From positions 53,820 through 117,819 of the forward strand of contig JAFTYO010000008.1 in the NCBI GenBank assembly GCA_017464685.1: a DNA stretch of 64,000 nucleotides. The letters are read 5' to 3'. Position numbers and translations under genes: made by a program. Origin of the DNA: Alphaproteobacteria bacterium (GTDB taxonomy: Bacteria > Pseudomonadota > Alphaproteobacteria > RF32 > CAG-239). Shown here one piece after another: positions 1-64,000 of the stretch (within the stretch, counting starts at the first letter, position 1; every line of letters starts with the position of its first letter). The notes below the pieces were generated by a model. The model worked only from the letters and a program-made list of their open reading frames with translations, made no database searches and was not told the origin of the DNA.

Positions 1-1811
1 TTACCTTTATATATTTGTTTGATTTTTTCTTGCTCGTGTTTATCAACTTGTTGATTGGCCGTTTTTTCAAGCCACATTTGTTTTACAAAATCGTTACCTC
101 TTGAGGGCATAATCAAGATATTTTCAAAATTATCTTTTAAGGCAATGTTTTTACCGTCTGCGCTAAATATGACATCAGGTGTTTTAACAACAAACATACT
201 CAAAACTCCGAACACAATCGGTACAAAACCCCACAAACGCCACTTTCTTTGCCATATACAGAGCCATAAACCGCCAAAAACAATCAACATCAAGCCCCAA
301 AACGGCATGGAAAGGACTTGATATCCGGCATTTGGCAAACCGGACACATAAGAGGTTATATCGTTTACGACCTTAATACCGACTCCTACAATTTTAAGCG
401 GTAATTCGTACAAATTAAACGGCATCAAAAACAACGAAAACAACACAAACGGCATAATTATAATGCCGATTACGGGTCCGGCAAGCAAATTGCCCAAAGT
501 GGTATAAACGGCTATGCGGTTAAAATGATAAATTGCAAACGGCAAAGTTGCAACACTTGCTACCAAATCGGACAGCAAGAGACCGACAATGTAGGCAAAT
601 ATAATCTTAAACACATTTTTACCCTTAAAAAACTTATGTATGCTTGATGAAAATCGTTCATAAAATGCAATTAGGACCAAAACGGCAGCAAAAGACATTT
701 GAAAACTTGCACTTATTAAGGCAAACGGAGAAATCAGCAAAACAATAAAAGCGGCAAAACCAAGCATTCTCATTGATATTGCATTTCGAGAAAACAAAAC
801 ACCCAAAAGCACGACAAATGTCATAATAAAAGCTCTTTGTGCCGGAATCTCTCCGCCGGAAATCAGTAAATATACAAAGCTCATAAAAATTGCAAAATAT
901 GCGGCAATTTTTTTCGAATCGTATTTTAAGGCAAGCGGTGTAATTAAACTAATCATCAATCTGACCGCAAAAAAAGCCATGGCGGCAATCATACTCATAT
1001 GTAAACCCGAAATTGATAAAAAGTGAGCCAAACCGGAATCTCTGTATTGTTGATTTAGACTTAATGATATATCGTTTCGGTCACCTGCCAAAATGGCCGA
1101 TGTTATGGCCGCTTCATCTTTTGGCAGTTCTTGGTTTATTTTTCGGGTTACATTTTTTCGTAAATCATCTATCAAAAACGAAATTTTTTGCGAAAAGCTT
1201 GCAGGTGTACGACACTCGATTTTAAACACCGTACTGTTGGCATATCCGACCGCACTCAATCCTTCAAAAAACGATTTGCGATTAAATTGATAACCGTTTG
1301 GTATCACCGGCATCATAGGTGGCATCAGGGTTGCGACCAACTCAACGCAATCTCCTTGTTTTAAAGTGTTTTTTTTGGTCGAAAGAGTTACTCTGTGCAA
1401 ACCTTTTCTTTTGTTGTCAAAATCGGCCGCATCGGTAAGCAACAATCTGATTTTTCCTTTGGTATTGTTATCGATTTTTAAAATTTTACCGCTTAAATAT
1501 GTAGTTTCTTTGTTTGAAGTCGGCGATTGAATAAACTTTTCCTGATATATACTTCTTACTTGAATGTTTGTAAAGCCGAAAGCAACAATCAGCAATGCGC
1601 TGACAATAAACAACTTATGCGCATCATAACGCCAAACATATAAAAGAGCCAATAAAATTTCTACCAAGATGACAGTAAACCAATAGGAAGGTTCGAACGG
1701 CAACAAAAAATATAGCCCGATACCCAACCCGAACAACACCGGAAGCCAAAGTATGAATCTATCCTTTTCGGCAAAAAAGTTGTCTTTTAAGTAATTAAAA
1801 AAAGTTCTCAA
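1..1811 (-). CDS. comEC: ComEC/Rec2 family competence (DNA internalisation) membrane protein, C-terminus beyond the left window edge
   Basis: My own translation of the minus strand. The frame is open from TTG at 1811 to position 1, and it is absent from the ORF track because there is no in-window stop. It is polytopic and hydrophobic throughout. The competence-domain signature ...DSGLAHFLSISGLHMSMIAAM... is present. The plus-strand ORFs 55-321, 1013-1225 and 1093-1290 are antisense noise. Confidence 0.8.
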   Translation of the reverse strand, partial: MRTFFNYLKDNFFAEKDRFILWLPVLFGLGIGLYFLLPFEPSYWFTVILVEILLALLYVWRYDAHKLFIVSALLIVAFGFTNIQVRSIYQEKFIQSPTSNKETTYLSGKILKIDNNTKGKIRLLLTDAADFDNKRKGLHRVTLSTKKNTLKQGDCVELVATLMPPMMPVIPNGYQFNRKSFFEGLSAVGYANSTVFKIECRTPASFSQKISFLIDDLRKNVTRKINQELPKDEAAITSAILAGDRNDISLSLNQQYRDSGLAHFLSISGLHMSMIAAMAFFAVRLMISLITPLALKYDSKKIAAYFAIFMSFVYLLISGGEIPAQRAFIMTFVVLLGVLFSRNAISMRMLGFAAFIVLLISPFALISASFQMSFAAVLVLIAFYERFSSSIHKFFKGKNVFKIIFAYIVGLLLSDLVASVATLPFAIYHFNRIAVYTTLGNLLAGPVIGIIIMPFVLFSLFLMPFNLYELPLKIVGVGIKVVNDITSYVSGLPNAGYQVLSMPFWGLMLIVFGGLWLCIWQRKWRLWGFVPIVFGVLSMFVVKTPDVIFSADGKNIALKDNFENILIMPSRGNDFVKQMWLEKTANQQVDKHEQEKIKQIYKG

Positions 1812-1838
1812 ACTTCTTCTCCGATAAATTTTTTGGTT

Positions 1839-2987
1839 TTATTTTTTATCAGTAAGGCCGAAAATTATATCACAAGCATTGGCACTCGGGGTTTGTTCGC
1901 CTAAACCCAACACTTCTTTAACTTTGGCAAAGCCTTGCATTTGACGTTCATAAATAGCTTGTTTTTTTAACAATTCTTCGACATGGTAGATAATATTTTC
2001 AACATTGCAATTTTCTTGCAACAATTCGGGCACAATTTCTCTGCCCAATAAAATATTGCTCAAATTTACGAACTGAATTTTCAAAAAATGTTTGGCCAGC
2101 CAAGCCGATACGGTGGAAAGTTTATAAGCTATGATATGCGGTGTGTCAACCATTGCCAGTTCCAAAGCCACCGTTCCCGAAGCGGCAACTGCCACATCGG
2201 CCGCACAAAAAGCATCGTGCCTGTCGCTTTCATTGTTAACAACAATAATCGGCAAATTGCAGTTTTTAATCATATTTTTCACTCGTTCTTCCACCGTAGC
2301 TACAGTCGGAATTACAAAGCAAAATTCAGGATGTTTTTCCTTTATGTTTTTAACTGCTTCTAAAAACACCGGCAACAAACGACTGACTTCAGTGTGTCTT
2401 GACCCAGGAAGAACTGCCATAATACGAGCATTTTCATCAATGTTGTACCGATTGCGAAAATCATCGCCGTTTGCCCATAAAACGCTGCTTTCGATTACGG
2501 GATGTCCGACAAATGTTGTAGGTAATTTATGCGGTGTAAAATATTTTGGCTCATAAGGAAAAAGTGTGAGCAAATGGTCAATATATTTGTACATGGTTTT
2601 AGCCCGTTTTTTCTTCCAAGCCCAAACCTGAGGCGCAACATAATGAACTTGCAAAACTTTGATTTTTTTCTTACGAATAAGTTTATGTATGCGAGATGAA
2701 AAACTCCAACTGTCAATGGTTATCACCACATCGGGTTTGATTTTTTTAATATCTTCAACGGTTTGCGAAAATCTTTTTAAAATTTTGGGCAAGCTCGGTA
2801 ACACTTCAAACAAGCCCATAACCGCCAGTTCTGAAATATCAAACAAAGAGTTTAAGCCTTCTTGTTGCATGGTTTCGCCGCCAATTCCATAAAATTCGGT
2901 TTCAGGATTTTTTGCTATCATGGCTCGCATTAAGCGAGACCCTAACAAATCTCCGGAGGGCTCTCCGGCAATTAAGTACACTTTCAT
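1839..2987 (-). CDS. lpxB: Lipid-A-disaccharide synthase
   Basis: 382 aa. The N-terminus MKVYLIAGEPSGDLLG is the classic LpxB glycosyltransferase start. The start overlaps the upstream lpxI stop by 4 nt. Confidence 0.9.
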   Translation of the reverse strand: MKVYLIAGEPSGDLLGSRLMRAMIAKNPETEFYGIGGETMQQEGLNSLFDISELAVMGLFEVLPSLPKILKRFSQTVEDIKKIKPDVVITIDSWSFSSRIHKLIRKKKIKVLQVHYVAPQVWAWKKKRAKTMYKYIDHLLTLFPYEPKYFTPHKLPTTFVGHPVIESSVLWANGDDFRNRYNIDENARIMAVLPGSRHTEVSRLLPVFLEAVKNIKEKHPEFCFVIPTVATVEERVKNMIKNCNLPIIVVNNESDRHDAFCAADVAVAASGTVALELAMVDTPHIIAYKLSTVSAWLAKHFLKIQFVNLSNILLGREIVPELLQENCNVENIIYHVEELLKKQAIYERQMQGFAKVKEVLGLGEQTPSANACDIIFGLTDKK

Positions 2988-3832
2988 TTTATCATCTCCG
3001 CCGGATTTACTCCGATAACAAACATTTTATATTTATTGGCAAGTTTAATTACTTCTCGCTCATTAACAATGAGCGCATTGCCGGCATGAATAACTACGCC
3101 TCTTAAACCCGATTTGTGAGCATTTTCAATGGTTTTTACACCGATGGTGGGCAAATCTATGCGCATATCCTGATTGGGCTTTCTTAATTTGACCAAAACC
3201 CCACCGACACCTTTTCTGGCATAGTCTTTACAGCGTTTAATCAGCATATCTGTTCCCTCAATACCTTCAACTCCTAAGACAAGACCTTGCTGAACAACCA
3301 CCGATTGTCCTACATCTAATGCGCCCAAAGTTAAATCTACTTCAATACCTCGTTTAATATCTGCCAAGGCTTGTTTGTCAGGTTTTGTTTTGGTGAGCAA
3401 GCCTTCTTTGGTAAGAATTTCGGGCATTACTTCATGAACGCCGACAACCTTGATATTTTCAGATTCAATTTCTTTTACCAAAGCTCGTAAAATTCCGTCA
3501 TCGCCTAGGGCTTTTAAACCGATTTTTGCAAAAAAAGCTGCAGTTCTTAAATCAGGCACCAATTCTTGCAAAGTGGGGCGATGGATTGTACCTATCATAA
3601 CAACATCTAGTACATGTTCATCTTTTAAGAACTTAAAACCTGTTCCGGCCTGACCTATTCTTATCCACTTATGATTAACGGTTTCATCAAAATGGGCTCT
3701 GTCGGCATTACCCTCAATTGCCAATACAAAATATGGAATTTGGTTAGCTTTTACATAATCAATCAACATTTTCGGAATTGAGCCGCCACCGGCTATTATA
3801 CCCAATTTTCGCTTATTATCGCTCATAATCAC
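2984..3832 (-). CDS. lpxI: UDP-2,3-diacylglucosamine pyrophosphatase LpxI (DUF1009)
   Basis: 282 aa. Motifs KLGIIAGGGSIP, LDVGQSVVV..G.VLGVEGIEGTD and RIDLPTIGVKTI match the LpxI family as I recall it from Caulobacter. It lies directly upstream of lpxB, as is typical of alphaproteobacteria. Confidence 0.8.
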   Translation of the reverse strand: MIMSDNKRKLGIIAGGGSIPKMLIDYVKANQIPYFVLAIEGNADRAHFDETVNHKWIRIGQAGTGFKFLKDEHVLDVVMIGTIHRPTLQELVPDLRTAAFFAKIGLKALGDDGILRALVKEIESENIKVVGVHEVMPEILTKEGLLTKTKPDKQALADIKRGIEVDLTLGALDVGQSVVVQQGLVLGVEGIEGTDMLIKRCKDYARKGVGGVLVKLRKPNQDMRIDLPTIGVKTIENAHKSGLRGVVIHAGNALIVNEREVIKLANKYKMFVIGVNPAEMIK

Positions 3833-3987
3833 TTTCTCAAAATTAAAAAAACTTTTTTTAAACTATCACACTTATTTTTGTTTTTCAAGACCACTTTGCT
3901 GTTTACTTATATGCAATTTTAAGGCTTTGTGATTGACACTTGTTGATACAAGTGATATTGATATAAAAAAATGATTGGGGAAAAATT

Positions 3988-4791
3988 GTGAGAACAAATA
4001 AAAATTCGATAAAAATATATGAAAAGGCTGATTTTGAAGGTATGCGCAAGGCCGGAAAGCTTGCAGCCGAATGTTTAGATTATATCACACCTTTTGTTAA
4101 AGCCGGAATTTCCACCGGTGAACTTGATGATTTATGCAGAGAATTTATTGTCAATAACGGAGCAATTCCGGCTTGTTTAGGATACAGAGGTTATCCTAAA
4201 ACAATATGCGTGTCCATAAACCATGTAATTTGCCATGGGATTCCCGATTATGAAAGAAAATTGGTTGACGGAGATATTGCCAACATTGATGTTACGGTCA
4301 TTTTAAACGGTTGGTATGGTGATACAAGCAGGATGTATTATGTCGGAAAACCGAAAATTAAGGCAACTCGTTTATGCGAAGTGACATACGAATGTTTAAT
4401 GCGCGGTATTGATGTTGTAAAACCGGGGGCTCATTTCGGAGATATCGGAGCCGTAATTGAAGATTATGCGCATAAATATGGTTATTCGGTTGTGGATATG
4501 TTTTGCGGACACGGTTTGGGCAAGGTTTTTCATGATGAACCCAATGTTATGCATTGCGGTAGAAAAGGAACCGGTCCTTTAATTGAAGAAGGAATGTTTT
4601 TTACCATTGAGCCGATGATAAACACTGGTAAAAAAGACGGCATGATACTTTCAAACGGTTGGACAGCCGTTACCAGAGACAAAAGTTTATCGGCACAATT
4701 TGAACATTCGTTGGGAGTTACAAAAGACGGATGTGAAGTGTTTACATATTCTCCTAAAGGCTTAGATAAGCCGCCTTATAAAACGGAATAA
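3988..4791 (+). CDS. map: Methionine aminopeptidase type I
   Basis: 267 aa with a GTG start. M24A pita-bread motifs are present: ICHGIP, DIANIDVTV, GDTSRMY, FCGHGLG, FTIEPM and SAQFEHS. Confidence 0.92.
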   Translation: MRTNKNSIKIYEKADFEGMRKAGKLAAECLDYITPFVKAGISTGELDDLCREFIVNNGAIPACLGYRGYPKTICVSINHVICHGIPDYERKLVDGDIANIDVTVILNGWYGDTSRMYYVGKPKIKATRLCEVTYECLMRGIDVVKPGAHFGDIGAVIEDYAHKYGYSVVDMFCGHGLGKVFHDEPNVMHCGRKGTGPLIEEGMFFTIEPMINTGKKDGMILSNGWTAVTRDKSLSAQFEHSLGVTKDGCEVFTYSPKGLDKPPYKTE

Positions 4792-4795
4792 AAAC

Positions 4796-5506
4796 ATGGA
4801 AAAAGAAGGAAAAGCACAGCCGCATTATTTAGGACATCGCAATCGTCTGAGAGAAAGATTTTTAACAGATGAAGGCGACAGTATGGCTGATTATGAATTG
4901 TTAGAAATGTTGCTTGCATTGGCAATTCCACGAAGAGATGTAAAAGAAAATGCCAAAGATTTAATTAAACATTTCGGGTCATATGCAGATGTTGTTTCGG
5001 CTCCGCAAAACAAATTATATGATTACGGGTTATCTGTAAATGTTGTATCTGCCATAAAGCTTATAAAATCATCAGCCAAAAGGTTTGCTTGGCATAACTT
5101 AAAAGAAACCGATGAGCCGATTATTGCAAATATGGATTATTTACTTGAATATTATACAAATGCAATGGCTTATTTGGAGGTTGAAGAATTCAGGGTTATG
5201 TTTTTAGATGCCAAGTTGCAAGTGTTAAAAGAAGAAGCTATGCAAAGAGGAAGTATCAACAGTGTACAAGTTCATCCTCGTGAAATTGTAAAAGCTGCGA
5301 TTAAATATAATGCGACATCGGTAGTATTGGCTCACAATCATCCGAGCGGAAAATTGCAACCTTCACATAACGACTTGGAAATGACTAAAAAAATTATTGA
5401 TGCGTTAAAAACGGTTGATATTTTGGTTGGTGACCATTTGATAATTACAAAACAGGGATATTATAGCTTTTTAGAATCCGGATTGCTTGAACGAATAAAA
5501 CGATAA
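4796..5506 (+). CDS. radC: RadC-like JAB-domain protein
   Basis: 236 aa. It has an N-terminal helix-hairpin-helix-like region and a JAMM motif (VLAHNHPSG ... PSHNDLEMT). Confidence 0.88.
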   Translation: MEKEGKAQPHYLGHRNRLRERFLTDEGDSMADYELLEMLLALAIPRRDVKENAKDLIKHFGSYADVVSAPQNKLYDYGLSVNVVSAIKLIKSSAKRFAWHNLKETDEPIIANMDYLLEYYTNAMAYLEVEEFRVMFLDAKLQVLKEEAMQRGSINSVQVHPREIVKAAIKYNATSVVLAHNHPSGKLQPSHNDLEMTKKIIDALKTVDILVGDHLIITKQGYYSFLESGLLERIKR

Positions 5507-5531
5507 AATTTTATTTTATTAAATAAAATGC

Positions 5532-5559
5532 TTGCAATTAAAAAAAATATGTGTATGTT
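5532..5559 (+). promoter_or_regulatory. Putative sigma70-type promoter for the tRNA-Pro transcription unit
   Basis: TTGCAA (5532-5537), a 16-nt spacer, then TATGTT (5554-5559). It lies upstream of the degenerate tRNA-like copy. I see no comparable promoter directly before the intact tRNA. Confidence 0.4.
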
Positions 5560-5566
5560 AGGTCTT

Positions 5567-5782
5567 GTAGTTCAAACAATGCTTAGCTCAGATTGGCAAT
5601 AGCGCTTGTTTTGGGCTCGAGGATAAAAATATCCTTTAATGGATATTTTTACCGCAAGAGGCGAAGTTTTGTTATTGAGTGAGGGAAGCGGTAAGCGACC
5701 GAAACGAGATTACAAAACGAGTGACCGAAGCGAGGCTGATGTAACAGCCGAGCAAGAAAGATGTCGTAGACAGCTTGCGACC
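5567..5782 (+). pseudogene. Degenerate tRNA-Pro-like copy interrupted by a 135-nt insertion in the anticodon loop
   Basis: 5581-5615 (GCTTAGCTCAGATTGGCAATAGCGCTTGTTTTGGG) parallels the D arm, anticodon stem and TTTGGG loop of the intact tRNA-Pro. 5751-5770 (AGCAAGAAAGATGTCGTAGA) parallels its 3' anticodon stem and variable region. The acceptor stem does not pair and the T arm is missing. A T-arm-like remnant (GTAGTTCAAACAAT) lies just upstream at 5567-5580. Confidence 0.55.
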
Positions 5783-5811
5783 TTATTATTTTAGATGTAA
5801 ACAACATATAA

Positions 5812-5888
5812 CGGGACTTAGCTCAGCCTGGTAGAGCGCTTGCTTTGGGAGCAAGATGTCGTAGGTTCAAATCCTATAGTCCCGACCA
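5812..5888 (+). tRNA. tRNA-Pro (anticodon UGG), CCA encoded
   Basis: Folded by hand. Acceptor stem CGGGACT/AGTCCCG, D stem GCTC/GAGC, anticodon stem CTTGC/GCAAG with loop TTTGGGA, T stem GTAGG/CCTAT with loop TTCAAAT, discriminator A, then CCA. Confidence 0.93.
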
Positions 5889-5897
5889 GACAAAAAG

Positions 5898-5922
5898 CCT
5901 TACCCTTGCGGTAGGTTTTTTT
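5898..5922 (+). terminator. Possible rho-independent terminator after tRNA-Pro
   Basis: A short bulged hairpin (CCTTACC ... GGTAGG) is followed by a T7 run. Confidence 0.4.
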
Positions 5923-6013
5923 GTTTGGTCGCAGTTCAAATTTTTAGACAATAAGGATATATTGTTTAACCCAGATACCATGGTCAAGCCATGATATGAC
6001 GGGGTATAAATTA

Positions 6014-6047
6014 ATAACACCCGCCGGTATATACTGGCGGGTGTTAT
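6014..6047 (-). terminator. Hairpin terminator downstream of cysteine-rich paralog 1
   Basis: A 12-bp perfect stem (ATAACACCCGCC / GGCGGGTGTTAT) with a 10-nt loop lies 15 nt past the stop at 6062. The trailing sequence on the minus strand is T-rich. Confidence 0.55.
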
Positions 6048-6061
6048 AAGAGAATACAAAA

Positions 6062-7441
6062 CTATCCCCATACACTCTTCTTAGTGCATGTCTTCTTATC
6101 AGATGATAGCGTATATCCTGATTGGCAAGATTGGAGACATTTAAAAGTAAGAGTCTGATACGGATACTTACAGCTATAACAGCTACCCGCACCTGTCGGA
6201 CATGAATTAATCACCCCTCCAGTACAAGAAGAACAGTCACCAACATAATCAGGATCTTCCACACAGTAGTTCAACCCCCCTACTATTCCTTTCTTGTAAC
6301 CTGCCGGACAACTATAATCCTTGTATCTTTTTAATGACTCACCACTACAAGTTCCTCCGTCAACCGTGTCAATATACCCCTCGCAGTGCTCTCCTGTAAG
6401 AAGGTTTGGGTCTGTATTATTGCTGGTATATTGATATAAGCTTGGGTTACACAATTGCTTACAAGTTCCATTTAATGAACAATAACCAGCTGTACAACCG
6501 GAAGGTTCATAACATCCTGAAGAGTCAGAGCATACAGAACCCGGATTAGCACTTGTACATGCCAATTCTGAATCATATGTACAAGCTCTCTCACAACCTG
6601 TACCGGCAGCATTTTTTTGATAACCATCTTCACAATTAAATCCGGAATATTTGGTAGTCAAAGAACCGGCGCAATCTTTACCTGATGTACTATAATATCC
6701 GGTACATTTTTCGGATGATTCATTTGTACTTGCGTATTCCGGCAAATCAGGAGAACCTATATAATATTTATACACATCAGGATCGCAAATTTTTGCACAT
6801 TCATCAGTGGTTTTACAATATCCTGAACTACAATTAAATCCAGAATATACAGTAACCTGAGAACCTGAACAATCCCCACCGGATGTGCCTACGTATCCGG
6901 TGCAACTTCCGGTTAATGAACTAATATTGGCAGGTTTATTATTTTGACTATATTTATATACACTGCCATCACAGACATTATAACAAGCCGTGCCCGATTT
7001 ACAATAACCTGTTTTACAATTTGTTGGAGAAAAACACGTATACGCATCTTCTCTACATTCAAAATTTGTATAAGTTGTTTCGCATGTTTGTTTATCTTTA
7101 TAATCACAAACCACAGCGCATAATTTGAAGTTTTCATCACTGGGGCATGTTACAATTTTTGAACATGAAGAATCAAACTCAATATTTGTAAAACCTAATG
7201 CCTCGCAACTGACCACATTTCCGGCAACACATTTTTTATAATTTTGATTATACGGACAGTAAAGATATTTTGTACAACCATCTACATCTGTGTTAAAATA
7301 TCCGAGTTTTTCACAGTCAATAGCCGTCTGGCTGCTCGGAGTGCAACTTTCGGTTTCACCGGAATCAACCACACAAACAGTTGCATATACTGTTGAAGAC
7401 ATCCCCACAAGGCATAACAAAGTTAATATAAATTTTTTCAT
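6062..7441 (-). CDS. Secreted cysteine-rich repeat protein, paralog 1 (unknown function)
   Basis: The track ORF runs 6062-7453. I prefer the ATG at 7441 (MKKFILTLLCLVGMSSTVYA), because the GGAG inside the MEFA extension sits 6 nt upstream of it. It has a Sec signal peptide and very many Cys in repeated modules (C.GY..TS.G.C.G....Y.gF.C..GY.K). I recognise no known family. Confidence 0.75.
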   Translation of the reverse strand: MKKFILTLLCLVGMSSTVYATVCVVDSGETESCTPSSQTAIDCEKLGYFNTDVDGCTKYLYCPYNQNYKKCVAGNVVSCEALGFTNIEFDSSCSKIVTCPSDENFKLCAVVCDYKDKQTCETTYTNFECREDAYTCFSPTNCKTGYCKSGTACYNVCDGSVYKYSQNNKPANISSLTGSCTGYVGTSGGDCSGSQVTVYSGFNCSSGYCKTTDECAKICDPDVYKYYIGSPDLPEYASTNESSEKCTGYYSTSGKDCAGSLTTKYSGFNCEDGYQKNAAGTGCERACTYDSELACTSANPGSVCSDSSGCYEPSGCTAGYCSLNGTCKQLCNPSLYQYTSNNTDPNLLTGEHCEGYIDTVDGGTCSGESLKRYKDYSCPAGYKKGIVGGLNYCVEDPDYVGDCSSCTGGVINSCPTGAGSCYSCKYPYQTLTFKCLQSCQSGYTLSSDKKTCTKKSVWG

Positions 7442-7483
7442 AGCAAACTCCATAAAAATATATCGCGATTTTTACATACATTG

Positions 7484-7512
7484 ATTGTATATCAAATCTT
7501 AGCATTTTGCAA
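7484..7512 (-). promoter_or_regulatory. Putative sigma70 promoter of cysteine-rich paralog 1
   Basis: Read on the minus strand: TTGCAA (7512-7507), a 17-nt spacer, then TACAAT (7489-7484). An identical element precedes paralog 2. Confidence 0.55.
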
Positions 7513-7531
7513 TAAAAAAATGCAAATACAA

Positions 7532-7560
7532 AAGAGCGCCATTTTAACAATGGCGCTCTT
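7532..7560 (-). terminator. Rho-independent terminator of cysteine-rich paralog 2
   Basis: A perfect 12-bp stem (AAGAGCGCCATT / AATGGCGCTCTT) with a 5-nt loop is followed by a T-rich tract on the minus strand. It lies 25 nt past the stop at 7585. Confidence 0.7.
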
Positions 7561-7584
7561 AAGCAAGTTACTGAAGCAAACCCA

Positions 7585-9171
7585 CTATAGGTTATGGTTT
7601 TCATATTCTTGGAGATCTGCACACCTATTTGTATCCATTGTATAAATACCAGCGTTTTGTAGCATTTCTCTTTGTCCAGATATAAACTTGTTAGTAAACG
7701 TAGTATTTACCATATTGAATATATCTTTCTCACCTTTACAATACTCAAGGCTACCGCCGCCACCACCACCATTGTTCATGCTTCCTGATGTAGGTGGATA
7801 TACAGTACCTGTACAAGGCAGTGCTGAGTAATATGTATCATACCGAACCTTCCCTACCCACTCAAATTGTCCGGCATCGTTAAATTGATATTTGTTACAC
7901 CAAAGATCAACAAACGTGCCACTGGCACCAGAAGGGGTACACGGAATTGGAGTATCGTCAGGGAAACAATAGCTACAATGTTCCATATAACACTTTAAGA
8001 TGTTTTTGTTCAAGTCCAGTATATTAACAATTCCATCACCGCAGAATGTTTTTTCTGTTGCTGTCGGAGTTATCAAGCCTGCTGCTTCACAACTGCTATA
8101 TGCCGGTGTGCAAACACCATTGTACATAACAGCTTTTCCATGCGGACAATTACATATGCCACAACCGTTTGCATCAACATTTATCAATTCCGATGCATCT
8201 TCACTACATTCAGATTCGGTTACATAGCCTGTTTTACAGGTTGAAGGAACATAACACTCATCCAGATCTACGGTTGTATCAATATCACAATTAGAATGAA
8301 GATTTCTATCCAAACACTCTTGTTTATCAACATACGGACAAGTATCAACAACACAAGCTGTTTTGGCTGCGTTTTTCCGATATCCGGGCTCACACTCAAA
8401 ATCAGCATATCTATTTATGCCCTCACCGGAACAGTTGCCGTCAGAGTCTTTCAAATAACCCAAACAAACATCATCTGACATAATTGCATTTTCAATTTGT
8501 CCGGCAATAGGATACATCTCCTCATCACAAAGAGGCTGACATCTTGATTCCATTTTACAGTAGTTATCATAACAAATATAGTCTGCATATCTGAGCACCA
8601 CATCACCGGTGCAACTTCCTTGAGAGGTGCCGATATATCCCACACATTCATCTATCATTTCAGCGTTTTCAATCTGGTCCGAATAAGGATAATCGGTTTC
8701 ACTGCAAACAATGTTACAACCTGTACCGGTATCACAATATCCAACTTTACATCCGGTAGGAGCATAACAATTGTCAGATGATGAACACGATGCCCCCATG
8801 TGACGTTTTTCGCACAACTCTTGATCAACATAACAAACCGTAGCGCATAATGTAAGTGAGGCATCATTAGGGCATTCAACAATTTTTGAACACCATTTAG
8901 ATTTGTCGAGACTGTTAAAACCATACTGAGCGCAATCTACACCACTCGTACCATATACACATTTTTTATATTCAGGATCAAAAGGACAATAAATATAATC
9001 CAAACAACCGGTAACATCAGATTTTGAATATCCGAGAGTTGTACAGTCACCCGATGGATTTGGATTATCAAGACAACTATCATCTCCGCCGTAATCTTTC
9101 AAACAGGTAGCACCATATGCAACCTGAGATATACCGATAAGGCATAACAAAGTTAATATAAATTTTTTCAT
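7585..9171 (-). CDS. Secreted cysteine-rich repeat protein, paralog 2
   Basis: The track ORF runs 7585-9183. I prefer the start at 9171 (MKKFILTLLCLIGISQVAYG), preceded by the same GGAG. Its N-terminal module (C..LGY..sDV.GC..YiYCP....YKKCV then C...GF.....s.CSKIV.CP.D....LCA) is collinear with paralog 1. A poly-Gly tract lies near the C-terminus. Confidence 0.75.
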   Translation of the reverse strand: MKKFILTLLCLIGISQVAYGATCLKDYGGDDSCLDNPNPSGDCTTLGYSKSDVTGCLDYIYCPFDPEYKKCVYGTSGVDCAQYGFNSLDKSKWCSKIVECPNDASLTLCATVCYVDQELCEKRHMGASCSSSDNCYAPTGCKVGYCDTGTGCNIVCSETDYPYSDQIENAEMIDECVGYIGTSQGSCTGDVVLRYADYICYDNYCKMESRCQPLCDEEMYPIAGQIENAIMSDDVCLGYLKDSDGNCSGEGINRYADFECEPGYRKNAAKTACVVDTCPYVDKQECLDRNLHSNCDIDTTVDLDECYVPSTCKTGYVTESECSEDASELINVDANGCGICNCPHGKAVMYNGVCTPAYSSCEAAGLITPTATEKTFCGDGIVNILDLNKNILKCYMEHCSYCFPDDTPIPCTPSGASGTFVDLWCNKYQFNDAGQFEWVGKVRYDTYYSALPCTGTVYPPTSGSMNNGGGGGGSLEYCKGEKDIFNMVNTTFTNKFISGQREMLQNAGIYTMDTNRCADLQEYENHNL

Positions 9172-9214
9172 AGCAAACTCCATAAAAATATATCACGTAT
9201 TTTTACATACATTG

Positions 9215-9243
9215 ATTGTATATCAAATCTTAGCATTTTGCAA
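9215..9243 (-). promoter_or_regulatory. Putative sigma70 promoter of cysteine-rich paralog 2 (duplicate of 7484-7512)
   Basis: The same TTGCAA-N17-TACAAT element, located inside the 112-bp repeat copy at 9141-9252. Confidence 0.55.
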
Positions 9244-9309
9244 TAAAAAAATCTTGCATAAGAAGAGTTAATATTTTAATTTAACAGATATGTAACAGAA
9301 AGGATAAAT

Positions 9310-10095
9310 ATGAAAATAATATATTGCGGTGATGTTGTCGGACGTTCAGGCAGAGATGTTGTACTAAAAAACATTAAACATATACAAGAAAAATATGCAC
9401 CTGATGTTATTGTTGTAAACGCCGAAAATGCAGCTCATGGTTTTGGCCTAACTCCGTGTATTTGTCGTGATTTTTTTGCCGCAGGTGTCGATGCAATTAC
9501 AACCGGAAATCATGTTTATGACCAACGTGAAATTATCCCTTTTTTAGATGATTGCAAAAAAATTGTCAGACCGCTTAACTTTCCTGAAGGCAATGTCGGA
9601 CGCGGTATTTGCGAAATAGAAACCGCTAACGGCAAAAAACTTTTGGTTGTTCAGGTTATGGGACGCGCATTTATGGAAGCTCTCGATTGTCCGGTTCAGG
9701 CTTTGGAAAAAGTGTTAAAAAACTATATTTTAGGTGCCAATATATCAGCAATTTTGGTTGATATTCATGCTGAAGCCACCGCCGAAAAACTCAGTTTTGC
9801 CTATTTGTTTGATGGCAAGGTTTCTATTGTTGCCGGCACGCATACCCATATTCCAACTGCCGACGCCAGAATTTTACCTAAAAAAACTGCTTATATAACA
9901 GATGTCGGAATGTCCGGTGATTATAATTCCGTTCTCGGTTTTGAACCTATTGCCTCAATCAGAAGATTGTGCAAAAAATTTCCATCTGAAAGGCTGGTGC
10001 CGGCAAAAGGAGAAGGTACACTCTATGCCATATATGTCACAACCGACGACAAAAGCGGCTTGGCAACACATATCGAACAAATTGTGCTAAAATAA
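9310..10095 (+). CDS. ymdB: YmdB-family metallophosphoesterase (2',3'-cyclic-nucleotide phosphodiesterase-like)
   Basis: 261 aa. Motifs MKIIYCGDVVGRSGR, VVNAENAAHGFG, TTGNH and GTHTHIPTAD are typical of the YmdB/TIGR00282 calcineurin-like family. Confidence 0.8.
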   Translation: MKIIYCGDVVGRSGRDVVLKNIKHIQEKYAPDVIVVNAENAAHGFGLTPCICRDFFAAGVDAITTGNHVYDQREIIPFLDDCKKIVRPLNFPEGNVGRGICEIETANGKKLLVVQVMGRAFMEALDCPVQALEKVLKNYILGANISAILVDIHAEATAEKLSFAYLFDGKVSIVAGTHTHIPTADARILPKKTAYITDVGMSGDYNSVLGFEPIASIRRLCKKFPSERLVPAKGEGTLYAIYVTTDDKSGLATHIEQIVLK

Positions 10096-10112
10096 TTTTC
10101 ACATCATCCTAA

Positions 10113-11870
10113 CTATGAGCAAGTTCCGTAGTCTTCATCTACACCCGTACAAGTTTTTGTAAAGGTGCCACTGCACTCAGACCTTGGAGTACCCGAGCAA
10201 AGCTTGGTGTAACATACTTTACCAATTGTGGGGCTTATAGGGACATACAGACCGGAATCTTTATCTACATTACTATAATCATCATAATCATAGTATCCCG
10301 CAATAGCACAATCTCTTATGTACCAACACCCGTTGGACCCTTGTCCACATCTATAATTAATGTAAGCCTTGATACAATCAGTTTCTGTTTCATATGTGCA
10401 TTTACATTCACCATATACCACCCATCCTTTTGCAGTACAAGTGGGTGTGAAATCTTTATCACAGGTAGCTTCCGGAACACCTTCACAAATGTTTTTGTAG
10501 CAAGTTTTTCCCATTAGCCCTACTTTTTGGGTAAACATATAAACACCCGAATATATATCTATATCATCTCTTGCATCATAATCATACATGCCGGCAGCCT
10601 CACAAGTTTCATAAAACTTATGTTTTTCTTCGCAACAAGCCTTTATTTCACCTTTATTCGTTGCGTACAAATAGCAGTTTTGATAATTATATTCATCCGT
10701 AGCAGAACATGTGTACTGATAAGGAGTTTCGGAACAACTAGAATATTCAGAAGAGCAATATCCGCAACCATTGCTATCTTGTCCGGCAAGTTTTGTGTAA
10801 AAAAATTCTCCGCTGCCACATTTATCAACATAGGTTATATCGGTTTGAACACAGCCCTCTACACTGGTATGATAACCTTGAGCGCATCCTTCAGGTTTCC
10901 AGCAACCGTTACGACCTTGAACACAATTAGAATATTTGTTAAAACGCAAGCACCATTTTTTGGTAGGATATGGACAATCATCAGACTTTTCACAAAACAG
11001 ATATTTAGAATTAAAAATACATTTCATACCTTTGGTACCATCAGAACAAAGCCCGTCCCCCTTATCCAGAGTTGTATACCCAAGGGCTTGGCAATCGGTA
11101 GTGGTGGTAGGTGTTACGCTACAAAAATATCCGGCCAAATTTCTATTACCTGAAACAGGACAAATTTCAGTTCCGCAAGAATAACAATATCCGAGACCTC
11201 CGCCTCTGTCTACATTATCCAACATACGCGTACAACCTGTCGAGTTCTCTGAACAAGGTTCCGTCGTCCAACTGTCTGCACAATCGCAAAAGCTATAAAA
11301 TGATTTTCCGGTACTATCCGTACATTTTGATGCCAATTTGGATTCTTTTAGCCCTTTTTCCTTGCAATCATAAGGGTAAAGAGTTTCCGAACATCCGCAA
11401 GATTTGTAATGAGGAGTTCTATCTGCCGGATCAACACACGAATCAGCAGCAGAAGGATATGTTCCACTATATTCACCACAGCTTTCAAAAGGATAAACTC
11501 GGGTGTTGCAATAAGTATGTTCGGCAGCACAACCGCAAGTGGCATCATAATCTCCCCTGCATATATAATCATTGCTCGGCATAGCATAATTACCCGATTT
11601 ACAGGTACATTTATAATACGTCCTTCCGTTTTTCTTACATGTTTCAGAATTATAATTTGAAGGGCAAGGTGTGGTTCTGGTATATCCATCGCAATCTGTA
11701 ACAACCTCTCCGACCATGCACCCATCTCCGGCTAACACTCCGGGTAAAAAACAAACTTTTGCATCTGCATTGTAAGGATACAGCGACAATAATAAAAAAA
11801 GACAAACTGCACGCAATTTATACATACCGAATAACCCTAAAAATTTAAGCTGTTTTAAAGAGTATACCAT
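10113..11870 (-). CDS. Secreted cysteine-rich protein, paralog 3 (more divergent)
   Basis: 585 aa with a hydrophobic N-terminal signal; a later start at 11825 (MYKLRAV...) is possible. It is extremely Cys-rich and shares the C..LGY...D and GC..P.GC..GY modules with paralogs 1 and 2. It also carries an internal duplicated module (C.aAG.YDYD....D..SG.Y.....iGK.CY...C). Confidence 0.7.
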   Translation of the reverse strand: MVYSLKQLKFLGLFGMYKLRAVCLFLLLSLYPYNADAKVCFLPGVLAGDGCMVGEVVTDCDGYTRTTPCPSNYNSETCKKNGRTYYKCTCKSGNYAMPSNDYICRGDYDATCGCAAEHTYCNTRVYPFESCGEYSGTYPSAADSCVDPADRTPHYKSCGCSETLYPYDCKEKGLKESKLASKCTDSTGKSFYSFCDCADSWTTEPCSENSTGCTRMLDNVDRGGGLGYCYSCGTEICPVSGNRNLAGYFCSVTPTTTTDCQALGYTTLDKGDGLCSDGTKGMKCIFNSKYLFCEKSDDCPYPTKKWCLRFNKYSNCVQGRNGCWKPEGCAQGYHTSVEGCVQTDITYVDKCGSGEFFYTKLAGQDSNGCGYCSSEYSSCSETPYQYTCSATDEYNYQNCYLYATNKGEIKACCEEKHKFYETCEAAGMYDYDARDDIDIYSGVYMFTQKVGLMGKTCYKNICEGVPEATCDKDFTPTCTAKGWVVYGECKCTYETETDCIKAYINYRCGQGSNGCWYIRDCAIAGYYDYDDYSNVDKDSGLYVPISPTIGKVCYTKLCSGTPRSECSGTFTKTCTGVDEDYGTCS

Positions 11871-11911
11871 AAAACACGAATCGTCAAGAATTTTAATTTA
11901 AAAAACAAAAT

Positions 11912-12433
11912 TTATTGTACTCGTTCTTTCAATTCCAACACATAATTAATGACTTTGCTTTTATCCCAAGTTTCACTTCCTCTCAAACGCCCCACTTCTT
12001 GACCGTTAGTATTAATAATTACCGTATGAGGAGTGGTAAAAATCCCGAAATCGGCGGATAAATCATTATTCTCTTCAACATAAAACTCCAAATCGGCAGC
12101 TCCGTATCTTTTTAGGAAACGACTTTGTTCACCGGTATCAAACCATTCTTCTTTTGGAGAAATCAGAATCAGACGAACACCCTTATCTTTTACTTTGTTA
12201 TGAAAATTGTTAAGGCTTTTAAGTTCTTTTATGCAAGGCGCACAAGTTTTTGACCAAAAATGGGCCAAGACAAAATCTCCCTTAAAATCAGACAGTTTGA
12301 AACTTAGGCCACTTTGATGCATGATTTTGCTTTGCGGCAAGCTTCTGGGTTCGGAATAAATGTTTATGGCCGCATTTGAAACCGCAGAAAAAAGCATTAA
12401 AAAAACTAAAAGAACAATAAGTTTGCTTTTCAC
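11912..12433 (-). CDS. TlpA/ResA-family periplasmic thiol:disulfide oxidoreductase
   Basis: 173 aa with a signal peptide and a thioredoxin-fold active site (FWSKTCAPCIKE, a CxxC motif). Confidence 0.8.
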   Translation of the reverse strand: MKSKLIVLLVFLMLFSAVSNAAINIYSEPRSLPQSKIMHQSGLSFKLSDFKGDFVLAHFWSKTCAPCIKELKSLNNFHNKVKDKGVRLILISPKEEWFDTGEQSRFLKRYGAADLEFYVEENNDLSADFGIFTTPHTVIINTNGQEVGRLRGSETWDKSKVINYVLELKERVQ

Positions 12434-12522
12434 CTGTTAAAATCCTTAAAATTGCTTTGTAATTAAAATTGTTTTTCAATATAATCTTTTTAAACTCGCT
12501 TACAATAAAAAAAGGTTAAAAA

Positions 12523-12657
12523 ATGAAGTTTGTTTGTAAAATTTTTATAAGTTGTATATTGTGCGCAGGTATTTTAAGTTTATCTGCTTGTGGCAAAATA
12601 TCAGACCCGAAACCGATTGATGGTTCGGGATATCCTCATACGTATCCGAAATATTAA
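12523..12657 (+). CDS. Small lipoprotein (44 aa), unknown function
   Basis: Below the ORF-track size cutoff. My translation is MKFVCKIFISCILCAGILSLSACGKISDPKPIDGSGYPHTYPKY, with lipobox LSAC. Its stop lies 10 nt before the vWA start. Confidence 0.55.
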   Translation: MKFVCKIFISCILCAGILSLSACGKISDPKPIDGSGYPHTYPKY

Positions 12658-12667
12658 GAGGTGTTGC

Positions 12668-13357
12668 ATGGAAAACAATAATATGAATGATGATATAATC
12701 CCATATGTCGAATTTGCCGATAATGCTAATGAACGTACCCCTTGCGTCTTAGTGCTTGATTGCTCCGGCTCAATGCGTGGAGAACCTATTTCCCAGCTCA
12801 ATGCCGGATTAAGCGCTCTCGAAAAAGAATTAAAAGAAGACATTGATGCCAGTTCACGTGTACAAATTTTAATTATTAAAGCTTATGGTAAAGACGAAGT
12901 TGTGGTCAGTTCAGATTGGGTTGATGCCATGAATTTTACCGCTCCCACAATGGAAGCAGGTGGTTTGACCCCTTTGGGAAAGGCTATGGAATTGGCTTTG
13001 GAAAAAATTGAAAGCCAGAAAAACTTGTATGATTCGTGCGGTGTGACTTCAAAACGTCCGTGGATTTTTTTAATCAGTGACGGAGAACCCACTGATTACG
13101 GTTGGGAGCAAGCAGCAAAAAAATGTCAAATCGCTCAACAAAATAAAAAAGTGGTGATTCATGCTGTCGGAACTCAAGGTGCAAATTTAGACAAGCTTGC
13201 CAAGTTTTCGCTTAATTCACCAAAACGTTTAACCGGATTAAAATTTACTGAATTTTTCTTGTGGCTCAGTCGTAGTGTTTCTTGCGTATCAAAGGCAGCC
13301 CCAAATGCCGACGAATTGTTTAATAATATTGATGCATGGAATGAAGAACAGAAGTAA
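12668..13357 (+). CDS. vWA-domain protein (TerY-like)
   Basis: The track ORF starts at 12590. I prefer the ATG at 12668 (MENNNMNDD...), preceded by AAGAGG. MIDAS motif: LVLDCSGSM ... GGLTPLG ... FLISDGEPTD. About 229 aa, the size of TerY-type vWA proteins. Confidence 0.8.
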   Translation: MENNNMNDDIIPYVEFADNANERTPCVLVLDCSGSMRGEPISQLNAGLSALEKELKEDIDASSRVQILIIKAYGKDEVVVSSDWVDAMNFTAPTMEAGGLTPLGKAMELALEKIESQKNLYDSCGVTSKRPWIFLISDGEPTDYGWEQAAKKCQIAQQNKKVVIHAVGTQGANLDKLAKFSLNSPKRLTGLKFTEFFLWLSRSVSCVSKAAPNADELFNNIDAWNEEQK

Positions 13358-14087
13358 AAACATAAAAGTGTTATCATCTTGTATCACAGGGGCTTATCAC
13401 AAATCGAAAAATTTACCCTGTCAAGATTATTGTAAACACATCAAAACCGACAACAAAATGGTTGCGGTGGTCTCTGATGGTGCCGGCTCGGCAAAGTTCG
13501 GTAAAATCGGCGCCAAAATTGTATGTGATACACTTTGTGATATTTTGATAAAAGCTTCCGCAACCGATATTAAGCAAAAAATTATTGATGCAATTGAAAT
13601 TTCTCGTCAAAAGCTTATTTTACATCGCTATAACAAAAGCAAAAAAGAGCTTGGTATTATAGATTTTGCCGCAACCGTAGTCGGTGTGTTCTACTACAAA
13701 AACAAAGGTCTCTTTTTTCATATCGGAGATGGTGCCGCTATTGCCATTTTAGGCGATGACAATGCCGTTATCTCCGAGCCCGAAAACGGAATTTTTTCTT
13801 GCGAAACATACTTTTACACCATGGATGATTGGAAAGACAGTTTGCGTTTTACAAACTTTGAAAAAGCAAACAGTTTAATGCTTATGACTGATGGTGTAAC
13901 AAGTTTTGCTTTTAAAAACGATTATGAACAACTGGAAAGAGGCTTTGTTTATCCCATAAACAATTTTTTACACAAATCTACAAATCAACTTAAAGCTATC
14001 AGAGCCTTAAATAACACACTTTCAAATCCAAAAGCACAGAAAATTAATCCTGATGATAAAACATTTTTATGGGTGGGATTAAAATGA
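13341..14087 (+). CDS. PP2C-family Ser/Thr protein phosphatase
   Basis: The track ORF starts at 13275. I prefer the ATG at 13341 (MKNRSKNIKV...), which overlaps the vWA stop by 17 nt. PP2C motifs are present: CQDY, VVSDGAGSAKFG, FHIGDGA and LMTDGV. Confidence 0.78.
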   Translation: MKNRSKNIKVLSSCITGAYHKSKNLPCQDYCKHIKTDNKMVAVVSDGAGSAKFGKIGAKIVCDTLCDILIKASATDIKQKIIDAIEISRQKLILHRYNKSKKELGIIDFAATVVGVFYYKNKGLFFHIGDGAAIAILGDDNAVISEPENGIFSCETYFYTMDDWKDSLRFTNFEKANSLMLMTDGVTSFAFKNDYEQLERGFVYPINNFLHKSTNQLKAIRALNNTLSNPKAQKINPDDKTFLWVGLK

Positions 14088-15541
14088 GTGAAACTGAGTT
14101 TACATATTATAACGCCATATTCAGTGACGGACATTTTGAACGAGAAAAACTCGGCGAACTCTTAAATAAGGGTGGTGCTGCCGGCAAAATATACAAAAGC
14201 ATAACGCACCCGCAACTGGTCGCAAAAATTTTTCATGACAAGAGCAAGAGCCAAACCAACAGACGCAAACTTGAAGCAATGCTCACAAATCGTCCAGCCA
14301 ACAATAAGCTCATTTATGATGGACAAGAAATTATACAAATGACTTGGCCGGAGGCTGTTTTGGAAGATGATCAAGGTTTTTGCGTAGGCTATTTAATGCC
14401 ATTCATTGATACACAAAAAGCAGTATCTCTGGATCATCTCATGCAAAAAGCGGTCAGAAAAAAACTTGGTTTATCCGAAAACTATGCAAATCGTCTGTTT
14501 GCTGCTTATAACATCGCCTCAATTGTTGCATCTCTTCATAAGTGTGGTCATTACATTGTTGACTTAAAACCTTCAAATGTGTTTGTTTACAAAGAAAATA
14601 TGATTGTTGTCATGTTTGACTGTGACGGGTTTTCCATAAAAGGTGATAATATTCGTTATCCGGCAGAATTTGTCAGCGAAGAATATATCTATCCCGAAGG
14701 AATGAGCCAAAACTGTGAACAAATGGGCGAAGAGCAAGATAAATTTGCTTTGGCAGTAATTTTATTCAAACTTTTAAACAATGGTATTCATCCTTTCTCA
14801 GGAACACCTCGAAAGCAAACTGATGAGATGCTTTCAATTCAAAGCCGAATTGAAAATTATCATTATGCTTACGGCTTATGGCCAGATTCTTATCAATCTG
14901 CGCATCCATACAGTATGCACGAATATTTTGATAAAAAAACTCTCAATATGTTTGATAGAGCTTTTGTGAAAAATCAAAAAAGACCGACTGCCAAAGAATG
15001 GCAAGAACATCTTGAAGAACTGTTTAAACAATTAAAAACTTGTAAAAATAATCCGGATCACATTTATTTCACATCTAAAGGTTGCGGACTTTGTGCAATG
15101 GAAGAAAAAATTAAACTAAAATTGCAAAAAATTAAAGATGAAAGTCAAAAGCCGGTAAAAATCAGAGGAATTGAACTCTCTGAACTTTCTAATGAAAAAA
15201 ACAAAGAAATAAAAAAACAAAAGCAACGAGAATTTATAAAACTTAATAAAATAGCTCTTATGGGAATTGTGTTTTATTTTGTTTTCTTTGCCACATTATC
15301 ATTTATCTTGAAACCATATCAGGCTGTTATCACTTCAAACGGTTTGTTTTTACAGCTTTTGCTAATAGCATTGTTTGTGCGCTTGCTGTACAAACTCTTG
15401 CAATTTTTACCGCAAAAATTGCCGCTTTTAAAAAATGATATACTACTTAATATGCTTAAAATTTATGCCTTGATAAACATTTTGATATCTTTTATCATCT
15501 TAAATGGTTTATCTTTTTCGATTTTATCACTCACGGAATAA
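14084..15541 (+). CDS. Membrane-anchored Ser/Thr protein kinase (triad kinase)
   Basis: The start at 14084 forms an ATGA overlap with the phosphatase stop. Kinase motifs: a GGAAGKIY Gly-loop, VAKIF lysine, the YIVDLKPSNVF catalytic loop, a DCDGF (DFG-like) motif, and KFALAVILFKLLNNGIHPF. These are followed by a C-x13-CxxC element, a Lys-rich coiled coil and about three C-terminal TM helices. Confidence 0.8.
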   Translation: MSETEFTYYNAIFSDGHFEREKLGELLNKGGAAGKIYKSITHPQLVAKIFHDKSKSQTNRRKLEAMLTNRPANNKLIYDGQEIIQMTWPEAVLEDDQGFCVGYLMPFIDTQKAVSLDHLMQKAVRKKLGLSENYANRLFAAYNIASIVASLHKCGHYIVDLKPSNVFVYKENMIVVMFDCDGFSIKGDNIRYPAEFVSEEYIYPEGMSQNCEQMGEEQDKFALAVILFKLLNNGIHPFSGTPRKQTDEMLSIQSRIENYHYAYGLWPDSYQSAHPYSMHEYFDKKTLNMFDRAFVKNQKRPTAKEWQEHLEELFKQLKTCKNNPDHIYFTSKGCGLCAMEEKIKLKLQKIKDESQKPVKIRGIELSELSNEKNKEIKKQKQREFIKLNKIALMGIVFYFVFFATLSFILKPYQAVITSNGLFLQLLLIALFVRLLYKLLQFLPQKLPLLKNDILLNMLKIYALINILISFIILNGLSFSILSLTE

Positions 15542-15690
15542 TTTTTTAACATTAGCAAATTTCGTAAATCCCTTATTTTTCAACATTAGTTTCCTTTGGG
15601 ATACTATGCGCATTAAAAGTGCCTACTTTTAATTTACAAAAAAAATGATTATAAACAGGATAATGTTAATTTAAAAAAGAGGAAAAAGCA

Positions 15691-17079
15691 TTGAAAAAAT
15701 TAAACTCCATTATTTTATCAGGTAAAGAGGTTTTGCCGCTTATTGAAGGTGGTAAAGGTATTAATGCCAGCAACGGATACAGCTCGGGTGCATGGGCTCG
15801 GGAAAACTGTGTCGGCACATTTTCCGGTGTAACTCCCGATGTATTAGATAACAACGGTAATGTAATAATGGAAAGTTTTAAAACCAAAAAACGCTTAGAC
15901 AGGCATGAAGAGCTTGTTGAATATGCCATTCAGGGAGGAATTTCACAAGCCAAACTTGCATATGAAATTTCAGGCGGAAACGGACGTATTCATATGAATA
16001 TGCTTTGGGAATTGGCAGATTCACAAAAAATGATTGAATCTATTTTGGAGGGTTCTAAAGGCTTAATCAACGGTGTTACTTGCGGAGCCGGATTGCCTTA
16101 TCAATTGGCAGAATTAACCTCAAAATTCGGGGTTTACTACTACCCGATTGTATCTTCAGCCAGAGCTTTTCAAATTTTATGGAAAAGAGCATATGCAAAA
16201 TGTCCCGAATTTTTAGGCGGTGTGGTTTATGAAGACCCGTGGCTTGCCGGCGGTCATAACGGTTTATCAAATGCCGAAAATCCCAATGAACCCGAAGTGC
16301 CTTACAATCGTTTGGTTGAGTTAAGAAAAACATTACGTACAATCGGTTTGGAAAAAACTCCGATAATTTTAGCCGGTGGTATTTGGAACTTAACAGACTG
16401 GGAAGATTATATCGACAATCCCGAAATCGGCGACATTGCATTTCAGCTTGGAACTCGTCCGATGTTAACTGTTGAAAGTCCCATCAGCGATGCTTGGAAA
16501 CAACTGTTGTTAAACGTTAAAAAAGGTGATGTTATTTTGCAAAAGTTTTCACCGACAGGATTTTATTCCTCAGCAATTAACAATGCCTTTTTAGCCAAGT
16601 TGATTGAGCGTAAAAACAATGAAATTGAATATAAATCTGAGCCAGATGCCGAGTTTTCTTGTGCACTATCATTAAATGCAGCACGTTCGGTTTATATCAA
16701 ACCTCAAGATATGCAAAAAGCCCAAAATCAAATTGATGCAGGGTTGAGCGTAGTGCAAGAAACTCCGGATAATACGGTTGTGTTTTTAACTCCTGCCGAT
16801 TGGCAACAAATGAAAATTGATCGAGCCGAATGCGCGGGTTGTTTGTCACAATGCCAATTTTCTACTTGGTCAAAGGCAACACTTTCTACCGGAAAATTGC
16901 CGGATCCGAGAACATATTGTATCCACAAAACACTTTATGACGGCGGACACGGTGGTGATGTTCAAAATAATTTGATTTTTGCCGGACATCAGGTGTATCG
17001 TTTTGCCGATGATCCGATGTATAAGGAAGGAATTCCAACTACAAAAGAACTCGTTGAAGCTTTGTTAAGAGGAGAATAG
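15691..17079 (+). CDS. Nitronate monooxygenase / 2-nitropropane dioxygenase-family FMN oxidoreductase (long form)
   Basis: 462 aa with a TTG start preceded by AGAGGA. It shows TIM-barrel NMO-like motifs (PLIEGGKGI, GVTCGAGLP, GGHNG, ILAGGIW). The assignment is by motif recall only. Confidence 0.55.
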   Translation: MKKLNSIILSGKEVLPLIEGGKGINASNGYSSGAWARENCVGTFSGVTPDVLDNNGNVIMESFKTKKRLDRHEELVEYAIQGGISQAKLAYEISGGNGRIHMNMLWELADSQKMIESILEGSKGLINGVTCGAGLPYQLAELTSKFGVYYYPIVSSARAFQILWKRAYAKCPEFLGGVVYEDPWLAGGHNGLSNAENPNEPEVPYNRLVELRKTLRTIGLEKTPIILAGGIWNLTDWEDYIDNPEIGDIAFQLGTRPMLTVESPISDAWKQLLLNVKKGDVILQKFSPTGFYSSAINNAFLAKLIERKNNEIEYKSEPDAEFSCALSLNAARSVYIKPQDMQKAQNQIDAGLSVVQETPDNTVVFLTPADWQQMKIDRAECAGCLSQCQFSTWSKATLSTGKLPDPRTYCIHKTLYDGGHGGDVQNNLIFAGHQVYRFADDPMYKEGIPTTKELVEALLRGE

Positions 17080-17108
17080 AAAAAGCAATTTTAATTGATA
17101 GCTATTTT

Positions 17109-17453
17109 TTAAAAAGCTTTTAATCTTTCTCCTAAATCCTGATAAAACTTATTTTCTTTAGCTTTAAGTTTTATATCATCAAGGTTTTCCTTTTGCAAAT
17201 CAATCAGCCTTTCAGCCGCCACCAAGCAAGTATTATTGACAATATCTGCCATGCCGTTATTGATAAAATAGCACTTTTTTATCTCATTTTTTTCATTTAA
17301 ACACTGGATTAAACCTGTATGCAACAACAATACTGTTGGAGCTCTGTCGTCAATAACGGTAAAATTGCCTTGTTCAACCGGCAAAACAACCTTATCGGCA
17401 GTTTCTTTTACATACACATTATCAGGCAAGCAAATGGTTAAAGATATTGTCAT
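17109..17453 (-). CDS. atpC: F1 ATP synthase epsilon subunit
   Basis: 114 aa, located immediately downstream of atpD, with an epsilon-like N-terminal beta-sandwich sequence. Confidence 0.85.
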   Translation of the reverse strand: MTISLTICLPDNVYVKETADKVVLPVEQGNFTVIDDRAPTVLLLHTGLIQCLNEKNEIKKCYFINNGMADIVNNTCLVAAERLIDLQKENLDDIKLKAKENKFYQDLGERLKAF

Positions 17454-17456
17454 ATT

Positions 17457-18929
<1,473 letters not shown>

Positions 18930-18944
18930 CTAAAGAATTCTTCC

Positions 18945-19865
18945 TCATAGTGCCTCAGCACCTGAAATAATTTCGTTAAGTTCGGTTGTAATTGCCGACT
19001 GTCTCATACTGTTATATTTTAAGGTCAAACTATCAATCATATCTTTTGCATTGCGAGTTGCATTGTCCATTGCCGTCATACGAGCTCCTTGTTCGGAAGC
19101 TTGAGAGTTGACCATAGCTGTAAAAATGTTATCAACCACCAACTTTGGCAACAACACATCTAAAAGTTTGAATTTGTCCGGCTCATAATCATAATACGCA
19201 TCTTTAACCTTTAAAAGAGCTAAATCTTCATCGCTGACATATGCATATTTTTCTTCCAAAGGATAAACTTGTTTTACCACCATTTCTCTTGATAATGCCG
19301 AATAAAATTCGCTATATACCAGTTCACAAACATCGCAAGTGCCGTCGGTACAACATTTACCGATAATTTTTCCGATATCAATTGCTTCATAATAAAACAA
19401 GCCGTTAGTCGATACCGATTCATAATGCTCAAGTATCAAATCAGCATAATCTTTTTTTAAGGCTGTATAAATTTTTTTACCGTAACAAACAACCTTAACC
19501 GTTTTACCCATATTTTGCAACTCTTTAATGCGTTTAATAGTAGCCTTAAACACATTTTGATTATAGCTTCCGCAAAGTCCTCTGTCGGAGGAAAATGTAA
19601 ACAATAAATAATGCTTGGCATTTGTTTTTTGACGCAAAACCGATGGCAAAACATAGCTGATTTTTTTTGTTTTTTCTTCTTCTCTAACAGCAACTAAAAT
19701 GCGCTTAACCGCAGTATGTATCATTTCAGAATACGGCTTACTTTTTTCAACCATAATTTGAGCTTTGCGTAAACGAGATGAAGCAACCATTTTCATCGCA
19801 GAAGTAATTTTCTGGGTTGATTTGATGCTCATCTGCCTATTGCGTAACTCTTTTAATCCTGCCAT
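18945..19865 (-). CDS. atpG: F1 ATP synthase gamma subunit
   Basis: The track ORF extends to 19883. The canonical gamma start MAGLKELRNR is at 19865, 1 nt after the atpA stop. Confidence 0.93.
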   Translation of the reverse strand: MAGLKELRNRQMSIKSTQKITSAMKMVASSRLRKAQIMVEKSKPYSEMIHTAVKRILVAVREEEKTKKISYVLPSVLRQKTNAKHYLLFTFSSDRGLCGSYNQNVFKATIKRIKELQNMGKTVKVVCYGKKIYTALKKDYADLILEHYESVSTNGLFYYEAIDIGKIIGKCCTDGTCDVCELVYSEFYSALSREMVVKQVYPLEEKYAYVSDEDLALLKVKDAYYDYEPDKFKLLDVLLPKLVVDNIFTAMVNSQASEQGARMTAMDNATRNAKDMIDSLTLKYNSMRQSAITTELNEIISGAEAL

Positions 19866-19866
19866 A

Positions 19867-21417
19867 TTAAGCCACCTTTTCAAGGCTTAAAAACTTATCC
19901 CTAAAAGCCACAAAAAACTCTCTCAATTTTTTGTTTAGCTCATCTGAAATAACTTTCTTTTCTTTAATTTCGCTTAAATATTGCGGATAATTTACACGCA
20001 ATTCTTCAATGCTTTTTTGCTCAAATTCTTTGACACCATCAAGTGATATCTTATCTAAAAATCCGTTGACACCGGCAAAAATCGAAACAACTTCTTCTTC
20101 AACCGGCAACGGATGATATACGGGTTGTTTTAAGAGTTCTGTTAAACGAGCTCCTCTTTCAAGCAAATTTTTCGTTGATGCATCCAAATCTGACGAAAAT
20201 TGGGCAAAGGCTGCCATCTCACGATATTGCGCCAAATCAAGCTTCATACTTGATGACACTTGTTTCATCGCCTTAATTTGCGCAGATGAACCCACACGAC
20301 TTACCGAGATTCCAACATTTACCGCCGGCCTGACACCTTGATAAAACAAATTGGTCTCTAAGAAAATCTGACCATCCGTAATCGAAATTACATTGGTCGG
20401 AATATAGGCCGATACATCACCTGCTTGTGTTTCAATCACCGGCATTGCCGTTAGAGAACCGGAGCCTTGCTTATCACTAAGTTTGGCAGCTCTTTCCAAC
20501 AAACGAGAATGCAAATAAAACACATCTCCGGGGTATGCTTCACGACCCGGCGGACGCCTTAACAATAACGACATCTGGCGATATGCAGTTGCTTGTTTGG
20601 ATAAGTCATCATAAAAAATCACCGCATGCATACCGTTATCTCTAAAATATTCGCCCATAGCACAACCAGAATATGGTGCTATATATTGCAAAGGTGCAGA
20701 CTCCGAAGCAGTAGCGGCTACCACAATGGTATAATCAAGAGCACCATGGTCTTTTAAGGTTTTTACCACTTGGGCAACGGTTGAACGCTTTTGCCCGATA
20801 GCAACATATATACAATACAGTTTGTCTTTTTCTGACTTTGCCGCATCGTTTATATGTTTTTGATTAATGATGGTATCTAAGATGATGGCGGTTTTTCCGG
20901 TTTGCCGGTCACCGATAATCAGTTCTCTTTGCCCTCTGCCAATCGGGATAAGCGAGTCAATAATTTTAAGACCGGTCTGCACGGGTTCATGCACACTTTT
21001 CCTTTCAATAATTCCCGGAGCCTTAACTTCCGAATTGGAAAACTGTTTGGCTTTTATTGTTCCCAAACCGTCTATCGGCTCGCCAAGTGCATTTACCACG
21101 CGTCCCAAAAGTTCTTTACCCACAGGTACACTGACAATTTTATTTGTGCGCTTAACAATGTCTCCTTCTCTTATACTGTCGTCAGACCCGAATATAACCA
21201 CACCGACACTTTTTTCTTCCAAGTTAAGCGCCATACCCTTAACACCTGAGGCAAATTCAACCATTTCGTTTGCTTGCACATTGTCAAGACCGTAAACCTT
21301 GGCGATTCCGTCACCGACAGTGGTCACTCTGCCGACTTCACTTAAATCTGTTTGCAAACCGAACTCGGCGATTTTTTCTTTTAAGATAGATGAAATTTCA
21401 TCAGCTTGTACAGACAT
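19867..21417 (-). CDS. atpA: F1 ATP synthase alpha subunit
   Basis: 516 aa with GDRQTGKT Walker A. It is highly conserved throughout. Confidence 0.97.
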
Positions 21418-21968
21418 TATACATTACCTTTCATAACCTGTTCCAAACAATTAAGTTTGCCTTTAACACTATCATCAATGCGATTGGAACCGAACTCAAC
21501 CACAAGACCGCCCAAAATATCTTCATTGATATTATACCTAATCATTGTTTTTTGTTTTAACACCTTTTGTAAACCAAGCTCAAGTTTTTCTTGTTGCTTA
21601 TCCGTTAAAGGCTCTACACTGTGCACCAAAACTTCAACAATGCCCTGATTTTTATAATATAGCTTATAAAAAAACGAAAATATATCTTTTAATTCGGCAA
21701 AACGATTGTTTTCAACCAATATCAGTAAGCAGTTTTTAAGAGTTTTGGAAATCTTAAGTTTTTTTGCTATTTGCTCAATAATTTCTTGTTTTTGAAATTT
21801 TTTAAGTTCGGGATTATTAAGAATGTAAAGCTCTTTTATGTCGGGAAAAACCTTTTCTACACACATACAATCATTAAAAACGATTTCCAATGAATTATCG
21901 GTAATTGCCGCTTCATACAATGCGGTTGCATAATTTTCGGCAATTTGATATTTCGGTGTTTTTTTCAT
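21417..21968 (-). CDS. atpH: F1 ATP synthase delta (OSCP) subunit
   Basis: 183 aa. It occupies the first position of the atpHAGDC operon and has an OSCP-like C-terminus ([20 protein letters not shown]). Confidence 0.88.
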
Positions 21969-21989
21969 TTTTTCTCCGCAATAATTAAG

Positions 21990-24170
21990 CTACATAAACG
22001 AATATGGGTCAATATCAACTTCAACTCTTACATTTGACGGCACATTTACCATTTTGAGCCATTTTTTCAGTACCTCTTGTATATTTATAGTCTTTAATGT
22101 TTTTAAAAGCAAGCGGTATCTGTATTTTCCTCTTAACATATAGATAGGAGCAGGTGCCGGACCAAGCACATTTACCCCTTCCGTACGAGGAGCATTTTTT
22201 ATCAGTCTTGATGAAACTTTTTGCGCCGCATCTTCATTATTTGATGAAACAATCAAGGCGGCCAATTTTCCGAACGGCGGCAAATTAAGGGCTTTTCTCG
22301 ATTTCTTTTCAAGCTCCGAAAAGCCTTCTCGATTTTTCTCAATCAGCGCTTGTAAAACCGCATTTTCGGGATATAATGTTTGTAAATATACCGTTCCTTT
22401 TTTATCGCCTCTGCCGGCACGACCGGAAACTTGAGACAACAACTGGTATGTCTGTTCCGAAGCTCTTAAATCTGTTCCCATAAGACCTAAATCAGCATCG
22501 ACAATACCCACCAAAGTCAACAACGGAAAGTGATGCCCTTTGGCCAAAATTTGTGTTCCGATTAAGATATCAATTTCTTTGTTTTGCATTTTGCCGATTA
22601 CATTTGAAACTTCCATAAACGAAGATGTAATATCACTTGATATAATCTCAACCCTGGCACCCTCAAAACGGGCTTTTACTTCTTCGGCAATACGCTCAAC
22701 TCCGGGGCCGCAAGCTGTTAAACCTTCTGTTGAATGACAATCGGGGCACTCTTTTGGTGTAGGCATACTATATCCGCAATGATGACAAATCAGATTTACC
22801 GTTTTACGATGTTCTGTAAGCCAAGCGGTACAATTCGGGCAAGCAATTCGATGTCCGCAATCTCGGCAAATCAAAAGGGGAGCATACCCTCGGCGATTTA
22901 AAAACAGCATTGATTGCTCACCTTTTTCCAAATTTTGTTTTAAGGCCATAACCAATGTCGGTGAAAGCCAAGAAGTTCCCATACTTGATTTTTGCGGTTT
23001 GTCTTTTTTTAAATCAACAATTTTTATTTCCGGCAATTGGGCATTTGCATATCGGCTGACAAGCTTTACACAATCATATTTTTTGGCTTCAACATTGACA
23101 ACAGTTTCCAAATCGGGGGTTGCCGTAGATAAAATAATTGGTATATTTTCAAGCTTTGCTCTGACAATTGCCATATCTCTTGCCTGATAATTTACCATAT
23201 CTTCTTGCTTAAAAGAATGATCATGGCTTTCATCAACCACTATCAAGCCCAAATCGGCAAACGGCAAAAACAACGCACTTCGAGCTCCAACCACAACCTT
23301 TGCCCGATTTTCAATTACCGCTTGCCAAGTTTGCGTACGTTCATTTATACTCAAACCCGAATGCCAATTGGCCGGTTTTACCCCAAATCGTTTTTCATAT
23401 CTGTCGAGCCATTGCGTAGTTAAGGCAATTTCGGGCACCAAAATCAGCACTTGTTTATTTTGTTTTAAGGTTTTTATGGCGGCTTCAAAATATACTTCCG
23501 TTTTGCCCGACCCCGTAACTCCGTCAAGCAAAGTTACATTAAACCCTTTATCACATTTTGCGCATAAATAATCAGCCGCATTTTGTTGTTCGGGGGTTAA
23601 GGTTATACCCTGAATGTCAAATTTTGGAACATAAAATTGTTTTGTTTTGGGCACACCAAAAGGCTCTATAATGTTTGTTTCTATCAACTTATTAATAACA
23701 CTTGAGCTGACCCCTGCTCCCTTTACAATTTCCGATTTTGAATATGGCGCATGTTTTAACAAATCTATCACATGCCATCTGGCATCAGAATTTTTCAATT
23801 TGGCTTGAGCCAAGGTTTTGCCCGTAAGTTTATACAAAACATCAAACTTGGCACTTTCAAACGCCCCTTTAGCGCTTAAAACCATTTTTAACACCAATCC
23901 CAAACTTGCCAGATTATATTTTGCCACCCATTCCACAAATTGCAAAAGTTCTTTTTTTAAGGGCGGCAAAGCCAACCTTTCAATTATGCTTTTAATTTTT
24001 TTATCTTCTAATACACTTGATTTACCGATTTTGTAAACAACACCCACTTGTGTATTTTTTAAAAACGGCACACGAACAATTTGCCCCAAAGACACATCTT
24101 CATCGGTTTTATAATCAAAAACATCATTGAACGGAAGGGGCAATAACACCCCGACAAATTTAGTCATCAT
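21990..24170 (-). CDS. priA: Primosomal protein N' (replication restart helicase PriA)
   Basis: 726 aa with GVTGSGKTEVY Walker A, a DESH box, and a Cys-rich zinc-binding insert (CRDCGH..CPNC ... CHHCGY ... CPDC). Confidence 0.95.
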   Translation of the reverse strand: MMTKFVGVLLPLPFNDVFDYKTDEDVSLGQIVRVPFLKNTQVGVVYKIGKSSVLEDKKIKSIIERLALPPLKKELLQFVEWVAKYNLASLGLVLKMVLSAKGAFESAKFDVLYKLTGKTLAQAKLKNSDARWHVIDLLKHAPYSKSEIVKGAGVSSSVINKLIETNIIEPFGVPKTKQFYVPKFDIQGITLTPEQQNAADYLCAKCDKGFNVTLLDGVTGSGKTEVYFEAAIKTLKQNKQVLILVPEIALTTQWLDRYEKRFGVKPANWHSGLSINERTQTWQAVIENRAKVVVGARSALFLPFADLGLIVVDESHDHSFKQEDMVNYQARDMAIVRAKLENIPIILSTATPDLETVVNVEAKKYDCVKLVSRYANAQLPEIKIVDLKKDKPQKSSMGTSWLSPTLVMALKQNLEKGEQSMLFLNRRGYAPLLICRDCGHRIACPNCTAWLTEHRKTVNLICHHCGYSMPTPKECPDCHSTEGLTACGPGVERIAEEVKARFEGARVEIISSDITSSFMEVSNVIGKMQNKEIDILIGTQILAKGHHFPLLTLVGIVDADLGLMGTDLRASEQTYQLLSQVSGRAGRGDKKGTVYLQTLYPENAVLQALIEKNREGFSELEKKSRKALNLPPFGKLAALIVSSNNEDAAQKVSSRLIKNAPRTEGVNVLGPAPAPIYMLRGKYRYRLLLKTLKTINIQEVLKKWLKMVNVPSNVRVEVDIDPYSFM

Positions 24171-24262
24171 TTTACCTCATTTAAGACCTGATTTTAAATA
24201 TTTTACCCTAAAAATCCATTAATAAAGCAACTTTTTTAACACATTTTCAAAAGATACACAGC

Positions 24263-24288
24263 AAAAAGCCGCCTAAATGGCGGCTTTT
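24263..24288. terminator. Bidirectional-looking rho-independent terminator
   Basis: AAAAA-GCCGCC-TAAAT-GGCGGC-TTTT. It lies just past the stop of the 24305-25096 gene. Confidence 0.7.
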
Positions 24289-24304
24289 AATGAATATCAT
24301 TTAA

Positions 24305-25096
24305 TTATAACGCATATTTACATGGTACCTCAGTATCAAGTATTATGTATTCAATTTTGTTATAACCTGCATCTAAAACGTTAATCCTAATATTGTTAAT
24401 TTCAATGATACGACTGTTCAATGGGAACATAAATTGATCAGACATAGCCATATCCCCTAAAATATTGTATGTAAACACCATATTGTCAGCTTTTATACCA
24501 TCATAAATGAGCTCATAACCATCGGTAGCCTCAGAAACTTCCGTTCTTGTACTAACTGACGGGAGCATAAACACATCATCGGGTTCTACCACAAAATTTA
24601 TATCTAAAATAGCAATCCTGTTACCAATCATACGACCTATTCTTGGAAATATCTCACCATCGTCATTAACAAGAATAATATCCTTGTCCTTATCTTTACG
24701 AACAAGCATATATCTTGTTCCATCAATATTTACCTCACCAAAAGCCTTATACTCAGCATTTTTGTTGAGTCTTACGGGAGAAAATGTAGAACTCATAATT
24801 GCATTTTTATTTACTTTCACATTTTCAACACTGTAAAAATCTGTACGATATGTTTTGCTCGAGACCATTATACCATCAGTCTTTGCAGCTAAAACAACGT
24901 TTTTTTCAATTTTTTCCTCTGTAATCACCTTACTTTCAGATAAAAATTCTTCCCCTGTGGTACGGTCATAATTGAACACTTCTTGTGTCTGCCATACCTT
25001 AAACGGTATATTGCGACTTGATAAAATATCACCTGCGTCCGAAAACGAACAAGCGCCGAGCATTAAAAAAGATAAAGCAACTGTAAATTTTTTCAT
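24305..25096 (-). CDS. Lipoprotein of unknown function
   Basis: 263 aa with a signal peptide and lipobox (FLMLGAC). I recognise no family. Confidence 0.6.
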   Translation of the reverse strand: MKKFTVALSFLMLGACSFSDAGDILSSRNIPFKVWQTQEVFNYDRTTGEEFLSESKVITEEKIEKNVVLAAKTDGIMVSSKTYRTDFYSVENVKVNKNAIMSSTFSPVRLNKNAEYKAFGEVNIDGTRYMLVRKDKDKDIILVNDDGEIFPRIGRMIGNRIAILDINFVVEPDDVFMLPSVSTRTEVSEATDGYELIYDGIKADNMVFTYNILGDMAMSDQFMFPLNSRIIEINNIRINVLDAGYNKIEYIILDTEVPCKYAL

Positions 25097-25186
25097 AACA
25101 TTAATCTCTTTGTTGATGTTTAAACATTTTTATGTATAAACTATAAAACATATTTAGTAAACAAAAAGATAACAAACGGAAAAAAT

Positions 25187-26065
25187 ATGAACAATAATTT
25201 ATCAAGTTGTACAATTATCACTTTTGAACCTTTGGAAACAATTTCGGAAGATTTAGTATTTTTTTTAGATGAATATTTTGATGTTACCGCCTGCAATTAT
25301 ACCGATGACGGCAAAGAAGAATATGTCGGATACGCAGGGCTTGATTTTGATGATGCTGATTTTGTTGCATCAGATAAAATTTCAAATGTGATTTTACCGA
25401 CATATAAAATTGAAGTCTTAAAAAATAAAAATTGGCTGACCGAAAATGTCATAAAATTTGACCCTATCGAAACCGATGATTTCCTTATCTACGGTATCCA
25501 CGAAAAACAAGTACCAATTACCAACAAACCGGCTATAAAAATTTATGCCGCCACCGCTTTCGGTTCGGGGCATCAAACTACAAAATCATGTTTAAATGCC
25601 ATAAGTGATTTGAACAAACAAAATGCAAACCATAAGCATATTTTGGATATGGGAACAGGTTCAGGTATACTAGCTCTTGCCTGTGCAAAAATTTGGGGTG
25701 ATGATAATCTTTGTGTTACGGCAGTTGATATTGATGATGAATCGGTAAGAGTTACTACTCAAAATGCATTTGATAATAATCTGGAGCAATTTTTAAATGT
25801 GGCTCAAAGTGACGGATATAACAGTAAAATTGTGCAACAAAACGCACCTTATGATATTATATTATCAAACATTTTGGCCAGACCTTTAATTGAAATGGCG
25901 CCGTTATTATATAAGCACTTAAAAACCGGCGGATATTGCGTGTTATCCGGATTTATTGATGAACAGGTAGATTGGGTGATTGATGCGCATAAACAACAAG
26001 GATTAAGTGTTGTGAAAATATATAATATTGACAATTGGTATGCGGTTTTAATGGAGAAAAAATAA
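25187..26065 (+). CDS. prmA: Ribosomal protein L11 methyltransferase
   Basis: 292 aa with AFGSGHQTT and the SAM-binding motif ILDMGTGSGILA. Confidence 0.88.
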   Translation: MNNNLSSCTIITFEPLETISEDLVFFLDEYFDVTACNYTDDGKEEYVGYAGLDFDDADFVASDKISNVILPTYKIEVLKNKNWLTENVIKFDPIETDDFLIYGIHEKQVPITNKPAIKIYAATAFGSGHQTTKSCLNAISDLNKQNANHKHILDMGTGSGILALACAKIWGDDNLCVTAVDIDDESVRVTTQNAFDNNLEQFLNVAQSDGYNSKIVQQNAPYDIILSNILARPLIEMAPLLYKHLKTGGYCVLSGFIDEQVDWVIDAHKQQGLSVVKIYNIDNWYAVLMEKK

Positions 26066-27738
26066 TGACTTTAGCGACTTTTCAGCAACAACTTAAAAGT
26101 GAAAATATACAAGCTTTTTTGGTAACCAGAAATAATATGTACATAAAACAAGATATTAAAGATGAAGAAAATATGCTTTTACATTTAAGCGGTTTTTCCG
26201 GTTCAGATGGTTATATGTTGGTTACACCTCATAAGGCTTGGCTTTTTGTTGACAGCAGATATTATATTCAGGCTCGTTTGGAAACCGCAACAAACACCAT
26301 TGAAGTTGTTGATGTTAAGTCTTTTTTTCCGGAAATTATCGGTTTATTAAAAGAACAAAACATACAAAATCTTACTTGCAACCCTTGGTGTATAAGTATT
26401 TCTGATTGGAATTTGCTTAAAAAAGCCCAAATAAATATGATCGCAAACGAAACTTTGCTTGCAAACAAAGTATGTCCTTGTGATGATATTTTTGAGCATG
26501 TTTTAGAATTTGCCGGAAAACCTGCCCAAGAAAAATGCTCGGAAATTGCAAAACTTTCTCTTGAAAATTTTGATGCCATGCTCATAACCTCAGCCGATAT
26601 TGTGTCTTGGCTCGCCAATTTACGAGCTAAAGATTTAGAATTTACTCCGGTTTTGCGAGCTTATGCCGTTTTATCCAAAAACGGCGAATTAAAAATATTT
26701 TCCGATAATTGCCGATATAAAGACATTATGCCTTTATCAGAGTTGTATGCGGAACTGAAAAAATATGCCGATAAAAAAATAGCAGTCGACCACAAAACCA
26801 CCCCGCAAAAAATGTTAGACTATATTTGTGACACAACTTTAGTTGTTAATATGTTAAACCCTATATATTTATTTAAGCTCAATAAAAATGCGGTTGAACT
26901 TAACGGATTTAAAAATGCTCATATCCGAGACGGAGTGTCTATGGTGAAGTTTTTATATTGGCTTGAAAATAATTATCAGAATAAAACCGAAACAGATATT
27001 GTTGACAAGTTAAAATCTTTTCGCAAACAAAACGATATGTATTTTTCGGACAGTTTTGCAACCATTGCCGCCAGTGCAAAAAATGCGGCCATTGTGCATT
27101 ATCACCCCGATACAAGAAACAGTGTGACTTTACAAGAAAATTCGGTTTTATTGTTGGATAGCGGTGCGCAATATTTTGACGGCACAACTGATGTTACCAG
27201 AACAATTGCCATCGGCAACCCTTCAGATGAAATCAAAAATGCATTTACTCAAGTTTTAAAAGCGCATATCAAATTATCATCTTTAATTTTTCCGAACAAC
27301 ATTCAAGCTGTAGCATTAGATGCAATTTGTCGCTCAGAATTGTGGCGTTATTATAAAAATTACGGACACGGAACAGGTCACAGTGTGGGACATTTTTCAA
27401 ACGTTCACGAATATCCTTTCGGTTTAAGCCCGAACAATTTCAGAACTGTTCAAGAAAATTATGTTACATCAATTGAGCCCGGGTATTATCAAGAAAACAA
27501 ATACGGAATCCGAATTGAAAATATGGTTTATGTTGAAAAAACCGATAATGATGATTTTTTACAATTTAAAAACCTAACCTTAGTGCCTATTGATAAGCGT
27601 TTAATTAATGTTTATCTGTTAGACAACGAGGAGCGAAACTGGCTAAACAATTATCATAAAGAGGTTATAAATTGTTTAGCTCCACATTTGGATAGCAAAG
27701 AAAATATATGGTTGAAAGGTGTTTGCTCCCCGTTATAA
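26065..27738 (+). CDS. pepP: Xaa-Pro aminopeptidase (M24B, long form)
   Basis: The track ORF starts at 26035. I prefer the ATG at 26065 (MTLATFQQQL), which forms a TAATG overlap with the prmA stop. M24B motifs are present: DSGAQY.DGTTDVTRT, HGTGHSVG, EPGYY and GIRIEN. Confidence 0.85.
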   Translation: MTLATFQQQLKSENIQAFLVTRNNMYIKQDIKDEENMLLHLSGFSGSDGYMLVTPHKAWLFVDSRYYIQARLETATNTIEVVDVKSFFPEIIGLLKEQNIQNLTCNPWCISISDWNLLKKAQINMIANETLLANKVCPCDDIFEHVLEFAGKPAQEKCSEIAKLSLENFDAMLITSADIVSWLANLRAKDLEFTPVLRAYAVLSKNGELKIFSDNCRYKDIMPLSELYAELKKYADKKIAVDHKTTPQKMLDYICDTTLVVNMLNPIYLFKLNKNAVELNGFKNAHIRDGVSMVKFLYWLENNYQNKTETDIVDKLKSFRKQNDMYFSDSFATIAASAKNAAIVHYHPDTRNSVTLQENSVLLLDSGAQYFDGTTDVTRTIAIGNPSDEIKNAFTQVLKAHIKLSSLIFPNNIQAVALDAICRSELWRYYKNYGHGTGHSVGHFSNVHEYPFGLSPNNFRTVQENYVTSIEPGYYQENKYGIRIENMVYVEKTDNDDFLQFKNLTLVPIDKRLINVYLLDNEERNWLNNYHKEVINCLAPHLDSKENIWLKGVCSPL

Positions 27739-27758
27739 TTTTTTAAGGGAGAAACACT

Positions 27759-28220
27759 TTGAAAATATGGTTTTATATTGCCTTATTTTTTATGGCAACG
27801 GTTAGTTCTTTGTCGGCAAATCCTGTTTTTAACAGCGGTAACTACCCGATTGATGAACCTTTGCAAGAATATTTTGCTGCAGAAGATGAAAACTATAACA
27901 AATCTATAATCTATATCTTTTTTAACAATACTCAAGATTGTTATGATTGCCCGCAAGCAGTCGAACTTACCGAACAAGTTTATAATGAATATTATTCTGA
28001 TACATACTCAATGTTTGTTATTAATTATCAGGAAGATAACGAATATGATTTTGCGTCGGCTTATAATTTAACATCACCGCTTGCCATTGTATTGGTAAAA
28101 ATTCAAGATGGTCAGGCTCTGGGATATCAAAAAATCAGTAATCCGCAAAATATGCTCTCATTGGGGCAAGATTATATCCTTTATTTAAGACAACAAATTG
28201 ATAACTATTTAGGAACATAA
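27759..28220 (+). CDS. Secreted protein of unknown function
   Basis: 153 aa with a TTG start preceded by AGGGAGA, a signal peptide (SSLSA-NP), and one CxxC (CYDC). Confidence 0.5.
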   Translation: MKIWFYIALFFMATVSSLSANPVFNSGNYPIDEPLQEYFAAEDENYNKSIIYIFFNNTQDCYDCPQAVELTEQVYNEYYSDTYSMFVINYQEDNEYDFASAYNLTSPLAIVLVKIQDGQALGYQKISNPQNMLSLGQDYILYLRQQIDNYLGT

Positions 28221-28282
28221 GCATACAAAAAAACTCCCTTGATAAACAAGAGAGCCTTTTGTTACTTTGGATTAACAGTAAA

Positions 28283-29512
28283 TTAGAATTTATATTGAGC
28301 CTGAACACCAATTAAATTAGAATAGCTCTTAAAGTGTGCTTTTACATCACCTTCATATTGAGAAGTTCCGTTTTTCATAAACAAGTGAGCATAACCTGCG
28401 TCAAATTGCCAATTTTCGGTTTTGTAACTTGCACCTAAAGAAACCCATGTGCGGTTGCTATCAGGAATTCTGATTGTGCGGTGATATTTGTTACGAACAG
28501 GAGATTGGTCATACGCAACACCGGCACGCAATGTCCAGTTTTCATTCAAGTAATAATCCGCACCGAAAGAAATGGTCCATGTTTCGCGCCATTTTTCATC
28601 AACGGTTTTTTTGCCGCCGTAAGGAGCTAAAATTTTAGCATCAGGAGATATCAAACTAAATTCTTGGAAACTGTCTTTCCAGTCCGTCCAACGAACAGAA
28701 GCTGCTAAGCCCCATTTATCGTTTAATTTATGAAAGCCTGAAACCAATAAACTTGCCGGCAAATCCGGAGATGCTTCACCATTGGTTAAAGTTTCGTCAT
28801 ACATTGACATAAGGGTACTGTTAACTTTATGGTCACCTTTCACCGTTTGCATACTTTTACCCTTAAAGCTTACACCGATTCTGGTATTTGGTGTAAATTC
28901 GTACATTGCGCCAATGCTCCAAGCTGCTGTCCAACCATCAAGGTCAAAATCACTATATCCACCTAGAGGAGCAGGAAGAGTATTTGTCATTCTGCCGTGA
29001 ATGTAGCGAGCAATAACAGATGCACCAAGTGATAATTTGTCGGTAACTCTATATGCAACGGCAGAAGCCAAGTCAATAACCTCAAGTTCGGAACGAACGC
29101 CTGCATCGGCAACAAAGCTTTGTTTGCTGTAACGAGTTCTTAAACCGAACGGAGCATAAATACCAAAACCTGCCGTTAAGCGGTCATTTACTTTATATTG
29201 ACCGAATGCATGAGGAAGTGCAACACCGATATTCATTTTGTTTTTTGCGTATTCGCCATTTTGCTGTCCTCTGACTTTAGCATTAAGATGAGCAACACTT
29301 AATCCGCCTTGAACACCTGAGGTTTGGTTTAATACCATACCGGCAGGGTTATATGCCAATGCCGAATAGTCATCGCCTACAACACCGGCACCGGCAAAAG
29401 CACGGCCAAGGCCTGTCATGGAATATTCATTAAGTTGATATCCGGCAGCAAAACCCTGTGATGATGCCAAACATATGGCTGAAACAGCCGCTAACATATA
29501 AAGTTTTTTCAT
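28283..29512 (-). CDS. fadL: FadL/OmpP1/TodX-family outer-membrane hydrophobic-compound transporter
   Basis: 409 aa with a signal peptide, the N-terminal hatch motif AAGYQLNEYSMTGLGRAFAG, a beta-strand pattern, and a C-terminal aromatic end (..YKF). Confidence 0.85.
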   Translation of the reverse strand: MKKLYMLAAVSAICLASSQGFAAGYQLNEYSMTGLGRAFAGAGVVGDDYSALAYNPAGMVLNQTSGVQGGLSVAHLNAKVRGQQNGEYAKNKMNIGVALPHAFGQYKVNDRLTAGFGIYAPFGLRTRYSKQSFVADAGVRSELEVIDLASAVAYRVTDKLSLGASVIARYIHGRMTNTLPAPLGGYSDFDLDGWTAAWSIGAMYEFTPNTRIGVSFKGKSMQTVKGDHKVNSTLMSMYDETLTNGEASPDLPASLLVSGFHKLNDKWGLAASVRWTDWKDSFQEFSLISPDAKILAPYGGKKTVDEKWRETWTISFGADYYLNENWTLRAGVAYDQSPVRNKYHRTIRIPDSNRTWVSLGASYKTENWQFDAGYAHLFMKNGTSQYEGDVKAHFKSYSNLIGVQAQYKF

Positions 29513-29670
29513 ATAAAAAGTCCTTATAAAAAAGTTGTTATTGTAAAAACATAAAAATCTTCTTGCTAAAGAGTATAAAAATGTTGTAGGAATGTAAAGT
29601 GAGCACTTTTGAGTGCGATAGTTTCATCAAAGAAACTAATATTGGATTATATTGCTTTTGGAGAAAACAC

Positions 29671-30021
29671 ATGTCTGAATATATGCCCGAAAAACTGGCT
29701 GAAATGACATTAAAGATGATAGGTGATCGTTGGAAAGTTCTGATTATTCAAAACTTAATGGATGGAACTAAACGATTCGGCGAGCTCAAAAAAGAGCTTG
29801 GCGACATCACTCAAAAAGTTTTGACTTCCAATTTGCGTCTTTTGGAAGAAAAAGGAATTTTAATTAGAAAAGTTTATGCTCAAATTCCTCCTCGTGTTGA
29901 CTACACTTTAACGCAACTCGGTTATGAACTTAAGCCTGTGATTGATTCGATGATTGAGTGGGCTGAAGAATATCGTCGTAGCATGGCAAAAATGCTCAAC
30001 ATCGAACTTATAGAAGAATAA
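29671..30021 (+). CDS. HxlR-family winged-helix transcriptional regulator
   Basis: The track ORF starts at 29599. I prefer the ATG at 29671 (MSEYMPEK...), preceded by GGAG. Signature: GDRWKVLII..L..GTKRFGELKK....ITQKVLTSNLR.LEE.G...R.VY...PPRV.Y.LT. Confidence 0.82.
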   Translation: MSEYMPEKLAEMTLKMIGDRWKVLIIQNLMDGTKRFGELKKELGDITQKVLTSNLRLLEEKGILIRKVYAQIPPRVDYTLTQLGYELKPVIDSMIEWAEEYRRSMAKMLNIELIEE

Positions 30022-30044
30022 GATATAAAAATATATTACTTGTT

Positions 30045-31013
30045 TTAAGTGACTTCAGTAATTGCACGCAAGTTACCATCACGATTAATTTGTACAACCC
30101 TCAATTTATGGTGCATTTCTTCAATGGTTTTTGCTCTGTCAATAGTAGGATATGTATGCAAAATACGATCGGTAAAAGCCTGATAGGCGGCTTCTGAACT
30201 TTCGGCGTGAATGGTTGCTAAGCAGTTATCATGACCAGATCCCATCAGTTCCCATAAAGCTCCTGCGTTTGATGTTGAAATCTCACCACCGATAATAGCA
30301 TCCGGAGTAAAACGAACAACCAAGTCAATAATTTTCGAATAGTCCATATTATTTGTTTGTTCAGTACGAGATAAAACCAAATGCACTCTATTTGGATGCG
30401 GAACTAAAAGTTCTCTTGTATCTTCAATAGTCAATACTCTTTTATGAATATCCAAAATTTTCAATAAGTTATTTAAAAATGTAGTCTTACCGGTTGCGGT
30501 TGCCCCGCTAACCAAAATATGATCACCGCGTTTAATACTTAAAAGTAATCTTTCATACGGATCTTCAGGATCTTTAATATCCTTTAAAGGATTAATCTTG
30601 TGCAAAGATTTACCTTGTACCAATCCATATGCATCAAGTCCGAATGCAACTTCATCACTATGAATACGAATCGTTAATGCAACACCTCCGGTTAAATCAT
30701 CATTATCGTACATCACATTTCTGCCGGCAATTGCCGAAAAACGATGATCCCCGGGAATTGTCGCATAAACAACCGGCGATCCTTGTATCGGATCAAAGGG
30801 AAGCTCATAAGTGTTGGCTATAATATATAACAAATCTGTCAAATACTCTTTTGAAAGCTTTTCATCCTTATACATTACCCATGGAAAAGCTCTTTTACCG
30901 CGAAGTCTTAACCATATCTGTCCTGCTTTATTAATTGCAACTTCTTCTATATTTTCTTGGTTGTACCAATATGACAGCGGCCTTAATACCGATTCCAATA
31001 CTGTAAAACTCAT
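30045..31013 (-). CDS. virB11: Type IV secretion ATPase VirB11
   Basis: 322 aa with Walker A SGATATGKTTF, an Asp box (TIEDTREL), and a His box (GSGHDNCLATIHA). It is the last gene of the operon. Confidence 0.92.
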   Translation of the reverse strand: MSFTVLESVLRPLSYWYNQENIEEVAINKAGQIWLRLRGKRAFPWVMYKDEKLSKEYLTDLLYIIANTYELPFDPIQGSPVVYATIPGDHRFSAIAGRNVMYDNDDLTGGVALTIRIHSDEVAFGLDAYGLVQGKSLHKINPLKDIKDPEDPYERLLLSIKRGDHILVSGATATGKTTFLNNLLKILDIHKRVLTIEDTRELLVPHPNRVHLVLSRTEQTNNMDYSKIIDLVVRFTPDAIIGGEISTSNAGALWELMGSGHDNCLATIHAESSEAAYQAFTDRILHTYPTIDRAKTIEEMHHKLRVVQINRDGNLRAITEVT

Positions 31014-31028
31014 TTGTTACTCCCCCAG

Positions 31029-34000
31029 TTAAAATAATGTTGCTCCGGATCCTGCCGTCGAATTGCTTGACGGAGGTGCCACAACATCTCCCGTTGATGG
31101 TGGCGGTGTTGTAGCATATGATGGCATTTGTTTTGGTGTAGATTTCTTTTGAGGTTCGTCATCTATTAATGCAACTCCTTCAGGTTCAGCATTAGATGAT
31201 TCTCCCCCATAAACCTCTATTTTGCTTCCGGAAGAACCTCCACCGGCTTTAGGAAGGTCTTTTTTATCTTCTTTTTTACCCTCATTACCGTCAATCAAAG
31301 GTCCTGGAGCAACACTTTCTTCTGCTGCCTCTTCTCGCTCACGTGCTGCCGTTCTTATCCATAAATCTACCTTAGGATAAATAATTAATCTGGTACCTGC
31401 CGGAACATATGATACTGCGGCAATATTAGTTTTACTTTCCAAAATTTGGTTAAATATCTCATTCATCCCTGTAATGAAGTTTTGACGTGCATCGCTTGCA
31501 GCATCAGCTCGCGCATCTTCTGTTGAGCCACCATTTCCGTCAGATTTATTTTCACCCGCTGCAGTAACAAATGCCAATGCACTTGTGAGAGTAGATGTAA
31601 CAATCGGTAATGTATATTTTTTGAGCAATTGTTCATCAATGTATCCCAAAGCTCCAGCTCTACCTTGTGCATCACCGGTTTGTGCAGAAGCAAATTCAAA
31701 CGCAGAACCATCCGGACGGATCAATCTTTCCCATGTTATATTAACTCTTACGGCACTGCCTGTTCCGCCTCCTCCATTGAAACCGCCCATTGTTCCCATC
31801 ACACGACTACCTGCAGGAATAACAATATTACGTCCTACTTCGGCATAGATATTTCTTTCAACAATGGCTGTTACAGGCACATTTTCAGCACCGGACATCA
31901 ATGTCCTTGCTAACACGGCCGGAATTGGTTTATCTGCCAAAATCATCTCACTCATATCAACACGCCATGTAGAAATTTTTCTGGGCACACCATCCCAATG
32001 CGTTTGCATGCCATCAAATGCTTCTTTGCTAAACTGTGTCGAAATTTTACCGATAGCTAATTCACTTCTCCTTAAATTTTGGTTTGCATCTAATATTTGT
32101 GCTCGCATCGGATCATACCTTTCACCGGCACCAAACCCCCCTCCGGGTCCTAAATTATTTGGTTGATTTCCTGTTCCATAAGCAGCACCATCACCAAAAC
32201 TTCCGCTAGGAATAAACATTTTATCTGCAGATGTGTTCTTAACTTCTTCAATCCCGACTAAAGCCCCATCATTATCTATAATCAATCCATCAGGCATTTT
32301 TTTGCCTATCATATTACCAAGTTTATCTATTACATCATTGTTTTGTAATATTTCCCCTAAATAGTTGCCATCCGGTGTCAACGCAATACCAATTGCTTTA
32401 AGCCCATATTTACCAGTAGCTTTTTCTGTTTCAATTTGCTGACTTATTTTTTCAGCTGGTTCAGGGGCACTCAATTCGCCCATTTTAATCTTGGTATCTT
32501 CTTCCTGTGTCTGTGTTTTTATAACAGGTTTTTGAATATTATAATATTGCAAATAAAAAGCTTTGGCAAACATCTTACCTTTTTCATTTCTGATATCACC
32601 ATTACTGTCAATTTTTCCTATAACTGAGTTTGTATTATCTACTATATCTCCATTTATTTGCAACTCACCTATGATTTCATTACTACGATTACGGATAAAA
32701 TAGTCTCTTGCACCTCTTCCGATAATATTATATTCTTTATCAATCAAAAATCCTCTATCAGCTTTACCTAAACGATTCCCCGAAAATCCTACCACACTTC
32801 CACCTTGAGTCAGATATCCGATTGCTTTATTGTTTTCATCATAAATATAGACATCATATAGAGCATAACCTATCTCTTTTCCTTCTGATACAACCTCTCC
32901 ATTATGAGTTACTTTTGCCAAAACTTTATTTTCATTACTTATAACTTCACCTAACCGATTAACTCTACCAATAAAATTATTTTCTTTATCAAAAGCAAAT
33001 TTATACTTAAAGGCCATACCGATGATCTTCTTTTTGTTTTGAGCTACGATATTTAAATTAGGTAATACATAACCGACAATTTCATTGTCTATATTCACAA
33101 CTTTACCTGACAACAATACTCGTCCAATCATAACATCATCATAATTTATCACCGGATCAGATGTAACGACCGCTCCTTTGAATGTATTATTAGAATCATA
33201 AAGTCTGCCATCACTCCTTATACAACCTAAATCAGCTTGTTCATAATTTAATACTCGACCTAAGGCAGTCACTGTTCCAAGATTGTTACCTCCGAAATCT
33301 GTAACCAAGCCCTTTAGTGGAATAAAACTATTCACTATTTGTGTATCGGAAACAACTTGACCATTTGTTAAGACTCTTCCAATTACAATATCTCGACTAT
33401 TACGAACATCTCCTCTCGGACTTACGACTCCTGAAAACTCACATGAATCATTAACGACACCTCTAAAACCGACTAACTTACCGATAATCGAGTTATCATT
33501 TCCTATTACTGTTTCGTTTTCAACAACAGAACCTATCTTATTTAATTGAAAATCATAAACAATACCGTCTCTTCTTACATATCCGAGCATATTTCCGTTA
33601 ATACCTACAGCTATTTGATTATTTCCGGCATATCCTATAATAGGCATCAAATTATCTTTTACATCATTTGTACTTTCAACTGCTTGATATTCAGGTATTA
33701 TTTTAGCAATCACCGTACCTGAATTATTTATAACCAAGTTATTTTGACCCAAATGTCCTAATGATTCCATTTGAAGAGACATAACATAATATGGATCTAT
33801 GTTATACCCAATCAAAAGATTTTGTTCATCTATAAGTTGCCCGAATTGTGTAAGTTTAACTTGTCTCTCGGTGGGCATACCCGATATTTTACCATCTACA
33901 TCAACATAGCCTTTTGCTAATCCAGCTTGATCATATACTGTTGTCAAACCGATTGCATTTCCTGTCAAAATATTATCACTTGAATATACATATCCAAAAG

Positions 34001-35255
34001 GTGATACTTTATATTTGATATTTTCTTTATTAAAATCAGCACCTATAAAATTCATTCCCAATATGGTATCAGATAAATTTATAATTTGCATAGGCTCCAT
34101 TCCGGCTCCAAGCATTCTGCCAATGTTATCAAAAACATATTGTCCCTTCACATATCCTACCAAAGTTCCCTTTGTTGATACTGCGGATCCACTGCGTAGA
34201 GCTATCGCACTTAAATTACCTAAATAATCAAAAACAGGACCGGCATATGTCACTTCTCCTATAGGAGCACCATCAATATTATACACAATACCTCTGGCTC
34301 CCACACTTCCTATAACATCTGTTGTTTTGACAATTTTACCATCAGGAATGACACGTCCCAGATATTTTCCATTAAAATCGGTAGCGGTTGCCGATATTTC
34401 AATAAAATAACCTATTACTTTACCCTTTGTATCAATAATCTTATTATCTGCCCGTAATCTGCCTACTGTTTCACCTTTATTTATTACTTCTCCGTTATAT
34501 GATATAAAACCAAGATATTTACCATATGTGTCTATAGTATACCCTCCAGTAATAACTTTTCCTACTATTTGATTGTCTTTATTGTATACATAACCATTTG
34601 CGTGCACACTTCCTATTACCTTAGCATCAAAATCCGTAACTTTTCCACCGGGAGCAACGCTGCCTATAAACTCTCCGGTTAGTGAAACAACCATTTTAGA
34701 TGATACTAATTTACCATCCAATACATAATCTGTTCCTGTATTTTTATATGCATATCCCATTGCGGAAACAAAACCGATGTTTTGACCCTCTATACTCACA
34801 TATAGTCCGTCACCGGTTAAACGCCCAATTGTATCTCCTTCATTGTTATATATTAATCCCGGATATAATACAGCACCTATTATGTTGTATGAATCATCAA
34901 CAACTAAGGCATTTGGTAAAGTTTTACCGATAATTTTTCCTGTAGGAAGACGTACCGTACCATCATTATTTACCTTACCTAAAAACTTATTATCATTGCC
35001 AATTGCAATACCTTGCGGAACAACTCCACCAATAATTTCATTATTATTATTTACAATAAAACTGTCTGCCGTTACTTTACCGATAATATCATTTTGCTTA
35101 CCGATAACTGAACCATCAGGAATCACGGTACCTATTATATCACCATTAAAATTTATGGCTGTAATTTCATTTGCATATGCATTTGATGCCATGTATACCG
35201 TCATCAATATAAATAATCCGGCAATTTTTAATGTTTTATGTAACATATTCAGCAC
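31029..35255 (-). CDS. virB10: Giant VirB10-family protein: N-terminal hydrophobic segment, about 970 aa of short Gly/Ile-Gly repeats, TrbI/VirB10 barrel domain, and a Pro/Ser-rich acidic tail
   Basis: 1408 aa. The GTG start at 35255 lies 6 nt after GGAGGA. Residues ~1095-1302 carry VirB10/TrbI hallmarks: IPAVLARTLMSGAENVPVTAIVERNIY, IPAGSRVMG, RVNITWERLIRPDGSAFEF, GDAQGRAGALGYID and YVPAGTRLIIYPKVDLWI. Residues ~30-1000 are repeats of the form ..G..IG.V...G.V.... Confidence 0.88.
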   Translation of the reverse strand: MLNMLHKTLKIAGLFILMTVYMASNAYANEITAINFNGDIIGTVIPDGSVIGKQNDIIGKVTADSFIVNNNNEIIGGVVPQGIAIGNDNKFLGKVNNDGTVRLPTGKIIGKTLPNALVVDDSYNIIGAVLYPGLIYNNEGDTIGRLTGDGLYVSIEGQNIGFVSAMGYAYKNTGTDYVLDGKLVSSKMVVSLTGEFIGSVAPGGKVTDFDAKVIGSVHANGYVYNKDNQIVGKVITGGYTIDTYGKYLGFISYNGEVINKGETVGRLRADNKIIDTKGKVIGYFIEISATATDFNGKYLGRVIPDGKIVKTTDVIGSVGARGIVYNIDGAPIGEVTYAGPVFDYLGNLSAIALRSGSAVSTKGTLVGYVKGQYVFDNIGRMLGAGMEPMQIINLSDTILGMNFIGADFNKENIKYKVSPFGYVYSSDNILTGNAIGLTTVYDQAGLAKGYVDVDGKISGMPTERQVKLTQFGQLIDEQNLLIGYNIDPYYVMSLQMESLGHLGQNNLVINNSGTVIAKIIPEYQAVESTNDVKDNLMPIIGYAGNNQIAVGINGNMLGYVRRDGIVYDFQLNKIGSVVENETVIGNDNSIIGKLVGFRGVVNDSCEFSGVVSPRGDVRNSRDIVIGRVLTNGQVVSDTQIVNSFIPLKGLVTDFGGNNLGTVTALGRVLNYEQADLGCIRSDGRLYDSNNTFKGAVVTSDPVINYDDVMIGRVLLSGKVVNIDNEIVGYVLPNLNIVAQNKKKIIGMAFKYKFAFDKENNFIGRVNRLGEVISNENKVLAKVTHNGEVVSEGKEIGYALYDVYIYDENNKAIGYLTQGGSVVGFSGNRLGKADRGFLIDKEYNIIGRGARDYFIRNRSNEIIGELQINGDIVDNTNSVIGKIDSNGDIRNEKGKMFAKAFYLQYYNIQKPVIKTQTQEEDTKIKMGELSAPEPAEKISQQIETEKATGKYGLKAIGIALTPDGNYLGEILQNNDVIDKLGNMIGKKMPDGLIIDNDGALVGIEEVKNTSADKMFIPSGSFGDGAAYGTGNQPNNLGPGGGFGAGERYDPMRAQILDANQNLRRSELAIGKISTQFSKEAFDGMQTHWDGVPRKISTWRVDMSEMILADKPIPAVLARTLMSGAENVPVTAIVERNIYAEVGRNIVIPAGSRVMGTMGGFNGGGGTGSAVRVNITWERLIRPDGSAFEFASAQTGDAQGRAGALGYIDEQLLKKYTLPIVTSTLTSALAFVTAAGENKSDGNGGSTEDARADAASDARQNFITGMNEIFNQILESKTNIAAVSYVPAGTRLIIYPKVDLWIRTAAREREEAAEESVAPGPLIDGNEGKKEDKKDLPKAGGGSSGSKIEVYGGESSNAEPEGVALIDDEPQKKSTPKQMPSYATTPPPSTGDVVAPPSSNSTAGSGATLF
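31350..31973 (-). other. TrbI/VirB10 C-terminal barrel domain within the giant VirB10
   Basis: Coordinates derive from my residue count (aa ~1095-1302) and are approximate to about 30 nt. Confidence 0.75.
32256..35168 (-). repeat. Coding repeat region of giant VirB10 (degenerate ~9-17-aa units, core G-x-x-[IVL]-G-x-[VIL])
   Basis: Seen directly in the translation, e.g. NGDIIGTVIPDGSVIGKQNDIIGKVTADSFIVNNNNEIIGGVVPQGIAIGNDNKFLGKVNNDGTV. Confidence 0.8.
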
Positions 35256-35256
35256 G

Positions 35257-38200
35257 TTAGTTCCTCCGATTTTGAGCTACTTCTTGCATTGCATAACCGG
35301 CCACCTGTTTATCTAAATTAACAAAGGAGCCATTACTTTTTAAATATCCTATTTCTTGACCATTAATACCTCTAACTCTTCCATTTGAGGATAAATAACC
35401 AAGATATTTACCATCAGAGGAAAGTATAGATATCCCTATTTTATAAATAGTTCCCATCACATTATTTTGATTATCAATCGCTAATCCTGATGATAAAACT
35501 TTTCCTATAATACTTCCGTCAAAAGATTTTATTTGGCCATCAAATAAAACAAAACCGACGACTTCATCTTGATTATTGATTACAATATCTCCACTTACAA
35601 TTTCACCAATAAATTTACCTTCCGTATTACTTACTTTACCGTCAGAATGAACATTTCCGATGATAATATTTTTGGTGTTTGATACGGTTCCATCAGGCAA
35701 TACAACGCCTATGACATTACCTCCAAAATCAATGACCGTTCCTCTTTTTAACACACTTATATTCTTATCTGTTGATCCTCCTGGAAGCACAAAAGTCATA
35801 AAAGACCCATTCAAACTCATAAGCTCACCGAGTTCATTGGTATAACCTTTATAATTTCCGAAAATATCAATCGCCGGCAGTTCTTCAACCCGCTCTCCCA
35901 GAATATTTTGTGTATCATCTAAAATCAATCCGCTACCATTTTCATAAGCAATAATTTTTCCTTGTTGATTTATAACATCGCCATTTGATAACACATAACC
36001 TAAATATGACCCATCATATCCTATAGCGGCACCGGATTTCACAATCGCTCCCATATACTGACCTTTATCATTAAACCATCTGCCACTTGAATCAGAATTT
36101 CCTATATTTTCACCAAACCTGTTTATAACTCTGCCGTCATAATTTATAAAACCTGATTTTTCACCATTGACATTCCTTACACTTCCCATTTGTAAAGGTT
36201 TTGCATTAAGTGAATTATAAAAACTGTAACCATCACCATAAACTTTATCAATGGCAACACCTTTGGAATCATAAACTTTTCCATCTGCAAAAATACGGCC
36301 AACTTCTTCAGAAGATGAGCTGATTACCCGATTATATTCCGGTAATGCTATACCTATAATACGATTCTTCTCACTGACAATGTATTTATGTAAAAGCATT
36401 TTTGCTCCCGGATAATCTTTTAGTACAAAAGTTCCGTCTTCTTTAAAAGTTGTCATCAGATTACCCTTCATATCAAAGATATAAAATTTATCTGACATTT
36501 TACCTAAATATGCTCCTTTAAAATCAAAAGCCTCACCGCTTGCCGCAACACAACCAACAGGTTTTGATGAAGCTATTACTTGTCCATTAGGATTCATCCT
36601 TCCGATAACTGAACCATTTGCAGCATATATTGCTTTGTATTCGGCAATTTTTCCTATCACTTCACCTTGCTCATTTAATACTGTACCATCCGGATTTGTA
36701 CAACCAACATAAGTGTCTTTATTTTTAACTACACCTTGCTCATTTGCCGCACCTAAGTAATTGCAGTGTTCATCAAATACTTTTCCTGTCTTCACGGGAT
36801 GTCCGACATAAATTCCTTTTTCATCATACACACTACCATCCATGTGTACCCTATATGGCATTGGTTTATTATTTTTGGTTACAATACCATCTTTGCCCAA
36901 CACTCCATTATTACTACATCCCCATCCTATAATCAATGACCCTTTAACGCCTTTACCGATATAGTTTGCTCCTGTATTGTCTTTTATCAATCCATTAGGA
37001 AGCATTCGACCAAATACTTGGCCCTCTTCATTTGTAATATCACCACTGGAGGAAACTATTCCTAAAACAGTTCCGTTCGGTCCTATCGGAACCAATTCGG
37101 TTTTTACTACCGAACCAATATATTCTTTTTCATAGGCAACTACATACCCATCTTTATCTAACACTCCGATAATGTTTCCATCTTTATCTATGGCATTTCC
37201 GTTTTCATCGATATATCCTATCACATTCCCGTTCTCGTCTACCATAATCGTGGCATAATCACCTGCTTTACCTATTGTATTACCCTCATTATCAACAATT
37301 GTTCCATCTTCTAGCATCTTACCGATTGTATTTCCGCTAAAATCTATAACATTACCGTTTTCATCAACATATCCGATTACATTACCGTTCTCATCATAAG
37401 CCATCCTTCTTGATTCACCGGCCTTACCTAATGCTTTATAAACATTATTATTTTCATCGACATAACCCAAAAGTGTGCCATTAGTACCAAATACTTCATT
37501 GTTTTCACCGACATACCCTATTACATTGCCATTTTCATCAAGTACAACATCGGCATATTCACCGGCCTTGCCGATAGTCTTTCCGTTTTCATCGACAATC
37601 GTTCCATCTTCTAGCATCTTACCTACGGTATTCCCGTTAAAATCAATTACATTACCGTTTTCATCAACATATCCGATTACATTACCGTTCTCATCATAAG
37701 CCAGTCTTCTTGCTTCTCCTTTGCGACCTAACTTTTCTTTATCTACTTTATAAGCTAAACCATTTTCATCTACATACCCGACAATATTACCCTCAGCATC
37801 TACAATAGAATTATCAGGCATTATAACACCGAGAACGTCACCGTTTTCATCAACTGCCGTACGGCCTGATTTACTGACATGACCTATCACATTACCGTTT
37901 ATATCTACAACTTCACCATCCTCATTTAGTCGCCCTATCACATTACCGTTTTGATCAACAACCGTTCCATCATCAAGGACTCTGCCTATTATATTTCCGT
38001 TGTCATCATAAACAAAACCGGCATCAATAGCTTTTCCTATAACATTGCCGTTTTCATCAACAACAGTTCCATCTGCCAATACTTTTCCAATTACATTACC
38101 CTTAAAATCAACTGCCGTACCATCCGGTGTAACAAAACCAACAATATTACCATTATCGTCATAAATGAGTTTTTTATTACCGGCAACACCTATAATATTG

Positions 38201-39126
38201 CCGTCGTTATCAACTACCAAACCGTCAGCATTAACTCTGCCAACAATATTACCATTCTCGTCTCTTACATATCCGTCATCATCTATGTATCCTAAAACAT
38301 TTCCATCAGGATCATAAGCAACTCTCATCTTTGATGTATCAGCGCTAACTCTTCCTATAACATTTCCGTTTTCATCAACAACTTCACCTTTTTCATTGAC
38401 TTTTCCTATAACATTTCCGTTTTCATCAACTACTGTTCCATCATCAAGGACTCTACCGATTATATTTCCGTTTGCATCTCTTACAACTTTTGCCCCGTTA
38501 GAATTTATAGGTAATGCTGTATCACAATAATTACAGTTTTCTTTTTCAATAGCACGTCCCTCAACCGGAACTTTTTGCGCTTTGGCATTAGATGCACTAA
38601 CATTTGTTTCATGCCATGAAACAATAAAATTATTTTGAACATTTCCCGAAACAACAGGAGCCCACTTCATTGTAACATTGCAAGTTTGGTTTCCTCTTAG
38701 TTCAGCACTTGTACAATTATCTTCAAAAACAAAACCATCAAAAGGCGGCTCTGCTAATTTAACAGATACAATCCTTATAGCTCCTTTTCCGTTTGTACCG
38801 ATTGTAAGCACATTTTGAGCTTCTGTCCCCAGAACTACTTGCCCCATTGATACCGGATTGGGTGTGGTTGTTATCGGATCTTCAACTTCTTCCATATCGT
38901 CAAACTCTATAGTTTCCATTAAAGCATCACCGGATTCTTCAATACCTAACACATCAGCATCATCCGAAAAAACAACCTCTTGTTCAACAACTTCTCCAGA
39001 ACCACTTGAAAACAGCAACAAAAGACCAAACAGAAAAACCACAAACGAAGTTATTCCAACTATTAATATAATTCGATTAGTCTTACGAACATAGCGTTCC
39101 GAAGATGTTAATACCTCTTTACTCAT
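35257..39126 (-). CDS. Membrane-anchored giant repeat protein encoded between virB9 and virB10 (no known T4SS counterpart)
   Basis: 1289 aa. Its ATG overlaps the virB9 stop (ATGA), and its stop TAA lies 1 nt before the virB10 GTG. Architecture: a short cytoplasmic N-terminus and one TM helix (IILIVGITSFVVFLFGLLLLF); an acidic linker; a putative Ig-like module (aa ~92-175); a highly regular D-E-N-G-N-V-I-G repeat array (aa ~210-665); then about 600 aa of degenerate repeats of the same type as in VirB10. Confidence 0.85.
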   Translation of the reverse strand: MSKEVLTSSERYVRKTNRIILIVGITSFVVFLFGLLLLFSSGSGEVVEQEVVFSDDADVLGIEESGDALMETIEFDDMEEVEDPITTTPNPVSMGQVVLGTEAQNVLTIGTNGKGAIRIVSVKLAEPPFDGFVFEDNCTSAELRGNQTCNVTMKWAPVVSGNVQNNFIVSWHETNVSASNAKAQKVPVEGRAIEKENCNYCDTALPINSNGAKVVRDANGNIIGRVLDDGTVVDENGNVIGKVNEKGEVVDENGNVIGRVSADTSKMRVAYDPDGNVLGYIDDDGYVRDENGNIVGRVNADGLVVDNDGNIIGVAGNKKLIYDDNGNIVGFVTPDGTAVDFKGNVIGKVLADGTVVDENGNVIGKAIDAGFVYDDNGNIIGRVLDDGTVVDQNGNVIGRLNEDGEVVDINGNVIGHVSKSGRTAVDENGDVLGVIMPDNSIVDAEGNIVGYVDENGLAYKVDKEKLGRKGEARRLAYDENGNVIGYVDENGNVIDFNGNTVGKMLEDGTIVDENGKTIGKAGEYADVVLDENGNVIGYVGENNEVFGTNGTLLGYVDENNNVYKALGKAGESRRMAYDENGNVIGYVDENGNVIDFSGNTIGKMLEDGTIVDNEGNTIGKAGDYATIMVDENGNVIGYIDENGNAIDKDGNIIGVLDKDGYVVAYEKEYIGSVVKTELVPIGPNGTVLGIVSSSGDITNEEGQVFGRMLPNGLIKDNTGANYIGKGVKGSLIIGWGCSNNGVLGKDGIVTKNNKPMPYRVHMDGSVYDEKGIYVGHPVKTGKVFDEHCNYLGAANEQGVVKNKDTYVGCTNPDGTVLNEQGEVIGKIAEYKAIYAANGSVIGRMNPNGQVIASSKPVGCVAASGEAFDFKGAYLGKMSDKFYIFDMKGNLMTTFKEDGTFVLKDYPGAKMLLHKYIVSEKNRIIGIALPEYNRVISSSSEEVGRIFADGKVYDSKGVAIDKVYGDGYSFYNSLNAKPLQMGSVRNVNGEKSGFINYDGRVINRFGENIGNSDSSGRWFNDKGQYMGAIVKSGAAIGYDGSYLGYVLSNGDVINQQGKIIAYENGSGLILDDTQNILGERVEELPAIDIFGNYKGYTNELGELMSLNGSFMTFVLPGGSTDKNISVLKRGTVIDFGGNVIGVVLPDGTVSNTKNIIIGNVHSDGKVSNTEGKFIGEIVSGDIVINNQDEVVGFVLFDGQIKSFDGSIIGKVLSSGLAIDNQNNVMGTIYKIGISILSSDGKYLGYLSSNGRVRGINGQEIGYLKSNGSFVNLDKQVAGYAMQEVAQNRRN
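37120..37719 (-). repeat. Tandem duplication of a 300-bp (100-aa) super-repeat
   Basis: 37301-37410 aligns with 37601-37710 at an exact 300-bp offset. 37349-37403 and 37649-37703 are identical over about 55 nt. At protein level, GEARRLAYDENGNVIGYVDENGNVIDFNGNTVGKMLEDGTIVDENGKTIGKAG matches GESRRMAYDENGNVIGYVDENGNVIDFSGNTIGKMLEDGTIVDNEGNTIGKAG. Confidence 0.9.
37132..38499 (-). repeat. Highly regular coding repeat array (core DxNGN[VI][IVL]G)
   Basis: I count at least two dozen G-N-x-[IVL]-G cores by eye between aa ~210 and ~665. Confidence 0.85.
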
Positions 39127-40802
39127 TGAACTCTAACCACACTACAAAATACGCCGTTTCTACCTAATTGACCACAAATCTGATCCCCAGTATCAATCGA
39201 TTCAACAGGTCCGATCCTCAAATGGAACAACTCTTTACCTTGACCGTCTGCCGGAGCATCAACAGAATAAAATGGTTGATAACCACCTAATACCGTATTG
39301 TATTTTCTAGATAATTCTTGCCATAAATCTTCAAGATTATTTACATCAGCATCTGTACCAAGTTCAACAGAAATACTGGCAGCATTTTGATTTTCGAAAC
39401 CTTGACCAAAACGATATCCATTAAAAGCAACTCCTTTATCATTTGTATTTGCAACAGATGAATTTGAAGCTTGCTTCTCTAGAGCCTTCTTAACATATTC
39501 CGGAATTAAAAGCTCACCGTTAGATCCGAATTTTACCGTATATTCTCCAACCAAACGCTCACCTGAAGCATCTGATGCCTCCGATTTAGCTGAAGTTAAA
39601 CCCTCACTATTACTAGAGCCATTTTGTCCTAATGTAATTGAAGAAGAAATGGGAGCAACGTTTACCTCCGGCTCAGGTTCAGGCTCAGGCTTTTTATTTA
39701 TATCTATAAGCTCAAAGCCCTGAACAACACTTTCCTCTTGAGGTTTTACTCCGCTAGCAGTTCCTGTAGGAATATTCCAATTATTTTGCGGAGCCTTGGG
39801 CGCAAATTCCGTGCCTTGGTCATCTGAACGACGCAACTTTAAACAGACCAATCTCTTGCCGTTACGTAAAACCATATCCCCTACTCCCTCAACAATAATC
39901 AAACGATTATCGGGACCTGCGCTTCTGAAACCAACAGGAGTTTCAACACGCTCAACTATTAAAGTTACTATAGGTCGTTGCACCATTGTCAAAGCTCTTT
40001 CACCAAAATCAATATAGGTAAAAATATCATCACGCCACACTCTTTCAGGAGCAATCACGACATCATCCGGATTAGGAACATAAACCTCTATATCAAAACG
40101 AAACTTTGTAGGATCTAAAGGAAGACTTTTAATCCAATCATCTTTTTGATTACGCTTTGTAAATGTAGAATCAACCGACTTTGCTCCTCCATTAAAGTTA
40201 CTTGCGTTTATTCGTCCTCCTGATCCGGTCATACCTGATATATTTTGACCTCCTCCGGAATTTCCGTTTGCTCCAACAACTTCAATATCAATAACAGAAT
40301 TTGTTAAACGTTCAGTGTTAAAGCCCTCACTTCTGGCATAAAAAACATATTTATTACCCGAACGACCAAATACTATAATATTGGTATCTACACCAAAGCC
40401 ATTTTGAGGATATAATAAAAGTGTATTAGGACCGGAAATTTGTCCTGTAAATTTATTATTATCACCAATGTATACATCTTCTATCATTTCCCACTCTGGA
40501 AAATTCACAAGCGTTAACATCCCTTCTCTCAAACGCAACGGCAACACCAAATCAGGCGACCAGTAATATTTAGAATATGCAGGTTTTGTTTGTCCTTCAC
40601 CTAAATTTTGCAACGGATCAAGCCACGCACTTTGAGTCATACCTAATGAACCCATAGCATAGCTCATATTCATAGAAGGATACTGCCCTTGTGCATTATT
40701 AGCTGTTTGATCAAGGCTATTCATGGTTACTTGTGCCTTAACATCAAAACTAACCAAAAACAACATTACTGCATAAATTATTTTAGTTACATTATTTTTC
40801 AT
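39123..40802 (-). CDS. virB9: VirB9/CagX-family outer-membrane core protein with a long C-terminal extension ending in a SPOR-like domain
   Basis: 559 aa with a signal peptide. The VirB9 N-domain pattern is LTLVNFPEWEMIEDVYIGDNNKF ... NTLLLYP ... DTNIIVFGRSGNKYVFY. The VirB9 C-domain pattern is PERVWRDDIFTYIDFGE ... RLIIVEGVGDMVLRNGKRLVCL. A PEPEPEPE linker and a Ser-rich region follow, and the last ~85 aa look like SPOR. Confidence 0.85.
   Translation of the reverse strand: MKNNVTKIIYAVMLFLVSFDVKAQVTMNSLDQTANNAQGQYPSMNMSYAMGSLGMTQSAWLDPLQNLGEGQTKPAYSKYYWSPDLVLPLRLREGMLTLVNFPEWEMIEDVYIGDNNKFTGQISGPNTLLLYPQNGFGVDTNIIVFGRSGNKYVFYARSEGFNTERLTNSVIDIEVVGANGNSGGGQNISGMTGSGGRINASNFNGGAKSVDSTFTKRNQKDDWIKSLPLDPTKFRFDIEVYVPNPDDVVIAPERVWRDDIFTYIDFGERALTMVQRPIVTLIVERVETPVGFRSAGPDNRLIIVEGVGDMVLRNGKRLVCLKLRRSDDQGTEFAPKAPQNNWNIPTGTASGVKPQEESVVQGFELIDINKKPEPEPEPEVNVAPISSSITLGQNGSSNSEGLTSAKSEASDASGERLVGEYTVKFGSNGELLIPEYVKKALEKQASNSSVANTNDKGVAFNGYRFGQGFENQNAASISVELGTDADVNNLEDLWQELSRKYNTVLGGYQPFYSVDAPADGQGKELFHLRIGPVESIDTGDQICGQLGRNGVFCSVVRVQ
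39126..39380 (-). other. SPOR-like (septal peptidoglycan-binding) domain at the VirB9 C-terminus
   Basis: ISVELGTDADVNNLEDLWQELSRKY...ELFHLRIGPVESIDTGDQICGQLGRNGVFCSVVRV. This fits the beta-alpha-beta-beta x2 SPOR pattern (..vqlG.......A..l...l........yRvriGPf.s...A..lC..L...G..C.vv). The match is to a remembered pattern only. Confidence 0.55.
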
Positions 40803-40815
40803 TTTCTAAAACCTT

Positions 40816-41565
40816 TTACTGCGTTTTATTACGAGAAAGTGAATATCTTGTCACGGTAAAACCGATAGGATTATTTAACCTTTCATCATACTTAACATTT
40901 TTCTTACGATATGCTATCCTTAATGATGCCGTCCAATATTCAATCTGCGGAGAGGATGATGACGGATACATATCTTTTGTTTCATATTCAACCTGCCATA
41001 GACCACGCCCCAATTCATTAACGGTCATAATCCTGACAGATCTGGTTAAGCCCTTATTTTTAATGATACCAAGAGCCTTATTAGCTGTTTTATCTATAAA
41101 TGCCTGATATACTGCAGACGATGACATTTCTTGAATAGGCCCCCCCGGCATCCAACGAGACTCCATTTCACGAATATCATTGGAAAATGCACTGCGCATC
41201 AATACATATTCACGCACAAACACTTCCGTAATTTCTTTTTTATCTTCCATATTAGCAATCGGCCTAATATCATAAACTTGCTCTTGCTTATTTTCAAAAG
41301 TCAAAATAAAAGGCTCCAATCTATACAACGGCATTAATTGGGTAATGGCTAAAATAAGCACAAAATTGCAACACAAACTTACGGCCACGATAACTGCAAA
41401 TGCCCTTGCCGTCCATAAATATCTGCGCTCAGAAGCATTTACCACAATATCGTCAACCGGTTTTTTACCAGAAACAGGATTTCTTCTTATGTGTTGTGAA
41501 GAAGACATCTGCCTGTTGGGCAACATTCTTTGTTGTATGTTATTTACGCCTAACTGTTCAGCCAT
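40816..41565 (-). CDS. virB8: VirB8 (copy 1)
   Basis: 249 aa with an N-terminal cytoplasmic region, a single TM helix, and a periplasmic NTF2-like domain ending in the conserved NPIGFTVTRY motif. Confidence 0.88.
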   Translation of the reverse strand: MAEQLGVNNIQQRMLPNRQMSSSQHIRRNPVSGKKPVDDIVVNASERRYLWTARAFAVIVAVSLCCNFVLILAITQLMPLYRLEPFILTFENKQEQVYDIRPIANMEDKKEITEVFVREYVLMRSAFSNDIREMESRWMPGGPIQEMSSSAVYQAFIDKTANKALGIIKNKGLTRSVRIMTVNELGRGLWQVEYETKDMYPSSSSPQIEYWTASLRIAYRKKNVKYDERLNNPIGFTVTRYSLSRNKTQ

Positions 41566-41572
41566 ATTTCAC

Positions 41573-41761
41573 CTATATTGTAGCTACAAACCAATCCGGC
41601 AAAGTGTGAGGTAATTCCACTTCTATGCATGCACATGGAGACAATTTGAGCTCATTTACATCTTTACCTACACCAACCGGTTCAGGTTCATAATATGAAC
41701 CAAACATTCCGCATGCTGATAAAAACAACAACACCAGAAATAAAATTATTTTTCTACTCAT
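41573..41761 (-). CDS. virB7: VirB7-like small lipoprotein
   Basis: The track ORF extends to 41794. I prefer the ATG at 41761 (MSRKIILFLVLLFLSACGMF...), giving 62 aa with lipobox LSAC and additional Cys. The call rests on size, lipobox and position next to virB8/virB9. Confidence 0.5.
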   Translation of the reverse strand: MSRKIILFLVLLFLSACGMFGSYYEPEPVGVGKDVNELKLSPCACIEVELPHTLPDWFVATI

Positions 41762-41909
41762 TGCAATGTTCCTTACAACTATATATCCAGACAATCTCTA
41801 TGTTAAACTTGTTATTTTTAAAAGTCTAACATGAAGCAAACAAATCCCCAACTTATCAACAAGTCAGAAACCGTTTTATGATATCATAAACTAAAAAGAT
41901 TAAAATAAG

Positions 41910-42668
41910 TTAAAGAATTTCAACTTCTGTTTGAGAATATCTTGTTACGGTAAATCCAAGCGGATTCATTAATCTCTTTGACATAAACATACGCTCAGGA
42001 ACAAAAACAGCCACAATTGAAACTGTCCAATATCTTGTTTTTAACACAAATTCCCCCGTTGTATCATTTCGATTTTGGGGTGATAATTCATATGTTTTAA
42101 AATCCACTTTCCAAACCGGCGATTTTTCACCACCAACTTTACCTACCGAAATTATCTCTACATCTCTTATGATTTGCGTTTTTGAAGCATCTGCCAAATT
42201 TTTTTCTACCGTATTGGAAAATTCTGCAAAAATTTTATCTGATGATAAATAATTTATCATTCCTCCACCAAACCAACGGCTTTGCATTTCTCGTTCATCA
42301 CCTACTATAGAGTTGCGAATTATAACATATTGTCTTATAAAAAGCTCCATCATTTGCGGCGCTGACGGCATATTTGGTGATATTGTCTCATATCTGACCA
42401 TCTCTTCGGAATTACTCTGCCTGATTATTAAAAACGGCTCTACATGAACTTCAGATGTCAAATTAAATAATACCAGTGATGCACTTGTAAAAAACATCAA
42501 TGATAATATAGCAATAAAAGCAACAAATCTTGAAAGCCAACAATAATAGTTTTCTCTTGCTAAACTTCCCATAACATCAACATCAGTAATATAATTTGCA
42601 CTTTTCTTAGCAGATTGAGCTGACGTTAATGCTAATATTTCATTTGTTGAGCTTAATTGATTGTTCAT
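41910..42668 (-). CDS. virB8: VirB8 (copy 2, divergent paralog)
   Basis: 252 aa with the same architecture as copy 1 and a C-terminal NPLGFTVTRY motif. Confidence 0.85.
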   Translation of the reverse strand: MNNQLSSTNEILALTSAQSAKKSANYITDVDVMGSLARENYYCWLSRFVAFIAILSLMFFTSASLVLFNLTSEVHVEPFLIIRQSNSEEMVRYETISPNMPSAPQMMELFIRQYVIIRNSIVGDEREMQSRWFGGGMINYLSSDKIFAEFSNTVEKNLADASKTQIIRDVEIISVGKVGGEKSPVWKVDFKTYELSPQNRNDTTGEFVLKTRYWTVSIVAVFVPERMFMSKRLMNPLGFTVTRYSQTEVEIL

Positions 42669-42683
42669 TTATCGCCTCTTGTA

Positions 42684-45600
42684 TCAATATACAGCACAAT
42701 ATGGTACCATAACATTATTGGCATTTTCTTTATACGACTTTTCAACTTCTTTGTCATATTCTCCTTTCGTATCTCCATCAGCCTGAGCCGTCTTCAGACG
42801 TTTTTCAACTTCATCAAGACTGAGCATATCCGACAGACTTACCAATTCTTTATTATCCATTTTAAGCATTGCCAATGTGTTGTTGTTTTTTGATATCTTT
42901 TCTCTTAACAAATCATTCTTTCCGACAAAGCCTTTTAACATTTTATCTGCCTTATTGACTCTGCTTTCTTTTTCTAAATTCAATCTATTGAGAATCTCTT
43001 TATATGTGGCATTATCTGCTAAATCAAACTTTTCAGGCGGTGTGTATCCATATTTCTCAAACTCGGTTATAAGCTTTTGTCTGGCCTCATCAATCTTAAC
43101 TTCCATCTGATCTAATGATTTCTGATATTCCATTTCTCCCTCAACAAATTTTATATAATCACCAAATTGGTTTTTATCTAATATCATATTATCATACAAT
43201 CTTTTTCTCGTCTTGTTATAATCATCATCCAATTCTGCCAAAAATTCCATCGCATCATTTAACGACTGATTGATTTGTAATCCTGATGTTGATCTGGCAA
43301 ACAATGAAATTTCACTCAAATTCTTTTCCTCTATTTCATACCTATCAAGAGAAGCTGTAGCCACATCATCATCAAAAAATGTCAAATCAATATATTGCGC
43401 ATATTTGTCTTTTTCGCCTTCTTTTGAAGCTTTTTTAACCAACACACTATACACTCTATAATCTTTAATATGTTTACAACTTGGATAATCTGCTTTATAA
43501 CTTCCCCGATAATGACCGTTTTCAATATCAATGGTATACGAATCATCTAATAAGCATGGATACAAACCTCCTCGCATAAGCTCATCCGTATATTGTATAT
43601 CATGATAATAGTGCTTATTGCCATTATCTGATAAAGGCAATATCGGAACATCTTTTTCTACAAATCCTTTGGGCCCCAAAATTCGTTTCCAAACTTCAGG
43701 AACAAAATCTGTATATACAACTGTTTTTTCATCTTGATCTTGGCAGAAATATTCTTTTCCATCACCATCACAACTTGTGCTAAGCATCGCACCAACATTC
43801 AGTAACCCATTTTTGGTAATAAAGCCGCTCTCTGATAGCGCAAGATTATCATAATCTATACCATCAAGATGCACAAATTCTCTTAATGGAGGCATATATG
43901 TTTGCACAATTGTTTTAGGCGTAGCAAAATCTTTACCATTGGGCACTATACCAACATAATATTGTGTATCAACGTTATAACAGGCATTACTTTGACATAT
44001 TTCATCAAACAATTTTCCGGCCATTACCTCAACAGCAAGTCTTTCAACGGCTGCTAATTGTACATATCCTGTTAAATAGTCTATATAATCTTCCAAATCC
44101 ATTGTCGGATTTTTAATTTTATCTAACATTTCCTTATGTATCTTGACAATTTCATTGTGCTTTTCAATATCAAAGATATCATCTTCCATATCTTGTATTT
44201 TTTCATAGGCCTCATTAACTGCATTTAATGCATTTTGACGAACAATTTCTTCTGCTTTTGCCGCTGTATCAATTAAACTTTTAAATATTCTGTCTTTGAT
44301 AGTCCCCGTATAACTTATAAGAGTATTAAGTGTTGAGGCTTCTACATCTTTTAACTCTTCATATGCATTATTTAATTTTACTTCAGCAAGATATTCCATA
44401 TATGCTGCATCTTGAGCATATTGAGCTTTTAAGTTTTTAAGCTCCTTCTTTTTTCTTTCCAATTTGTCTTTAAGATCATCAATTTTATATCTCAAACTCT
44501 CTGTTTCAGATAATGCTTTTTTGGCTTTCTCTTCAGAAGATAAAATTGTTTTTTCAGCATTAGCTATTTGTTTTTCTGCACTGTTTTTAATGTTAGATAT
44601 ATTAACATGCTCTGATTTATCGGCTCTGTCTTTGGCTAAATCAACTATCATATTTTCAGCATTAATCTGACTATTTGCATCGTTTTTTTCTTCTTGTGCT
44701 TTATTATAAACCATTTTGGTATCATTTAACTCAATGTTAAGTTCATCAAGCTCTTTATATATCCCATTAATTTCACCTACCAAAGCATCTTTGCTTTCCA
44801 AAAACTCTGTTTGTTTTTTTCTCATTTCGATATCTAATGTATCTTGTGTGTTTTTTACACCATCAATATTTGCAGATGCATATTCTTCTATTGCTTCTGA
44901 TAAGCTGTTAAAACCATCTGTATTATATGAAACAACATCTTCCAGTAATATACCTCGCATTTTTGGGCCTTCATAATCCTCTGCTTCTTTTTCTTCCTCA
45001 TCTTCTTCAACATAAATTTCATTGCTTATTTTTTTTGCTAAAGATAATGTTGATTTGCGCATATCAAAACTATTTAAAAATATTTTCATATTTGAATATT
45101 TATTTTCAAGATATTGTTCATAAAAATATTTTTCATCATTCCACATCGGATATTTATTTTTAAAAGTTCCGTATACCGAATTTTCGCCTAGCATCATTTC
45201 ATTACCGATCTTCTTTGACATTAAAGCCCCTAATTGCCACGCCAAAATTTCTCGTTCTCTGTCATTTTGTTCCATCTTAAGCTCATCTGTCGGTTTTATC
45301 AACGAACTATCATCCAAATTTTGTTCATTTTCCGCAATCAACTCTTTTTCGGTTTCTTCCATATCATCTAAATTTGATATCGATTGTGTTGATGATATAT
45401 CAGCATCGTTTAGTTGCGTAGCATAATCATCACTTGAAAATTCCAACGTCTTTTCTGCTTTAGCAATTTTATATGCTGACAACAACCAACCAGCCAAGCC
45501 TCCACGACGTTCATATCGATTAAGTCCATATGTCGAACAAATTTTAGTACTATCATTCTGGCATAAAGAATCTCCTTCTACTAACGTAGATAAATTATCT

Positions 45601-46967
45601 TTTGTAACTTTAAGTCCGGTATCACAAAAAATATCCAACCCATCTGTATATTTACATCCTTTTCCAAGCCACGCAGAAACCGGATCTTCATAGTAACGTC
45701 CCAAATACGAAACAACGCAATCTTCAGAACTTTTAACACGTTCAATAATACTCTCATGCAGATCTTTCATCCGATTATATTCTATAAACGGTTCCTTTAG
45801 TACAGACATCTGTTGCATCAAATTGTGTATATCTGTTGCTTCTTTTAACATGAAAGTTATTTCATTTGCACTAACCAAATCGGCAAACTGATTCCCCGCT
45901 CCCCTAAACGTTGATTTTGCTACCTCCGGCTTAACTTTTACAACTTCTCCTGCAGACTTTTTGGTTTTACTCAAATCTACTTTCTTTATCCAAGATGGTA
46001 ACGTATCACTAAGCTGTGCATGAGCAGTTTTTGATTTTAAATTAAAGTTATATTCATTTTCTGAAACTTTATCCGTTTTAGCTGTAGGATCCACAGGTTC
46101 AATACCGCTTCTAAATGATTTTGATGCTTCATATTGAGCATTTAGCGCTGTTAACTCTTCAGCTATTCTTAACACAGAATCATATATATCGTTTACCTTG
46201 TAATAATTTACCCAAGAATTTAGTTCGTCATTTGCCTCACCCGTTTCACCTCCGACTTCAGGATTGGCTTCAACAGCTGTACCGGTAACATATTTTTCGC
46301 TCATATCACTGATATCTTTATCTATAAGATCCATAGTTTCATCCATTTCACGAGATGCAATATAAAGTTCAATAAGCGAATCATTACTAAATTCTATTAT
46401 TTTATCCTTATAAGCTTTCTTAACACCCTCTGTATCATTCGGATATTTTTCCAAAAACTCTTGCGGATATTCTCCAAACAATACATAAAGAGCTTTTACA
46501 ACTTCTTCTTCGTTATGAATATCAGCTACTTGACTTTCTTGGATTTCTCTCGAGCTTGCAACATTAGAATCACCTTTTTTCTTTTTATGTAAAGCTCCTG
46601 TGATGCTTTCTTTTTGCTTATTGACCCATTCTGAGGCTTGACCGACTTTATCGTTTACCCATTCTTTAGCATCGCCGACCGTATCATTTACCCATTTTGT
46701 AGCCTTACCGACTTTATCGTTTACCCACTCTGTGGCATCTCCTTTAAATTTCTTAATCTTAGCCCTTAGTTTAGCAATTTTTTGTTGAGCGGTTTCAGGG
46801 GTGTTTGCAGTAACATTTCCGGCGGCCTCAACACCTCCTGAAGCATCTGCCGCCACATCCAATGTAGGTGAAATAGGTGTGGGAGGTAATAATGCAAAAG
46901 ATGATGAAATTGACATACATATAGTCAAAATCAGCAAAAGACAAAGTTTAACAACATATTTTTTCAT
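42684..46967 (-). CDS. Giant secreted coiled-coil protein (1427 aa), unknown function, T4SS-operon encoded
   Basis: It has a signal peptide (..SSSFA-LLPP) and four 11-aa WVNDKVG repeats. Long heptad-like Glu/Lys-rich stretches are present, with Cys-containing globular segments in the middle and C-terminus. No internal TM helices are seen. Confidence 0.7.
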   Translation of the reverse strand: MKKYVVKLCLLLILTICMSISSSFALLPPTPISPTLDVAADASGGVEAAGNVTANTPETAQQKIAKLRAKIKKFKGDATEWVNDKVGKATKWVNDTVGDAKEWVNDKVGQASEWVNKQKESITGALHKKKKGDSNVASSREIQESQVADIHNEEEVVKALYVLFGEYPQEFLEKYPNDTEGVKKAYKDKIIEFSNDSLIELYIASREMDETMDLIDKDISDMSEKYVTGTAVEANPEVGGETGEANDELNSWVNYYKVNDIYDSVLRIAEELTALNAQYEASKSFRSGIEPVDPTAKTDKVSENEYNFNLKSKTAHAQLSDTLPSWIKKVDLSKTKKSAGEVVKVKPEVAKSTFRGAGNQFADLVSANEITFMLKEATDIHNLMQQMSVLKEPFIEYNRMKDLHESIIERVKSSEDCVVSYLGRYYEDPVSAWLGKGCKYTDGLDIFCDTGLKVTKDNLSTLVEGDSLCQNDSTKICSTYGLNRYERRGGLAGWLLSAYKIAKAEKTLEFSSDDYATQLNDADISSTQSISNLDDMEETEKELIAENEQNLDDSSLIKPTDELKMEQNDREREILAWQLGALMSKKIGNEMMLGENSVYGTFKNKYPMWNDEKYFYEQYLENKYSNMKIFLNSFDMRKSTLSLAKKISNEIYVEEDEEEKEAEDYEGPKMRGILLEDVVSYNTDGFNSLSEAIEEYASANIDGVKNTQDTLDIEMRKKQTEFLESKDALVGEINGIYKELDELNIELNDTKMVYNKAQEEKNDANSQINAENMIVDLAKDRADKSEHVNISNIKNSAEKQIANAEKTILSSEEKAKKALSETESLRYKIDDLKDKLERKKKELKNLKAQYAQDAAYMEYLAEVKLNNAYEELKDVEASTLNTLISYTGTIKDRIFKSLIDTAAKAEEIVRQNALNAVNEAYEKIQDMEDDIFDIEKHNEIVKIHKEMLDKIKNPTMDLEDYIDYLTGYVQLAAVERLAVEVMAGKLFDEICQSNACYNVDTQYYVGIVPNGKDFATPKTIVQTYMPPLREFVHLDGIDYDNLALSESGFITKNGLLNVGAMLSTSCDGDGKEYFCQDQDEKTVVYTDFVPEVWKRILGPKGFVEKDVPILPLSDNGNKHYYHDIQYTDELMRGGLYPCLLDDSYTIDIENGHYRGSYKADYPSCKHIKDYRVYSVLVKKASKEGEKDKYAQYIDLTFFDDDVATASLDRYEIEEKNLSEISLFARSTSGLQINQSLNDAMEFLAELDDDYNKTRKRLYDNMILDKNQFGDYIKFVEGEMEYQKSLDQMEVKIDEARQKLITEFEKYGYTPPEKFDLADNATYKEILNRLNLEKESRVNKADKMLKGFVGKNDLLREKISKNNNTLAMLKMDNKELVSLSDMLSLDEVEKRLKTAQADGDTKGEYDKEVEKSYKENANNVMVPYCAVY
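46614..46739 (-). repeat. Four tandem 33-nt (11-aa) repeats, consensus x-x-E-W-V-N-D-K-V-G-x
   Basis: ATEWVNDKVGK ATKWVNDTVGD AKEWVNDKVGQ ASEWVNKQKES. The period is also visible at nucleotide level (ttacccattc / ttacccactc). Confidence 0.85.
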
Positions 46968-46980
46968 GTTTCATTCCTCC

Positions 46981-48195
46981 CTACTTGGCTCTAACCTTGC
47001 TCAAAAAGCTTGTTCGTCCTTCATCGGTTTTTATATCGTCTTCAGTAAAAACATAGTTATCCAAATTTAGCGATGCCGGATTTTTATAATAATTTTTAAG
47101 GCGATAATCTTGCATCATCATATCTTGAGCTGTTTTCAGTCTGATATCTGCAAGCATCAGTTTGTTATAATCTTGTAAAAGCCTTATTTCTTGAACAGTT
47201 TGTTCTATAGTCATACCAATAGATGATAATTGCTGATCAGCCCCTACAACATTTGTTTCAATTTGGTCACTTTTATCTTGTTTTTGAACATATGCATTTT
47301 TAAACTTGGCACCAGTTACAAAAGCTTTAACCATTGCCTTTATCAAGTCTTGTGTACGCTTTTTCTTAACTCTTGCCGTTGTTTGTGCATTTTCTGCCTC
47401 TCCGGCAAGCAAAAAATTGTCTTTTATAACTTTATTATATTCTGTTGATTTATCTTCCGCTGACATACTTTTTAAGCTTTCAATGTCTCCGACATTTAAA
47501 TCGCCGAATTTACTTTGAGCCGTATCAAAAACATTTTTCAAATTTTCGCTGGCTTCTTGTTTCTCTTTTGATGCTTCTTGATAGCTTTCGTCTGCTTGTA
47601 AAATTTGGCTGTTATCACTTTCAAGATCTGTCATCTGTGAATCAAATTCTTCAATCTCATTTTCATACTCAGATATCTTGCTGGCTATAGTTGCTTTGGT
47701 TTGAGAATCTTGTGCTTGTTCATATAATTGCTCCAAGTTTTCAATATTTCCTTCTGCCGCTTGTTTTTTTCCGGCTGCTTCTTGATACAAAGCCCCCCTT
47801 CTGTTTTCCATTTTATATTCAGCTTCCTGTTGTTTTACATTTAGAGAACTGGGAAGACTGTCAAGCTGTTCCTCAGCCTGAGCATATTCATCTTCGTATG
47901 ATTTTTCCTCTTCTTCATCACCATATCCCGGAACTGTCGAATCTAGGGTTTCAGCCACACTTTCCTTGAGCATTTTTCCCTTTTCATACAGTGTTTTGGC
48001 TCGTTGTCCGGTTTGCTCCACTTCCTTTATTGTAGCAGCTCCGTCTGTGACAACTCCCGCTGCCTCACCCATATCACCGGCAAAATCTAACGGCGCACGT
48101 TCCAACATTGACAAAGCATCAAGCTTTAACCCTGCATTTGCCTGATTAGCAAGAGAAAGCATCAGAATAAATATCAATAAATAGTTTTTATTCAT
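46981..48195 (-). CDS. Secreted acidic coiled-coil protein (404 aa), T4SS-operon encoded
   Basis: It has a signal peptide (..ANQANA-GL) and is highly Glu/Gln/Lys-rich and helical. I recognise no family. Confidence 0.65.
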   Translation of the reverse strand: MNKNYLLIFILMLSLANQANAGLKLDALSMLERAPLDFAGDMGEAAGVVTDGAATIKEVEQTGQRAKTLYEKGKMLKESVAETLDSTVPGYGDEEEEKSYEDEYAQAEEQLDSLPSSLNVKQQEAEYKMENRRGALYQEAAGKKQAAEGNIENLEQLYEQAQDSQTKATIASKISEYENEIEEFDSQMTDLESDNSQILQADESYQEASKEKQEASENLKNVFDTAQSKFGDLNVGDIESLKSMSAEDKSTEYNKVIKDNFLLAGEAENAQTTARVKKKRTQDLIKAMVKAFVTGAKFKNAYVQKQDKSDQIETNVVGADQQLSSIGMTIEQTVQEIRLLQDYNKLMLADIRLKTAQDMMMQDYRLKNYYKNPASLNLDNYVFTEDDIKTDEGRTSFLSKVRAK

Positions 48196-48199
48196 AGTT

Positions 48200-48853
48200 C
48201 TACTCCTCTTCTTCCTCTATTTGATAATTTTGCACTTGGATCACATTTTTGAACTGATTAATATAGGCTTGCGTTTCCAAAATGCTGTTATATCTCCTAC
48301 CCAAATTAATTTGTTTTTCCGTAGTAGCTCTTCTTGCTGCGGCTAATGTGCTTAAATCAGGTTCTTGAGTTTCTTCTTCTTTTAACAGCAATCTTTGTGT
48401 TAGTGCTCTGGCCCATAATAAACTCATATTATCGAACTTTTCTTTATCTATTACCTTATTAAGTTGTTTTTGCAAAGCAATATTATCTTTAGCTCCTTTT
48501 TTACGTCCGTAAGTTTCTTTAGTTTTTTCCATTGCTTCAAAACCAGCTTCTTCATCATCATCTTTTTCAAGGGCATTCATCACAATGGTTTTAATCGAAC
48601 CAACCGGATCTTTAATAAATTCAGCAGCTTTTTTTGCACCTTCCTTAACACGACTAAAACCATTATTAATCTGAGCATAAGTTTTTTGTACCACATCTAC
48701 CTGATCACTAATTTCTTTTTTTGTTTCTGCCGTACTTGCAACAACGTTCTTTACCACAATATTAAACGGTTCAATATCCGCTTTTGCCATTTTACAAAAA
48801 GGCATTATACAAAATGATGCTATAATATATTTTAAAAGAAGTTTTTTCATCAT
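48200..48853 (-). CDS. Secreted helical protein (217 aa), possible VirB5-like minor pilus/adhesin component
   Basis: It has a signal peptide and is helical. Its size and its position after virB4 match VirB5/TrbJ. It ends in YQIEEEEE. No sequence motif proves the assignment. Confidence 0.35.
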   Translation of the reverse strand: MMKKLLLKYIIASFCIMPFCKMAKADIEPFNIVVKNVVASTAETKKEISDQVDVVQKTYAQINNGFSRVKEGAKKAAEFIKDPVGSIKTIVMNALEKDDDEEAGFEAMEKTKETYGRKKGAKDNIALQKQLNKVIDKEKFDNMSLLWARALTQRLLLKEEETQEPDLSTLAAARRATTEKQINLGRRYNSILETQAYINQFKNVIQVQNYQIEEEEE

Positions 48854-48864
48854 ATACTCCTTAA

Positions 48865-64000: not shown

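Follow-up and report, generated by a model that had tools for sequence, protein, structure and literature searches.

Cysteine-rich mosaic proteins with predicted export signals form a lineage-specific family in gut Alphaproteobacteria

Three genes around ymdB, here called p1, p2 and p3, appear to encode members of an undescribed, lineage-specific protein family. Their predicted products follow one plan: behind a Sec signal peptide comes an N-terminal part that is rich in Cys and conserved, and then a variable C-terminal part in which small modules (A, B and others) are shuffled. The conserved part is a double 'LGY-CP' N-module in p1 and p2, and a 280-aa domain ending in an N-module in p3. On balance, and with modest confidence, the three are read as disulfide-stabilised, surface or secreted, adhesin-like proteins in which a Cys-rich stalk would bear a variable head. 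Their disulfide state, localisation and ligand binding, and any role of a neighbouring redoxin, are what we infer from sequence.

Gene structure and modules of p1, p2 and p3

In the window (the whole 64-kb stretch of DNA analysed), p1, p2 and p3 are the three most Cys-rich ORFs among those of at least 200 aa; the next reaches 4.0% Cys and the window median is 0.9%. A sequence-only reading had described three Cys-rich, signal-peptide genes of 463, 532 and 585 aa on the minus strand. The ORFs are found as described, with 9-11% Cys (p1, 6062-7453, 49 Cys, 10.6%; p2, 7585-9183, 49 Cys, 9.2%; p3, 10113-11870, 60 Cys, 10.3%). Their placement on both sides of ymdB and next to a CxxC oxidoreductase at 11912-12433 is equally borne out, ymdB lying between p2 and p3 (PF13277, E 2e-93) and the oxidoreductase giving Redoxin/AhpC-TSA matches with a CxxC motif. 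The true start of p1 and p2 is likely the second, internal ATG (MKKF…), at 7441 and 9171, with GGAG ahead; it gives p1 the 459 aa of database entry P0001. For p3, the likely start is at 11825 (MYKLRAV…), in agreement with all homologues. The upstream ATG at 11870 is overlapped by a candidate p3 promoter, which counts against it as a start; this promoter, with its 15-nt spacer, was not listed by a scan for 16-18-nt spacers. The GC content of the three genes matches that of the genome (37%). Because they are long ORFs, with all 34 Cys of the region shared by p1 and p2 conserved between those two, have positional orthologues in other species and are accompanied by promoter-like sites, an SD and a terminator, p1, p2 and p3 are, as far as sequence can tell, real genes under constraint.

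Table 1. Coordinates of the genes and putative regulatory elements
Feature	Position	Strand	Description
p1	6062..7441	(-)	459 aa, Cys-rich mosaic, export predicted; 48 Cys in mature chain; signal peptide, N, N', A, B, B, A, B, short cEGF-like tail
p1 cassette copy	7409..7521	(-)	113 bp: TTGCAA-17-TACAAT promoter-like site, 5'UTR, GGAG, ATG, first 11 codons
Intrinsic-terminator-like hairpin	7532..7560	(-)	12 pairs + T-run, between p2 stop and p1 promoter
p2	7585..9171	(-)	528 aa, Cys-rich mosaic, export predicted; 48 Cys in mature chain; signal peptide, N, N', A, B, B, A, unique ~200-aa C-terminal region with Gly6 linker
p2 cassette copy	9139..9252	(-)	114 bp, 112 positions identical to p1 copy
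p3	10113..11825	(-)	570 aa, Cys-rich, export predicted; signal peptide, ~280-aa conserved p3-type N-domain closing with N-type (LGY) module, module A, then variable, Cys-rich C-terminal half containing second module A
Possible p3 promoter	11861..11887	(-)	TTGACG, 15-nt spacer, TGgTATACT (extended -10), in redoxin-p3 gap; consensus reading only
Redoxin	11912..12433	(-)	TlpA/ResA-like periplasmic thioredoxin-fold protein, signal peptide, CAPC motif

These mosaic proteins are built from three small modules, named N (C..LGY…CP…KKC), A and B. The 'LGY-CP' N-module family is defined here by a signal peptide with, immediately behind it, C-x2-LG[YF]-x(4-9)-C-x(3-7)-C-P-[FY]-x(3-5)-Y-K-x-C, which as a rule is paired in tandem with another copy that is degenerate. 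All of these elements are present in p1 and p2 (E 1e-40 and 2e-43 with an HMM built from A3), and both Cys motifs that had been quoted as recurring between paralogs match p1 and p2 literally. AF2 models modules N and A with confidence (pLDDT 78-95) as small beta-hairpin units; confidence is low for the B repeats, the C-terminal tails and the whole of p3.

The sequence-only reading had also treated the three as equivalent paralogs, and p1 and p2 as recent duplicates. Neither view is retained. BLASTP relates p3 to p1 and p2 with only E 1e-3 to 4e-5, phmmer finds no match between them, and only modules N and A are held in common. Thus, p3 belongs to a distinct subfamily and is not a full-length paralog of p1 and p2. 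Its single N-module copy (residues 245-278), at the end of the N-domain, is degenerate, and its homologue P0010 has a canonical N-module at that place. The proteins p1 and p2 are 40% identical across 331 aa. In their shared region, 34 of the 34 p2 Cys align with p1 Cys, and the other residues are 32% identical. With dN 0.64 and dS ~1.39, synonymous changes have reached saturation in the coding regions, and the two genes are old paralogs. A dS of ~1.4 does not support recent duplication, and near-identity is limited to a 113-bp 5' cassette (promoter, RBS and signal peptide) that is 98% identical despite the diverged coding regions. Counted from the MKKF start, the p1 cassette includes 11 codons; the ORF track, with its upstream ATG, would make them 15. 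The terminator-like hairpin that separates the p2 stop from the p1 promoter implies that p2 and p1 are separate transcription units.

Predicted export and the redox gene inventory

By inspection, p1, p2 and p3 each begin with a Sec-type signal peptide, made of a K/R n-region, a hydrophobic core and an A-x-A-like site at which cleavage would fall between VYA and TVC, AYG and ATC, and ADA and KVC, respectively; none of the three contains a lipobox. In the reading favoured here, Sec would export the proteins and the ~48-59 cysteines per chain would be oxidised in the periplasm by DsbA-family proteins. A reductive branch fed by DsbD, in which the adjacent TlpA-like redoxin may take part, would correct wrong disulfide pairs. 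The product would be a rigid, protease-resistant, disulfide-knotted rod, whose conserved N-terminal part may be a common stalk or an attachment/export module, and whose variable C-terminal part may bind host, dietary or microbial ligands. The count of 59 Cys in mature p3 is odd, a point against such a disulfide rod. The genus has exported DsbA-like CxxC proteins and DsbD; neither DsbB nor VKOR is found in it, a gap in the re-oxidation of DsbA that ~50 Cys per chain would require and a further point against this reading. Apart from lacking a lipobox, p1-p3 contain no outer-membrane anchor, beta-barrel or known secretion signal, and the sole secretin of the genus lies in a type IVb-pilus-like cluster, not in a classical T2SS. 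Having no recognised anchor or outer-membrane route, the proteins could stay periplasmic.

The gene upstream of p3 matches Redoxin, AhpC-TSA, TlpA and ResA models, at scores that indicate general Redoxin/AhpC-TSA membership only (63 bits for a TlpA equivalog cut-off of 230, 60 for 170 with ResA, 28 for 123 with DsbE). It is therefore rejected as a TlpA/ResA/CcmG equivalog, and the client pathway of these proteins, cytochrome c maturation, is absent (Cytochrom_C_asm in 0/7 genomes of the genus). The proposal that this oxidoreductase aids oxidative folding of its neighbours finds weak support. A proofreading role is possible, since p3-type genes always follow the redoxin directly and the pathway that it usually serves is missing. 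As a dedicated folding helper of p1-p3 the redoxin is a weak candidate, because it is a single-copy core gene in 24/25 genomes of the bacterial family, most of them without these Cys-rich proteins, because one congener retains it without p3, and because TlpA/ResA-type redoxins are reductants, not oxidants.

The same inventory can be read in the opposite sense. In an anaerobe, p1-p3 might be periplasmic thiol- or metal-handling proteins with mostly reduced Cys, acting in the manner of metallothioneins to buffer metal, sulfide or redox state, or else cross-linking the envelope, and kept reduced by the DsbD-to-TlpA-like redoxin pathway encoded beside p3. Such a function would suit the lack of DsbB and VKOR and of a recognisable way across the outer membrane. 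It would also give clients to a reductive branch (DsbD plus TlpA-like reductant) that has none assigned once cytochrome c maturation is gone, with p3-type genes invariably next to the redoxin. It is nevertheless unlikely: each module has its own Cys spacing, aromatic and Gly positions are conserved, and the predicted beta-hairpins are of the kind usual in disulfide-rich folds, with none of the CxC/CxxC clusters of metallothioneins. Moreover, the Cys counts of mature p1 and p2 are even, exported DsbA-like oxidases are present, the redoxin as a core gene has no phyletic link to the Cys-rich family, and siblings with the N-module bear lectin-like, DGR-diversified heads, which are normally outward-facing binders.

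Distribution of the family and exchange of heads

Sizing of the family yields 255 cluster representatives among 1.84 billion, limited to three genera of related small-genome gut Alphaproteobacteria, and all relatives come from gut or faecal metagenomes (MAGs). The gut and faecal origin supports the suggested host-associated lifestyle, and the suggestion of an expanding family is supported as well, as a lineage-specific multigene family. In 77 ORFs (65 loci), and in most of the 150 representatives listed, the N-module comes immediately after the signal peptide; what follows it is either Cys-rich modules, at 8-11% Cys, or non-Cys domains, at 3-5%. In relatives, the conserved N-terminal parts bear other heads, namely lectin-like domains of the DUF1566/Lcl_C type, a region resembling a beta-helix, or Cys-rich arrays of kilobase length. 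The p3-type N-domain is fused to DUF1566 in P0006 (by database annotation) and P0008, to other Cys modules in P0007 and P0014, and to a beta-helix-like region in P0010. P0006 and an N-module protein on contig C37 of the source genome have near-identical DUF1566 heads. Lcl_C scores below gathering in this sibling (C37_57414, E 3e-4) and in another (C1_88711, E 2e-7). The C37 sibling, in which 17/17 VR/TR mismatches fall at TR adenines, adjoins an RVT_1 reverse transcriptase (66 bits) and a bAvd-like gene, a configuration that identifies it, at the sequence level, as a verified DGR target.

This plasticity invites the idea of a variant surface coat for immune or phage evasion, analogous to protist VSPs, in which recombination between the conserved 5' cassettes and modules would switch or reshuffle a large set of interchangeable Cys-rich coats. 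The near-identical p1/p2 cassettes beside saturated synonymous sites, the exchange of heads between N-terminal types, the gain and loss of members at the ymdB-flanking locus between congeners, the spread of 1 to 43 matches per genome and the one DGR-diversified sibling all suit it. Yet the locus exhibits no switching mechanism, with neither invertible promoter repeats nor, in p1-p3, any homopolymer tracts. An intact promoter-like site belongs to each gene, so both could be on together, and the source genome holds only ~10 family members; a variant coat is accordingly improbable.

Comparison with known families and systems

Searches with p1-p3 against Pfam, NCBIfam, PDB (sequence and profile) and Foldseek return nothing significant, in keeping with the earlier view that no bacterial family is recognised. 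The cysteine spacing had been likened to eukaryotic EGF or VSP repeats, and of this a generic EGF resemblance survives. The tail of p1 (residues 442-457) matches cEGF (PF12662) in hmmscan with E 0.0025 and 18.1 bits, below the cut-off of 26.6. No profile of the Pfam clan EGF exceeds threshold in p1-p3, and p2 and p3 have no match at all. The top Foldseek matches are the EGF arrays NELL2, uromodulin, CD97 and Pfs25, all non-significant (E 0.19 or worse, probability 0.15 or lower, TM below 0.3), from an AF2 model with beta-hairpin modules. Host mimicry by true EGF-family domains, horizontally acquired from eukaryotes and engaging host EGF-domain receptors, could draw on these leads and on a relative, P0131, with cEGF above threshold (37 bits), but is the most doubtful reading, given that no p1-p3 module reaches a Pfam threshold, the structural matches are this poor, PDB profile searches are empty, the bacterial N-module architecture dominates all 255 detected relatives and gene GC matches the genome.

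Like the EGF-like/cEGF arrays of fibrillin, uromodulin and Plasmodium Pfs25, which are secreted and are the best Foldseek neighbours, p1-p3 consist of tandem ~30-40-aa Cys-dense beta-hairpin modules with a 'C-x2-GY' hairpin. They differ in that the Cys counts and spacings of N, A and B depart from the 6-Cys EGF signature, and in that their family is purely bacterial and lineage-restricted. With protist VSPs (Giardia VSPs and ciliate immobilisation antigens) they have in common a Cys content of ~10%, a signal peptide, a mosaic built of short Cys modules, a multigene family of variable copy number and a gut-dwelling organism. Here the organism is bacterial, CxxC periodicity is not dominant, and the proteins lack a C-terminal TM helix carrying a conserved tail, their C-termini reading as hydrophilic and Cys-rich. 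Membership in the Giardia-type VSPs is rejected on the lack of this helix and of any Pfam VSP match in p1-p3, even at E up to 1.

The redoxin resembles TlpA/ResA/CcmG reductases in its thioredoxin fold, N-terminal signal or anchor, CxxC motif and profile matches, with DsbD as the likely electron donor, and differs in its scores, far below equivalog cut-offs, and in the absence of cytochrome c assembly from the genus.

Siblings of p1-p3 join the same N-terminal modules to an Lcl_C-like head, and one, with adenine-specific VR/TR differences, is a DGR target, which recalls DUF1566/Lcl_C adhesins such as Legionella Lcl and DGR variable proteins such as the Treponema TvpA-type targets of C-type-lectin fold. 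In contrast, p1, p2 and p3 themselves lack an Lcl_C domain (PF07603, DUF1566), and no DGR element (VR/TR or reverse transcriptase) is noted beside them within the window. Lcl and TvpA are anchored by collagen-like repeats or lipoprotein signals and, to our knowledge, are without a Cys-rich N-module. A bacterial precedent for proteins like p1-p3 is offered by chlamydial OmcA/OmcB. They are without the modular mosaic architecture and variable heads of the present family, and no Pfam sequence relationship links the two. OmcA and OmcB are Cys-rich, Sec-exported envelope proteins of a small-genome, host-associated diderm, in which disulfides give rigidity.

The cysteine-rich genes and their modules

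The three minus-strand, signal-peptide ORFs flanking ymdB (p1, p2 and p3), reported as cysteine-rich in the sequence-only reading, are all present as described; the observation behind that reading is confirmed, and its interpretation is supported in part. They hold the top three places in cysteine content among window ORFs of at least 200 aa, the next ORF reaching 4.0% and the median being 0.9%, and their G+C content (0.36-0.40) is the same as that of their surroundings. At the N-terminal end all three read as having a Sec signal peptide, which is followed by an A-x-A-type cleavage site and lacks a lipobox. The true start of p1 and p2 is likely to be the second ATG (MKKF…), with GGAG six bases before it, which would give p1 459 aa, as in its database entry P0001; for p3 it is likely to be 11825 (MYKLRAV…), in agreement with all homologues.

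Coordinates, composition and motifs of the features discussed (window positions unless a contig of the same genome, C37 or C39, is named)
Feature	Position	Strand	Description
tRNA-Pro(UGG)	5812-5888		174 bp downstream of p1 stop
p1	6062-7453	-	463 aa, 49 Cys, 10.6% (ORF track); SP-N-N'-A-B-B-A-B-tail
Cassette, p1 copy	7409-7521		113 bp; TTGCAA-17-TACAAT promoter-like site, 5'UTR, GGAG, ATG, first 11 codons from MKKF start (15 from upstream ATG)
Terminator	7532-7560		12-bp stem, between p2 and p1 promoter
p2	7585-9183	-	532 aa, 49 Cys, 9.2% (ORF track); SP-N-N'-A-B-B-A, then unique region of ~200 aa
Cassette, p2 copy	9139-9252		114 bp; contents as in p1 copy
ymdB			between p2 and p3; PF13277, E 2e-93
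p3	10113-11870	-	585 aa, 60 Cys, 10.3% (ORF track); SP, 280-aa p3-type N-domain ending in one degenerate N module, A, variable, second A, variable
Redoxin	11912-12433		thioredoxin-fold Redoxin/AhpC-TSA protein, CxxC motif
Type IVb-pilus-like cluster	57202-63998		TcpQ-domain protein, secretin, PilO-like accessory protein, T2SSE ATPase
Secretin	57983-59617		sole secretin in each genome of the genus
Module N			C-x2-LG[YF]…C…CP…YKKC; twice in tandem right behind signal peptide in p1 and p2
Module A			C-x-Y…C…C…C[YWF]-x-P-x2-C-x2-GY
Module B			C-x-GY-x-GTS-x-G-x-C-x-G…Y…F-x-C-x2-GY
Complete DGR	C37:55110-58643		outside the window
DGR VR	C37:57414-57526		last 113 nt of target C37_57414 (N-module + DUF1566)
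DGR TR	C37:56834-56946		~470 bp downstream of target
DGR reverse transcriptase	C37_55457_56806		RVT_1, 66 bits
bAvd-like ORF	C37_55110_55478		
Two adjacent Cys-rich ORFs	C39:39127-41405		~12 kb upstream of window start; 428 aa, 10.7% Cys, and 336 aa, 8.9% Cys

Motif mapping resolves three types of small Cys-rich module, N, A and B. Over their first 331 residues p1 and p2 are 40% identical; in this shared region 34 of the 34 p2 cysteines align with p1 cysteines, and the remaining residues are 31.6% identical. The dN between them is 0.64 and the dS ∼1.39, and the resulting ratio (∼0.46) is uninformative, dS being close to saturation. Together with the aligned cysteines, this indicates that p1 and p2, formerly taken for recent duplicates, are old paralogs whose Cys scaffold has been conserved. 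The similarity of p3 to both is marginal (E 1e-3 to 4e-5) and p3 is not recovered by phmmer. As modules N and A are the only parts of p3 that can be aligned with p1/p2, the single HMM proposed for all three paralogs was dropped, and separate profiles were used for the p1/p2 type and the p3 type. The link between the two types is supported by P0010, a database homologue in which the p3-type N-domain terminates in a canonical 'DCSALGYTQSDDENCDNYLYCPFDTSYKAC' N module.

Distribution of the family and its interchangeable heads

A word-indexed search of 5.8 billion proteins gives 4 matches for p1 and 11 for p3. Exhaustive HMMER comparison of the p1/p2 profile with 1.84 billion representatives gives 255 matches at E ≤1e-3 and 151 at ≤1e-10, mostly via the N-module at the extreme N-terminus. 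Among 40 related genomes, the p1/p2 type occurs in all seven of the genus and in three of 18 other genera of the same family, and is absent from those searched outside that bacterial family. The p3-type N-domain is found in six of seven congeners and in two of the other genera carrying the p1/p2 type. Related loci were collected with the N-module alignment as query, since the full-length alignment had no conserved stretch. All 65 loci in GTDB representatives belong to MAGs from the gut or faeces of human, rabbit and other animals, labelled Alphaproteobacteria with the exception of one bin. This 'Lachnospiraceae bacterium' bin (CAVBCV01 contigs) contains seven N-module loci of the kind usual in the gut alphaproteobacterial clade (L038, L045, L046, L062, L065, L071 and L075); it is probably mislabelled or chimeric.

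The genome of the window (1.38 Mb, 85% complete) holds five N-module proteins and one p3-type protein, with several more Cys-rich ORFs that have module A or a 'KVCFL' N-terminus in common. On contig C39, the 428-aa ORF combines a p3-like 'KVCFL' N-terminus with an LGY module and module A, and the 336-aa ORF carries module A. Two Cys-rich frames of perfect short tandem repeats (C16:15894-16550, …RFVINHRLCVRYFYL…; C42:9925-10287, …HRLCRCY…) have the look of tandem DNA repeats in translation and do not resemble family members. A 1.6-Mb genome of another genus of the family (G009) has 43 N-module matches, a large expansion for so small a genome, mainly in ORFs of 350-420 aa, which is the size class of N-module plus DUF1566.

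What follows the N-module varies. In 77 ORFs from related loci it begins at position 18-81, directly behind the signal peptide. The rest of the protein consists of Cys-rich modules in some of them (8-11% Cys) and of a non-Cys domain in the others (3-5% Cys). In the genome of the window an Lcl_C/DUF1566-like domain serves as the non-Cys partner (E 2e-7 and 3e-4, under the gathering score). The p3-type N-domain is likewise fused to DUF1566 (P0006, P0008), to other Cys modules (P0007, P0014) or to a beta-helix-like region (P0010). P0006, with a p3-type N-terminus, and C37_57414, a sibling of p1-p3 with a p1-type N-module, have near-identical DUF1566 heads, so that an exchange of heads between N-terminal types has taken place. 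Relatives of 1,000-3,000 aa with 10-11% Cys also open with a signal peptide and an N-module; in these giants neither a Pfam domain nor a C-terminal barrel is seen. Three of the giants considered as autotransporters (P0054, P0065 and P0089) were rejected as such, having no Pfam domain at E ≤0.001 and C-termini that are Cys-rich and not barrel-like.

C37_57414 is also the target of a complete DGR (a target gene with a VR, a template TR and a reverse transcriptase). VR and TR differ at 17 positions, 17/17 of them at TR adenines. The N-module thus serves as the carrier of a predicted hypervariable, ligand-binding head. Among the indirect arguments that the p1-p3 family faces outward and binds, such a DGR-diversified sibling is the strongest. 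The balance of the sequence evidence tilts towards p1-p3 being mosaic proteins of a lineage-specific family, exported by Sec and stabilised by disulfides, in which the conserved N-terminal part, as a stalk, attachment or export part, would present variable regions acting in binding.

Redox genes, the ymdB locus and export

A less likely, rival explanation is that p1-p3 serve in periplasmic thiol or metal handling, with their cysteines reduced or metal-binding; the DGR-diversified sibling argues instead for the outward-facing role. A p3-type gene lies directly downstream of the neighbouring redoxin, on the same strand and with a gap of ∼90-100 nt, in 7/7 searched genomes having both, and again on three further metagenomic contigs. 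This adjacency is fixed despite variation in the p3-type C-terminal half and in the downstream neighbour. The VWA-PP2C-kinase operon upstream of the redoxin is fixed as well, so that the adjacency may be the positional relic of a single insertion. Of 25 genomes of the family, 24 have the redoxin as a single-copy core gene, and it is there in every genus without Cys-rich proteins; in G005, a congener, it adjoins ymdB without p3. It scores far under the cut-offs of TlpA, ResA and DsbE models and is, by its family, a reductant and not an oxidant. The idea of a dedicated oxidative-folding partner is therefore abandoned, the gene being of reductive type and core irrespective of Cys-rich proteins. 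It is plausible that the redoxin reduces or isomerises mispaired disulfides of such clients, a proofreading role favoured by the absence of classical clients. DsbA-family proteins and DsbD_TM are each found in 7/7 genomes of the genus, and the genome of the window has two DsbA-family ORFs that show CGYC or CSHC motifs together with a signal or anchor. None of the seven genomes yields DsbB, VKOR or Cytochrom_C_asm, in searches to which the control genomes responded every time.

A second rival of similarly low probability, a switchable variant coat, bears on the locus itself. Next to ymdB lies one p2-like gene in two congeners (G005 and G002) and a p3-type gene in G006, and no Cys-rich gene lies within 8 kb of ymdB in G003, G004 and G001. 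This differing content marks the site as variable, with family members gained and lost. In the genome of the window p1/p2 sit between tRNA-Pro(UGG) and ymdB, and given the differing content the tRNA-Pro/ymdB locus may be an integration or recombination hotspot. The 5' cassettes of p1 and p2 agree at 112 positions, and beyond them the two genes diverge abruptly. Both hexamers and a 23-nt SD/start-codon block are also kept upstream of orthologous genes in two other species, where the overall identity of the cassette region is just ∼70%. Collectively, the conserved elements and the near-identical copies show functional constraint plus within-genome homogenisation, the latter through gene conversion or 5'-end replacement. 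Such cassettes would suit exchange of coat genes; the terminator between p2 and the p1 promoter makes p2 and p1 separate transcription units. A possible promoter of p3 itself lies in the redoxin-p3 gap (TTGACG-15-TGgTATACT).

Concerning export of the favoured mosaic proteins, p1-p3 show neither a lipobox nor a beta-barrel, and no T9SS or T1SS signal either. A T2SS route is not supported, since the sole secretin belongs to the type IVb-pilus-like cluster.

Resemblance to known folds and significance

The earlier statement that no bacterial family is recognisable holds: Pfam and NCBIfam scans of p1-p3 give nothing above threshold, PDB sequence and profile searches with three query alignments (A2, A3 and A5) are empty, and a literature search found no account of the family. 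The best Pfam match, cEGF, covers 16 residues of the p1 tail with 18 bits against a cut-off of 26.6; it was discarded with PLCC, Phage_sheath_1 and KdpC as noise-level. The AF2 model of p1 (95-sequence alignment, mean pLDDT 65) has confident small beta-hairpin units, at 86-92 for the N modules and at 78-95 for the two A modules, with B repeats and tail below 50; that of p3 (11 homologues) has a mean of 41. Foldseek with the p1 model finds no match at E ≤0.001 (best E 0.19 in PDB and 0.085 in BFVD), and its non-significant PDB list consists mostly of eukaryotic EGF/TNFR-type disulfide-rich arrays (NELL2, uromodulin, CD97, Pfs25, Notch). The EGF-like reminiscence noted earlier thus survives as a generic structural resemblance and not as demonstrated membership, and true eukaryote-derived EGF mimicry, which this list would suit, is the weakest of the rivals, given the sub-threshold scores.

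A bolder extension of the mosaic-protein reading, unlikely as a whole, is an 'extracellular matrix-style' protein toolkit that a clade of anaerobic gut Alphaproteobacteria would have evolved for itself, joining combinatorial disulfide-knotted mini-modules, an N-module tag, DsbB/VKOR-free folding and cassette-driven coat exchange. The N-module may then serve as a novel type of tag for surface attachment or export, carried by interchangeable heads, which may be Cys-rich rods, DGR-diversified lectins or multi-kilobase arrays. Homogenised promoter/signal cassettes may permit recombinational exchange of coats. Folding may follow a DsbA/DsbD/TlpA-like pathway without DsbB or VKOR, implying an unknown disulfide-generating route.

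Bacterial proteins with ∼10% Cys and at least 50 predicted disulfide-forming residues are rare; in uncultured gut Alphaproteobacteria of humans and other animals they make up an entire lineage-specific toolkit. If p1-p3 are reduced or metal-binding, they represent a different, equally undescribed periplasmic function. If the mosaic-protein reading is true, modules N, A and B and the p3-type N-domain are new domain families that help to annotate hundreds of 'hypothetical' gut-metagenome proteins, and a candidate new surface-anchoring or export module is common to DGR-diversified binders. The biochemical question would then be how dozens of disulfides per chain are made with DsbA and DsbD but without DsbB/VKOR, and for a partner-less DsbA the DsbA of Staphylococcus aureus is a precedent.

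Follow-up and report, generated by a model that had tools for sequence, protein, structure and literature searches.

Among the closest described systems is YegL-PphC-YegI of Escherichia coli, in which YegI is an active inner-membrane Ser/Thr kinase that autophosphorylates on Ser (10.1101/819920) and is dephosphorylated by PphC (10.1101/303594). In E. coli, expression of yegI and pphC is very low (PMC13232886). The TerY-P kinase is described as a Ser/Thr kinase (STK) domain followed by a C-terminal Zn-ribbon (PMC11090510), and TerY-P triads are embedded in CoCoNuT/McrBC systems and in Helicobacter pylori islands (PMC11090510, PMC4978471). A role as a metal-sensing switch has been proposed for TerY-P (PMC11090510). 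TerY-P-like modules are also reported to act as stand-alone anti-phage systems against T7-like phages (Gao et al. 2020 via PMC7699616, PMC11090510), and a C-terminal OB-fold is ascribed to the kinases of the tested systems (PMC11090510). The initial annotation of the present locus held that the triad has no experimentally established function, a view at odds with the YegI/PphC biochemistry and the anti-phage reports. No report of vWA phosphorylation in any TerY-P system was found in the literature. Triads of the TerY-P or YegL-PphC-YegI type are widespread, with 597 kinase cluster representatives found at E<1e-30.

Gene layout, expression signals and synteny

Judged by homology, the locus studied here is a TerY-P triad related to E. 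coli YegL, PphC (aligned over the full length) and YegI (Cys/His motif included), with 41, 28 and 28% identity, respectively. It lies on the plus strand of a 64-kb window, which is the whole stretch of DNA that was analysed. The genes encode a lipoprotein of 44 aa (12523–12657, read as an ORF from the sequence), a TerY/YegL-like cytoplasmic vWA protein of 229 aa (ATG 12668 to TAA 13357), a PP2C-type Ser/Thr phosphatase of 248 aa (13341–14087) and a membrane-anchored YegI-like Ser/Thr kinase of 485 aa (14084–15541). The lipoprotein and vWA ORFs are separated by a 10-nt gap with AAGAGG, the vWA and PP2C ORFs overlap by 17 nt, and the PP2C stop and the kinase start (ATG 14084) share an ATGA. The packing of four plus-strand genes given in the initial annotation is thus all present in the sequence. 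Pfam likewise backs its assignments, with matches to VWA (6e-8), PP2C_2 (1e-37) and Pkinase (7e-12).

The PP2C gene has other in-frame starts at 13332 and 13305, the latter being used by the gene caller. As an ATG that overlaps the end of the vWA gene by 11–20 nt is kept in 76 of 80 related loci, the start was taken as 13341; the 13305 start (53-nt overlap) was rejected, with an equivalent ATG in only 5/80 loci. A longer, GTG-started vWA ORF (12590) was also rejected, since it would run into the lipoprotein gene and the conserved N-terminus starts after ATG 12668, where a good Shine-Dalgarno sequence is found.

A promoter scan gave a sigma-70-like promoter, TTGTAA-N17-TATAAT, on the plus strand at 12457–12485, 5' of the lipoprotein gene (10/12 matches), and it is followed by a leader of ~30 nt that ends in the Shine-Dalgarno sequence AAAGGTTAA. 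Most of 75 orthologous intergenic regions (73–112 nt) contain a TTTGTA-N17-TATAAT box together with an ACAA..AAAGGTTAA leader. What emerges from this comparison is a single conserved promoter-like site ahead of four tightly coupled genes. No terminator was found in a scan 3' of the kinase gene. The downstream NMO-family gene was rejected as an operon member, as it is missing or relocated in ~15/80 loci.

Of 280 species genomes with a relative, the best 80, which are metagenome-assembled genomes of gut and rumen Alphaproteobacteria, were used to follow conservation. A redoxin gene on the minus strand and the lipoprotein-vWA-PP2C-kinase genes on the plus strand are found at the same place in all 80 genomes wherever the contig reaches, and the gene overlaps, the promoter and the leader are conserved among related loci. 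Because order and overlaps recur in this way in 80 species-level genomes, the four-gene arrangement is not due to chance. The neighbours include ATP synthase, PriA, YmdB and RadC, and no integrase or defence genes were found among the genes around the locus. The unit, whose conservation the initial annotation proposed to check, is therefore co-conserved, and it does not sit in the defence island that was also considered there.

The redoxin is a TlpA/ResA-like periplasmic thiol:disulfide oxidoreductase of 173 aa (11912–12433, minus strand; Pfam Redoxin/AhpC-TSA) with a signal peptide and a CAPC motif. Its NCBIfam TlpA match (3e-17) is below the cut-off, and its mean identity is 50%. Wherever the contig is long enough, the gene lies ~95 nt 5' of the lipoprotein gene and is divergent, with a 73–112 nt control region. 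The redoxin is a constant neighbour; a functional link to the operon is possible but unproven.

The vWA protein, the phosphatase and the kinase

The MIDAS of the vWA protein reads as complete in the sequence (D31-x-S33-x-S35, T101, D138), in line with the TerY-like vWA assignment made at the outset. The protein also has a conserved Ser-rich C-terminal motif, FFLWLSRSVSCVSKAAP, at aa 196–212. Identity to the vWA proteins of four other triads is 52–56%. Mean pairwise identity is 86%, with 138 of 229 columns invariant (49 species), and values fall from the vWA protein through NMO (78%) and the kinase (65%) to PP2C (58%). These alignments show the vWA protein to be by far the slowest-evolving component of the operon. 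At the related locus L006, vWA (89%) and ATP synthase beta (91%) are about equally conserved, which singles out the vWA protein as a constrained hub. PDB sequence searches with the vWA protein and with PP2C gave no match, and an AF2 model of the vWA protein from a single sequence was not usable (pLDDT 40.6). The phosphatase keeps the metal-binding Asp residues D29, D46, D130, D184 and D238/239.

The kinase domain spans aa ~10–315 and is of the non-RD Hanks type, with a G-loop (GGAAGK), K48, the catalytic loop D160-x-K-P-x-N165 (IVD160LKPSN) and a D179-C-D181 loop that replaces DFG. The AF2 model has moderate confidence (pLDDT 72.6). PknB kinase domains head its list of PDB matches, by which the predicted kinase fold is confirmed. 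Next comes a Zn-ribbon-like motif, C320-x5-H326-x7-C334-x2-C337 (nt 15041–15094, plus strand), whose four residues are invariant and which recurs in YegI and in all distant relatives aligned. A C-terminal Zn-ribbon, putatively metal-binding, is thus present as in TerY-P kinases. The invariant cysteines of the kinase comprise C100, C180 and C320/C334/C337.

The C-terminal 140 aa consist of a charged helical stalk after the Zn-ribbon, followed by three TM helices at aa ~388–482 (nt 15245–15529, plus strand). Hydropathy places hydrophobic segments at about aa 388–410, 418–440 and 456–482 and AF2 models them as helices, in agreement with the approximately three helices first annotated. The K/R distribution fits an N-in/C-out topology. 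The outer-side loops would have about 10 residues or fewer, so that predicted periplasmic exposure is only ~10 residues, and the kinase has no extracytoplasmic sensor domain. Where TM2 meets the periplasm, an ITSxG...Q motif is conserved. The TM tail is limited to one 50%-identity cluster.

The micro-lipoprotein and the proposed phospho-switch

The second residue of the 44-aa lipoprotein is Lys. The protein further has a hydrophobic core and an L-S-A-C lipobox whose Cys is Cys23, and would leave a mature lipopeptide of ~21 aa (C-G-K-I-S-D-P-K-P-I-D-G-S-G-Y-P-H-T-Y-P-K-Y). Across the clade the mature motif is CGK.S.P.P.EGSGYPH.YP, in which C, G, K, S, G, Y, P, H, Y and P are near-invariant; several synonymous codons are used for these residues, which argues for purifying selection on the lipoprotein as a protein. 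The gene lies directly 5' of the vWA gene, 10–27 nt away, in 76 loci, and the description of a dedicated small lipoprotein is well borne out by this conservation. No Pfam family match was obtained. A profile search gave 641 clusters at E<=10, and the 120 of them that were listed are 40–51 aa long, except one of 70 aa, and all without a name. Both the 44-aa lipoprotein and the three-TM tail of the kinase are specific to this clade.

If the E. coli YegI/PphC pair is a guide, the kinase would autophosphorylate and PP2C would reset it. The TerY-like vWA protein would be the regulated output, as proposed by Anantharaman et al. 2012 according to PMC11090510. The vWA protein might be phosphorylated on the C-terminal Ser cluster S201/S203/S208, in a segment assumed to be helical; by analogy with integrin I-domains, the affinity of the MIDAS for a conserved cellular ligand could thereby switch between low and high. 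The lipoprotein may serve as a periplasmic-side partner or co-sensor of the TM bundle of the kinase. It is the best candidate for such a partner, because the kinase is without an extracytoplasmic sensor and the 21-aa lipopeptide is always co-encoded. It would then resemble the small membrane proteins and lipoproteins by which sensor kinases are regulated. The full proposal is that a YegI-type kinase with no sensor of its own has its missing extracytoplasmic sensor or regulator in the lipoprotein, that the operon is an essential-like envelope-to-cytoplasm signalling pathway of a major uncultured lineage of gut Alphaproteobacteria and that its output is phospho-control of the vWA MIDAS binding a conserved cellular target. 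We regard it as tentative and rather doubtful. If true, a physiological role outside defence would for the first time be assigned to the TerY-P/YegLKI family, together with an input amenable to study.

In broader terms, a vertically inherited phospho-switch with a housekeeping or envelope role is favoured over a defence module shaped by an arms race, given the fixed synteny, the conserved expression signals, the slow vWA protein and the clade-specific parts. We consider it reasonably probable that the locus encodes a Ser/Thr phospho-switch of the TerY-P/YegL-PphC-YegI family that is passed on vertically, is probably transcribed constitutively and is specialised in a clade of uncultured gut and rumen Alphaproteobacteria. 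Its physiological input might be envelope or redox stress. The combination of a core triad with a strong-looking promoter, a clade lipoprotein and a conserved vWA protein suggests a non-defence, housekeeping use. The initial annotation spoke of a stand-alone sensing or defence module: stand-alone is correct, as there are no ter genes, and sensing is plausible, but defence fits poorly with the fixed synteny, the slow vWA protein and the ATP synthase/PriA surroundings. Core and conserved status may be compatible with a defence role too, and a stand-alone Gao-type TerY-P system, in which an infection-triggered kinase phosphorylates the vWA protein or another target and thereby blocks phage growth or causes abortive infection, has several points in its favour. 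Protection by TerY-P-like triads against T7-like phages is reported (PMC7699616, PMC11090510), triads occur within H. pylori islands and CoCoNuT/McrBC systems (PMC11090510, PMC4978471), and one relative of the present triad (L086) adjoins a CBASS operon (SMODS, E2, patatin) and a recombinase. Yet the syntenic position of the module does not vary among the 80 species examined, the vWA protein (86% conserved) changes less rapidly than the product of the adjacent NMO-family gene, and no defence or mobile genes lie next to the operon. Moreover, the tested kinases have an OB-fold according to PMC11090510, as opposed to the Zn-ribbon and TM tail here, and an anti-phage role is on these grounds unlikely. 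Two close 'phage' database matches at 83% identity (records of 11.7 kb and 4 kb) are unverified, and neither was accepted as evidence of carriage by phage; the 11.7-kb record is an UNVERIFIED faecal contig with the identical bacterial synteny redoxin-lipoprotein-vWA-PP2C-kinase-NMO. In PADLOC, neither the vWA protein nor PP2C was matched and the kinase gave weak generic matches (PD-T4-6, MkoA); the controls YegL and PphC also matched nothing, so the library appears not to cover the TerY-P family.

The divergent redoxin gene opens another reading, in which the triad is a pathway for periplasmic stress (redox, metal or oxyanion) tied to the TlpA-like redoxin, the lipoprotein and kinase sense envelope redox state or metal, and the MIDAS or the invariant Cys180 of the metal-binding D-C-D loop acts as the sensor. 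The gene is the one neighbour that never separates from the operon, with which it shares a 73–112 nt control region, clusters for tellurite and oxidative stress include TerY proteins, the kinase has the invariant cysteines listed above, and TerY-P has been put forward as a metal-sensing switch (PMC11090510). We nevertheless find this reading improbable: adjacency may only reflect general synteny where genomes rearrange slowly, the redoxin sequence, unlike that of the vWA protein, changes quickly (50% mean identity), and no redoxin neighbour is found at four non-clade triads. The lipoprotein could, in turn, be an unrelated passenger that shares the promoter, for example an LptM-like envelope protein ahead of an ordinary YegL-PphC-YegI-type triad. 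No such gene was found 5' of the four non-clade triads or in the annotated E. coli locus, and one of three lipoprotein members tested gave a weak, sub-threshold LptM_cons match (E 0.41) that covers the signal peptide only, while the other two gave none. Under the E. coli sorting rule, a Gly at +2 directs a lipoprotein to the outer membrane. The Gly at this position would therefore predict an outer-membrane tether, from which a peptide of only 21 aa could hardly reach an inner-membrane kinase. Set against this, the lipoprotein gene is always first in the operon, at its 10–27 nt distance in 76 species, the lipoprotein and the TM tail of the kinase, which is likewise clade-specific, appear together, and the LptM_cons motif was not found after the lipobox Cys in the three members. 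Overall, a mere passenger seems very unlikely. Within the inherited phospho-switch that we prefer, S201/S203/S208, the D-C-D loop residue Cys180 and the GSGYPHxYP motif of the lipopeptide are testable candidates that could help to explain the family.

Comparison with described triads

Four unrelated lineages (4/4 examined) likewise have the genes in the order vWA-PP2C-kinase and coupled by ATGA, and the triad is also found on an Azospirillum replicon filed in a plasmid collection and in E. coli. With this canonical order and the kinase Zn-ribbon, the locus deserves the TerY-P label that it was first given. Identity to classical ter-plasmid proteins is about 30–31% for the vWA protein against TerY1–3 (Klebsiella), 28% for PP2C and 26% for the kinase. 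The locus is without the linked terZABCDE(F) and biosynthetic genes of a classical Ter cluster; tblastn with Klebsiella terZABCDEF/W/X against the window hit the vWA, PP2C and kinase genes and gave no other ter genes, as the initial annotation had stated. A weak TerB match (5e-4) in the window falls inside a beta-flower repeat gene.

Like the P. aeruginosa T6SS pathway of PpkA/PppA and TagQRST, in which a Hanks kinase/PP2C pair is activated via envelope proteins including a lipoprotein, the locus combines a kinase/PP2C pair with a lipoprotein and a vWA domain. The likeness is one of analogy, and the accessory parts are not homologous. PpkA itself carries the vWA domain, on the periplasmic side and in fusion with the kinase, and the pathway acts on an FHA protein, whereas no FHA or T6SS genes were found here. 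As a separate observation, one relative of the triad (L087) adjoins a T6SS cluster. The anti-phage system of Gao et al. 2020 is presumably the one that DefenseFinder calls Gao_TerY. Compared by description only, it has the same three genes for vWA, PP2C and kinase, but its kinases end in an OB-fold according to PMC11090510, whereas a Zn-ribbon, a stalk and three predicted TM helices are found here and Pfam found no OB-fold in the kinase.

In gene order the locus matches E. coli YegL-PphC-YegI, where the vWA, PP2C and kinase genes follow each other identically and, in E. coli B strains, the phosphatase and kinase genes are also coupled by ATGA. The vWA protein shares the conserved WLS.S..VS tail with YegL, and the kinase shares with YegI its non-RD type, a D-x-D in place of DFG, the Cys/His motif after the kinase domain and C-terminal membrane helices without an extracytoplasmic sensor domain. 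It is, however, shorter (485 vs 648 aa), with three predicted TM helices and the C-terminus outside, where YegI has two passes and both ends inside, and its catalytic loop is more canonical (DLKPSN vs GDVNQNS). The autophosphorylation sites S160 and S162 of YegI correspond to C180 and G182 here, and regulation may therefore differ. The micro-lipoprotein gene at the head of the operon is extra to the E. coli locus, and unlike the very weakly expressed yegI and pphC (PMC13232886), the present operon has a near-consensus conserved promoter and is core across the whole clade. Its contiguous vWA, PP2C and STK plus Zn-ribbon fit the TerY-P triad of Anantharaman, Iyer and Aravind 2012. Other TerY-P triads are typically accessory, located within or beside DNA-/RNA-targeting, secretion or ter modules and on islands or plasmids, whereas the locus described here is solitary, chromosomal, syntenic and core.

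Layout of the operon and features of its products

The operon lies on the plus strand and opens with the micro-lipoprotein gene, an ORF of 44 aa read from the sequence (12523–12657). The N-terminus of its product (MKFVCKIFISCILCAGILSLSAC, then GK) carries a signal peptide of the classical type with an L-S-A-C lipobox. The vWA gene (12668–13357; Pfam VWA, 6e-8) follows after 10 nt that include AAGAGG. The PP2C gene (ATG at 13341, to 14087; Pfam PP2C_2, 1e-37) overlaps the vWA gene by 17 nt, and the kinase gene (ATG at 14084, to 15541; Pfam Pkinase, 7e-12) forms an ATGA with the PP2C stop. Both the tight packing and the three domain assignments proposed in the initial annotation are thus supported.

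The same junctions recur in the related loci of the clade. The lipoprotein and vWA genes are 10–27 nt apart, the vWA/PP2C overlap is 11–20 nt in 76/80 loci, and the PP2C/kinase junction is −4 or −1 in 59/82 loci. The PP2C start kept across loci is the short-overlap ATG at 13341; the upstream ATG chosen by the gene caller was rejected, as its position is not conserved. Between the lipoprotein gene and the divergent gene for a TlpA-like redoxin there are 73–112 nt, and most of 75 such regions have kept a TTTGTA-N17-TATAAT box and a leader, ACAA..AAAGGTTAA. A promoter scan placed the window copy of the box at 12457–12485. The conserved box and leader make the lipoprotein gene the first of the transcription unit and suggest steady expression of the operon.

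The vWA protein is cytoplasmic and, as originally described, has an intact MIDAS (D31-x-S33-x-S35, T101, D138), and the metal-binding aspartates of the PP2C are kept. In the kinase, the Gly-rich loop (GGAAGK), the Lys48 that binds ATP and the catalytic loop (IVD160-L-K-P-S-N165) are present, and the DFG position is occupied by D179-C-D181. Its C-terminal tail contains three hydrophobic segments (aa 388–410, 418–440, and 456–482), which are helices in the AlphaFold2 model (pLDDT 72.6; best PDB matches to PknB kinase domains). The predicted tethering by about three C-terminal TM helices therefore holds, and the kinase is membrane-anchored without a sensor domain. Its Lys/Arg distribution is compatible with an N-in/C-out topology, and the only conserved positions among the TM segments (ITSxG, G420, and Q424) lie on the periplasmic face.

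The Mg-binding loop of the kinase (aa 179–181, window 14618–14626) reads D-C-D(G) throughout the clade and in 11 of 12 distant relatives inspected (P0124–P0145), while the remaining one and E. coli YegI have D-S-D. YegI autophosphorylates on the Ser of its D-S-D (10.1101/819920). The invariant Cys might confer redox or metal sensitivity on the kinase.

Synteny, neighborhood and rates of evolution

The identical kinase sequence was also found on metagenomic contigs. The closest relatives are without exception MAGs of Alphaproteobacteria from the gut or rumen (hosts: human, rabbit, reindeer, goat, yak, roe deer, and chicken) and include “Candidatus Scatocola,” placed in the Rhodospirillales by the NCBI taxonomy, and “Proteobacteria bacterium CAG:495.” In GTDB the group belongs to the order RF32. 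With one genome per species, 280 species genomes contained a relative, and the best 80 of these were retrieved and mapped by tblastn with the window proteins. Wherever the contig reaches in these 80, the order redoxin (minus strand), lipoprotein, vWA, PP2C, kinase (plus strand) is invariant, so that the four-gene unit, lipoprotein included, is co-conserved. An NMO-family gene comes next after the kinase in ≈62/80 loci. The genes farther out (YmdB, Cys-rich ORF, atp) have mostly moved across the 80 loci while the block has kept its order, showing that the block persists through rearrangements on both sides.

The window copy of the NMO-family gene (15691–17079, plus strand) has a called TTG start and a long, 462-aa product with weak similarity to FabK (TIGR03151 at 3e-5, well short of the cut-off). 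Its mean identity in the clade is high (78%), but ≈15/80 loci lack it or have it elsewhere.

The genes within ≈10 kb of the operon are of the housekeeping type (those for RadC, YmdB, the TlpA-like redoxin, the NMO-family or FabK-like protein, PriA and PrmA, and the ATP synthase operon), and neither integrases or transposases nor known defense genes were found among them. Searching the 64-kb window by tblastn with every protein of a Klebsiella terZABCDEF/terW/terX/terY cluster matched only the vWA, PP2C and kinase genes. The triad is therefore solitary, confirming that it occurs without other ter genes.

Just upstream of the redoxin gene lies a gene for an extremely Cys-rich 585-aa protein with a signal peptide (10113–11870, minus strand), which gave no match in Pfam or NCBIfam. 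It is weakly conserved (24–47% identity) and found in some relatives only. Together with two neighboring ORFs (463 and 532 aa; 6062–7453 and 7585–9183) that likewise lack a Pfam match, it may represent variable surface or secreted proteins. The window also contains a VirB-type type IV secretion cluster (30045–54101, minus strand). It comprises a VirB11-like T2SSE protein (30045–31013), a giant VirB10/TrbI of 1408 aa with fused beta-flower repeats (31029–35255), a 1289-aa protein with eight beta-flower repeats, DUF3659 and RHS repeats (35257–39126), CagX/VirB9 (39123–40802), two VirB8 paralogs (40816–41565 and 41910–42668), a 1427-aa ORF without Pfam match (42684–46967), VirB4 (50401–52887) and a TrbC/VirB2 pilin domain (53115–54101).

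Mean pairwise identity was compared among the 49 species that have the six genes in full. It was highest for vWA (86%, 138/229 columns invariant), followed by NMO (78%), kinase (65%), PP2C (58%), lipoprotein (52%), and redoxin (50%). At a single locus also holding atpD, vWA (89%) and ATP synthase beta (91%) are about equally conserved. The ranking vWA > kinase > PP2C is the same outside the clade: identities to four unrelated triads are 52–56, 36–44, and 29–36%, respectively, and those to E. coli 41, 28, and 28%. Being best conserved both inside and outside the clade, the vWA protein is, judged by its sequence, the constrained hub of this system. Conservation peaks in its MIDAS region and in the C-terminal motif L.GL.F.ELF.WLS.S..S.SKAAP, three Ser of which (S201, S203, and S208) also occur in YegL.

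The lipoprotein has a variable signal peptide and a near-invariant mature part; the consensus of 75 orthologs is C-G-K-x-S-x-P-x-P-x-E-G-S-G-Y-P-H-x-Y-P-(R/K). The invariant residues use several synonymous codons (four for Pro, three for Gly, and both codon families for Ser), which points to selection for the peptide rather than for an RNA element. It matched no Pfam family. A profile search returned 641 clusters at E ≤ 10, of which the best 120 are all unnamed or “hypothetical” and 40–51 aa long, except one of 70 aa. No lipobox ORF was present upstream of the triad in four triads examined outside the clade, and no lipoprotein gene is annotated at the E. coli yegL-pphC-yegI locus.

The wider family and possible functions

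When 1.84 billion cluster representatives were searched exhaustively, the whole clade's kinase fell into one full-length cluster. In all, 597 representatives matched at E < 1e-30. The next relatives share 46% identity or less and match only aa ∼10–345, i.e., the kinase domain and a Cys/His Zn-ribbon motif. Beyond this point their sequences consist of Pro/Arg-rich linkers, at least one TM segment and C-terminal domains that differ between proteins, including ankyrin, Sel1 and SH3-like domains. All four relatives that were placed in genomes lie in vWA-PP2C-kinase operons with differing contexts: one is beside CBASS genes plus a recombinase, another beside a type VI secretion cluster, a third has a second kinase and ankyrin proteins, and the last is in a metabolic neighborhood. 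The triad also occurs on an Azospirillum brasilense replicon filed in a plasmid collection, and classical ter plasmids have three TerY copies ≈31% identical to the window vWA protein.

Two paralogous YegI-like kinases accompany one vWA/PP2C pair in three unrelated lineages, in tandem downstream in loci L086 (3449–8304) and L088 (2724–8427) and on either side of the pair in L087 (1517–4450). Ankyrin repeats and sll0997_C are among the variable C-terminal domains of these kinases. In L086 the triad adjoins a CBASS operon together with a serine recombinase, and in L087 a T6SS cluster. The block redoxin-lipoprotein-vWA-PP2C-kinase-NMO, ordered as in the window, was also found in an 11.7-kb GenBank record from human feces (L089, MT836238.1, “UNVERIFIED: Bacteriophage sp.”), which is most likely a mislabeled fragment of a gut alphaproteobacterial chromosome.

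By analogy with the E. coli homologs, the kinase would autophosphorylate and the PP2C would reset it. The vWA protein may be the regulated output, as suggested by the hypothesis put forward for the family, by the pattern of conservation and by the established allostery of integrin I-domains. On the same basis, its MIDAS affinity for a conserved ligand could be set through phosphorylation of the conserved Ser cluster near its C-terminus. The micro-lipoprotein, given its co-occurrence, might act on the periplasmic face of the kinase TM bundle.

The operon had also been put forward as a candidate stand-alone defense module. An arms-race anti-phage role is unlikely, since the operon holds one syntenic position in at least 80 species, its vWA protein evolves more slowly than the neighboring NMO gene (86 vs. 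78%), and mobile or defense genes were not found nearby. The kinase C-terminus, with its three-TM tail, also differs from the tested systems of Gao et al., which have an OB-fold kinase (PMC11090510). A tie to the TlpA-like redoxin, i.e., a role in envelope redox or metal stress, would agree with the redoxin gene being always adjacent, yet we give it an equally small chance.

Comparison with known systems

Anantharaman et al. (2012) defined the TerY-P triad, which is described as vWA, PP2C and an STK fused to a Zn-ribbon and hypothesized to be a metal-sensing phospho-switch; TerY-P-like modules with an OB-fold kinase were shown by Gao et al. (2020) to provide stand-alone defense against T7-like phages (PMC11090510, PMC7699616). 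The H. pylori triad forms part of an accessory island (PMC4978471). The corresponding genes of E. coli K-12 are yegL (vWA), pphC (PP2C) and yegI (kinase). YegI is an active kinase preferring Mn2+ over Mg2+, has DSD in place of DFG, autophosphorylates on Ser, is a two-pass inner-membrane protein without sensor domain, and is dephosphorylated by PphC (Rajagopalan and Dworkin, bioRxiv 10.1101/819920, 10.1101/303594). A 2026 paper states that the inducing condition and role of yegL/pphC/yegI are still not known (PMC13232886). In view of the YegI/PphC biochemistry and the anti-phage activity reported for TerY-P-like modules, the earlier statement that the triad has no experimentally established function is outdated.

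The family assignment itself was right: with its vWA, PP2C and Zn-ribbon-bearing kinase genes, homologous to YegL/PphC/YegI, the operon is real, well supported and a member of the TerY-P/YegLKI kind. It overturns nothing, but offers what may be the clearest natural argument for a non-defense role of a widespread, functionally unexplained module. Compared with these systems, what is new in this clade is a triad that is core and promoter-driven, with an added lipoprotein and a 3-TM kinase tail.

Follow-up and report, generated by a model that had tools for sequence, protein, structure and literature searches.

Of the secretion subunits, only VirB10 is believed to cross both membranes in one polypeptide, and its normal N-terminus consists of a short cytoplasmic peptide and one transmembrane (TM) helix. 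In the stretch of DNA analysed here (64,000 nt in all, hereafter the window), a VirB10 gene had been noted whose product begins with what looked like a cleavable signal peptide, and this raised the question of how such a protein could couple inner-membrane ATPases to an outer-membrane pore. We regard it as likely that this ORF supplies the distal half, on the outer-membrane side, of a giant VirB10 encoded by two genes, that the type IV secretion system (T4SS) to which it belongs is a chromosomal one of the VirB/ComB kind in an uncultured gut alphaproteobacterium, and that the missing link is the 1289-aa ORF upstream, which would be the ancestral VirB10 N-terminal half. We favour this reading because the upstream partner holds the anchor, single-gene giants occupy the same slot, the two-gene forms are a nested clade and the junction is conserved. 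Hundreds of gut metagenome assemblies carry the split giant VirB10 in conserved form, and the literature, as far as we could find, does not describe it; the membrane-bridging subunit of these gut bacteria would thus come as two pieces.

The VirB10 gene, its barrel and its tail

The ORF (31029..35255, minus strand, stop codon included) encodes 1408 aa. The identical protein at NCBI (P0001, MBQ8870107.1) is annotated from an ATG three codons further downstream; we prefer GTG as the putative start, since it lies 7 nt 3' of GGAGG and the same layout of Shine-Dalgarno (SD) sequence, stop, one nucleotide and GTG recurs in L002, a relative at 44% identity. A VirB11 ATPase gene follows directly (30045..31013, minus; 322 aa; NCBIfam VirB11 E 8e-41; Pfam T2SSE), and on the other side of the partner lies a VirB9/CagX homologue (39123..40802, minus; 559 aa; Pfam CagX E 1.4e-10), whose stop overlaps the partner start by 4 nt. 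Neither VirB6 nor VirD4 was found in the window. A chimeric mis-assembly, named in the preliminary description as a possible refutation, is excluded because independent assemblies yielded more than 1000 homologues of this architecture and the VirB10 gene contains no DNA-level repeats able to cause mis-assembly.

The barrel claimed for aa ~1095-1302 is genuinely that of a VirB10. Pfam placed TrbI (PF03743, E 7e-28) at aa 1105-1298 (31362..31943, minus), NCBIfam returned T4SS_ComB10 with 118 bits and T4SS_VirB10 with 84 bits, and the best solved structure in a PDB sequence search was H. pylori ComB10 (2bhv, E 1.7e-24), followed by CagY, TrwE, TraF and Xanthomonas VirB10. The AlphaFold2 (AF2) model of the barrel was poor (pLDDT 48); within it, two long helices of low pLDDT formed an antenna-like helix-loop-helix (aa 1199-1276; 31428..31661, minus), which aligned with the corresponding segment of ComB10 and is presumed to be the outer-membrane-spanning element.

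The alignment with ComB10 runs out at ~aa 1312, and the protein ends in a low-complexity tail, acidic and then Pro/Ser/Thr-rich (aa 1303-1408; 31032..31349, minus). These 106 aa are rich in S, G, A, E and P, had no Pfam match, were disordered according to AF2 and end in ...GATLF. In an alignment of tails, conserved islands (PxLIDG/D, VY, LIDD and PPPS) precede a terminal L-F, with the penultimate L and a terminal aromatic residue each present in 120/120 homologues. Thus the extra tail that had been pointed out is present, but it is not peculiar to this protein: the ordinary-sized relatives P0197 and P0208 likewise have tails of ~120 aa, and the L-aromatic terminus is the only tail feature specific to the beta-flower group.

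The canonical VirB10/TrbI proteins (A. tumefaciens VirB10, pKM101 TraF, R388 TrwE and H. pylori ComB10) have the same TrbI barrel with an antenna-like helix pair, and their genes also lie between virB9 and virB11. In contrast to these, the split form has a signal peptide in place of the cytoplasmic segment and TM helix, ~1000 aa of beta-hairpin repeats in place of the Pro-rich linker, an additional tail of ~100 aa and an anchor on a separate upstream gene.

The beta-hairpin array

The region N-terminal to the barrel is indeed occupied by repeats rather than by the usual short linker. Residues 30-1005 comprise ~52 degenerate 17-residue beta-hairpin units in total, of which ~49 form the main array (aa 30-905; 32541..35168, minus), recognized by Pfam, by its period and by AF2. 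Pfam matched Bflower_2 (E 1e-37, in 7 stretches) and Bflower (E 9e-15), both above their gathering scores. The commonest spacing of the [IVL]-G-x-[IVL] anchor was 17 residues, and the BLOSUM autocorrelation at shift 17 was +0.13 vs. -0.91 +/- 0.08 in shuffled sequences (~13 SD higher), with harmonics at 34, 51, 68 and 85. The repeats are therefore real and far above chance. Their consensus, x-V-V-[DN]-x-[DN]-G-x-[VI]-[IL]-G-x-V-x-x-[DN]-G, with two [DN]xG turns, contains the repeat core G-x-x-[IVL]-G-x-[VIL]-x-x-x-G given in the preliminary description. The suggested AlphaFold check gave a model of aa 28-1010 (pLDDT 88.8, pTM 0.82) with about 104 short strands; for the main array, pLDDT was ~90 and the strands numbered ~98. 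The main array is followed by a charged disordered linker (aa 915-951; 32403..32513, minus; AF2 pLDDT ~30), a second cluster of three hairpins (aa 952-1005; 32241..32402, minus) that was confident in both AF2 models and has a conservation of 0.63-0.67, and a Gly-rich linker (aa 1011-1052, ..GPGGGFGAGERYDP..; 32100..32225, minus) that is nearly invariant among orthologues.

The assertion that the repeat type is unlike that of CagY or DotG was borne out by the period of 17 and by the Pfam beta-flower families PF21785/PF21784, which with PF21786 belong to clan CL0395. As described by Durairaj et al. 2023 (PMC10584680), beta-flowers are small single domains of ~100 aa whose function is unknown; some are lipoproteins. 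The array resembles them in its short strands and [DNEQ]xxG hairpin tips and differs in that ~50 hairpins follow one another in a single polypeptide, joined to the barrel of a secretion system; the closed five-fold form was not shown. It had no PDB sequence match and no global structural match in Foldseek. Local hairpin similarity to RHS/YD-repeat and teneurin shells was detected, Foldseek matching a teneurin-like protein (E 4e-27) and T6SS Rhs cores, but there was no global fit (TM-score 0.09, rmsd ~30 A); the array also lacks an Rhs core, plug or toxin domain, and its repeat is 17 residues long, not ~20-21.

The signal peptide and the upstream partner

At the N-terminus, aa 1-28 (35172..35255, minus; MLNMLHKTLKIAGLFILMTVYMASNAYA, then NEITAINFNG) constitute a predicted Sec signal peptide, identified from its hydrophobic core and from homologue N-termini. 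The uncharged core is 13 aa long (median in homologues, 14), and no segment of TM length was found there, as no 19-aa window had a Kyte-Doolittle (KD) mean above 1.5. Among 56 distinct homologue N-termini, position -1 is A in 51 and S in 5, position -3 is A, V, G or S in 55, and EITAI(D/N)FNG is invariant immediately after the predicted AxA-type cleavage site. From these sequence rules alone we infer a Sec signal peptide of the cleavable type rather than a membrane anchor, in agreement with the preliminary description. Since cleavage has neither a dedicated predictor nor an experiment behind it, and uncharged runs reach 20 residues in a few homologues, an uncleaved signal-anchor by which VirB10 tethers itself to the inner membrane cannot be dismissed outright. 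We consider it very improbable, however, given the short core with its KD of at most 1.5 against ~3 for the real anchors of the giants and of the partner, the small residues at -1 (56/56) and small or aliphatic ones at -3 (55/56), and a segment that varies freely while conservation begins just past the cleavage site.

On the evidence of homology and synteny, the missing anchor is encoded directly upstream, by the proximal half of the split VirB10 (35257..39126, minus; 1289 aa; Pfam Bflower_2 E 2e-78). Its aa 1-41 (39004..39126, minus) comprise a cytoplasmic motif, MSKEVLTSSERYVRKTNR, and a TM helix (mean KD over 19 residues, 2.93), a predicted bitopic anchor. The same motif is common to partner orthologues, the single-chain giants and P0197, a 579-aa VirB10 with TrbI as its sole domain match that sits in a complete VirB2-B11 + VirD4 locus. 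An Ig-like domain of the ASH/HYDIN type follows (aa ~90-165; 38632..38859, minus; Pfam ASH E 7e-5, below the gathering score), and P0208 has such a domain N-terminal to its barrel. The remainder is a beta-flower array (aa ~215-1289; 35260..38484, minus), more regular than that of VirB10, in which 51-nt DNA repeats (37883-38478) lie inside direct-repeat families spanning ~37180-38480. Pfam also reported a weak RHS_repeat match in the partner.

Single-chain giants, and a proposed fission and re-association

In related Alphaproteobacteria, anchor, arrays and barrel reside in a single VirB10 of 1930-2406 aa in the same slot between VirB9 and VirB11. Of 17 giants tested, 16 aligned over their aa 1-200, end to end, with the non-repetitive aa 1-210 of the partner (E 1e-29 to 1e-7), the match beginning only at aa ~54-72 in two of the 16, and the window VirB10 aligned with the C-terminal ~1300 aa of the giants. 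Gene order is VirB8-VirB8-VirB9-GIANT-VirB11 in L004, without a partner gene, and VirB8-VirB8-VirB9-partner-VirB10-VirB11 in the window, L002 and L009. In a neighbour-joining tree of the barrel (230 columns, 200 bootstraps, rooted only by ordinary VirB10s), split forms and giants together were separated from the ordinary VirB10s in 196/200 bootstraps, the split clade was monophyletic in 187/200 and the giants in only 6/200. This distance-based analysis thus nests the two-gene forms, as one clade, among the single-gene giants.

At the junction (35253..35268, minus), the partner ends in CGG AGG AAC TAA (R R N stop); an SD sequence, GGAGGA, lies within these last codons, which are followed by 1 nt and then by the VirB10 GTG. 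The ...EVA(K/Q)NRRN-stop junction was also present in L002, L008 and L009, and the same ending closes ~35 partner orthologues; in the giants, neither an internal NRRN nor a segment resembling a signal peptide occurs. The two ORFs are one nucleotide apart in different frames, as would be seen in an artefact or pseudogene where one giant gene had been broken by sequencing error, frameshift or programmed recoding; yet the break, complete with SD, start codon and signal peptide, recurs across hundreds of independent assemblies and dozens of genomes that are divergent, which leaves this explanation a negligible chance. Moreover, the frame relation varies between genomes: L009 has the two ORFs in frame, and the window and L002 have them one nucleotide out of register, which is evidence against both readthrough and programmed frameshifting. 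Owing to the degeneracy of the repeats, no fission point can be assigned. The best match of the mature VirB10 N-terminus often lies at aa ~360-470 of the giants, and partner and VirB10 add up to 2697 aa, longer than the giants (~2200 aa); therefore, tandem duplication with complementary loss is as possible as a clean cut.

Under the two-gene reading, the periplasmic linker of a normal VirB10 would have expanded into the beta-hairpin array, giving a giant bitopic VirB10, from which a single fission, or duplication and then degeneration, would have yielded two translationally coupled halves, one for the inner membrane and one exported by Sec to the outer membrane. The barrel and antenna helices would assemble with VirB9 and a VirB7-like lipoprotein into the outer-membrane core, leaving the rigid array to hang into the periplasm. 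There, its conserved first ~170 residues may dock non-covalently on the partner array, probably at the conserved C-terminus of the partner. Docking would rebuild an envelope-spanning bridge by which cytoplasmic ATPase signals could still reach the outer-membrane gate, and the arrays, whose function is inferred, probably make up an enlarged scaffold in the periplasm, like those of the expanded Cag and Dot/Icm machines.

The candidate docking surface for the upstream partner is the best-conserved stretch of the VirB10 array (aa 41-200; 34656..35135, minus), with a mean identity among 25 orthologues of 0.64-0.77, equal to that of the barrel (0.70-0.75), against 0.33-0.5 in the middle repeats; the N- and C-termini of the partner are likewise nearly invariant among orthologues. 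Re-association through the arrays is nevertheless inferred, not shown, and conservation of these termini could have other causes; at the partner C-terminus it is partly forced, because the SD sequence is embedded there. An unlikely alternative is that the halves stay apart, VirB10 serving the outer membrane only, the upstream protein being an independent DotF-like inner-membrane accessory and the bridge being lost or made by another subunit. This would accord with the absence of binding or other interaction data, with the dissimilarity of the arrays (acidic, regular and with DNA-level repeats in the partner, degenerate in VirB10) and with the best partner orthologues returned being only 37-46% identical, vs. 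up to 75% for VirB10, in a search that missed the closest genomes for the partner. However, both proteins descend from one polypeptide, their genes are strictly adjacent and translationally coupled at every split-clade locus examined, and few parts of either protein are conserved as well as the mature N-terminus of VirB10 and the C-terminus of the partner.

Expanded VirB10 homologues are also found in better-known systems. The repeats of DotG are pentapeptide repeats, those of the split VirB10 have period 17 and belong to the beta-flower families, and DotG retains its own membrane anchor; it was absent from the PDB sequence matches to the window VirB10 at E <= 0.01. Legionella DotG/IcmE resembles the split form in its long repetitive N-terminal region, and the Dot/Icm core complex also contains a second bitopic inner-membrane protein, DotF (PMC12857230); the partner, unlike DotF, is by homology and synteny a part of VirB10 and so no unrelated accessory. 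H. pylori CagY, of another expanded T4SS, similarly has repeat regions N-terminal to a barrel that matched ours with E 9e-9 to 3e-7; its repeats are unrelated to the 17-aa beta-hairpins, and the split VirB10 gene has no DNA-level repeats. CagY is said to cross both membranes in one chain, by way of two TM regions, and has been described as the largest of all VirB10 homologues (PMC13507270), whereas the related single-chain giants reach 2406 aa and exceed the 1927-aa CagY chain in the PDB.

Family membership and anchoring of VirB10

The 1408-aa ORF at 31029..35255 (-), which we interpret as the distal half of a VirB10 divided between two genes, is identical to the MAG protein P0001 (MBQ8870107.1), named 'TrbI/VirB10 family protein [Alphaproteobacteria bacterium]' at NCBI. 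Pfam places a TrbI beta-barrel domain in its C-terminal part (aa 1105-1298; PF03743, E 7e-28, 98 bits against a cut-off of 35), and the top NCBIfam scores were those of the ComB10-like and VirB10-like families. The nearest solved structure by sequence was H. pylori ComB10 (2bhv, E 1.7e-24), ahead of CagY, TrwE, TraF and Xanthomonas VirB10. AlphaFold2 (AF2) was run on aa 940-1408 (barrel plus tail) with a shallow alignment of 38 sequences, and at a pLDDT of 48 only the secondary structure was used; it contains a long helix at aa 1199-1231 and another at aa 1248-1276, but with a pLDDT of about 50. The segment spanning them (aa 1199-1276), a candidate helix-loop-helix antenna, can be aligned with a segment of ComB10. 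The gene also meets the family criterion of a T4SS operon context, as it adjoins virB9 and virB11.

Two features of the family were not found. The bitopic topology, in which a short cytoplasmic N-terminus is followed by one TM helix of the same chain, is not met by VirB10, which has no TM-length hydrophobic window and shows a signal-peptide signature instead. The Pro-rich extended periplasmic linker is also absent, its place being taken by beta-hairpin repeats (aa 30-1005) and a Gly-rich segment (aa 1011-1052). VirB10 is therefore a member of the family by its barrel and its gene context that fails to provide its own TM anchor and the Pro-rich linker. In databases, these proteins carry the labels 'TrbI/VirB10 family', 'DUF3659 domain-containing' or '5-fold beta-flower protein'.

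The hydrophobic core at the N-terminus of VirB10 is only 13 residues long, and the Kyte-Doolittle mean stays below 1.5 in every 19-residue window of the protein, compared with about 3 for genuine anchors of the family. Across 56 distinct N-termini of homologues, the segment is free to vary in sequence and length, while position -1 is A in 51 and S in 5, all but one (55/56) have A, V, G or S at position -3, and x-EITAI(D/N)FNG directly after the predicted cleavage site is invariant. This pattern has the appearance of a classical signal peptidase I substrate, an inference made without a predictor or an experiment.

Repeat array, Gly-rich segment and tail

Over its first ~1000 residues, VirB10 repeats a unit of 17 residues with the consensus x-V-V-[DN]-x-[DN]-G-x-[VI]-[IL]-G-x-V-x-x-[DN]-G. 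Autocorrelation at a shift of 17 was +0.13, against -0.91 +/- 0.08 in shuffles, and a signal at 85 residues (5 x 17) was only marginal. Above the Pfam gathering scores, the array matched PF21785 Bflower_2 in 7 stretches (E 1e-37, 128.9 bits, cut-off 38) and PF21784 Bflower (55.5 bits, cut-off 25), of clan CL0395. In the beta-flower fold, hairpins close into a shallow 8-, 10- or 12-stranded barrel with 4-, 5- or 6-fold symmetry. The fold was defined from AlphaFold models by Durairaj et al. 2023; it has no known function and is recognised by a [DNEQ]xxG motif at the hairpin tip (PMC10584680). The array meets the criterion of this tip motif, as seen in the unit consensus, together with short antiparallel strands, which are 3-6 residues long in the AF2 model.

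The AF2 model of aa 28-1010, built with 37 orthologues, had a pLDDT of 88.8, a pTM of 0.82 and ~104 short strands. It leaves a charged linker at aa 915-951 disordered and sets three hairpins (aa 952-1005) apart as a cluster. Because this pTM is high for 983 residues, the prediction favours a rigid assembly over a beads-on-a-string arrangement; the AF2 coordinates were not inspected. Fold searches of the PDB and BFVD with the repeat model gave no global match and only local hairpin similarity, all with TM <= 0.16, to RHS/teneurin proteins, propellers and phage fibres, and a PDB sequence search with the repeat region returned nothing at E <= 1. The RHS/YD-repeat type, a shell with an Rhs core and a C-terminal toxin, is not met by VirB10, and RHS membership was rejected because the Foldseek similarity was local only (TM 0.09) and no RHS_repeat match was present in the ORF.

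CagY contains large DNA-level direct repeats that recombine to alter the repeat number, and DotG/IcmE contains pentapeptide repeats N-terminal to the barrel. VirB10 resembles both in being repeat-expanded but differs from them in its unrelated type of repeat. It does not meet the criteria of the CagY type, namely DNA-level direct repeats in a single chain with TM regions, and contingency repeats like those of CagY were rejected since no DNA-level repeats were found in the VirB10 gene. Neither does it meet the DotG/IcmE type, as its period is 17 and there is no pentapeptide match in Pfam.

The lengths of the closest ~35 orthologues are stable (1383-1445 aa), and conservation over the first ~170 mature residues equals that of the barrel. 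The Gly-rich segment just before the barrel is nearly invariant. The 106-aa tail is of low complexity and predicted to be disordered, and it retains short conserved islands; across 120 homologues, its penultimate Leu is invariant and its terminal residue is aromatic. The conserved short motifs and the terminal Leu-Phe look like docking peptides whose target is unknown.

The upstream partner and the single-chain giants

Immediately upstream of VirB10 lies an ORF of 1289 aa (35257..39126, (-)), here called the partner, and it is in this ORF that the missing membrane anchor of VirB10 is located. In the partner, a cytoplasmic peptide of 18 residues (MSKEVLTSSERYVRKTNR) is followed by a strong TM helix; after an acidic stretch come an Ig-like domain of the ASH type and a beta-flower array (Bflower_2, E 2e-78). 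DNA-level repeats, absent from the VirB10 array, are present in that of the partner, where 37180-38480 contains 51-nt (17-codon) tandem repeats of 69-82% identity and a 219-nt duplication. Partner lengths among relatives (~1100-1580 aa) are more variable than those of VirB10, and the C-terminal ~30 residues of the partner are nearly invariant.

A library-wide search with the barrel distinguished three architectures among relatives: proteins of 1400-1888 aa with the same signal peptide and an EITAIDFNG start (A), single-chain giants of 1930-2406 aa and a single shorter one of 1498 aa (B), and ordinary VirB10s of 400-630 aa (C). CagY has been said to surpass every other VirB10 homologue in size (PMC13507270); the single-chain relatives of VirB10 reach up to 2406 aa, which is longer than CagY. 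The giants combine Pfam beta-flower and TrbI domains with an N-terminus, 'xLSSSEQYVKKSNR + TM', that is the N-terminus of the partner. The non-repetitive aa 1-210 of the partner align end to end with residues 1-200 in 16/17 giants tested, with E values down to 1e-29 (the alignment is only partial for two of those giants), and the C-terminal ~1300 residues of the giants are the region aligned by VirB10. At a relative's locus, L004, the giant P0164 stands directly between VirB9 and VirB11 without a partner gene; in the window and at two further loci (L002 and L009), this slot is occupied by the partner-VirB10 pair. In addition, the N-terminus of P0197 (STSESFVKRSERR followed by a TM helix) has the same motif as the partner. 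P0197 is a repeat-free VirB10 of 579 aa from a complete VirB2-B11/VirD4 locus; the partner therefore carries a genuine VirB10 N-terminus. As far as sequence comparison can establish, partner and VirB10 together are the equivalent of one giant.

A neighbour-joining tree was built from 230 barrel columns of 48 sequences with 200 bootstraps. The two-gene forms were monophyletic in 187/200 bootstraps, and the split forms and giants were grouped against the ordinary VirB10s in 196/200. The giants alone were monophyletic in only 6/200 bootstraps, which places the split clade inside the giants. At the nucleotide level, the junction is conserved: the partner ends in ...EVA(K/Q)NRRN-stop, where the codons CGG-AGG-AA form a Shine-Dalgarno sequence, and VirB10 starts 1 to 3 nt after the stop. 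The giants lack an internal NRRN, and no segment resembling a signal peptide occurs within them. Programmed frameshifting or readthrough, which would join the two ORFs by recoding, was rejected because the frame relation across the junction varies from genome to genome.

Mapping of the fission point, in which the partner C-terminus and the VirB10 N-terminus were compared with the giants by BLAST, was ambiguous owing to the repeats, and a duplication with later complementary loss remains possible as an alternative origin. In every split locus examined, the partner gene adjoins that of VirB10 and the two are translationally coupled. From these sequence data alone, we conclude that the two-gene form appears to stem from a single, ancient fission with translational coupling. 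The lineage would thus offer a series from a normal VirB10 (~580 aa), through single-chain giants of up to 2406 aa, to a version cut in two.

Proposed working and genomic setting of the T4SS

The minus-strand operon runs in the order VirB2 (two genes), VirB3-like, VirB4, four secreted coiled-coil proteins, VirB8, VirB7-like lipoprotein, VirB8, VirB9, partner, VirB10 and VirB11. The conformational link from ATPase to gate is thought to need one continuous polypeptide, and symmetry mismatch has been seen in other T4SSs. We infer that the barrel would sit in the outer-membrane core alongside VirB9 and the VirB7-like lipoprotein, that the VirB10 array would extend into the periplasm, and that the first ~170 mature residues may dock onto the partner, which would restore the two-membrane bridge assigned in the literature to VirB10 alone. 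VirB10 has been credited with bridging both membranes and relaying ATP-dependent signals from inner-membrane motors to the outer-membrane pore (PMC12857230). It is conceivable, although we would sooner bet against it than for it, that this is a natural two-piece VirB10 in which a non-covalent joint of two rigid periplasmic beta-flower arrays links ATPase and gate, with halves free to differ in copy number, easing the symmetry mismatch, and with at least 14 array copies forming a new periplasmic cage or conduit in a machine without recognisable VirB5 or VirB6 in its operon.

The lineage with its series of VirB10 forms would be a natural experiment on whether the relay from inner to outer membrane needs covalent continuity of VirB10, and a split beta-flower VirB10 is of clear interest for T4SS structural biology. 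Until now a structural curiosity to which no function had been assigned, the beta-flower fold gains a cellular setting as the periplasmic part of a secretion machine. We found no paper on beta-flower VirB10s, giant alphaproteobacterial VirB10s or split VirB10, and nothing relevant on beta-flower and T4SS, the T4SS of RF32/CAG-239, or DUF3659 and VirB10. Because the T4SS is chromosomal, conserved and common in human and animal gut metagenomes, it may matter for the interaction of uncultured gut Alphaproteobacteria with hosts or neighbours; related forms are annotated as Azospirillum sp. CAG:239 on hundreds of contigs.

At its C-terminus, the VirB9/CagX homologue (559 aa) has a SPOR domain (PF05036; aa ~477-559, 39126-39374 (-), E 5.9e-5, 23.7 bits, cut-off 21), a peptidoglycan-binding domain that suggests attachment of the core complex to the cell wall. 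A small ORF with a lipobox (MSRKIILFLVLLFLSAC...) between the two VirB8 genes (41573-41794 (-)) is likely the VirB7-like lipoprotein, and an ORF of 58-65 aa occupies the equivalent place in four relatives' loci (L002, L004, L007 and L009). The four charged, coiled-coil-looking operon proteins (42684-50319 (-); 484, 217, 404 and 1427 aa) matched no Pfam or NCBIfam family and showed only an N-terminal signal peptide. No VirB5, VirB6 or VirD4 was recognisable within the window; at L009, a TrbL-like gene of 1092 aa lies downstream on the opposite strand. Of the two VirB2/TrbC-like pilin genes (53115-54101 (-) and 54141-54686 (-)), the one encoding 328 aa has a ~230-aa acidic C-terminal extension behind the pilin domain.

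Among the barrel relatives, P0208 (9001-10665 at L005 and L006), named 'VirB10' by JGI, is a lipoprotein of 554 aa in which an Ig-like domain is combined with a TrbI barrel. It was dropped as a precedent for an anchor-less VirB10 because it is an orphan beside yajC-secDF, without other T4SS genes. Since P0208 stands alone there and lipoboxes occur in ~18 of the barrel relatives of ordinary size, it seems that the TrbI barrel is also used outside T4SSs.

Divergent from the T4SS, a type IVb-pilus-like cluster (57202-62459 (+)) encodes a TcpQ-domain protein, a secretin, a PilO-like accessory protein and an unknown protein of 521 aa. A 490-aa ORF (14069-15541 (+)) combines a eukaryotic-type protein kinase domain (Pkinase, E 7e-12) with three predicted TM segments behind it. 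Three secreted proteins without a Pfam family are encoded at 6062-7453 (-), 7585-9183 (-) and 10113-11870 (-), the first two being tandem paralogues with the N-terminus MEFAMKKFILTLLCL in common.

Follow-up and report, generated by a model that had tools for sequence, protein, structure and literature searches.

A giant beta-flower VirB10 probably divided between two adjacent genes of an alphaproteobacterial type IV secretion locus

In a 64,000-nucleotide stretch of alphaproteobacterial DNA (the window), an ORF of 1289 aa, here called X, lies between virB9 and virB10 of a type IV secretion system (T4SS). We think it likely, at a probability of about 0.75, that X derives from virB10 itself, being the front, inner-membrane-anchored half of a giant beta-flower VirB10 that was split into two genes and whose halves would bridge the envelope together. 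A preliminary description of this DNA had treated X as a novel insertion between virB9 and virB10, which proved wrong, as sister lineages hold one ~2200-aa gene at that place; its further suggestion, that the function of VirB10 is divided between two polypeptides, is now the best-supported reading of the data. Because single-gene relatives exist and the boundary between the two genes is both conserved and coupled, we regard the arrangement as an evolved gene split and not as a frameshift artefact or an inserted gene.

The boundary between X and virB10

X (35257..39126, minus strand, ATG start) is coupled to its neighbors on both sides, just as had been proposed. At the upstream junction (caATGAgt) X, with its ATG at 39126-39124, shares 4 nt with the TGA end of the VirB9/CagX gene, and at the downstream junction (...AAT CGG AGG AAC TAA c GTG) its stop (35259-35257) is followed by one base and then, at 35255, by the GTG that starts the 1408-aa VirB10 ORF in a different frame (gene callers in the public assemblies place the VirB10 start at an ATG three codons downstream of the GTG, giving 1405 aa). 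Translation of the two proteins would be coupled via the GGAGG embedded in the final codons of X.

This arrangement is widespread. We compared 81 related loci, including GTDB species representatives. In 74 of them the TrbI ORF is immediately preceded by an X-type ORF with N-R-R-N at its end, while short or truncated contigs are among the other 7. Locus L001 has the arrangement too, with an X of 1373 aa ahead of a VirB10 of 1407 aa. The final Arg-Arg pair of X is encoded by CGG-AGG in 63 of the 74 (window G+C, 32-40%), and 1-6 nt past the X stop comes a GTG, TTG or ATG start codon. Judged from its sequence, the X/VirB10 junction is a conserved, engineered gene boundary.

Two ORFs lying one base apart in different frames, when related organisms hold a single gene, might also be one virB10 that a frameshift error in sequencing or assembly, or else a recent pseudogenising mutation, has interrupted, a reading to which we give virtually no credence and which the conservation of the boundary refutes as far as sequence data allow. 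The identical 1289-aa protein recurs on 5 independent metagenome contigs, so X is not an assembly artefact; the same boundary is found in the 74 loci, from different species; the stop, the embedded GGAGG, the start codon and the signal peptide that follows, with its A-x-A site, are all conserved, as are both halves. The preliminary description had allowed that X could be the 5' part of one virB10 gene disrupted by a frameshift. In an evolutionary sense this appears to be right (X as the 5' part of an ancestral gene), but the conserved boundary shows that no error is involved.

Architecture of the two proteins

Table 1. Features of X, VirB10 and the neighboring genes (window positions; residues counted within each protein).
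Feature	Residues	Position	Strand	Basis or remark
X, basic cytoplasmic tail MSKEVLTSSERYVRKTNR	1-18	39073..39126	-	5 K/R, pI 10.3, positive-inside
X, single TM helix, inner-membrane anchor	19-39	39010..39072	-	hydropathy scan
X, acidic linker, poorly conserved	40-89	38860..39009	-	composition and alignment
X, ASH/PapD-like Ig beta-sandwich	90-190	38557..38859	-	Foldseek, profiles, AF2
X, conserved CxxC[DE] motif (C198, C201) in low-confidence linker	191-214	38485..38556	-	alignment, AF2
X, near-perfect 17-aa beta-hairpin units	215-660	37147..38484	-	Pfam, TRF, motif counts, AF2 strand rhythm
X, degenerate beta-flower hairpins	661-1289	35260..37146	-	pLDDT 85-94, conservation
GGAGG Shine-Dalgarno of virB10		35263..35267	-	inside Arg-Arg codons (CGG AGG) at end of X
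VirB10, Sec-type signal peptide (MLHKTLK-IAGLFILMTVYMA-SNAYA/NE)	1-27	35175..35255	-	sequence, clade conservation
VirB10, second beta-flower hairpin array	28-908	32532..35174	-	Pfam Bflower_2, 1e-37
VirB10, TrbI/VirB10 C-terminal domain	1105-1298	31362..31943	-	Pfam TrbI, 7e-28; NCBIfam ComB10, VirB10
VirB9/CagX homologue, 559 aa, long C-terminal extension		39123..40802	-	stop overlaps X start codon
VirB11 ATPase, final gene of cluster		30045..31013	-	T2SSE domain
VirB8, small lipoprotein (VirB7-like, 41573-41794), VirB8		40816..42668	-	

X is built from a basic cytoplasmic tail, one TM helix, an acidic linker, an ASH/PapD-like Ig domain and ~1075 aa of 17-residue hairpins (Table 1). Its N-terminus, earlier called VirB10-like, is indeed homologous to that of genuine single-chain VirB10 giants, and giants of either kind, split or single-chain, conserve the core motif of the tail, S-x-x-Y-x-[KR]-K-[ST]-N. 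The hydropathy scan revealed one hydrophobic segment only (core ~residues 19-39); the acidic linker reported to follow it is real (17 D/E and 0 K/R in residues 40-90). The positive-inside tail supports a predicted N-in topology, which, together with the 8 Cys of X (all invariant in 32 orthologues), counts in favor of a probably periplasmic location for the body of the protein after the TM helix.

The suspected Ig/ASH-type module is supported by Foldseek, with probabilities of 0.95-1.0 against HYDIN, CEP192 and ciliary ASH/PapD-like domains; it also gives weak matches to Pfam ASH and NCBIfam choice-of-anchor-D, and a profile built from it matches multi-ASH proteins. The region is modelled by AF2 at pLDDT 72-82 and holds two invariant Cys, C138 and C149.

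The unit of the array, D-x-N-G-N-V-I-G-x-V plus x-x-D-G-x-V-V, has a period of 17 aa (51 nt), seen both as a glycine autocorrelation of 0.44 at lag 17 and as a 51-nt period in TRF. The “two dozen almost perfect” units of the preliminary description were slightly generous: the motif D.NGN[VI][IVL]G.V is found 22-26 times in relaxed form, but only 10 times exactly and 13 times without the trailing V. Nearly all of these motifs fall within residues 217-647 (shuffle expectation 0 to 0.6, 200 shuffles), where repeat finding also located a 300-nt tandem block (residues ~470-543 and ~570-643). Degenerate units follow up to residue 1289, as described, and include four invariant Cys (737, 788, 809, 859), the C-terminus being conserved as ...GSFxxxDKxVxGYxxxEVAxNRRN; as VirB10 adds ~900 residues, the earlier figure of roughly 2000 residues of repeat across both proteins is correct. 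The AF2 model of X (1200 residues, mean pLDDT 82.4, pTM 0.67) consists wholly of beta structure, in which strands of 5 and 3 residues recur regularly.

The repeat does not represent an unnamed family, since X lies far above threshold for Pfam Bflower_2 (1.8e-78, 260 bits with a cut-off of 38, 11 stretches) and Bflower (131 bits). The likeness to YD/Rhs and DUF3659 repeats that had been noted is also genuine, for the DUF3659 model and the RHS_repeat and YD_repeat models (54.5 bits in Pfam, 55.9 bits in NCBIfam) match as well. These last matches would suit the insertion into the operon of some unrelated repeat protein (a surface adhesin, say, or a toxin shell of the Rhs/YD type), which we consider very improbable: Bflower_2 is by far the best family for X, the TccC RHS shell reaches a Foldseek probability of just 0.11, Pfam and NCBIfam searches found no RHS core, toxin domain or secretion signal in X, the N-in TM anchor would hold X at the inner membrane, and the first 260 residues are homologous to genuine single-chain VirB10.

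The adjoining VirB10 has a signal peptide in place of an anchor: its N-terminus contains no hydrophobic segment of TM length by hydropathy scan, and throughout the clade the A-x-A site is conserved, as is the start of the mature protein, EITAI[DN]FNG. Its hairpin array is modelled at pLDDT 85-95 (residues 209-908), and its C-terminal domain matches the PDB sequences of ComB10 (2bhv, 1.4e-24), CagY, TrwE and TraF. Two long helices at ~residues 1208-1273, of low pLDDT in a TrbI part that is itself modelled with low confidence, are candidates for the outer-membrane antenna.

Single-chain relatives and the origin of the split

In locus L003 the genes run VirB8, small ORF, VirB8, VirB9, a 2202-aa Bflower+TrbI protein and VirB11. 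Residues 1-260 of X are collinear with residues 1-260 of this protein (tail, TM helix, Ig domain and CxxC), and residues 961-1408 of the window VirB10 with its residues 1721-2112. Single-chain giants of this kind have a median length of 2197 aa (sd 39 aa, 37 clusters), and a single N-terminal TM segment is present at ~residues 17-44 in 37 of 38 homologues.

We propose that the ancestor was one gene of ~2200 aa, as persists in the sister lineages, with the canonical bitopic layout of VirB10 (cytoplasmic tail, one TM helix, periplasmic region, C-terminal TrbI barrel), the periplasmic region having been replaced by an ASH-type Ig domain and ~1500 residues of 17-aa beta-flower hairpins. In the clade of the window a stop codon would then have arisen within the repeat array, leaving the upstream product, X, with the tail, the TM helix, the Ig domain and ~63 hairpins (about a dozen beta-flower modules), and the downstream VirB10, which would have gained a cleavable signal peptide, with ~50 hairpins and the outer-membrane TrbI domain.

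The summed length of X and VirB10 (2547-3449 aa) exceeds that of the single-chain form by 350-1250 aa, and therefore a simple cut is not the whole history. This excess could mean that the 5' half of a giant virB10 was copied by partial tandem duplication, which would make X an accessory periplasmic scaffold or paralogue and leave a VirB10 that had lost its TM helix and was held by other contacts, with no need for a joint bridge. Repeat windows of X and VirB10 do best-match the same single-chain regions, and the C-terminal profile of X and the N-terminal profile of VirB10 match overlapping, not adjacent, positions in many single-chain proteins; these windows and profiles match several single-chain positions about equally, with no one fission point singled out among them. 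We nevertheless consider duplication a credible but unlikely account. Repeat arrays readily expand and contract, probably through gain or loss of hairpin blocks: close relatives have an X of anywhere from 1289 to >2265 aa, and that of the window differs from its closest (L004) by a ~120-aa block indel, so that excess length is easily explained after fission. Moreover, among the related loci examined none carries X alongside a full-length TM-anchored VirB10, and the most conserved repeats of both proteins are the junction-proximal modules (conservation of 0.68 in the last 40 residues of X and 0.62-0.74 in the first 200 of mature VirB10, vs. 0.67-0.70 in the TrbI domain and 0.31-0.50 in mid-array). 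In present-day sequences, fission would look no different from a partial duplication with later loss.

In an NJ tree of TrbI domains (unrooted, displayed with midpoint rooting) the signal-peptide (split) proteins form one clade and the TM (fused) proteins the other. Since the clades are reciprocal and the tree unrooted, the direction of change is unreadable from it, and the split form might be the ancestral one, with the ~2200-aa proteins arising by fusion of an X-like gene to a signal-peptide VirB10. We find this quite doubtful: every VirB10, TrbI, CagY or DotG homologue characterised so far is one polypeptide, anchored by a TM segment at the N-terminus and ending in a barrel, which by parsimony suggests that the fused form came first; no hydrophobic mid-array segment (a possible relic signal peptide) was found in the 38 single-chain homologues; and their tightly constrained length is to be expected of an older state.

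Place in the envelope and comparison with known systems

It is likely that X, as the front half of VirB10, acts as its inner-membrane anchor and as a periplasmic beta-flower rod. Its tail would be reachable by cytoplasmic ATPases and its rigid rod would extend into the periplasm, where its conserved C-terminal modules may dock non-covalently onto the conserved N-terminal modules of the secreted VirB10, which would itself be retained with VirB9 and VirB7 in the outer-membrane core complex. The two chains could jointly rebuild the inner-to-outer-membrane bridge normally formed by single-chain VirB10, perhaps transmitting energy along it, and would also supply a very large periplasmic scaffold; a putative fibre or sheath formed by the repeats is plausible.

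Canonical VirB10 is a protein of ~380-450 aa, one chain across both membranes with a short proline-rich periplasmic linker. The window resembles the canonical VirB10/TrbI systems (TraF of pKM101, TrwE of R388, ComB10) in the location of the gene between virB9 and virB11, but the cytoplasmic tail and TM helix are found on X and the TrbI domain with its two long helices on the adjoining ORF, the linker gives way to ~2000 aa of beta-hairpins, and the chain is broken. The split clade is thus a natural test of whether VirB10 must be one continuous envelope-spanning chain.

A literature search was mostly without match on a split beta-flower VirB10, but the protein is of a known kind and comparable to CagY and DotG. 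CagY of the Helicobacter pylori Cag T4SS (~1900 aa) is likewise a giant VirB10 homologue with a huge repeat region before the conserved C-terminal VirB10 domain, and the domain in the window matches CagY chains in the PDB. The repeats of CagY are of a different, non-homologous type and vary through recombination between highly similar DNA repeats, whereas the DNA repeats here are only 60-82% identical; CagY is also one polypeptide, unlike the two chains of the window, of which the distal has a signal peptide. Repeat number in CagY varies between strains, and DotG, the VirB10 homologue of the Legionella/Coxiella Dot/Icm system, combines a TrbI-like C-terminus with a very variable short-repeat middle, its size running from 1000 to >1500 aa across species (PMC6761968). 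DotG differs from the window in its pentapeptide repeats (vs. 17-aa beta-flower hairpins) and in being a single chain of a type IVB system, whereas the split form has an rvh-like type IVA gene order.

The beta-flower is a predicted fold of Durairaj et al. 2023 (PMC10584680), whose published examples are small single domains (~96 aa, 8-12 strands), lipoproteins in some cases, to which neither a function nor a machine is assigned and which lack PDB relatives. X belongs with these families (PF21784, PF21785, DUF3659) by its scores, and it too gave no relative in the PDB by structure or sequence searches, but in the window ~two dozen modules are concatenated within a T4SS subunit.

RvhB10, the counterpart in the rvh T4SS, is a single chain of ordinary size. 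The gene order of the window (VirB8-VirB7-VirB8-VirB9-[VirB10]-VirB11), with its duplicated VirB8, is like that of the Rickettsiales, rvhB8-II / rvhB7-rvhB8-I-rvhB9-II-rvhB10-rvhB11 (PMC4676284). It differs in that virB11 is followed by a FadL-type gene, not virD4, and the hosts of the split VirB10 are uncultured gut Alphaproteobacteria, whereas those of the rvh system are Rickettsiales.

The 1289-aa protein and the giant VirB10 family

The 1289-aa protein encoded between virB9 and virB10 yields no TrbI match (PF03743) with Pfam or NCBIfam, this domain being found instead on the next ORF (7e-28), so that the protein alone is not a complete VirB10. Its homologues are of two kinds. The first are similar proteins of 1100-1580 aa that are 36-46% identical to it, share its N-terminus, end in NRRN and are without TrbI. 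The second carry both beta-flower repeats and TrbI and come in two forms: proteins of ~1550-1890 aa whose start, as in the VirB10 of the window, is a putative signal peptide and then EITAIDFNGD, and single chains of ~2200 aa that begin like the 1289-aa protein, with S-x-x-Y-x-K-K-S-N-R, a TM helix, an Ig domain with the same two cysteines and CxxC[DE] at ~190-200. The first ~260 residues of this single-chain form are collinear with the 1289-aa protein (one of them, P0036, gives a BLASTP match of 2e-109, collinear from residue 1) and its last ~450 align with the VirB10 of the window; an alignment of the N-terminal module (A1) contains 10 invariant columns shared by split and fused forms. Because the single-chain giant is matched at both ends in this way, the 1289-aa protein is, as judged from sequence, the separately encoded N-terminal part of a giant VirB10. 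The suggestion in the preliminary description that VirB10 might be divided between two polypeptides was thus right, but not the idea of a novel gene inserted into the operon: in the related locus L003, the same virB9-virB11 interval holds a ~2200-aa protein as its sole gene (2202 aa, similar to our protein from residue 1). Public annotation calls these proteins only “DUF3659 domain-containing protein” or “hypothetical protein.”

Both junctions of the gene had been described exactly: the TGA of virB9 is overlapped by its ATG (caATGAgt), and its end (...AAT CGG AGG AAC TAA) is followed, after 1 base, by the GTG of virB10. The VirB7-like gene of the cluster is a 73-codon ORF with a lipobox, and the order B8-B7-B8-B9-B10-B11 matches the rvh system of the Rickettsiales (PMC4676284). 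Since the cluster is flanked by housekeeping genes (the ATP synthase operon, priA, prmA and lpx genes), this type IV secretion system (T4SS) is chromosomal.

The N-terminus of the 1289-aa protein (basic residues 1-18, the sole hydrophobic segment at ~19-39 and a strongly acidic stretch at 40-90) is that of a bitopic VirB10, a short tail and a single TM helix, and can be aligned with the single-chain proteins; its topology signals would place the tail in the cytoplasm and the remainder in the periplasm. All 8 cysteines are invariant among 32 orthologues, which fits a periplasmic location, and a conserved CxxC[DE] motif follows the Ig domain. For residues ~90-190, earlier guessed to be an Ig/ASH-type sandwich, direct family scores are below threshold (Pfam ASH, PF15780, 18.1 bits, E 0.003, cut-off 27; NCBIfam choice_anch_D, 20.7 bits, cut-off 45). 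An AlphaFold2 model of residues 90-1289, built with 31 orthologues (mean pLDDT 82.4, pTM 0.67), was compared with the PDB by Foldseek, and the only matches with a probability of 0.95-1.0 were to ASH/PapD-like domains, ciliary central-pair proteins included (2e6j of HYDIN, 6fvi of CEP192, 7n6g and 7som; 76-101 aligned columns). Further, a profile of the module run against 1.84 billion representatives matches thousands of proteins in which the domain recurs in tandem many times (up to 37 copies), and one such multi-copy protein scores ASH at 1.4e-143. The structural matches and profile links together support the assignment to an Ig/ASH domain.

From residue 215 to its end the protein consists of 17-residue units (glycine autocorrelation of 0.44 at lag 17; TRF period of 51 nt), modeled as hairpins every 17 residues in which strands of 5 and of 3 residues regularly alternate. 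The exact motif of the preliminary description is matched 10-13 times and relaxed forms of it 22-26 times (shuffles, < 1). The repeat had been regarded as unnamed; it belongs to a known Pfam family, with scores far above the cut-offs for Bflower_2 (260.1 bits over 11 stretches, cut-off 38) and Bflower (131.5 bits, cut-off 25), and 128 bits for DUF3659. Both Bflower families (PF21785/PF21784, clan CL0395) were made for the beta-flower, a fold found in AlphaFold DB models that forms shallow 8-, 10- or 12-stranded barrels of 4-, 5- or 6-fold symmetry; its hairpins bear [DNEQ]xxG at their tips, and it has neither a relative in the PDB nor a known function (PMC10584680). This tip motif occurs 26 times in the 1289-aa protein against 0.57 expected from shuffles. 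A search of the PDB for sequence relatives of the protein found none. The pTM of 0.67 over 1200 residues suggests a defined global arrangement, closure of the barrels being a separate matter.

The repeats also score above the cut-offs for RHS_repeat (54.5 bits, cut-off 22) and TIGR01643 (55.9 bits, cut-off 15.8); no RHS core or toxin domain was found in the protein by Pfam or NCBIfam. Foldseek matches of the repeats to the TccC RHS shell, the designed “Scone” protein and fascin were all of low probability and were rejected, as was an RHS shell architecture like that of TccC (6sue_F; Foldseek probability 0.11, TM-score 0.06). The VirB10 of the window bears repeats of the same type (Bflower_2 at 1e-37); in an AlphaFold2 model of its residues 209-1408, these are predicted very confidently (pLDDT 85-95 over residues 209-908) and the TrbI part poorly (pLDDT 25-55).

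Conservation, origin and length of the divided VirB10

When GTDB species representatives were scanned with the alignment of the TrbI domain, 289 genomes matched, the best 80 of which all belong to uncultured gut or rumen Alphaproteobacteria, presumably of the GTDB order RF32; these 80 were sampled from humans, mice, chickens, rabbits and ruminants and include Candidatus Scatocola and “Proteobacteria bacterium CAG:495.” In 74 of 81 loci (the remaining 7 include short or truncated contigs), the TrbI ORF is directly preceded by an ORF of the 1289-aa type that ends in N-[RK]-[RW]-N, and a copy identical to that of the window is present on five independent contigs. The final Arg-Arg codons are CGG-AGG in 63 of these 74 loci, in a window of 32-40% G+C, and put GGAGG 7-9 nt ahead of a start codon (GTG, TTG or ATG) that lies 1-6 nt past the stop. 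The VirB10 that begins here carries a leader (MLHKTLK, a 13-residue h-region, then AYA followed by NE) that, as a sequence pattern, is conserved across the clade; with its short h-region, conserved A-x-A site, conserved mature N-terminus and no segment of TM length, this leader has the look of a cleaved signal peptide.

Three loci deserve separate mention. On L084, one of the metagenome contigs with an identical copy, the downstream gene (5881-7593) is not VirB10; it encodes a 570-aa product in which beta-flower repeats are joined to a His_Phos_1 domain, the result either of a chimeric assembly or of a rearrangement. The full divided arrangement is also present at L014 and L063, in public MAGs titled Lachnospiraceae and Lactobacillaceae, probably through mis-binning or mislabelling.

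In a neighbor-joining tree of the TrbI domain, drawn without an outgroup, split and single-chain forms fall into two separate clades. To our knowledge, all other characterised VirB10 homologues consist of a single chain with the topology of the single-chain giant, which makes the latter the parsimonious ancestor; we infer that the split was one derived event, its direction being given by parsimony and not by the unrooted tree. In the single-chain proteins the TM helix at the N-terminus is the only one, and the middle of the protein shows no hydrophobic relic. A rival explanation is that the 1289-aa protein arose by partial duplication rather than by fission, which would give the same present-day arrangement. 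The comparisons that bear on the breakpoint are as follows: 120-aa windows of both proteins, searched by BLAST against the single-chain P0036, mostly fall on its near-perfect repeats; HMMs of the C-terminus of the 1289-aa protein and of the mature N-terminus of VirB10 match the single-chain proteins at several positions with similar scores; and in the larger single-chain group the two junction HMMs overlap (~1450-1548 vs. ~1495-1589) and are not adjacent. A single split of a single-chain giant is the origin that we prefer.

The single-chain giants (P0035-P0094) are strikingly uniform, with a median of 2197 aa (sd 39, range 2015-2251 aa) over 37 clusters at ~25% identity, which suggests a strict constraint on length or geometry that has been relaxed in the split clade. 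Split forms reach greater lengths and are variable: among 66 complete pairs, the upstream protein has 1099-1737 aa and the mature VirB10 1365-2052 aa, with a sum of 2547-3449 aa. Even among close relatives with identical N-termini the upstream protein ranges from 1289 to 1702 aa, and it has at least 2265 aa on one truncated contig. In the closest relative, L004, TrbI is 96-98% identical and the upstream protein ~80% identical to those of the window, with one block of ~120 aa that differs, located at a 300-nt tandem duplication. An apparent length compensation between the two proteins (r = -0.56 in a subset of 31 pairs, which was a regex artefact confounded by phylogeny) was discarded when all 66 complete pairs gave r = -0.12. 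A CagY-style array of near-identical recombination substrates could be ruled out in the gene for the 1289-aa protein, since its DNA repeats are only 60-82% identical (longest pair, 219 nt at 81%).

Possible role in the secretion machine

In the view drawn from Agrobacterium and pKM101, no T4SS subunit other than VirB10 spans both membranes in a single polypeptide, and VirB10 passes ATP-dependent conformational changes from the ATPases of the inner membrane on to the pore in the outer one. In the present system, VirB10 would be exported by Sec and, via TrbI, would take its place alongside VirB9 and VirB7 in the outer-membrane core; the PDB relatives of its TrbI domain are ComB10, CagY, TrwE and TraF, and two long helices are predicted, with low confidence, at the antenna position. 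The beta-flower arrays of the two proteins may then associate non-covalently and so restore the connection from inner to outer membrane. We propose this because the two chains were presumably once one, because their genes are always adjacent and translationally coupled, because the repeats by the junction are the best conserved and because the pTM is high. The first 200 residues of mature VirB10 are as conserved as TrbI, and conservation in the 1289-aa protein climbs again toward its C-terminus; a pTM this high for a model of 1200 residues points to a rigid rod rather than to modules strung on a flexible chain.

The stoichiometry of VirB10 is usually ~14-fold, and with about two dozen beta-flower modules per pair of proteins each machine would hold more than 300. 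More tentatively, with a probability that we would put at roughly 0.3, the chains may go beyond a bridge, the modules forming a multi-megadalton cage or sheath that is periplasmic or partly surface-exposed and is adjusted in length as repeat blocks are gained and lost, once the split had freed it from the length constraint of the single chain. If this were true, it would provide the first function for the “dark” beta-flower fold and would indicate that the coupling of inner to outer membrane by VirB10 is workable through a non-covalent joint.

Giant VirB10 homologues with variable repeat regions have been described in Helicobacter (CagY) and Legionella (DotG) (PMC6761968), so that a “giant repeat-bearing VirB10” is already a known kind. 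What is new compared with these is the beta-flower type of the repeat, the scale of ~2000 repeat residues and the fact that the protein is stably divided into one chain at the inner membrane and another, putatively exported by Sec, at the outer membrane. Our searches of the literature on type IV secretion in RF32, VirB10 in gut Alphaproteobacteria, fission of VirB10 genes and secretion in CAG-239 returned nothing relevant; those on DUF3659 returned only unrelated fungal work and those on the beta-flower only the fold-discovery paper. The system would be a third invention of the giant repeat-bearing VirB10 beside CagY and DotG, in abundant uncultured gut Alphaproteobacteria with a chromosomal rvh-like T4SS, and it links a fold seen only in AlphaFold models, and so far without an assigned function, to a defined machine and compartment. 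A clade in which the VirB10 chain has been stably cut, with a ribosome-binding site built in and what looks like a new signal peptide added, is also a natural experiment on the need for covalent continuity.

Other features of the locus

Features of the window discussed in this part
Feature	Position	Strand	Remarks
1289-aa protein, N-terminal part of the divided VirB10 (as judged from sequence)	35257-39126	-	1289 aa, ATG start
T4SS cluster		-	In order of transcription: two VirB2/TrbC-like, VirB4, four proteins without a family match (484, 217, 404 and 1427 aa), VirB8, VirB7-like, VirB8, VirB9/CagX (559 aa), the 1289-aa protein, TrbI/VirB10 (1408 aa), VirB11
SPOR-like match at the end of the VirB9 C-terminal extension	39132-39350	-	Weak; VirB9 residues 485-557, E 0.003, below cut-off
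Putative VirB7	41573-41794	-	Small ORF between the two virB8 genes, lipoprotein-like leader (…LFLSAC…)
1427-aa protein	42684-46967	-	Immediately precedes the VirB8 genes; hydrophobic leader at its N-terminus, 14 Cys
TrbC/VirB2-like pilin genes	53115-54686	-	Tandem pair
TcpQ-like, secretin, PilO-type pilin accessory, 521-aa protein without a family match	57202-62459	+	Cluster adjoining the T4SS locus
VWA-domain protein, ORF 13275-14087, eukaryote-type Ser/Thr protein kinase	12590-15541	+	Unrelated to the 1289-aa protein

No polytopic VirB6/TrbL-like protein was recognised in the whole T4SS cluster, and the 1427-aa protein has no Pfam or NCBIfam match; it is kept in the related split locus L001, where it has 1324 aa. 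The small ORF between the virB8 genes is probably VirB7, and counterparts of 63-65 aa are called in both L001 and L003. VirB9 is unusually long in the window, with a C-terminal extension of ~230 aa, and shorter (491 aa) in the single-chain relative L003; the SPOR-like match at its end, sub-threshold at E 0.003, would correspond to a peptidoglycan-binding domain. At 328 aa, one of the two tandem pilins is larger than is usual for a VirB2; it has three hydrophobic segments and ends in a long acidic extension (pI 4.05). The plus-strand cluster that adjoins the T4SS genes looks like a type IVb pilus or an R64 thin-pilus-like system.
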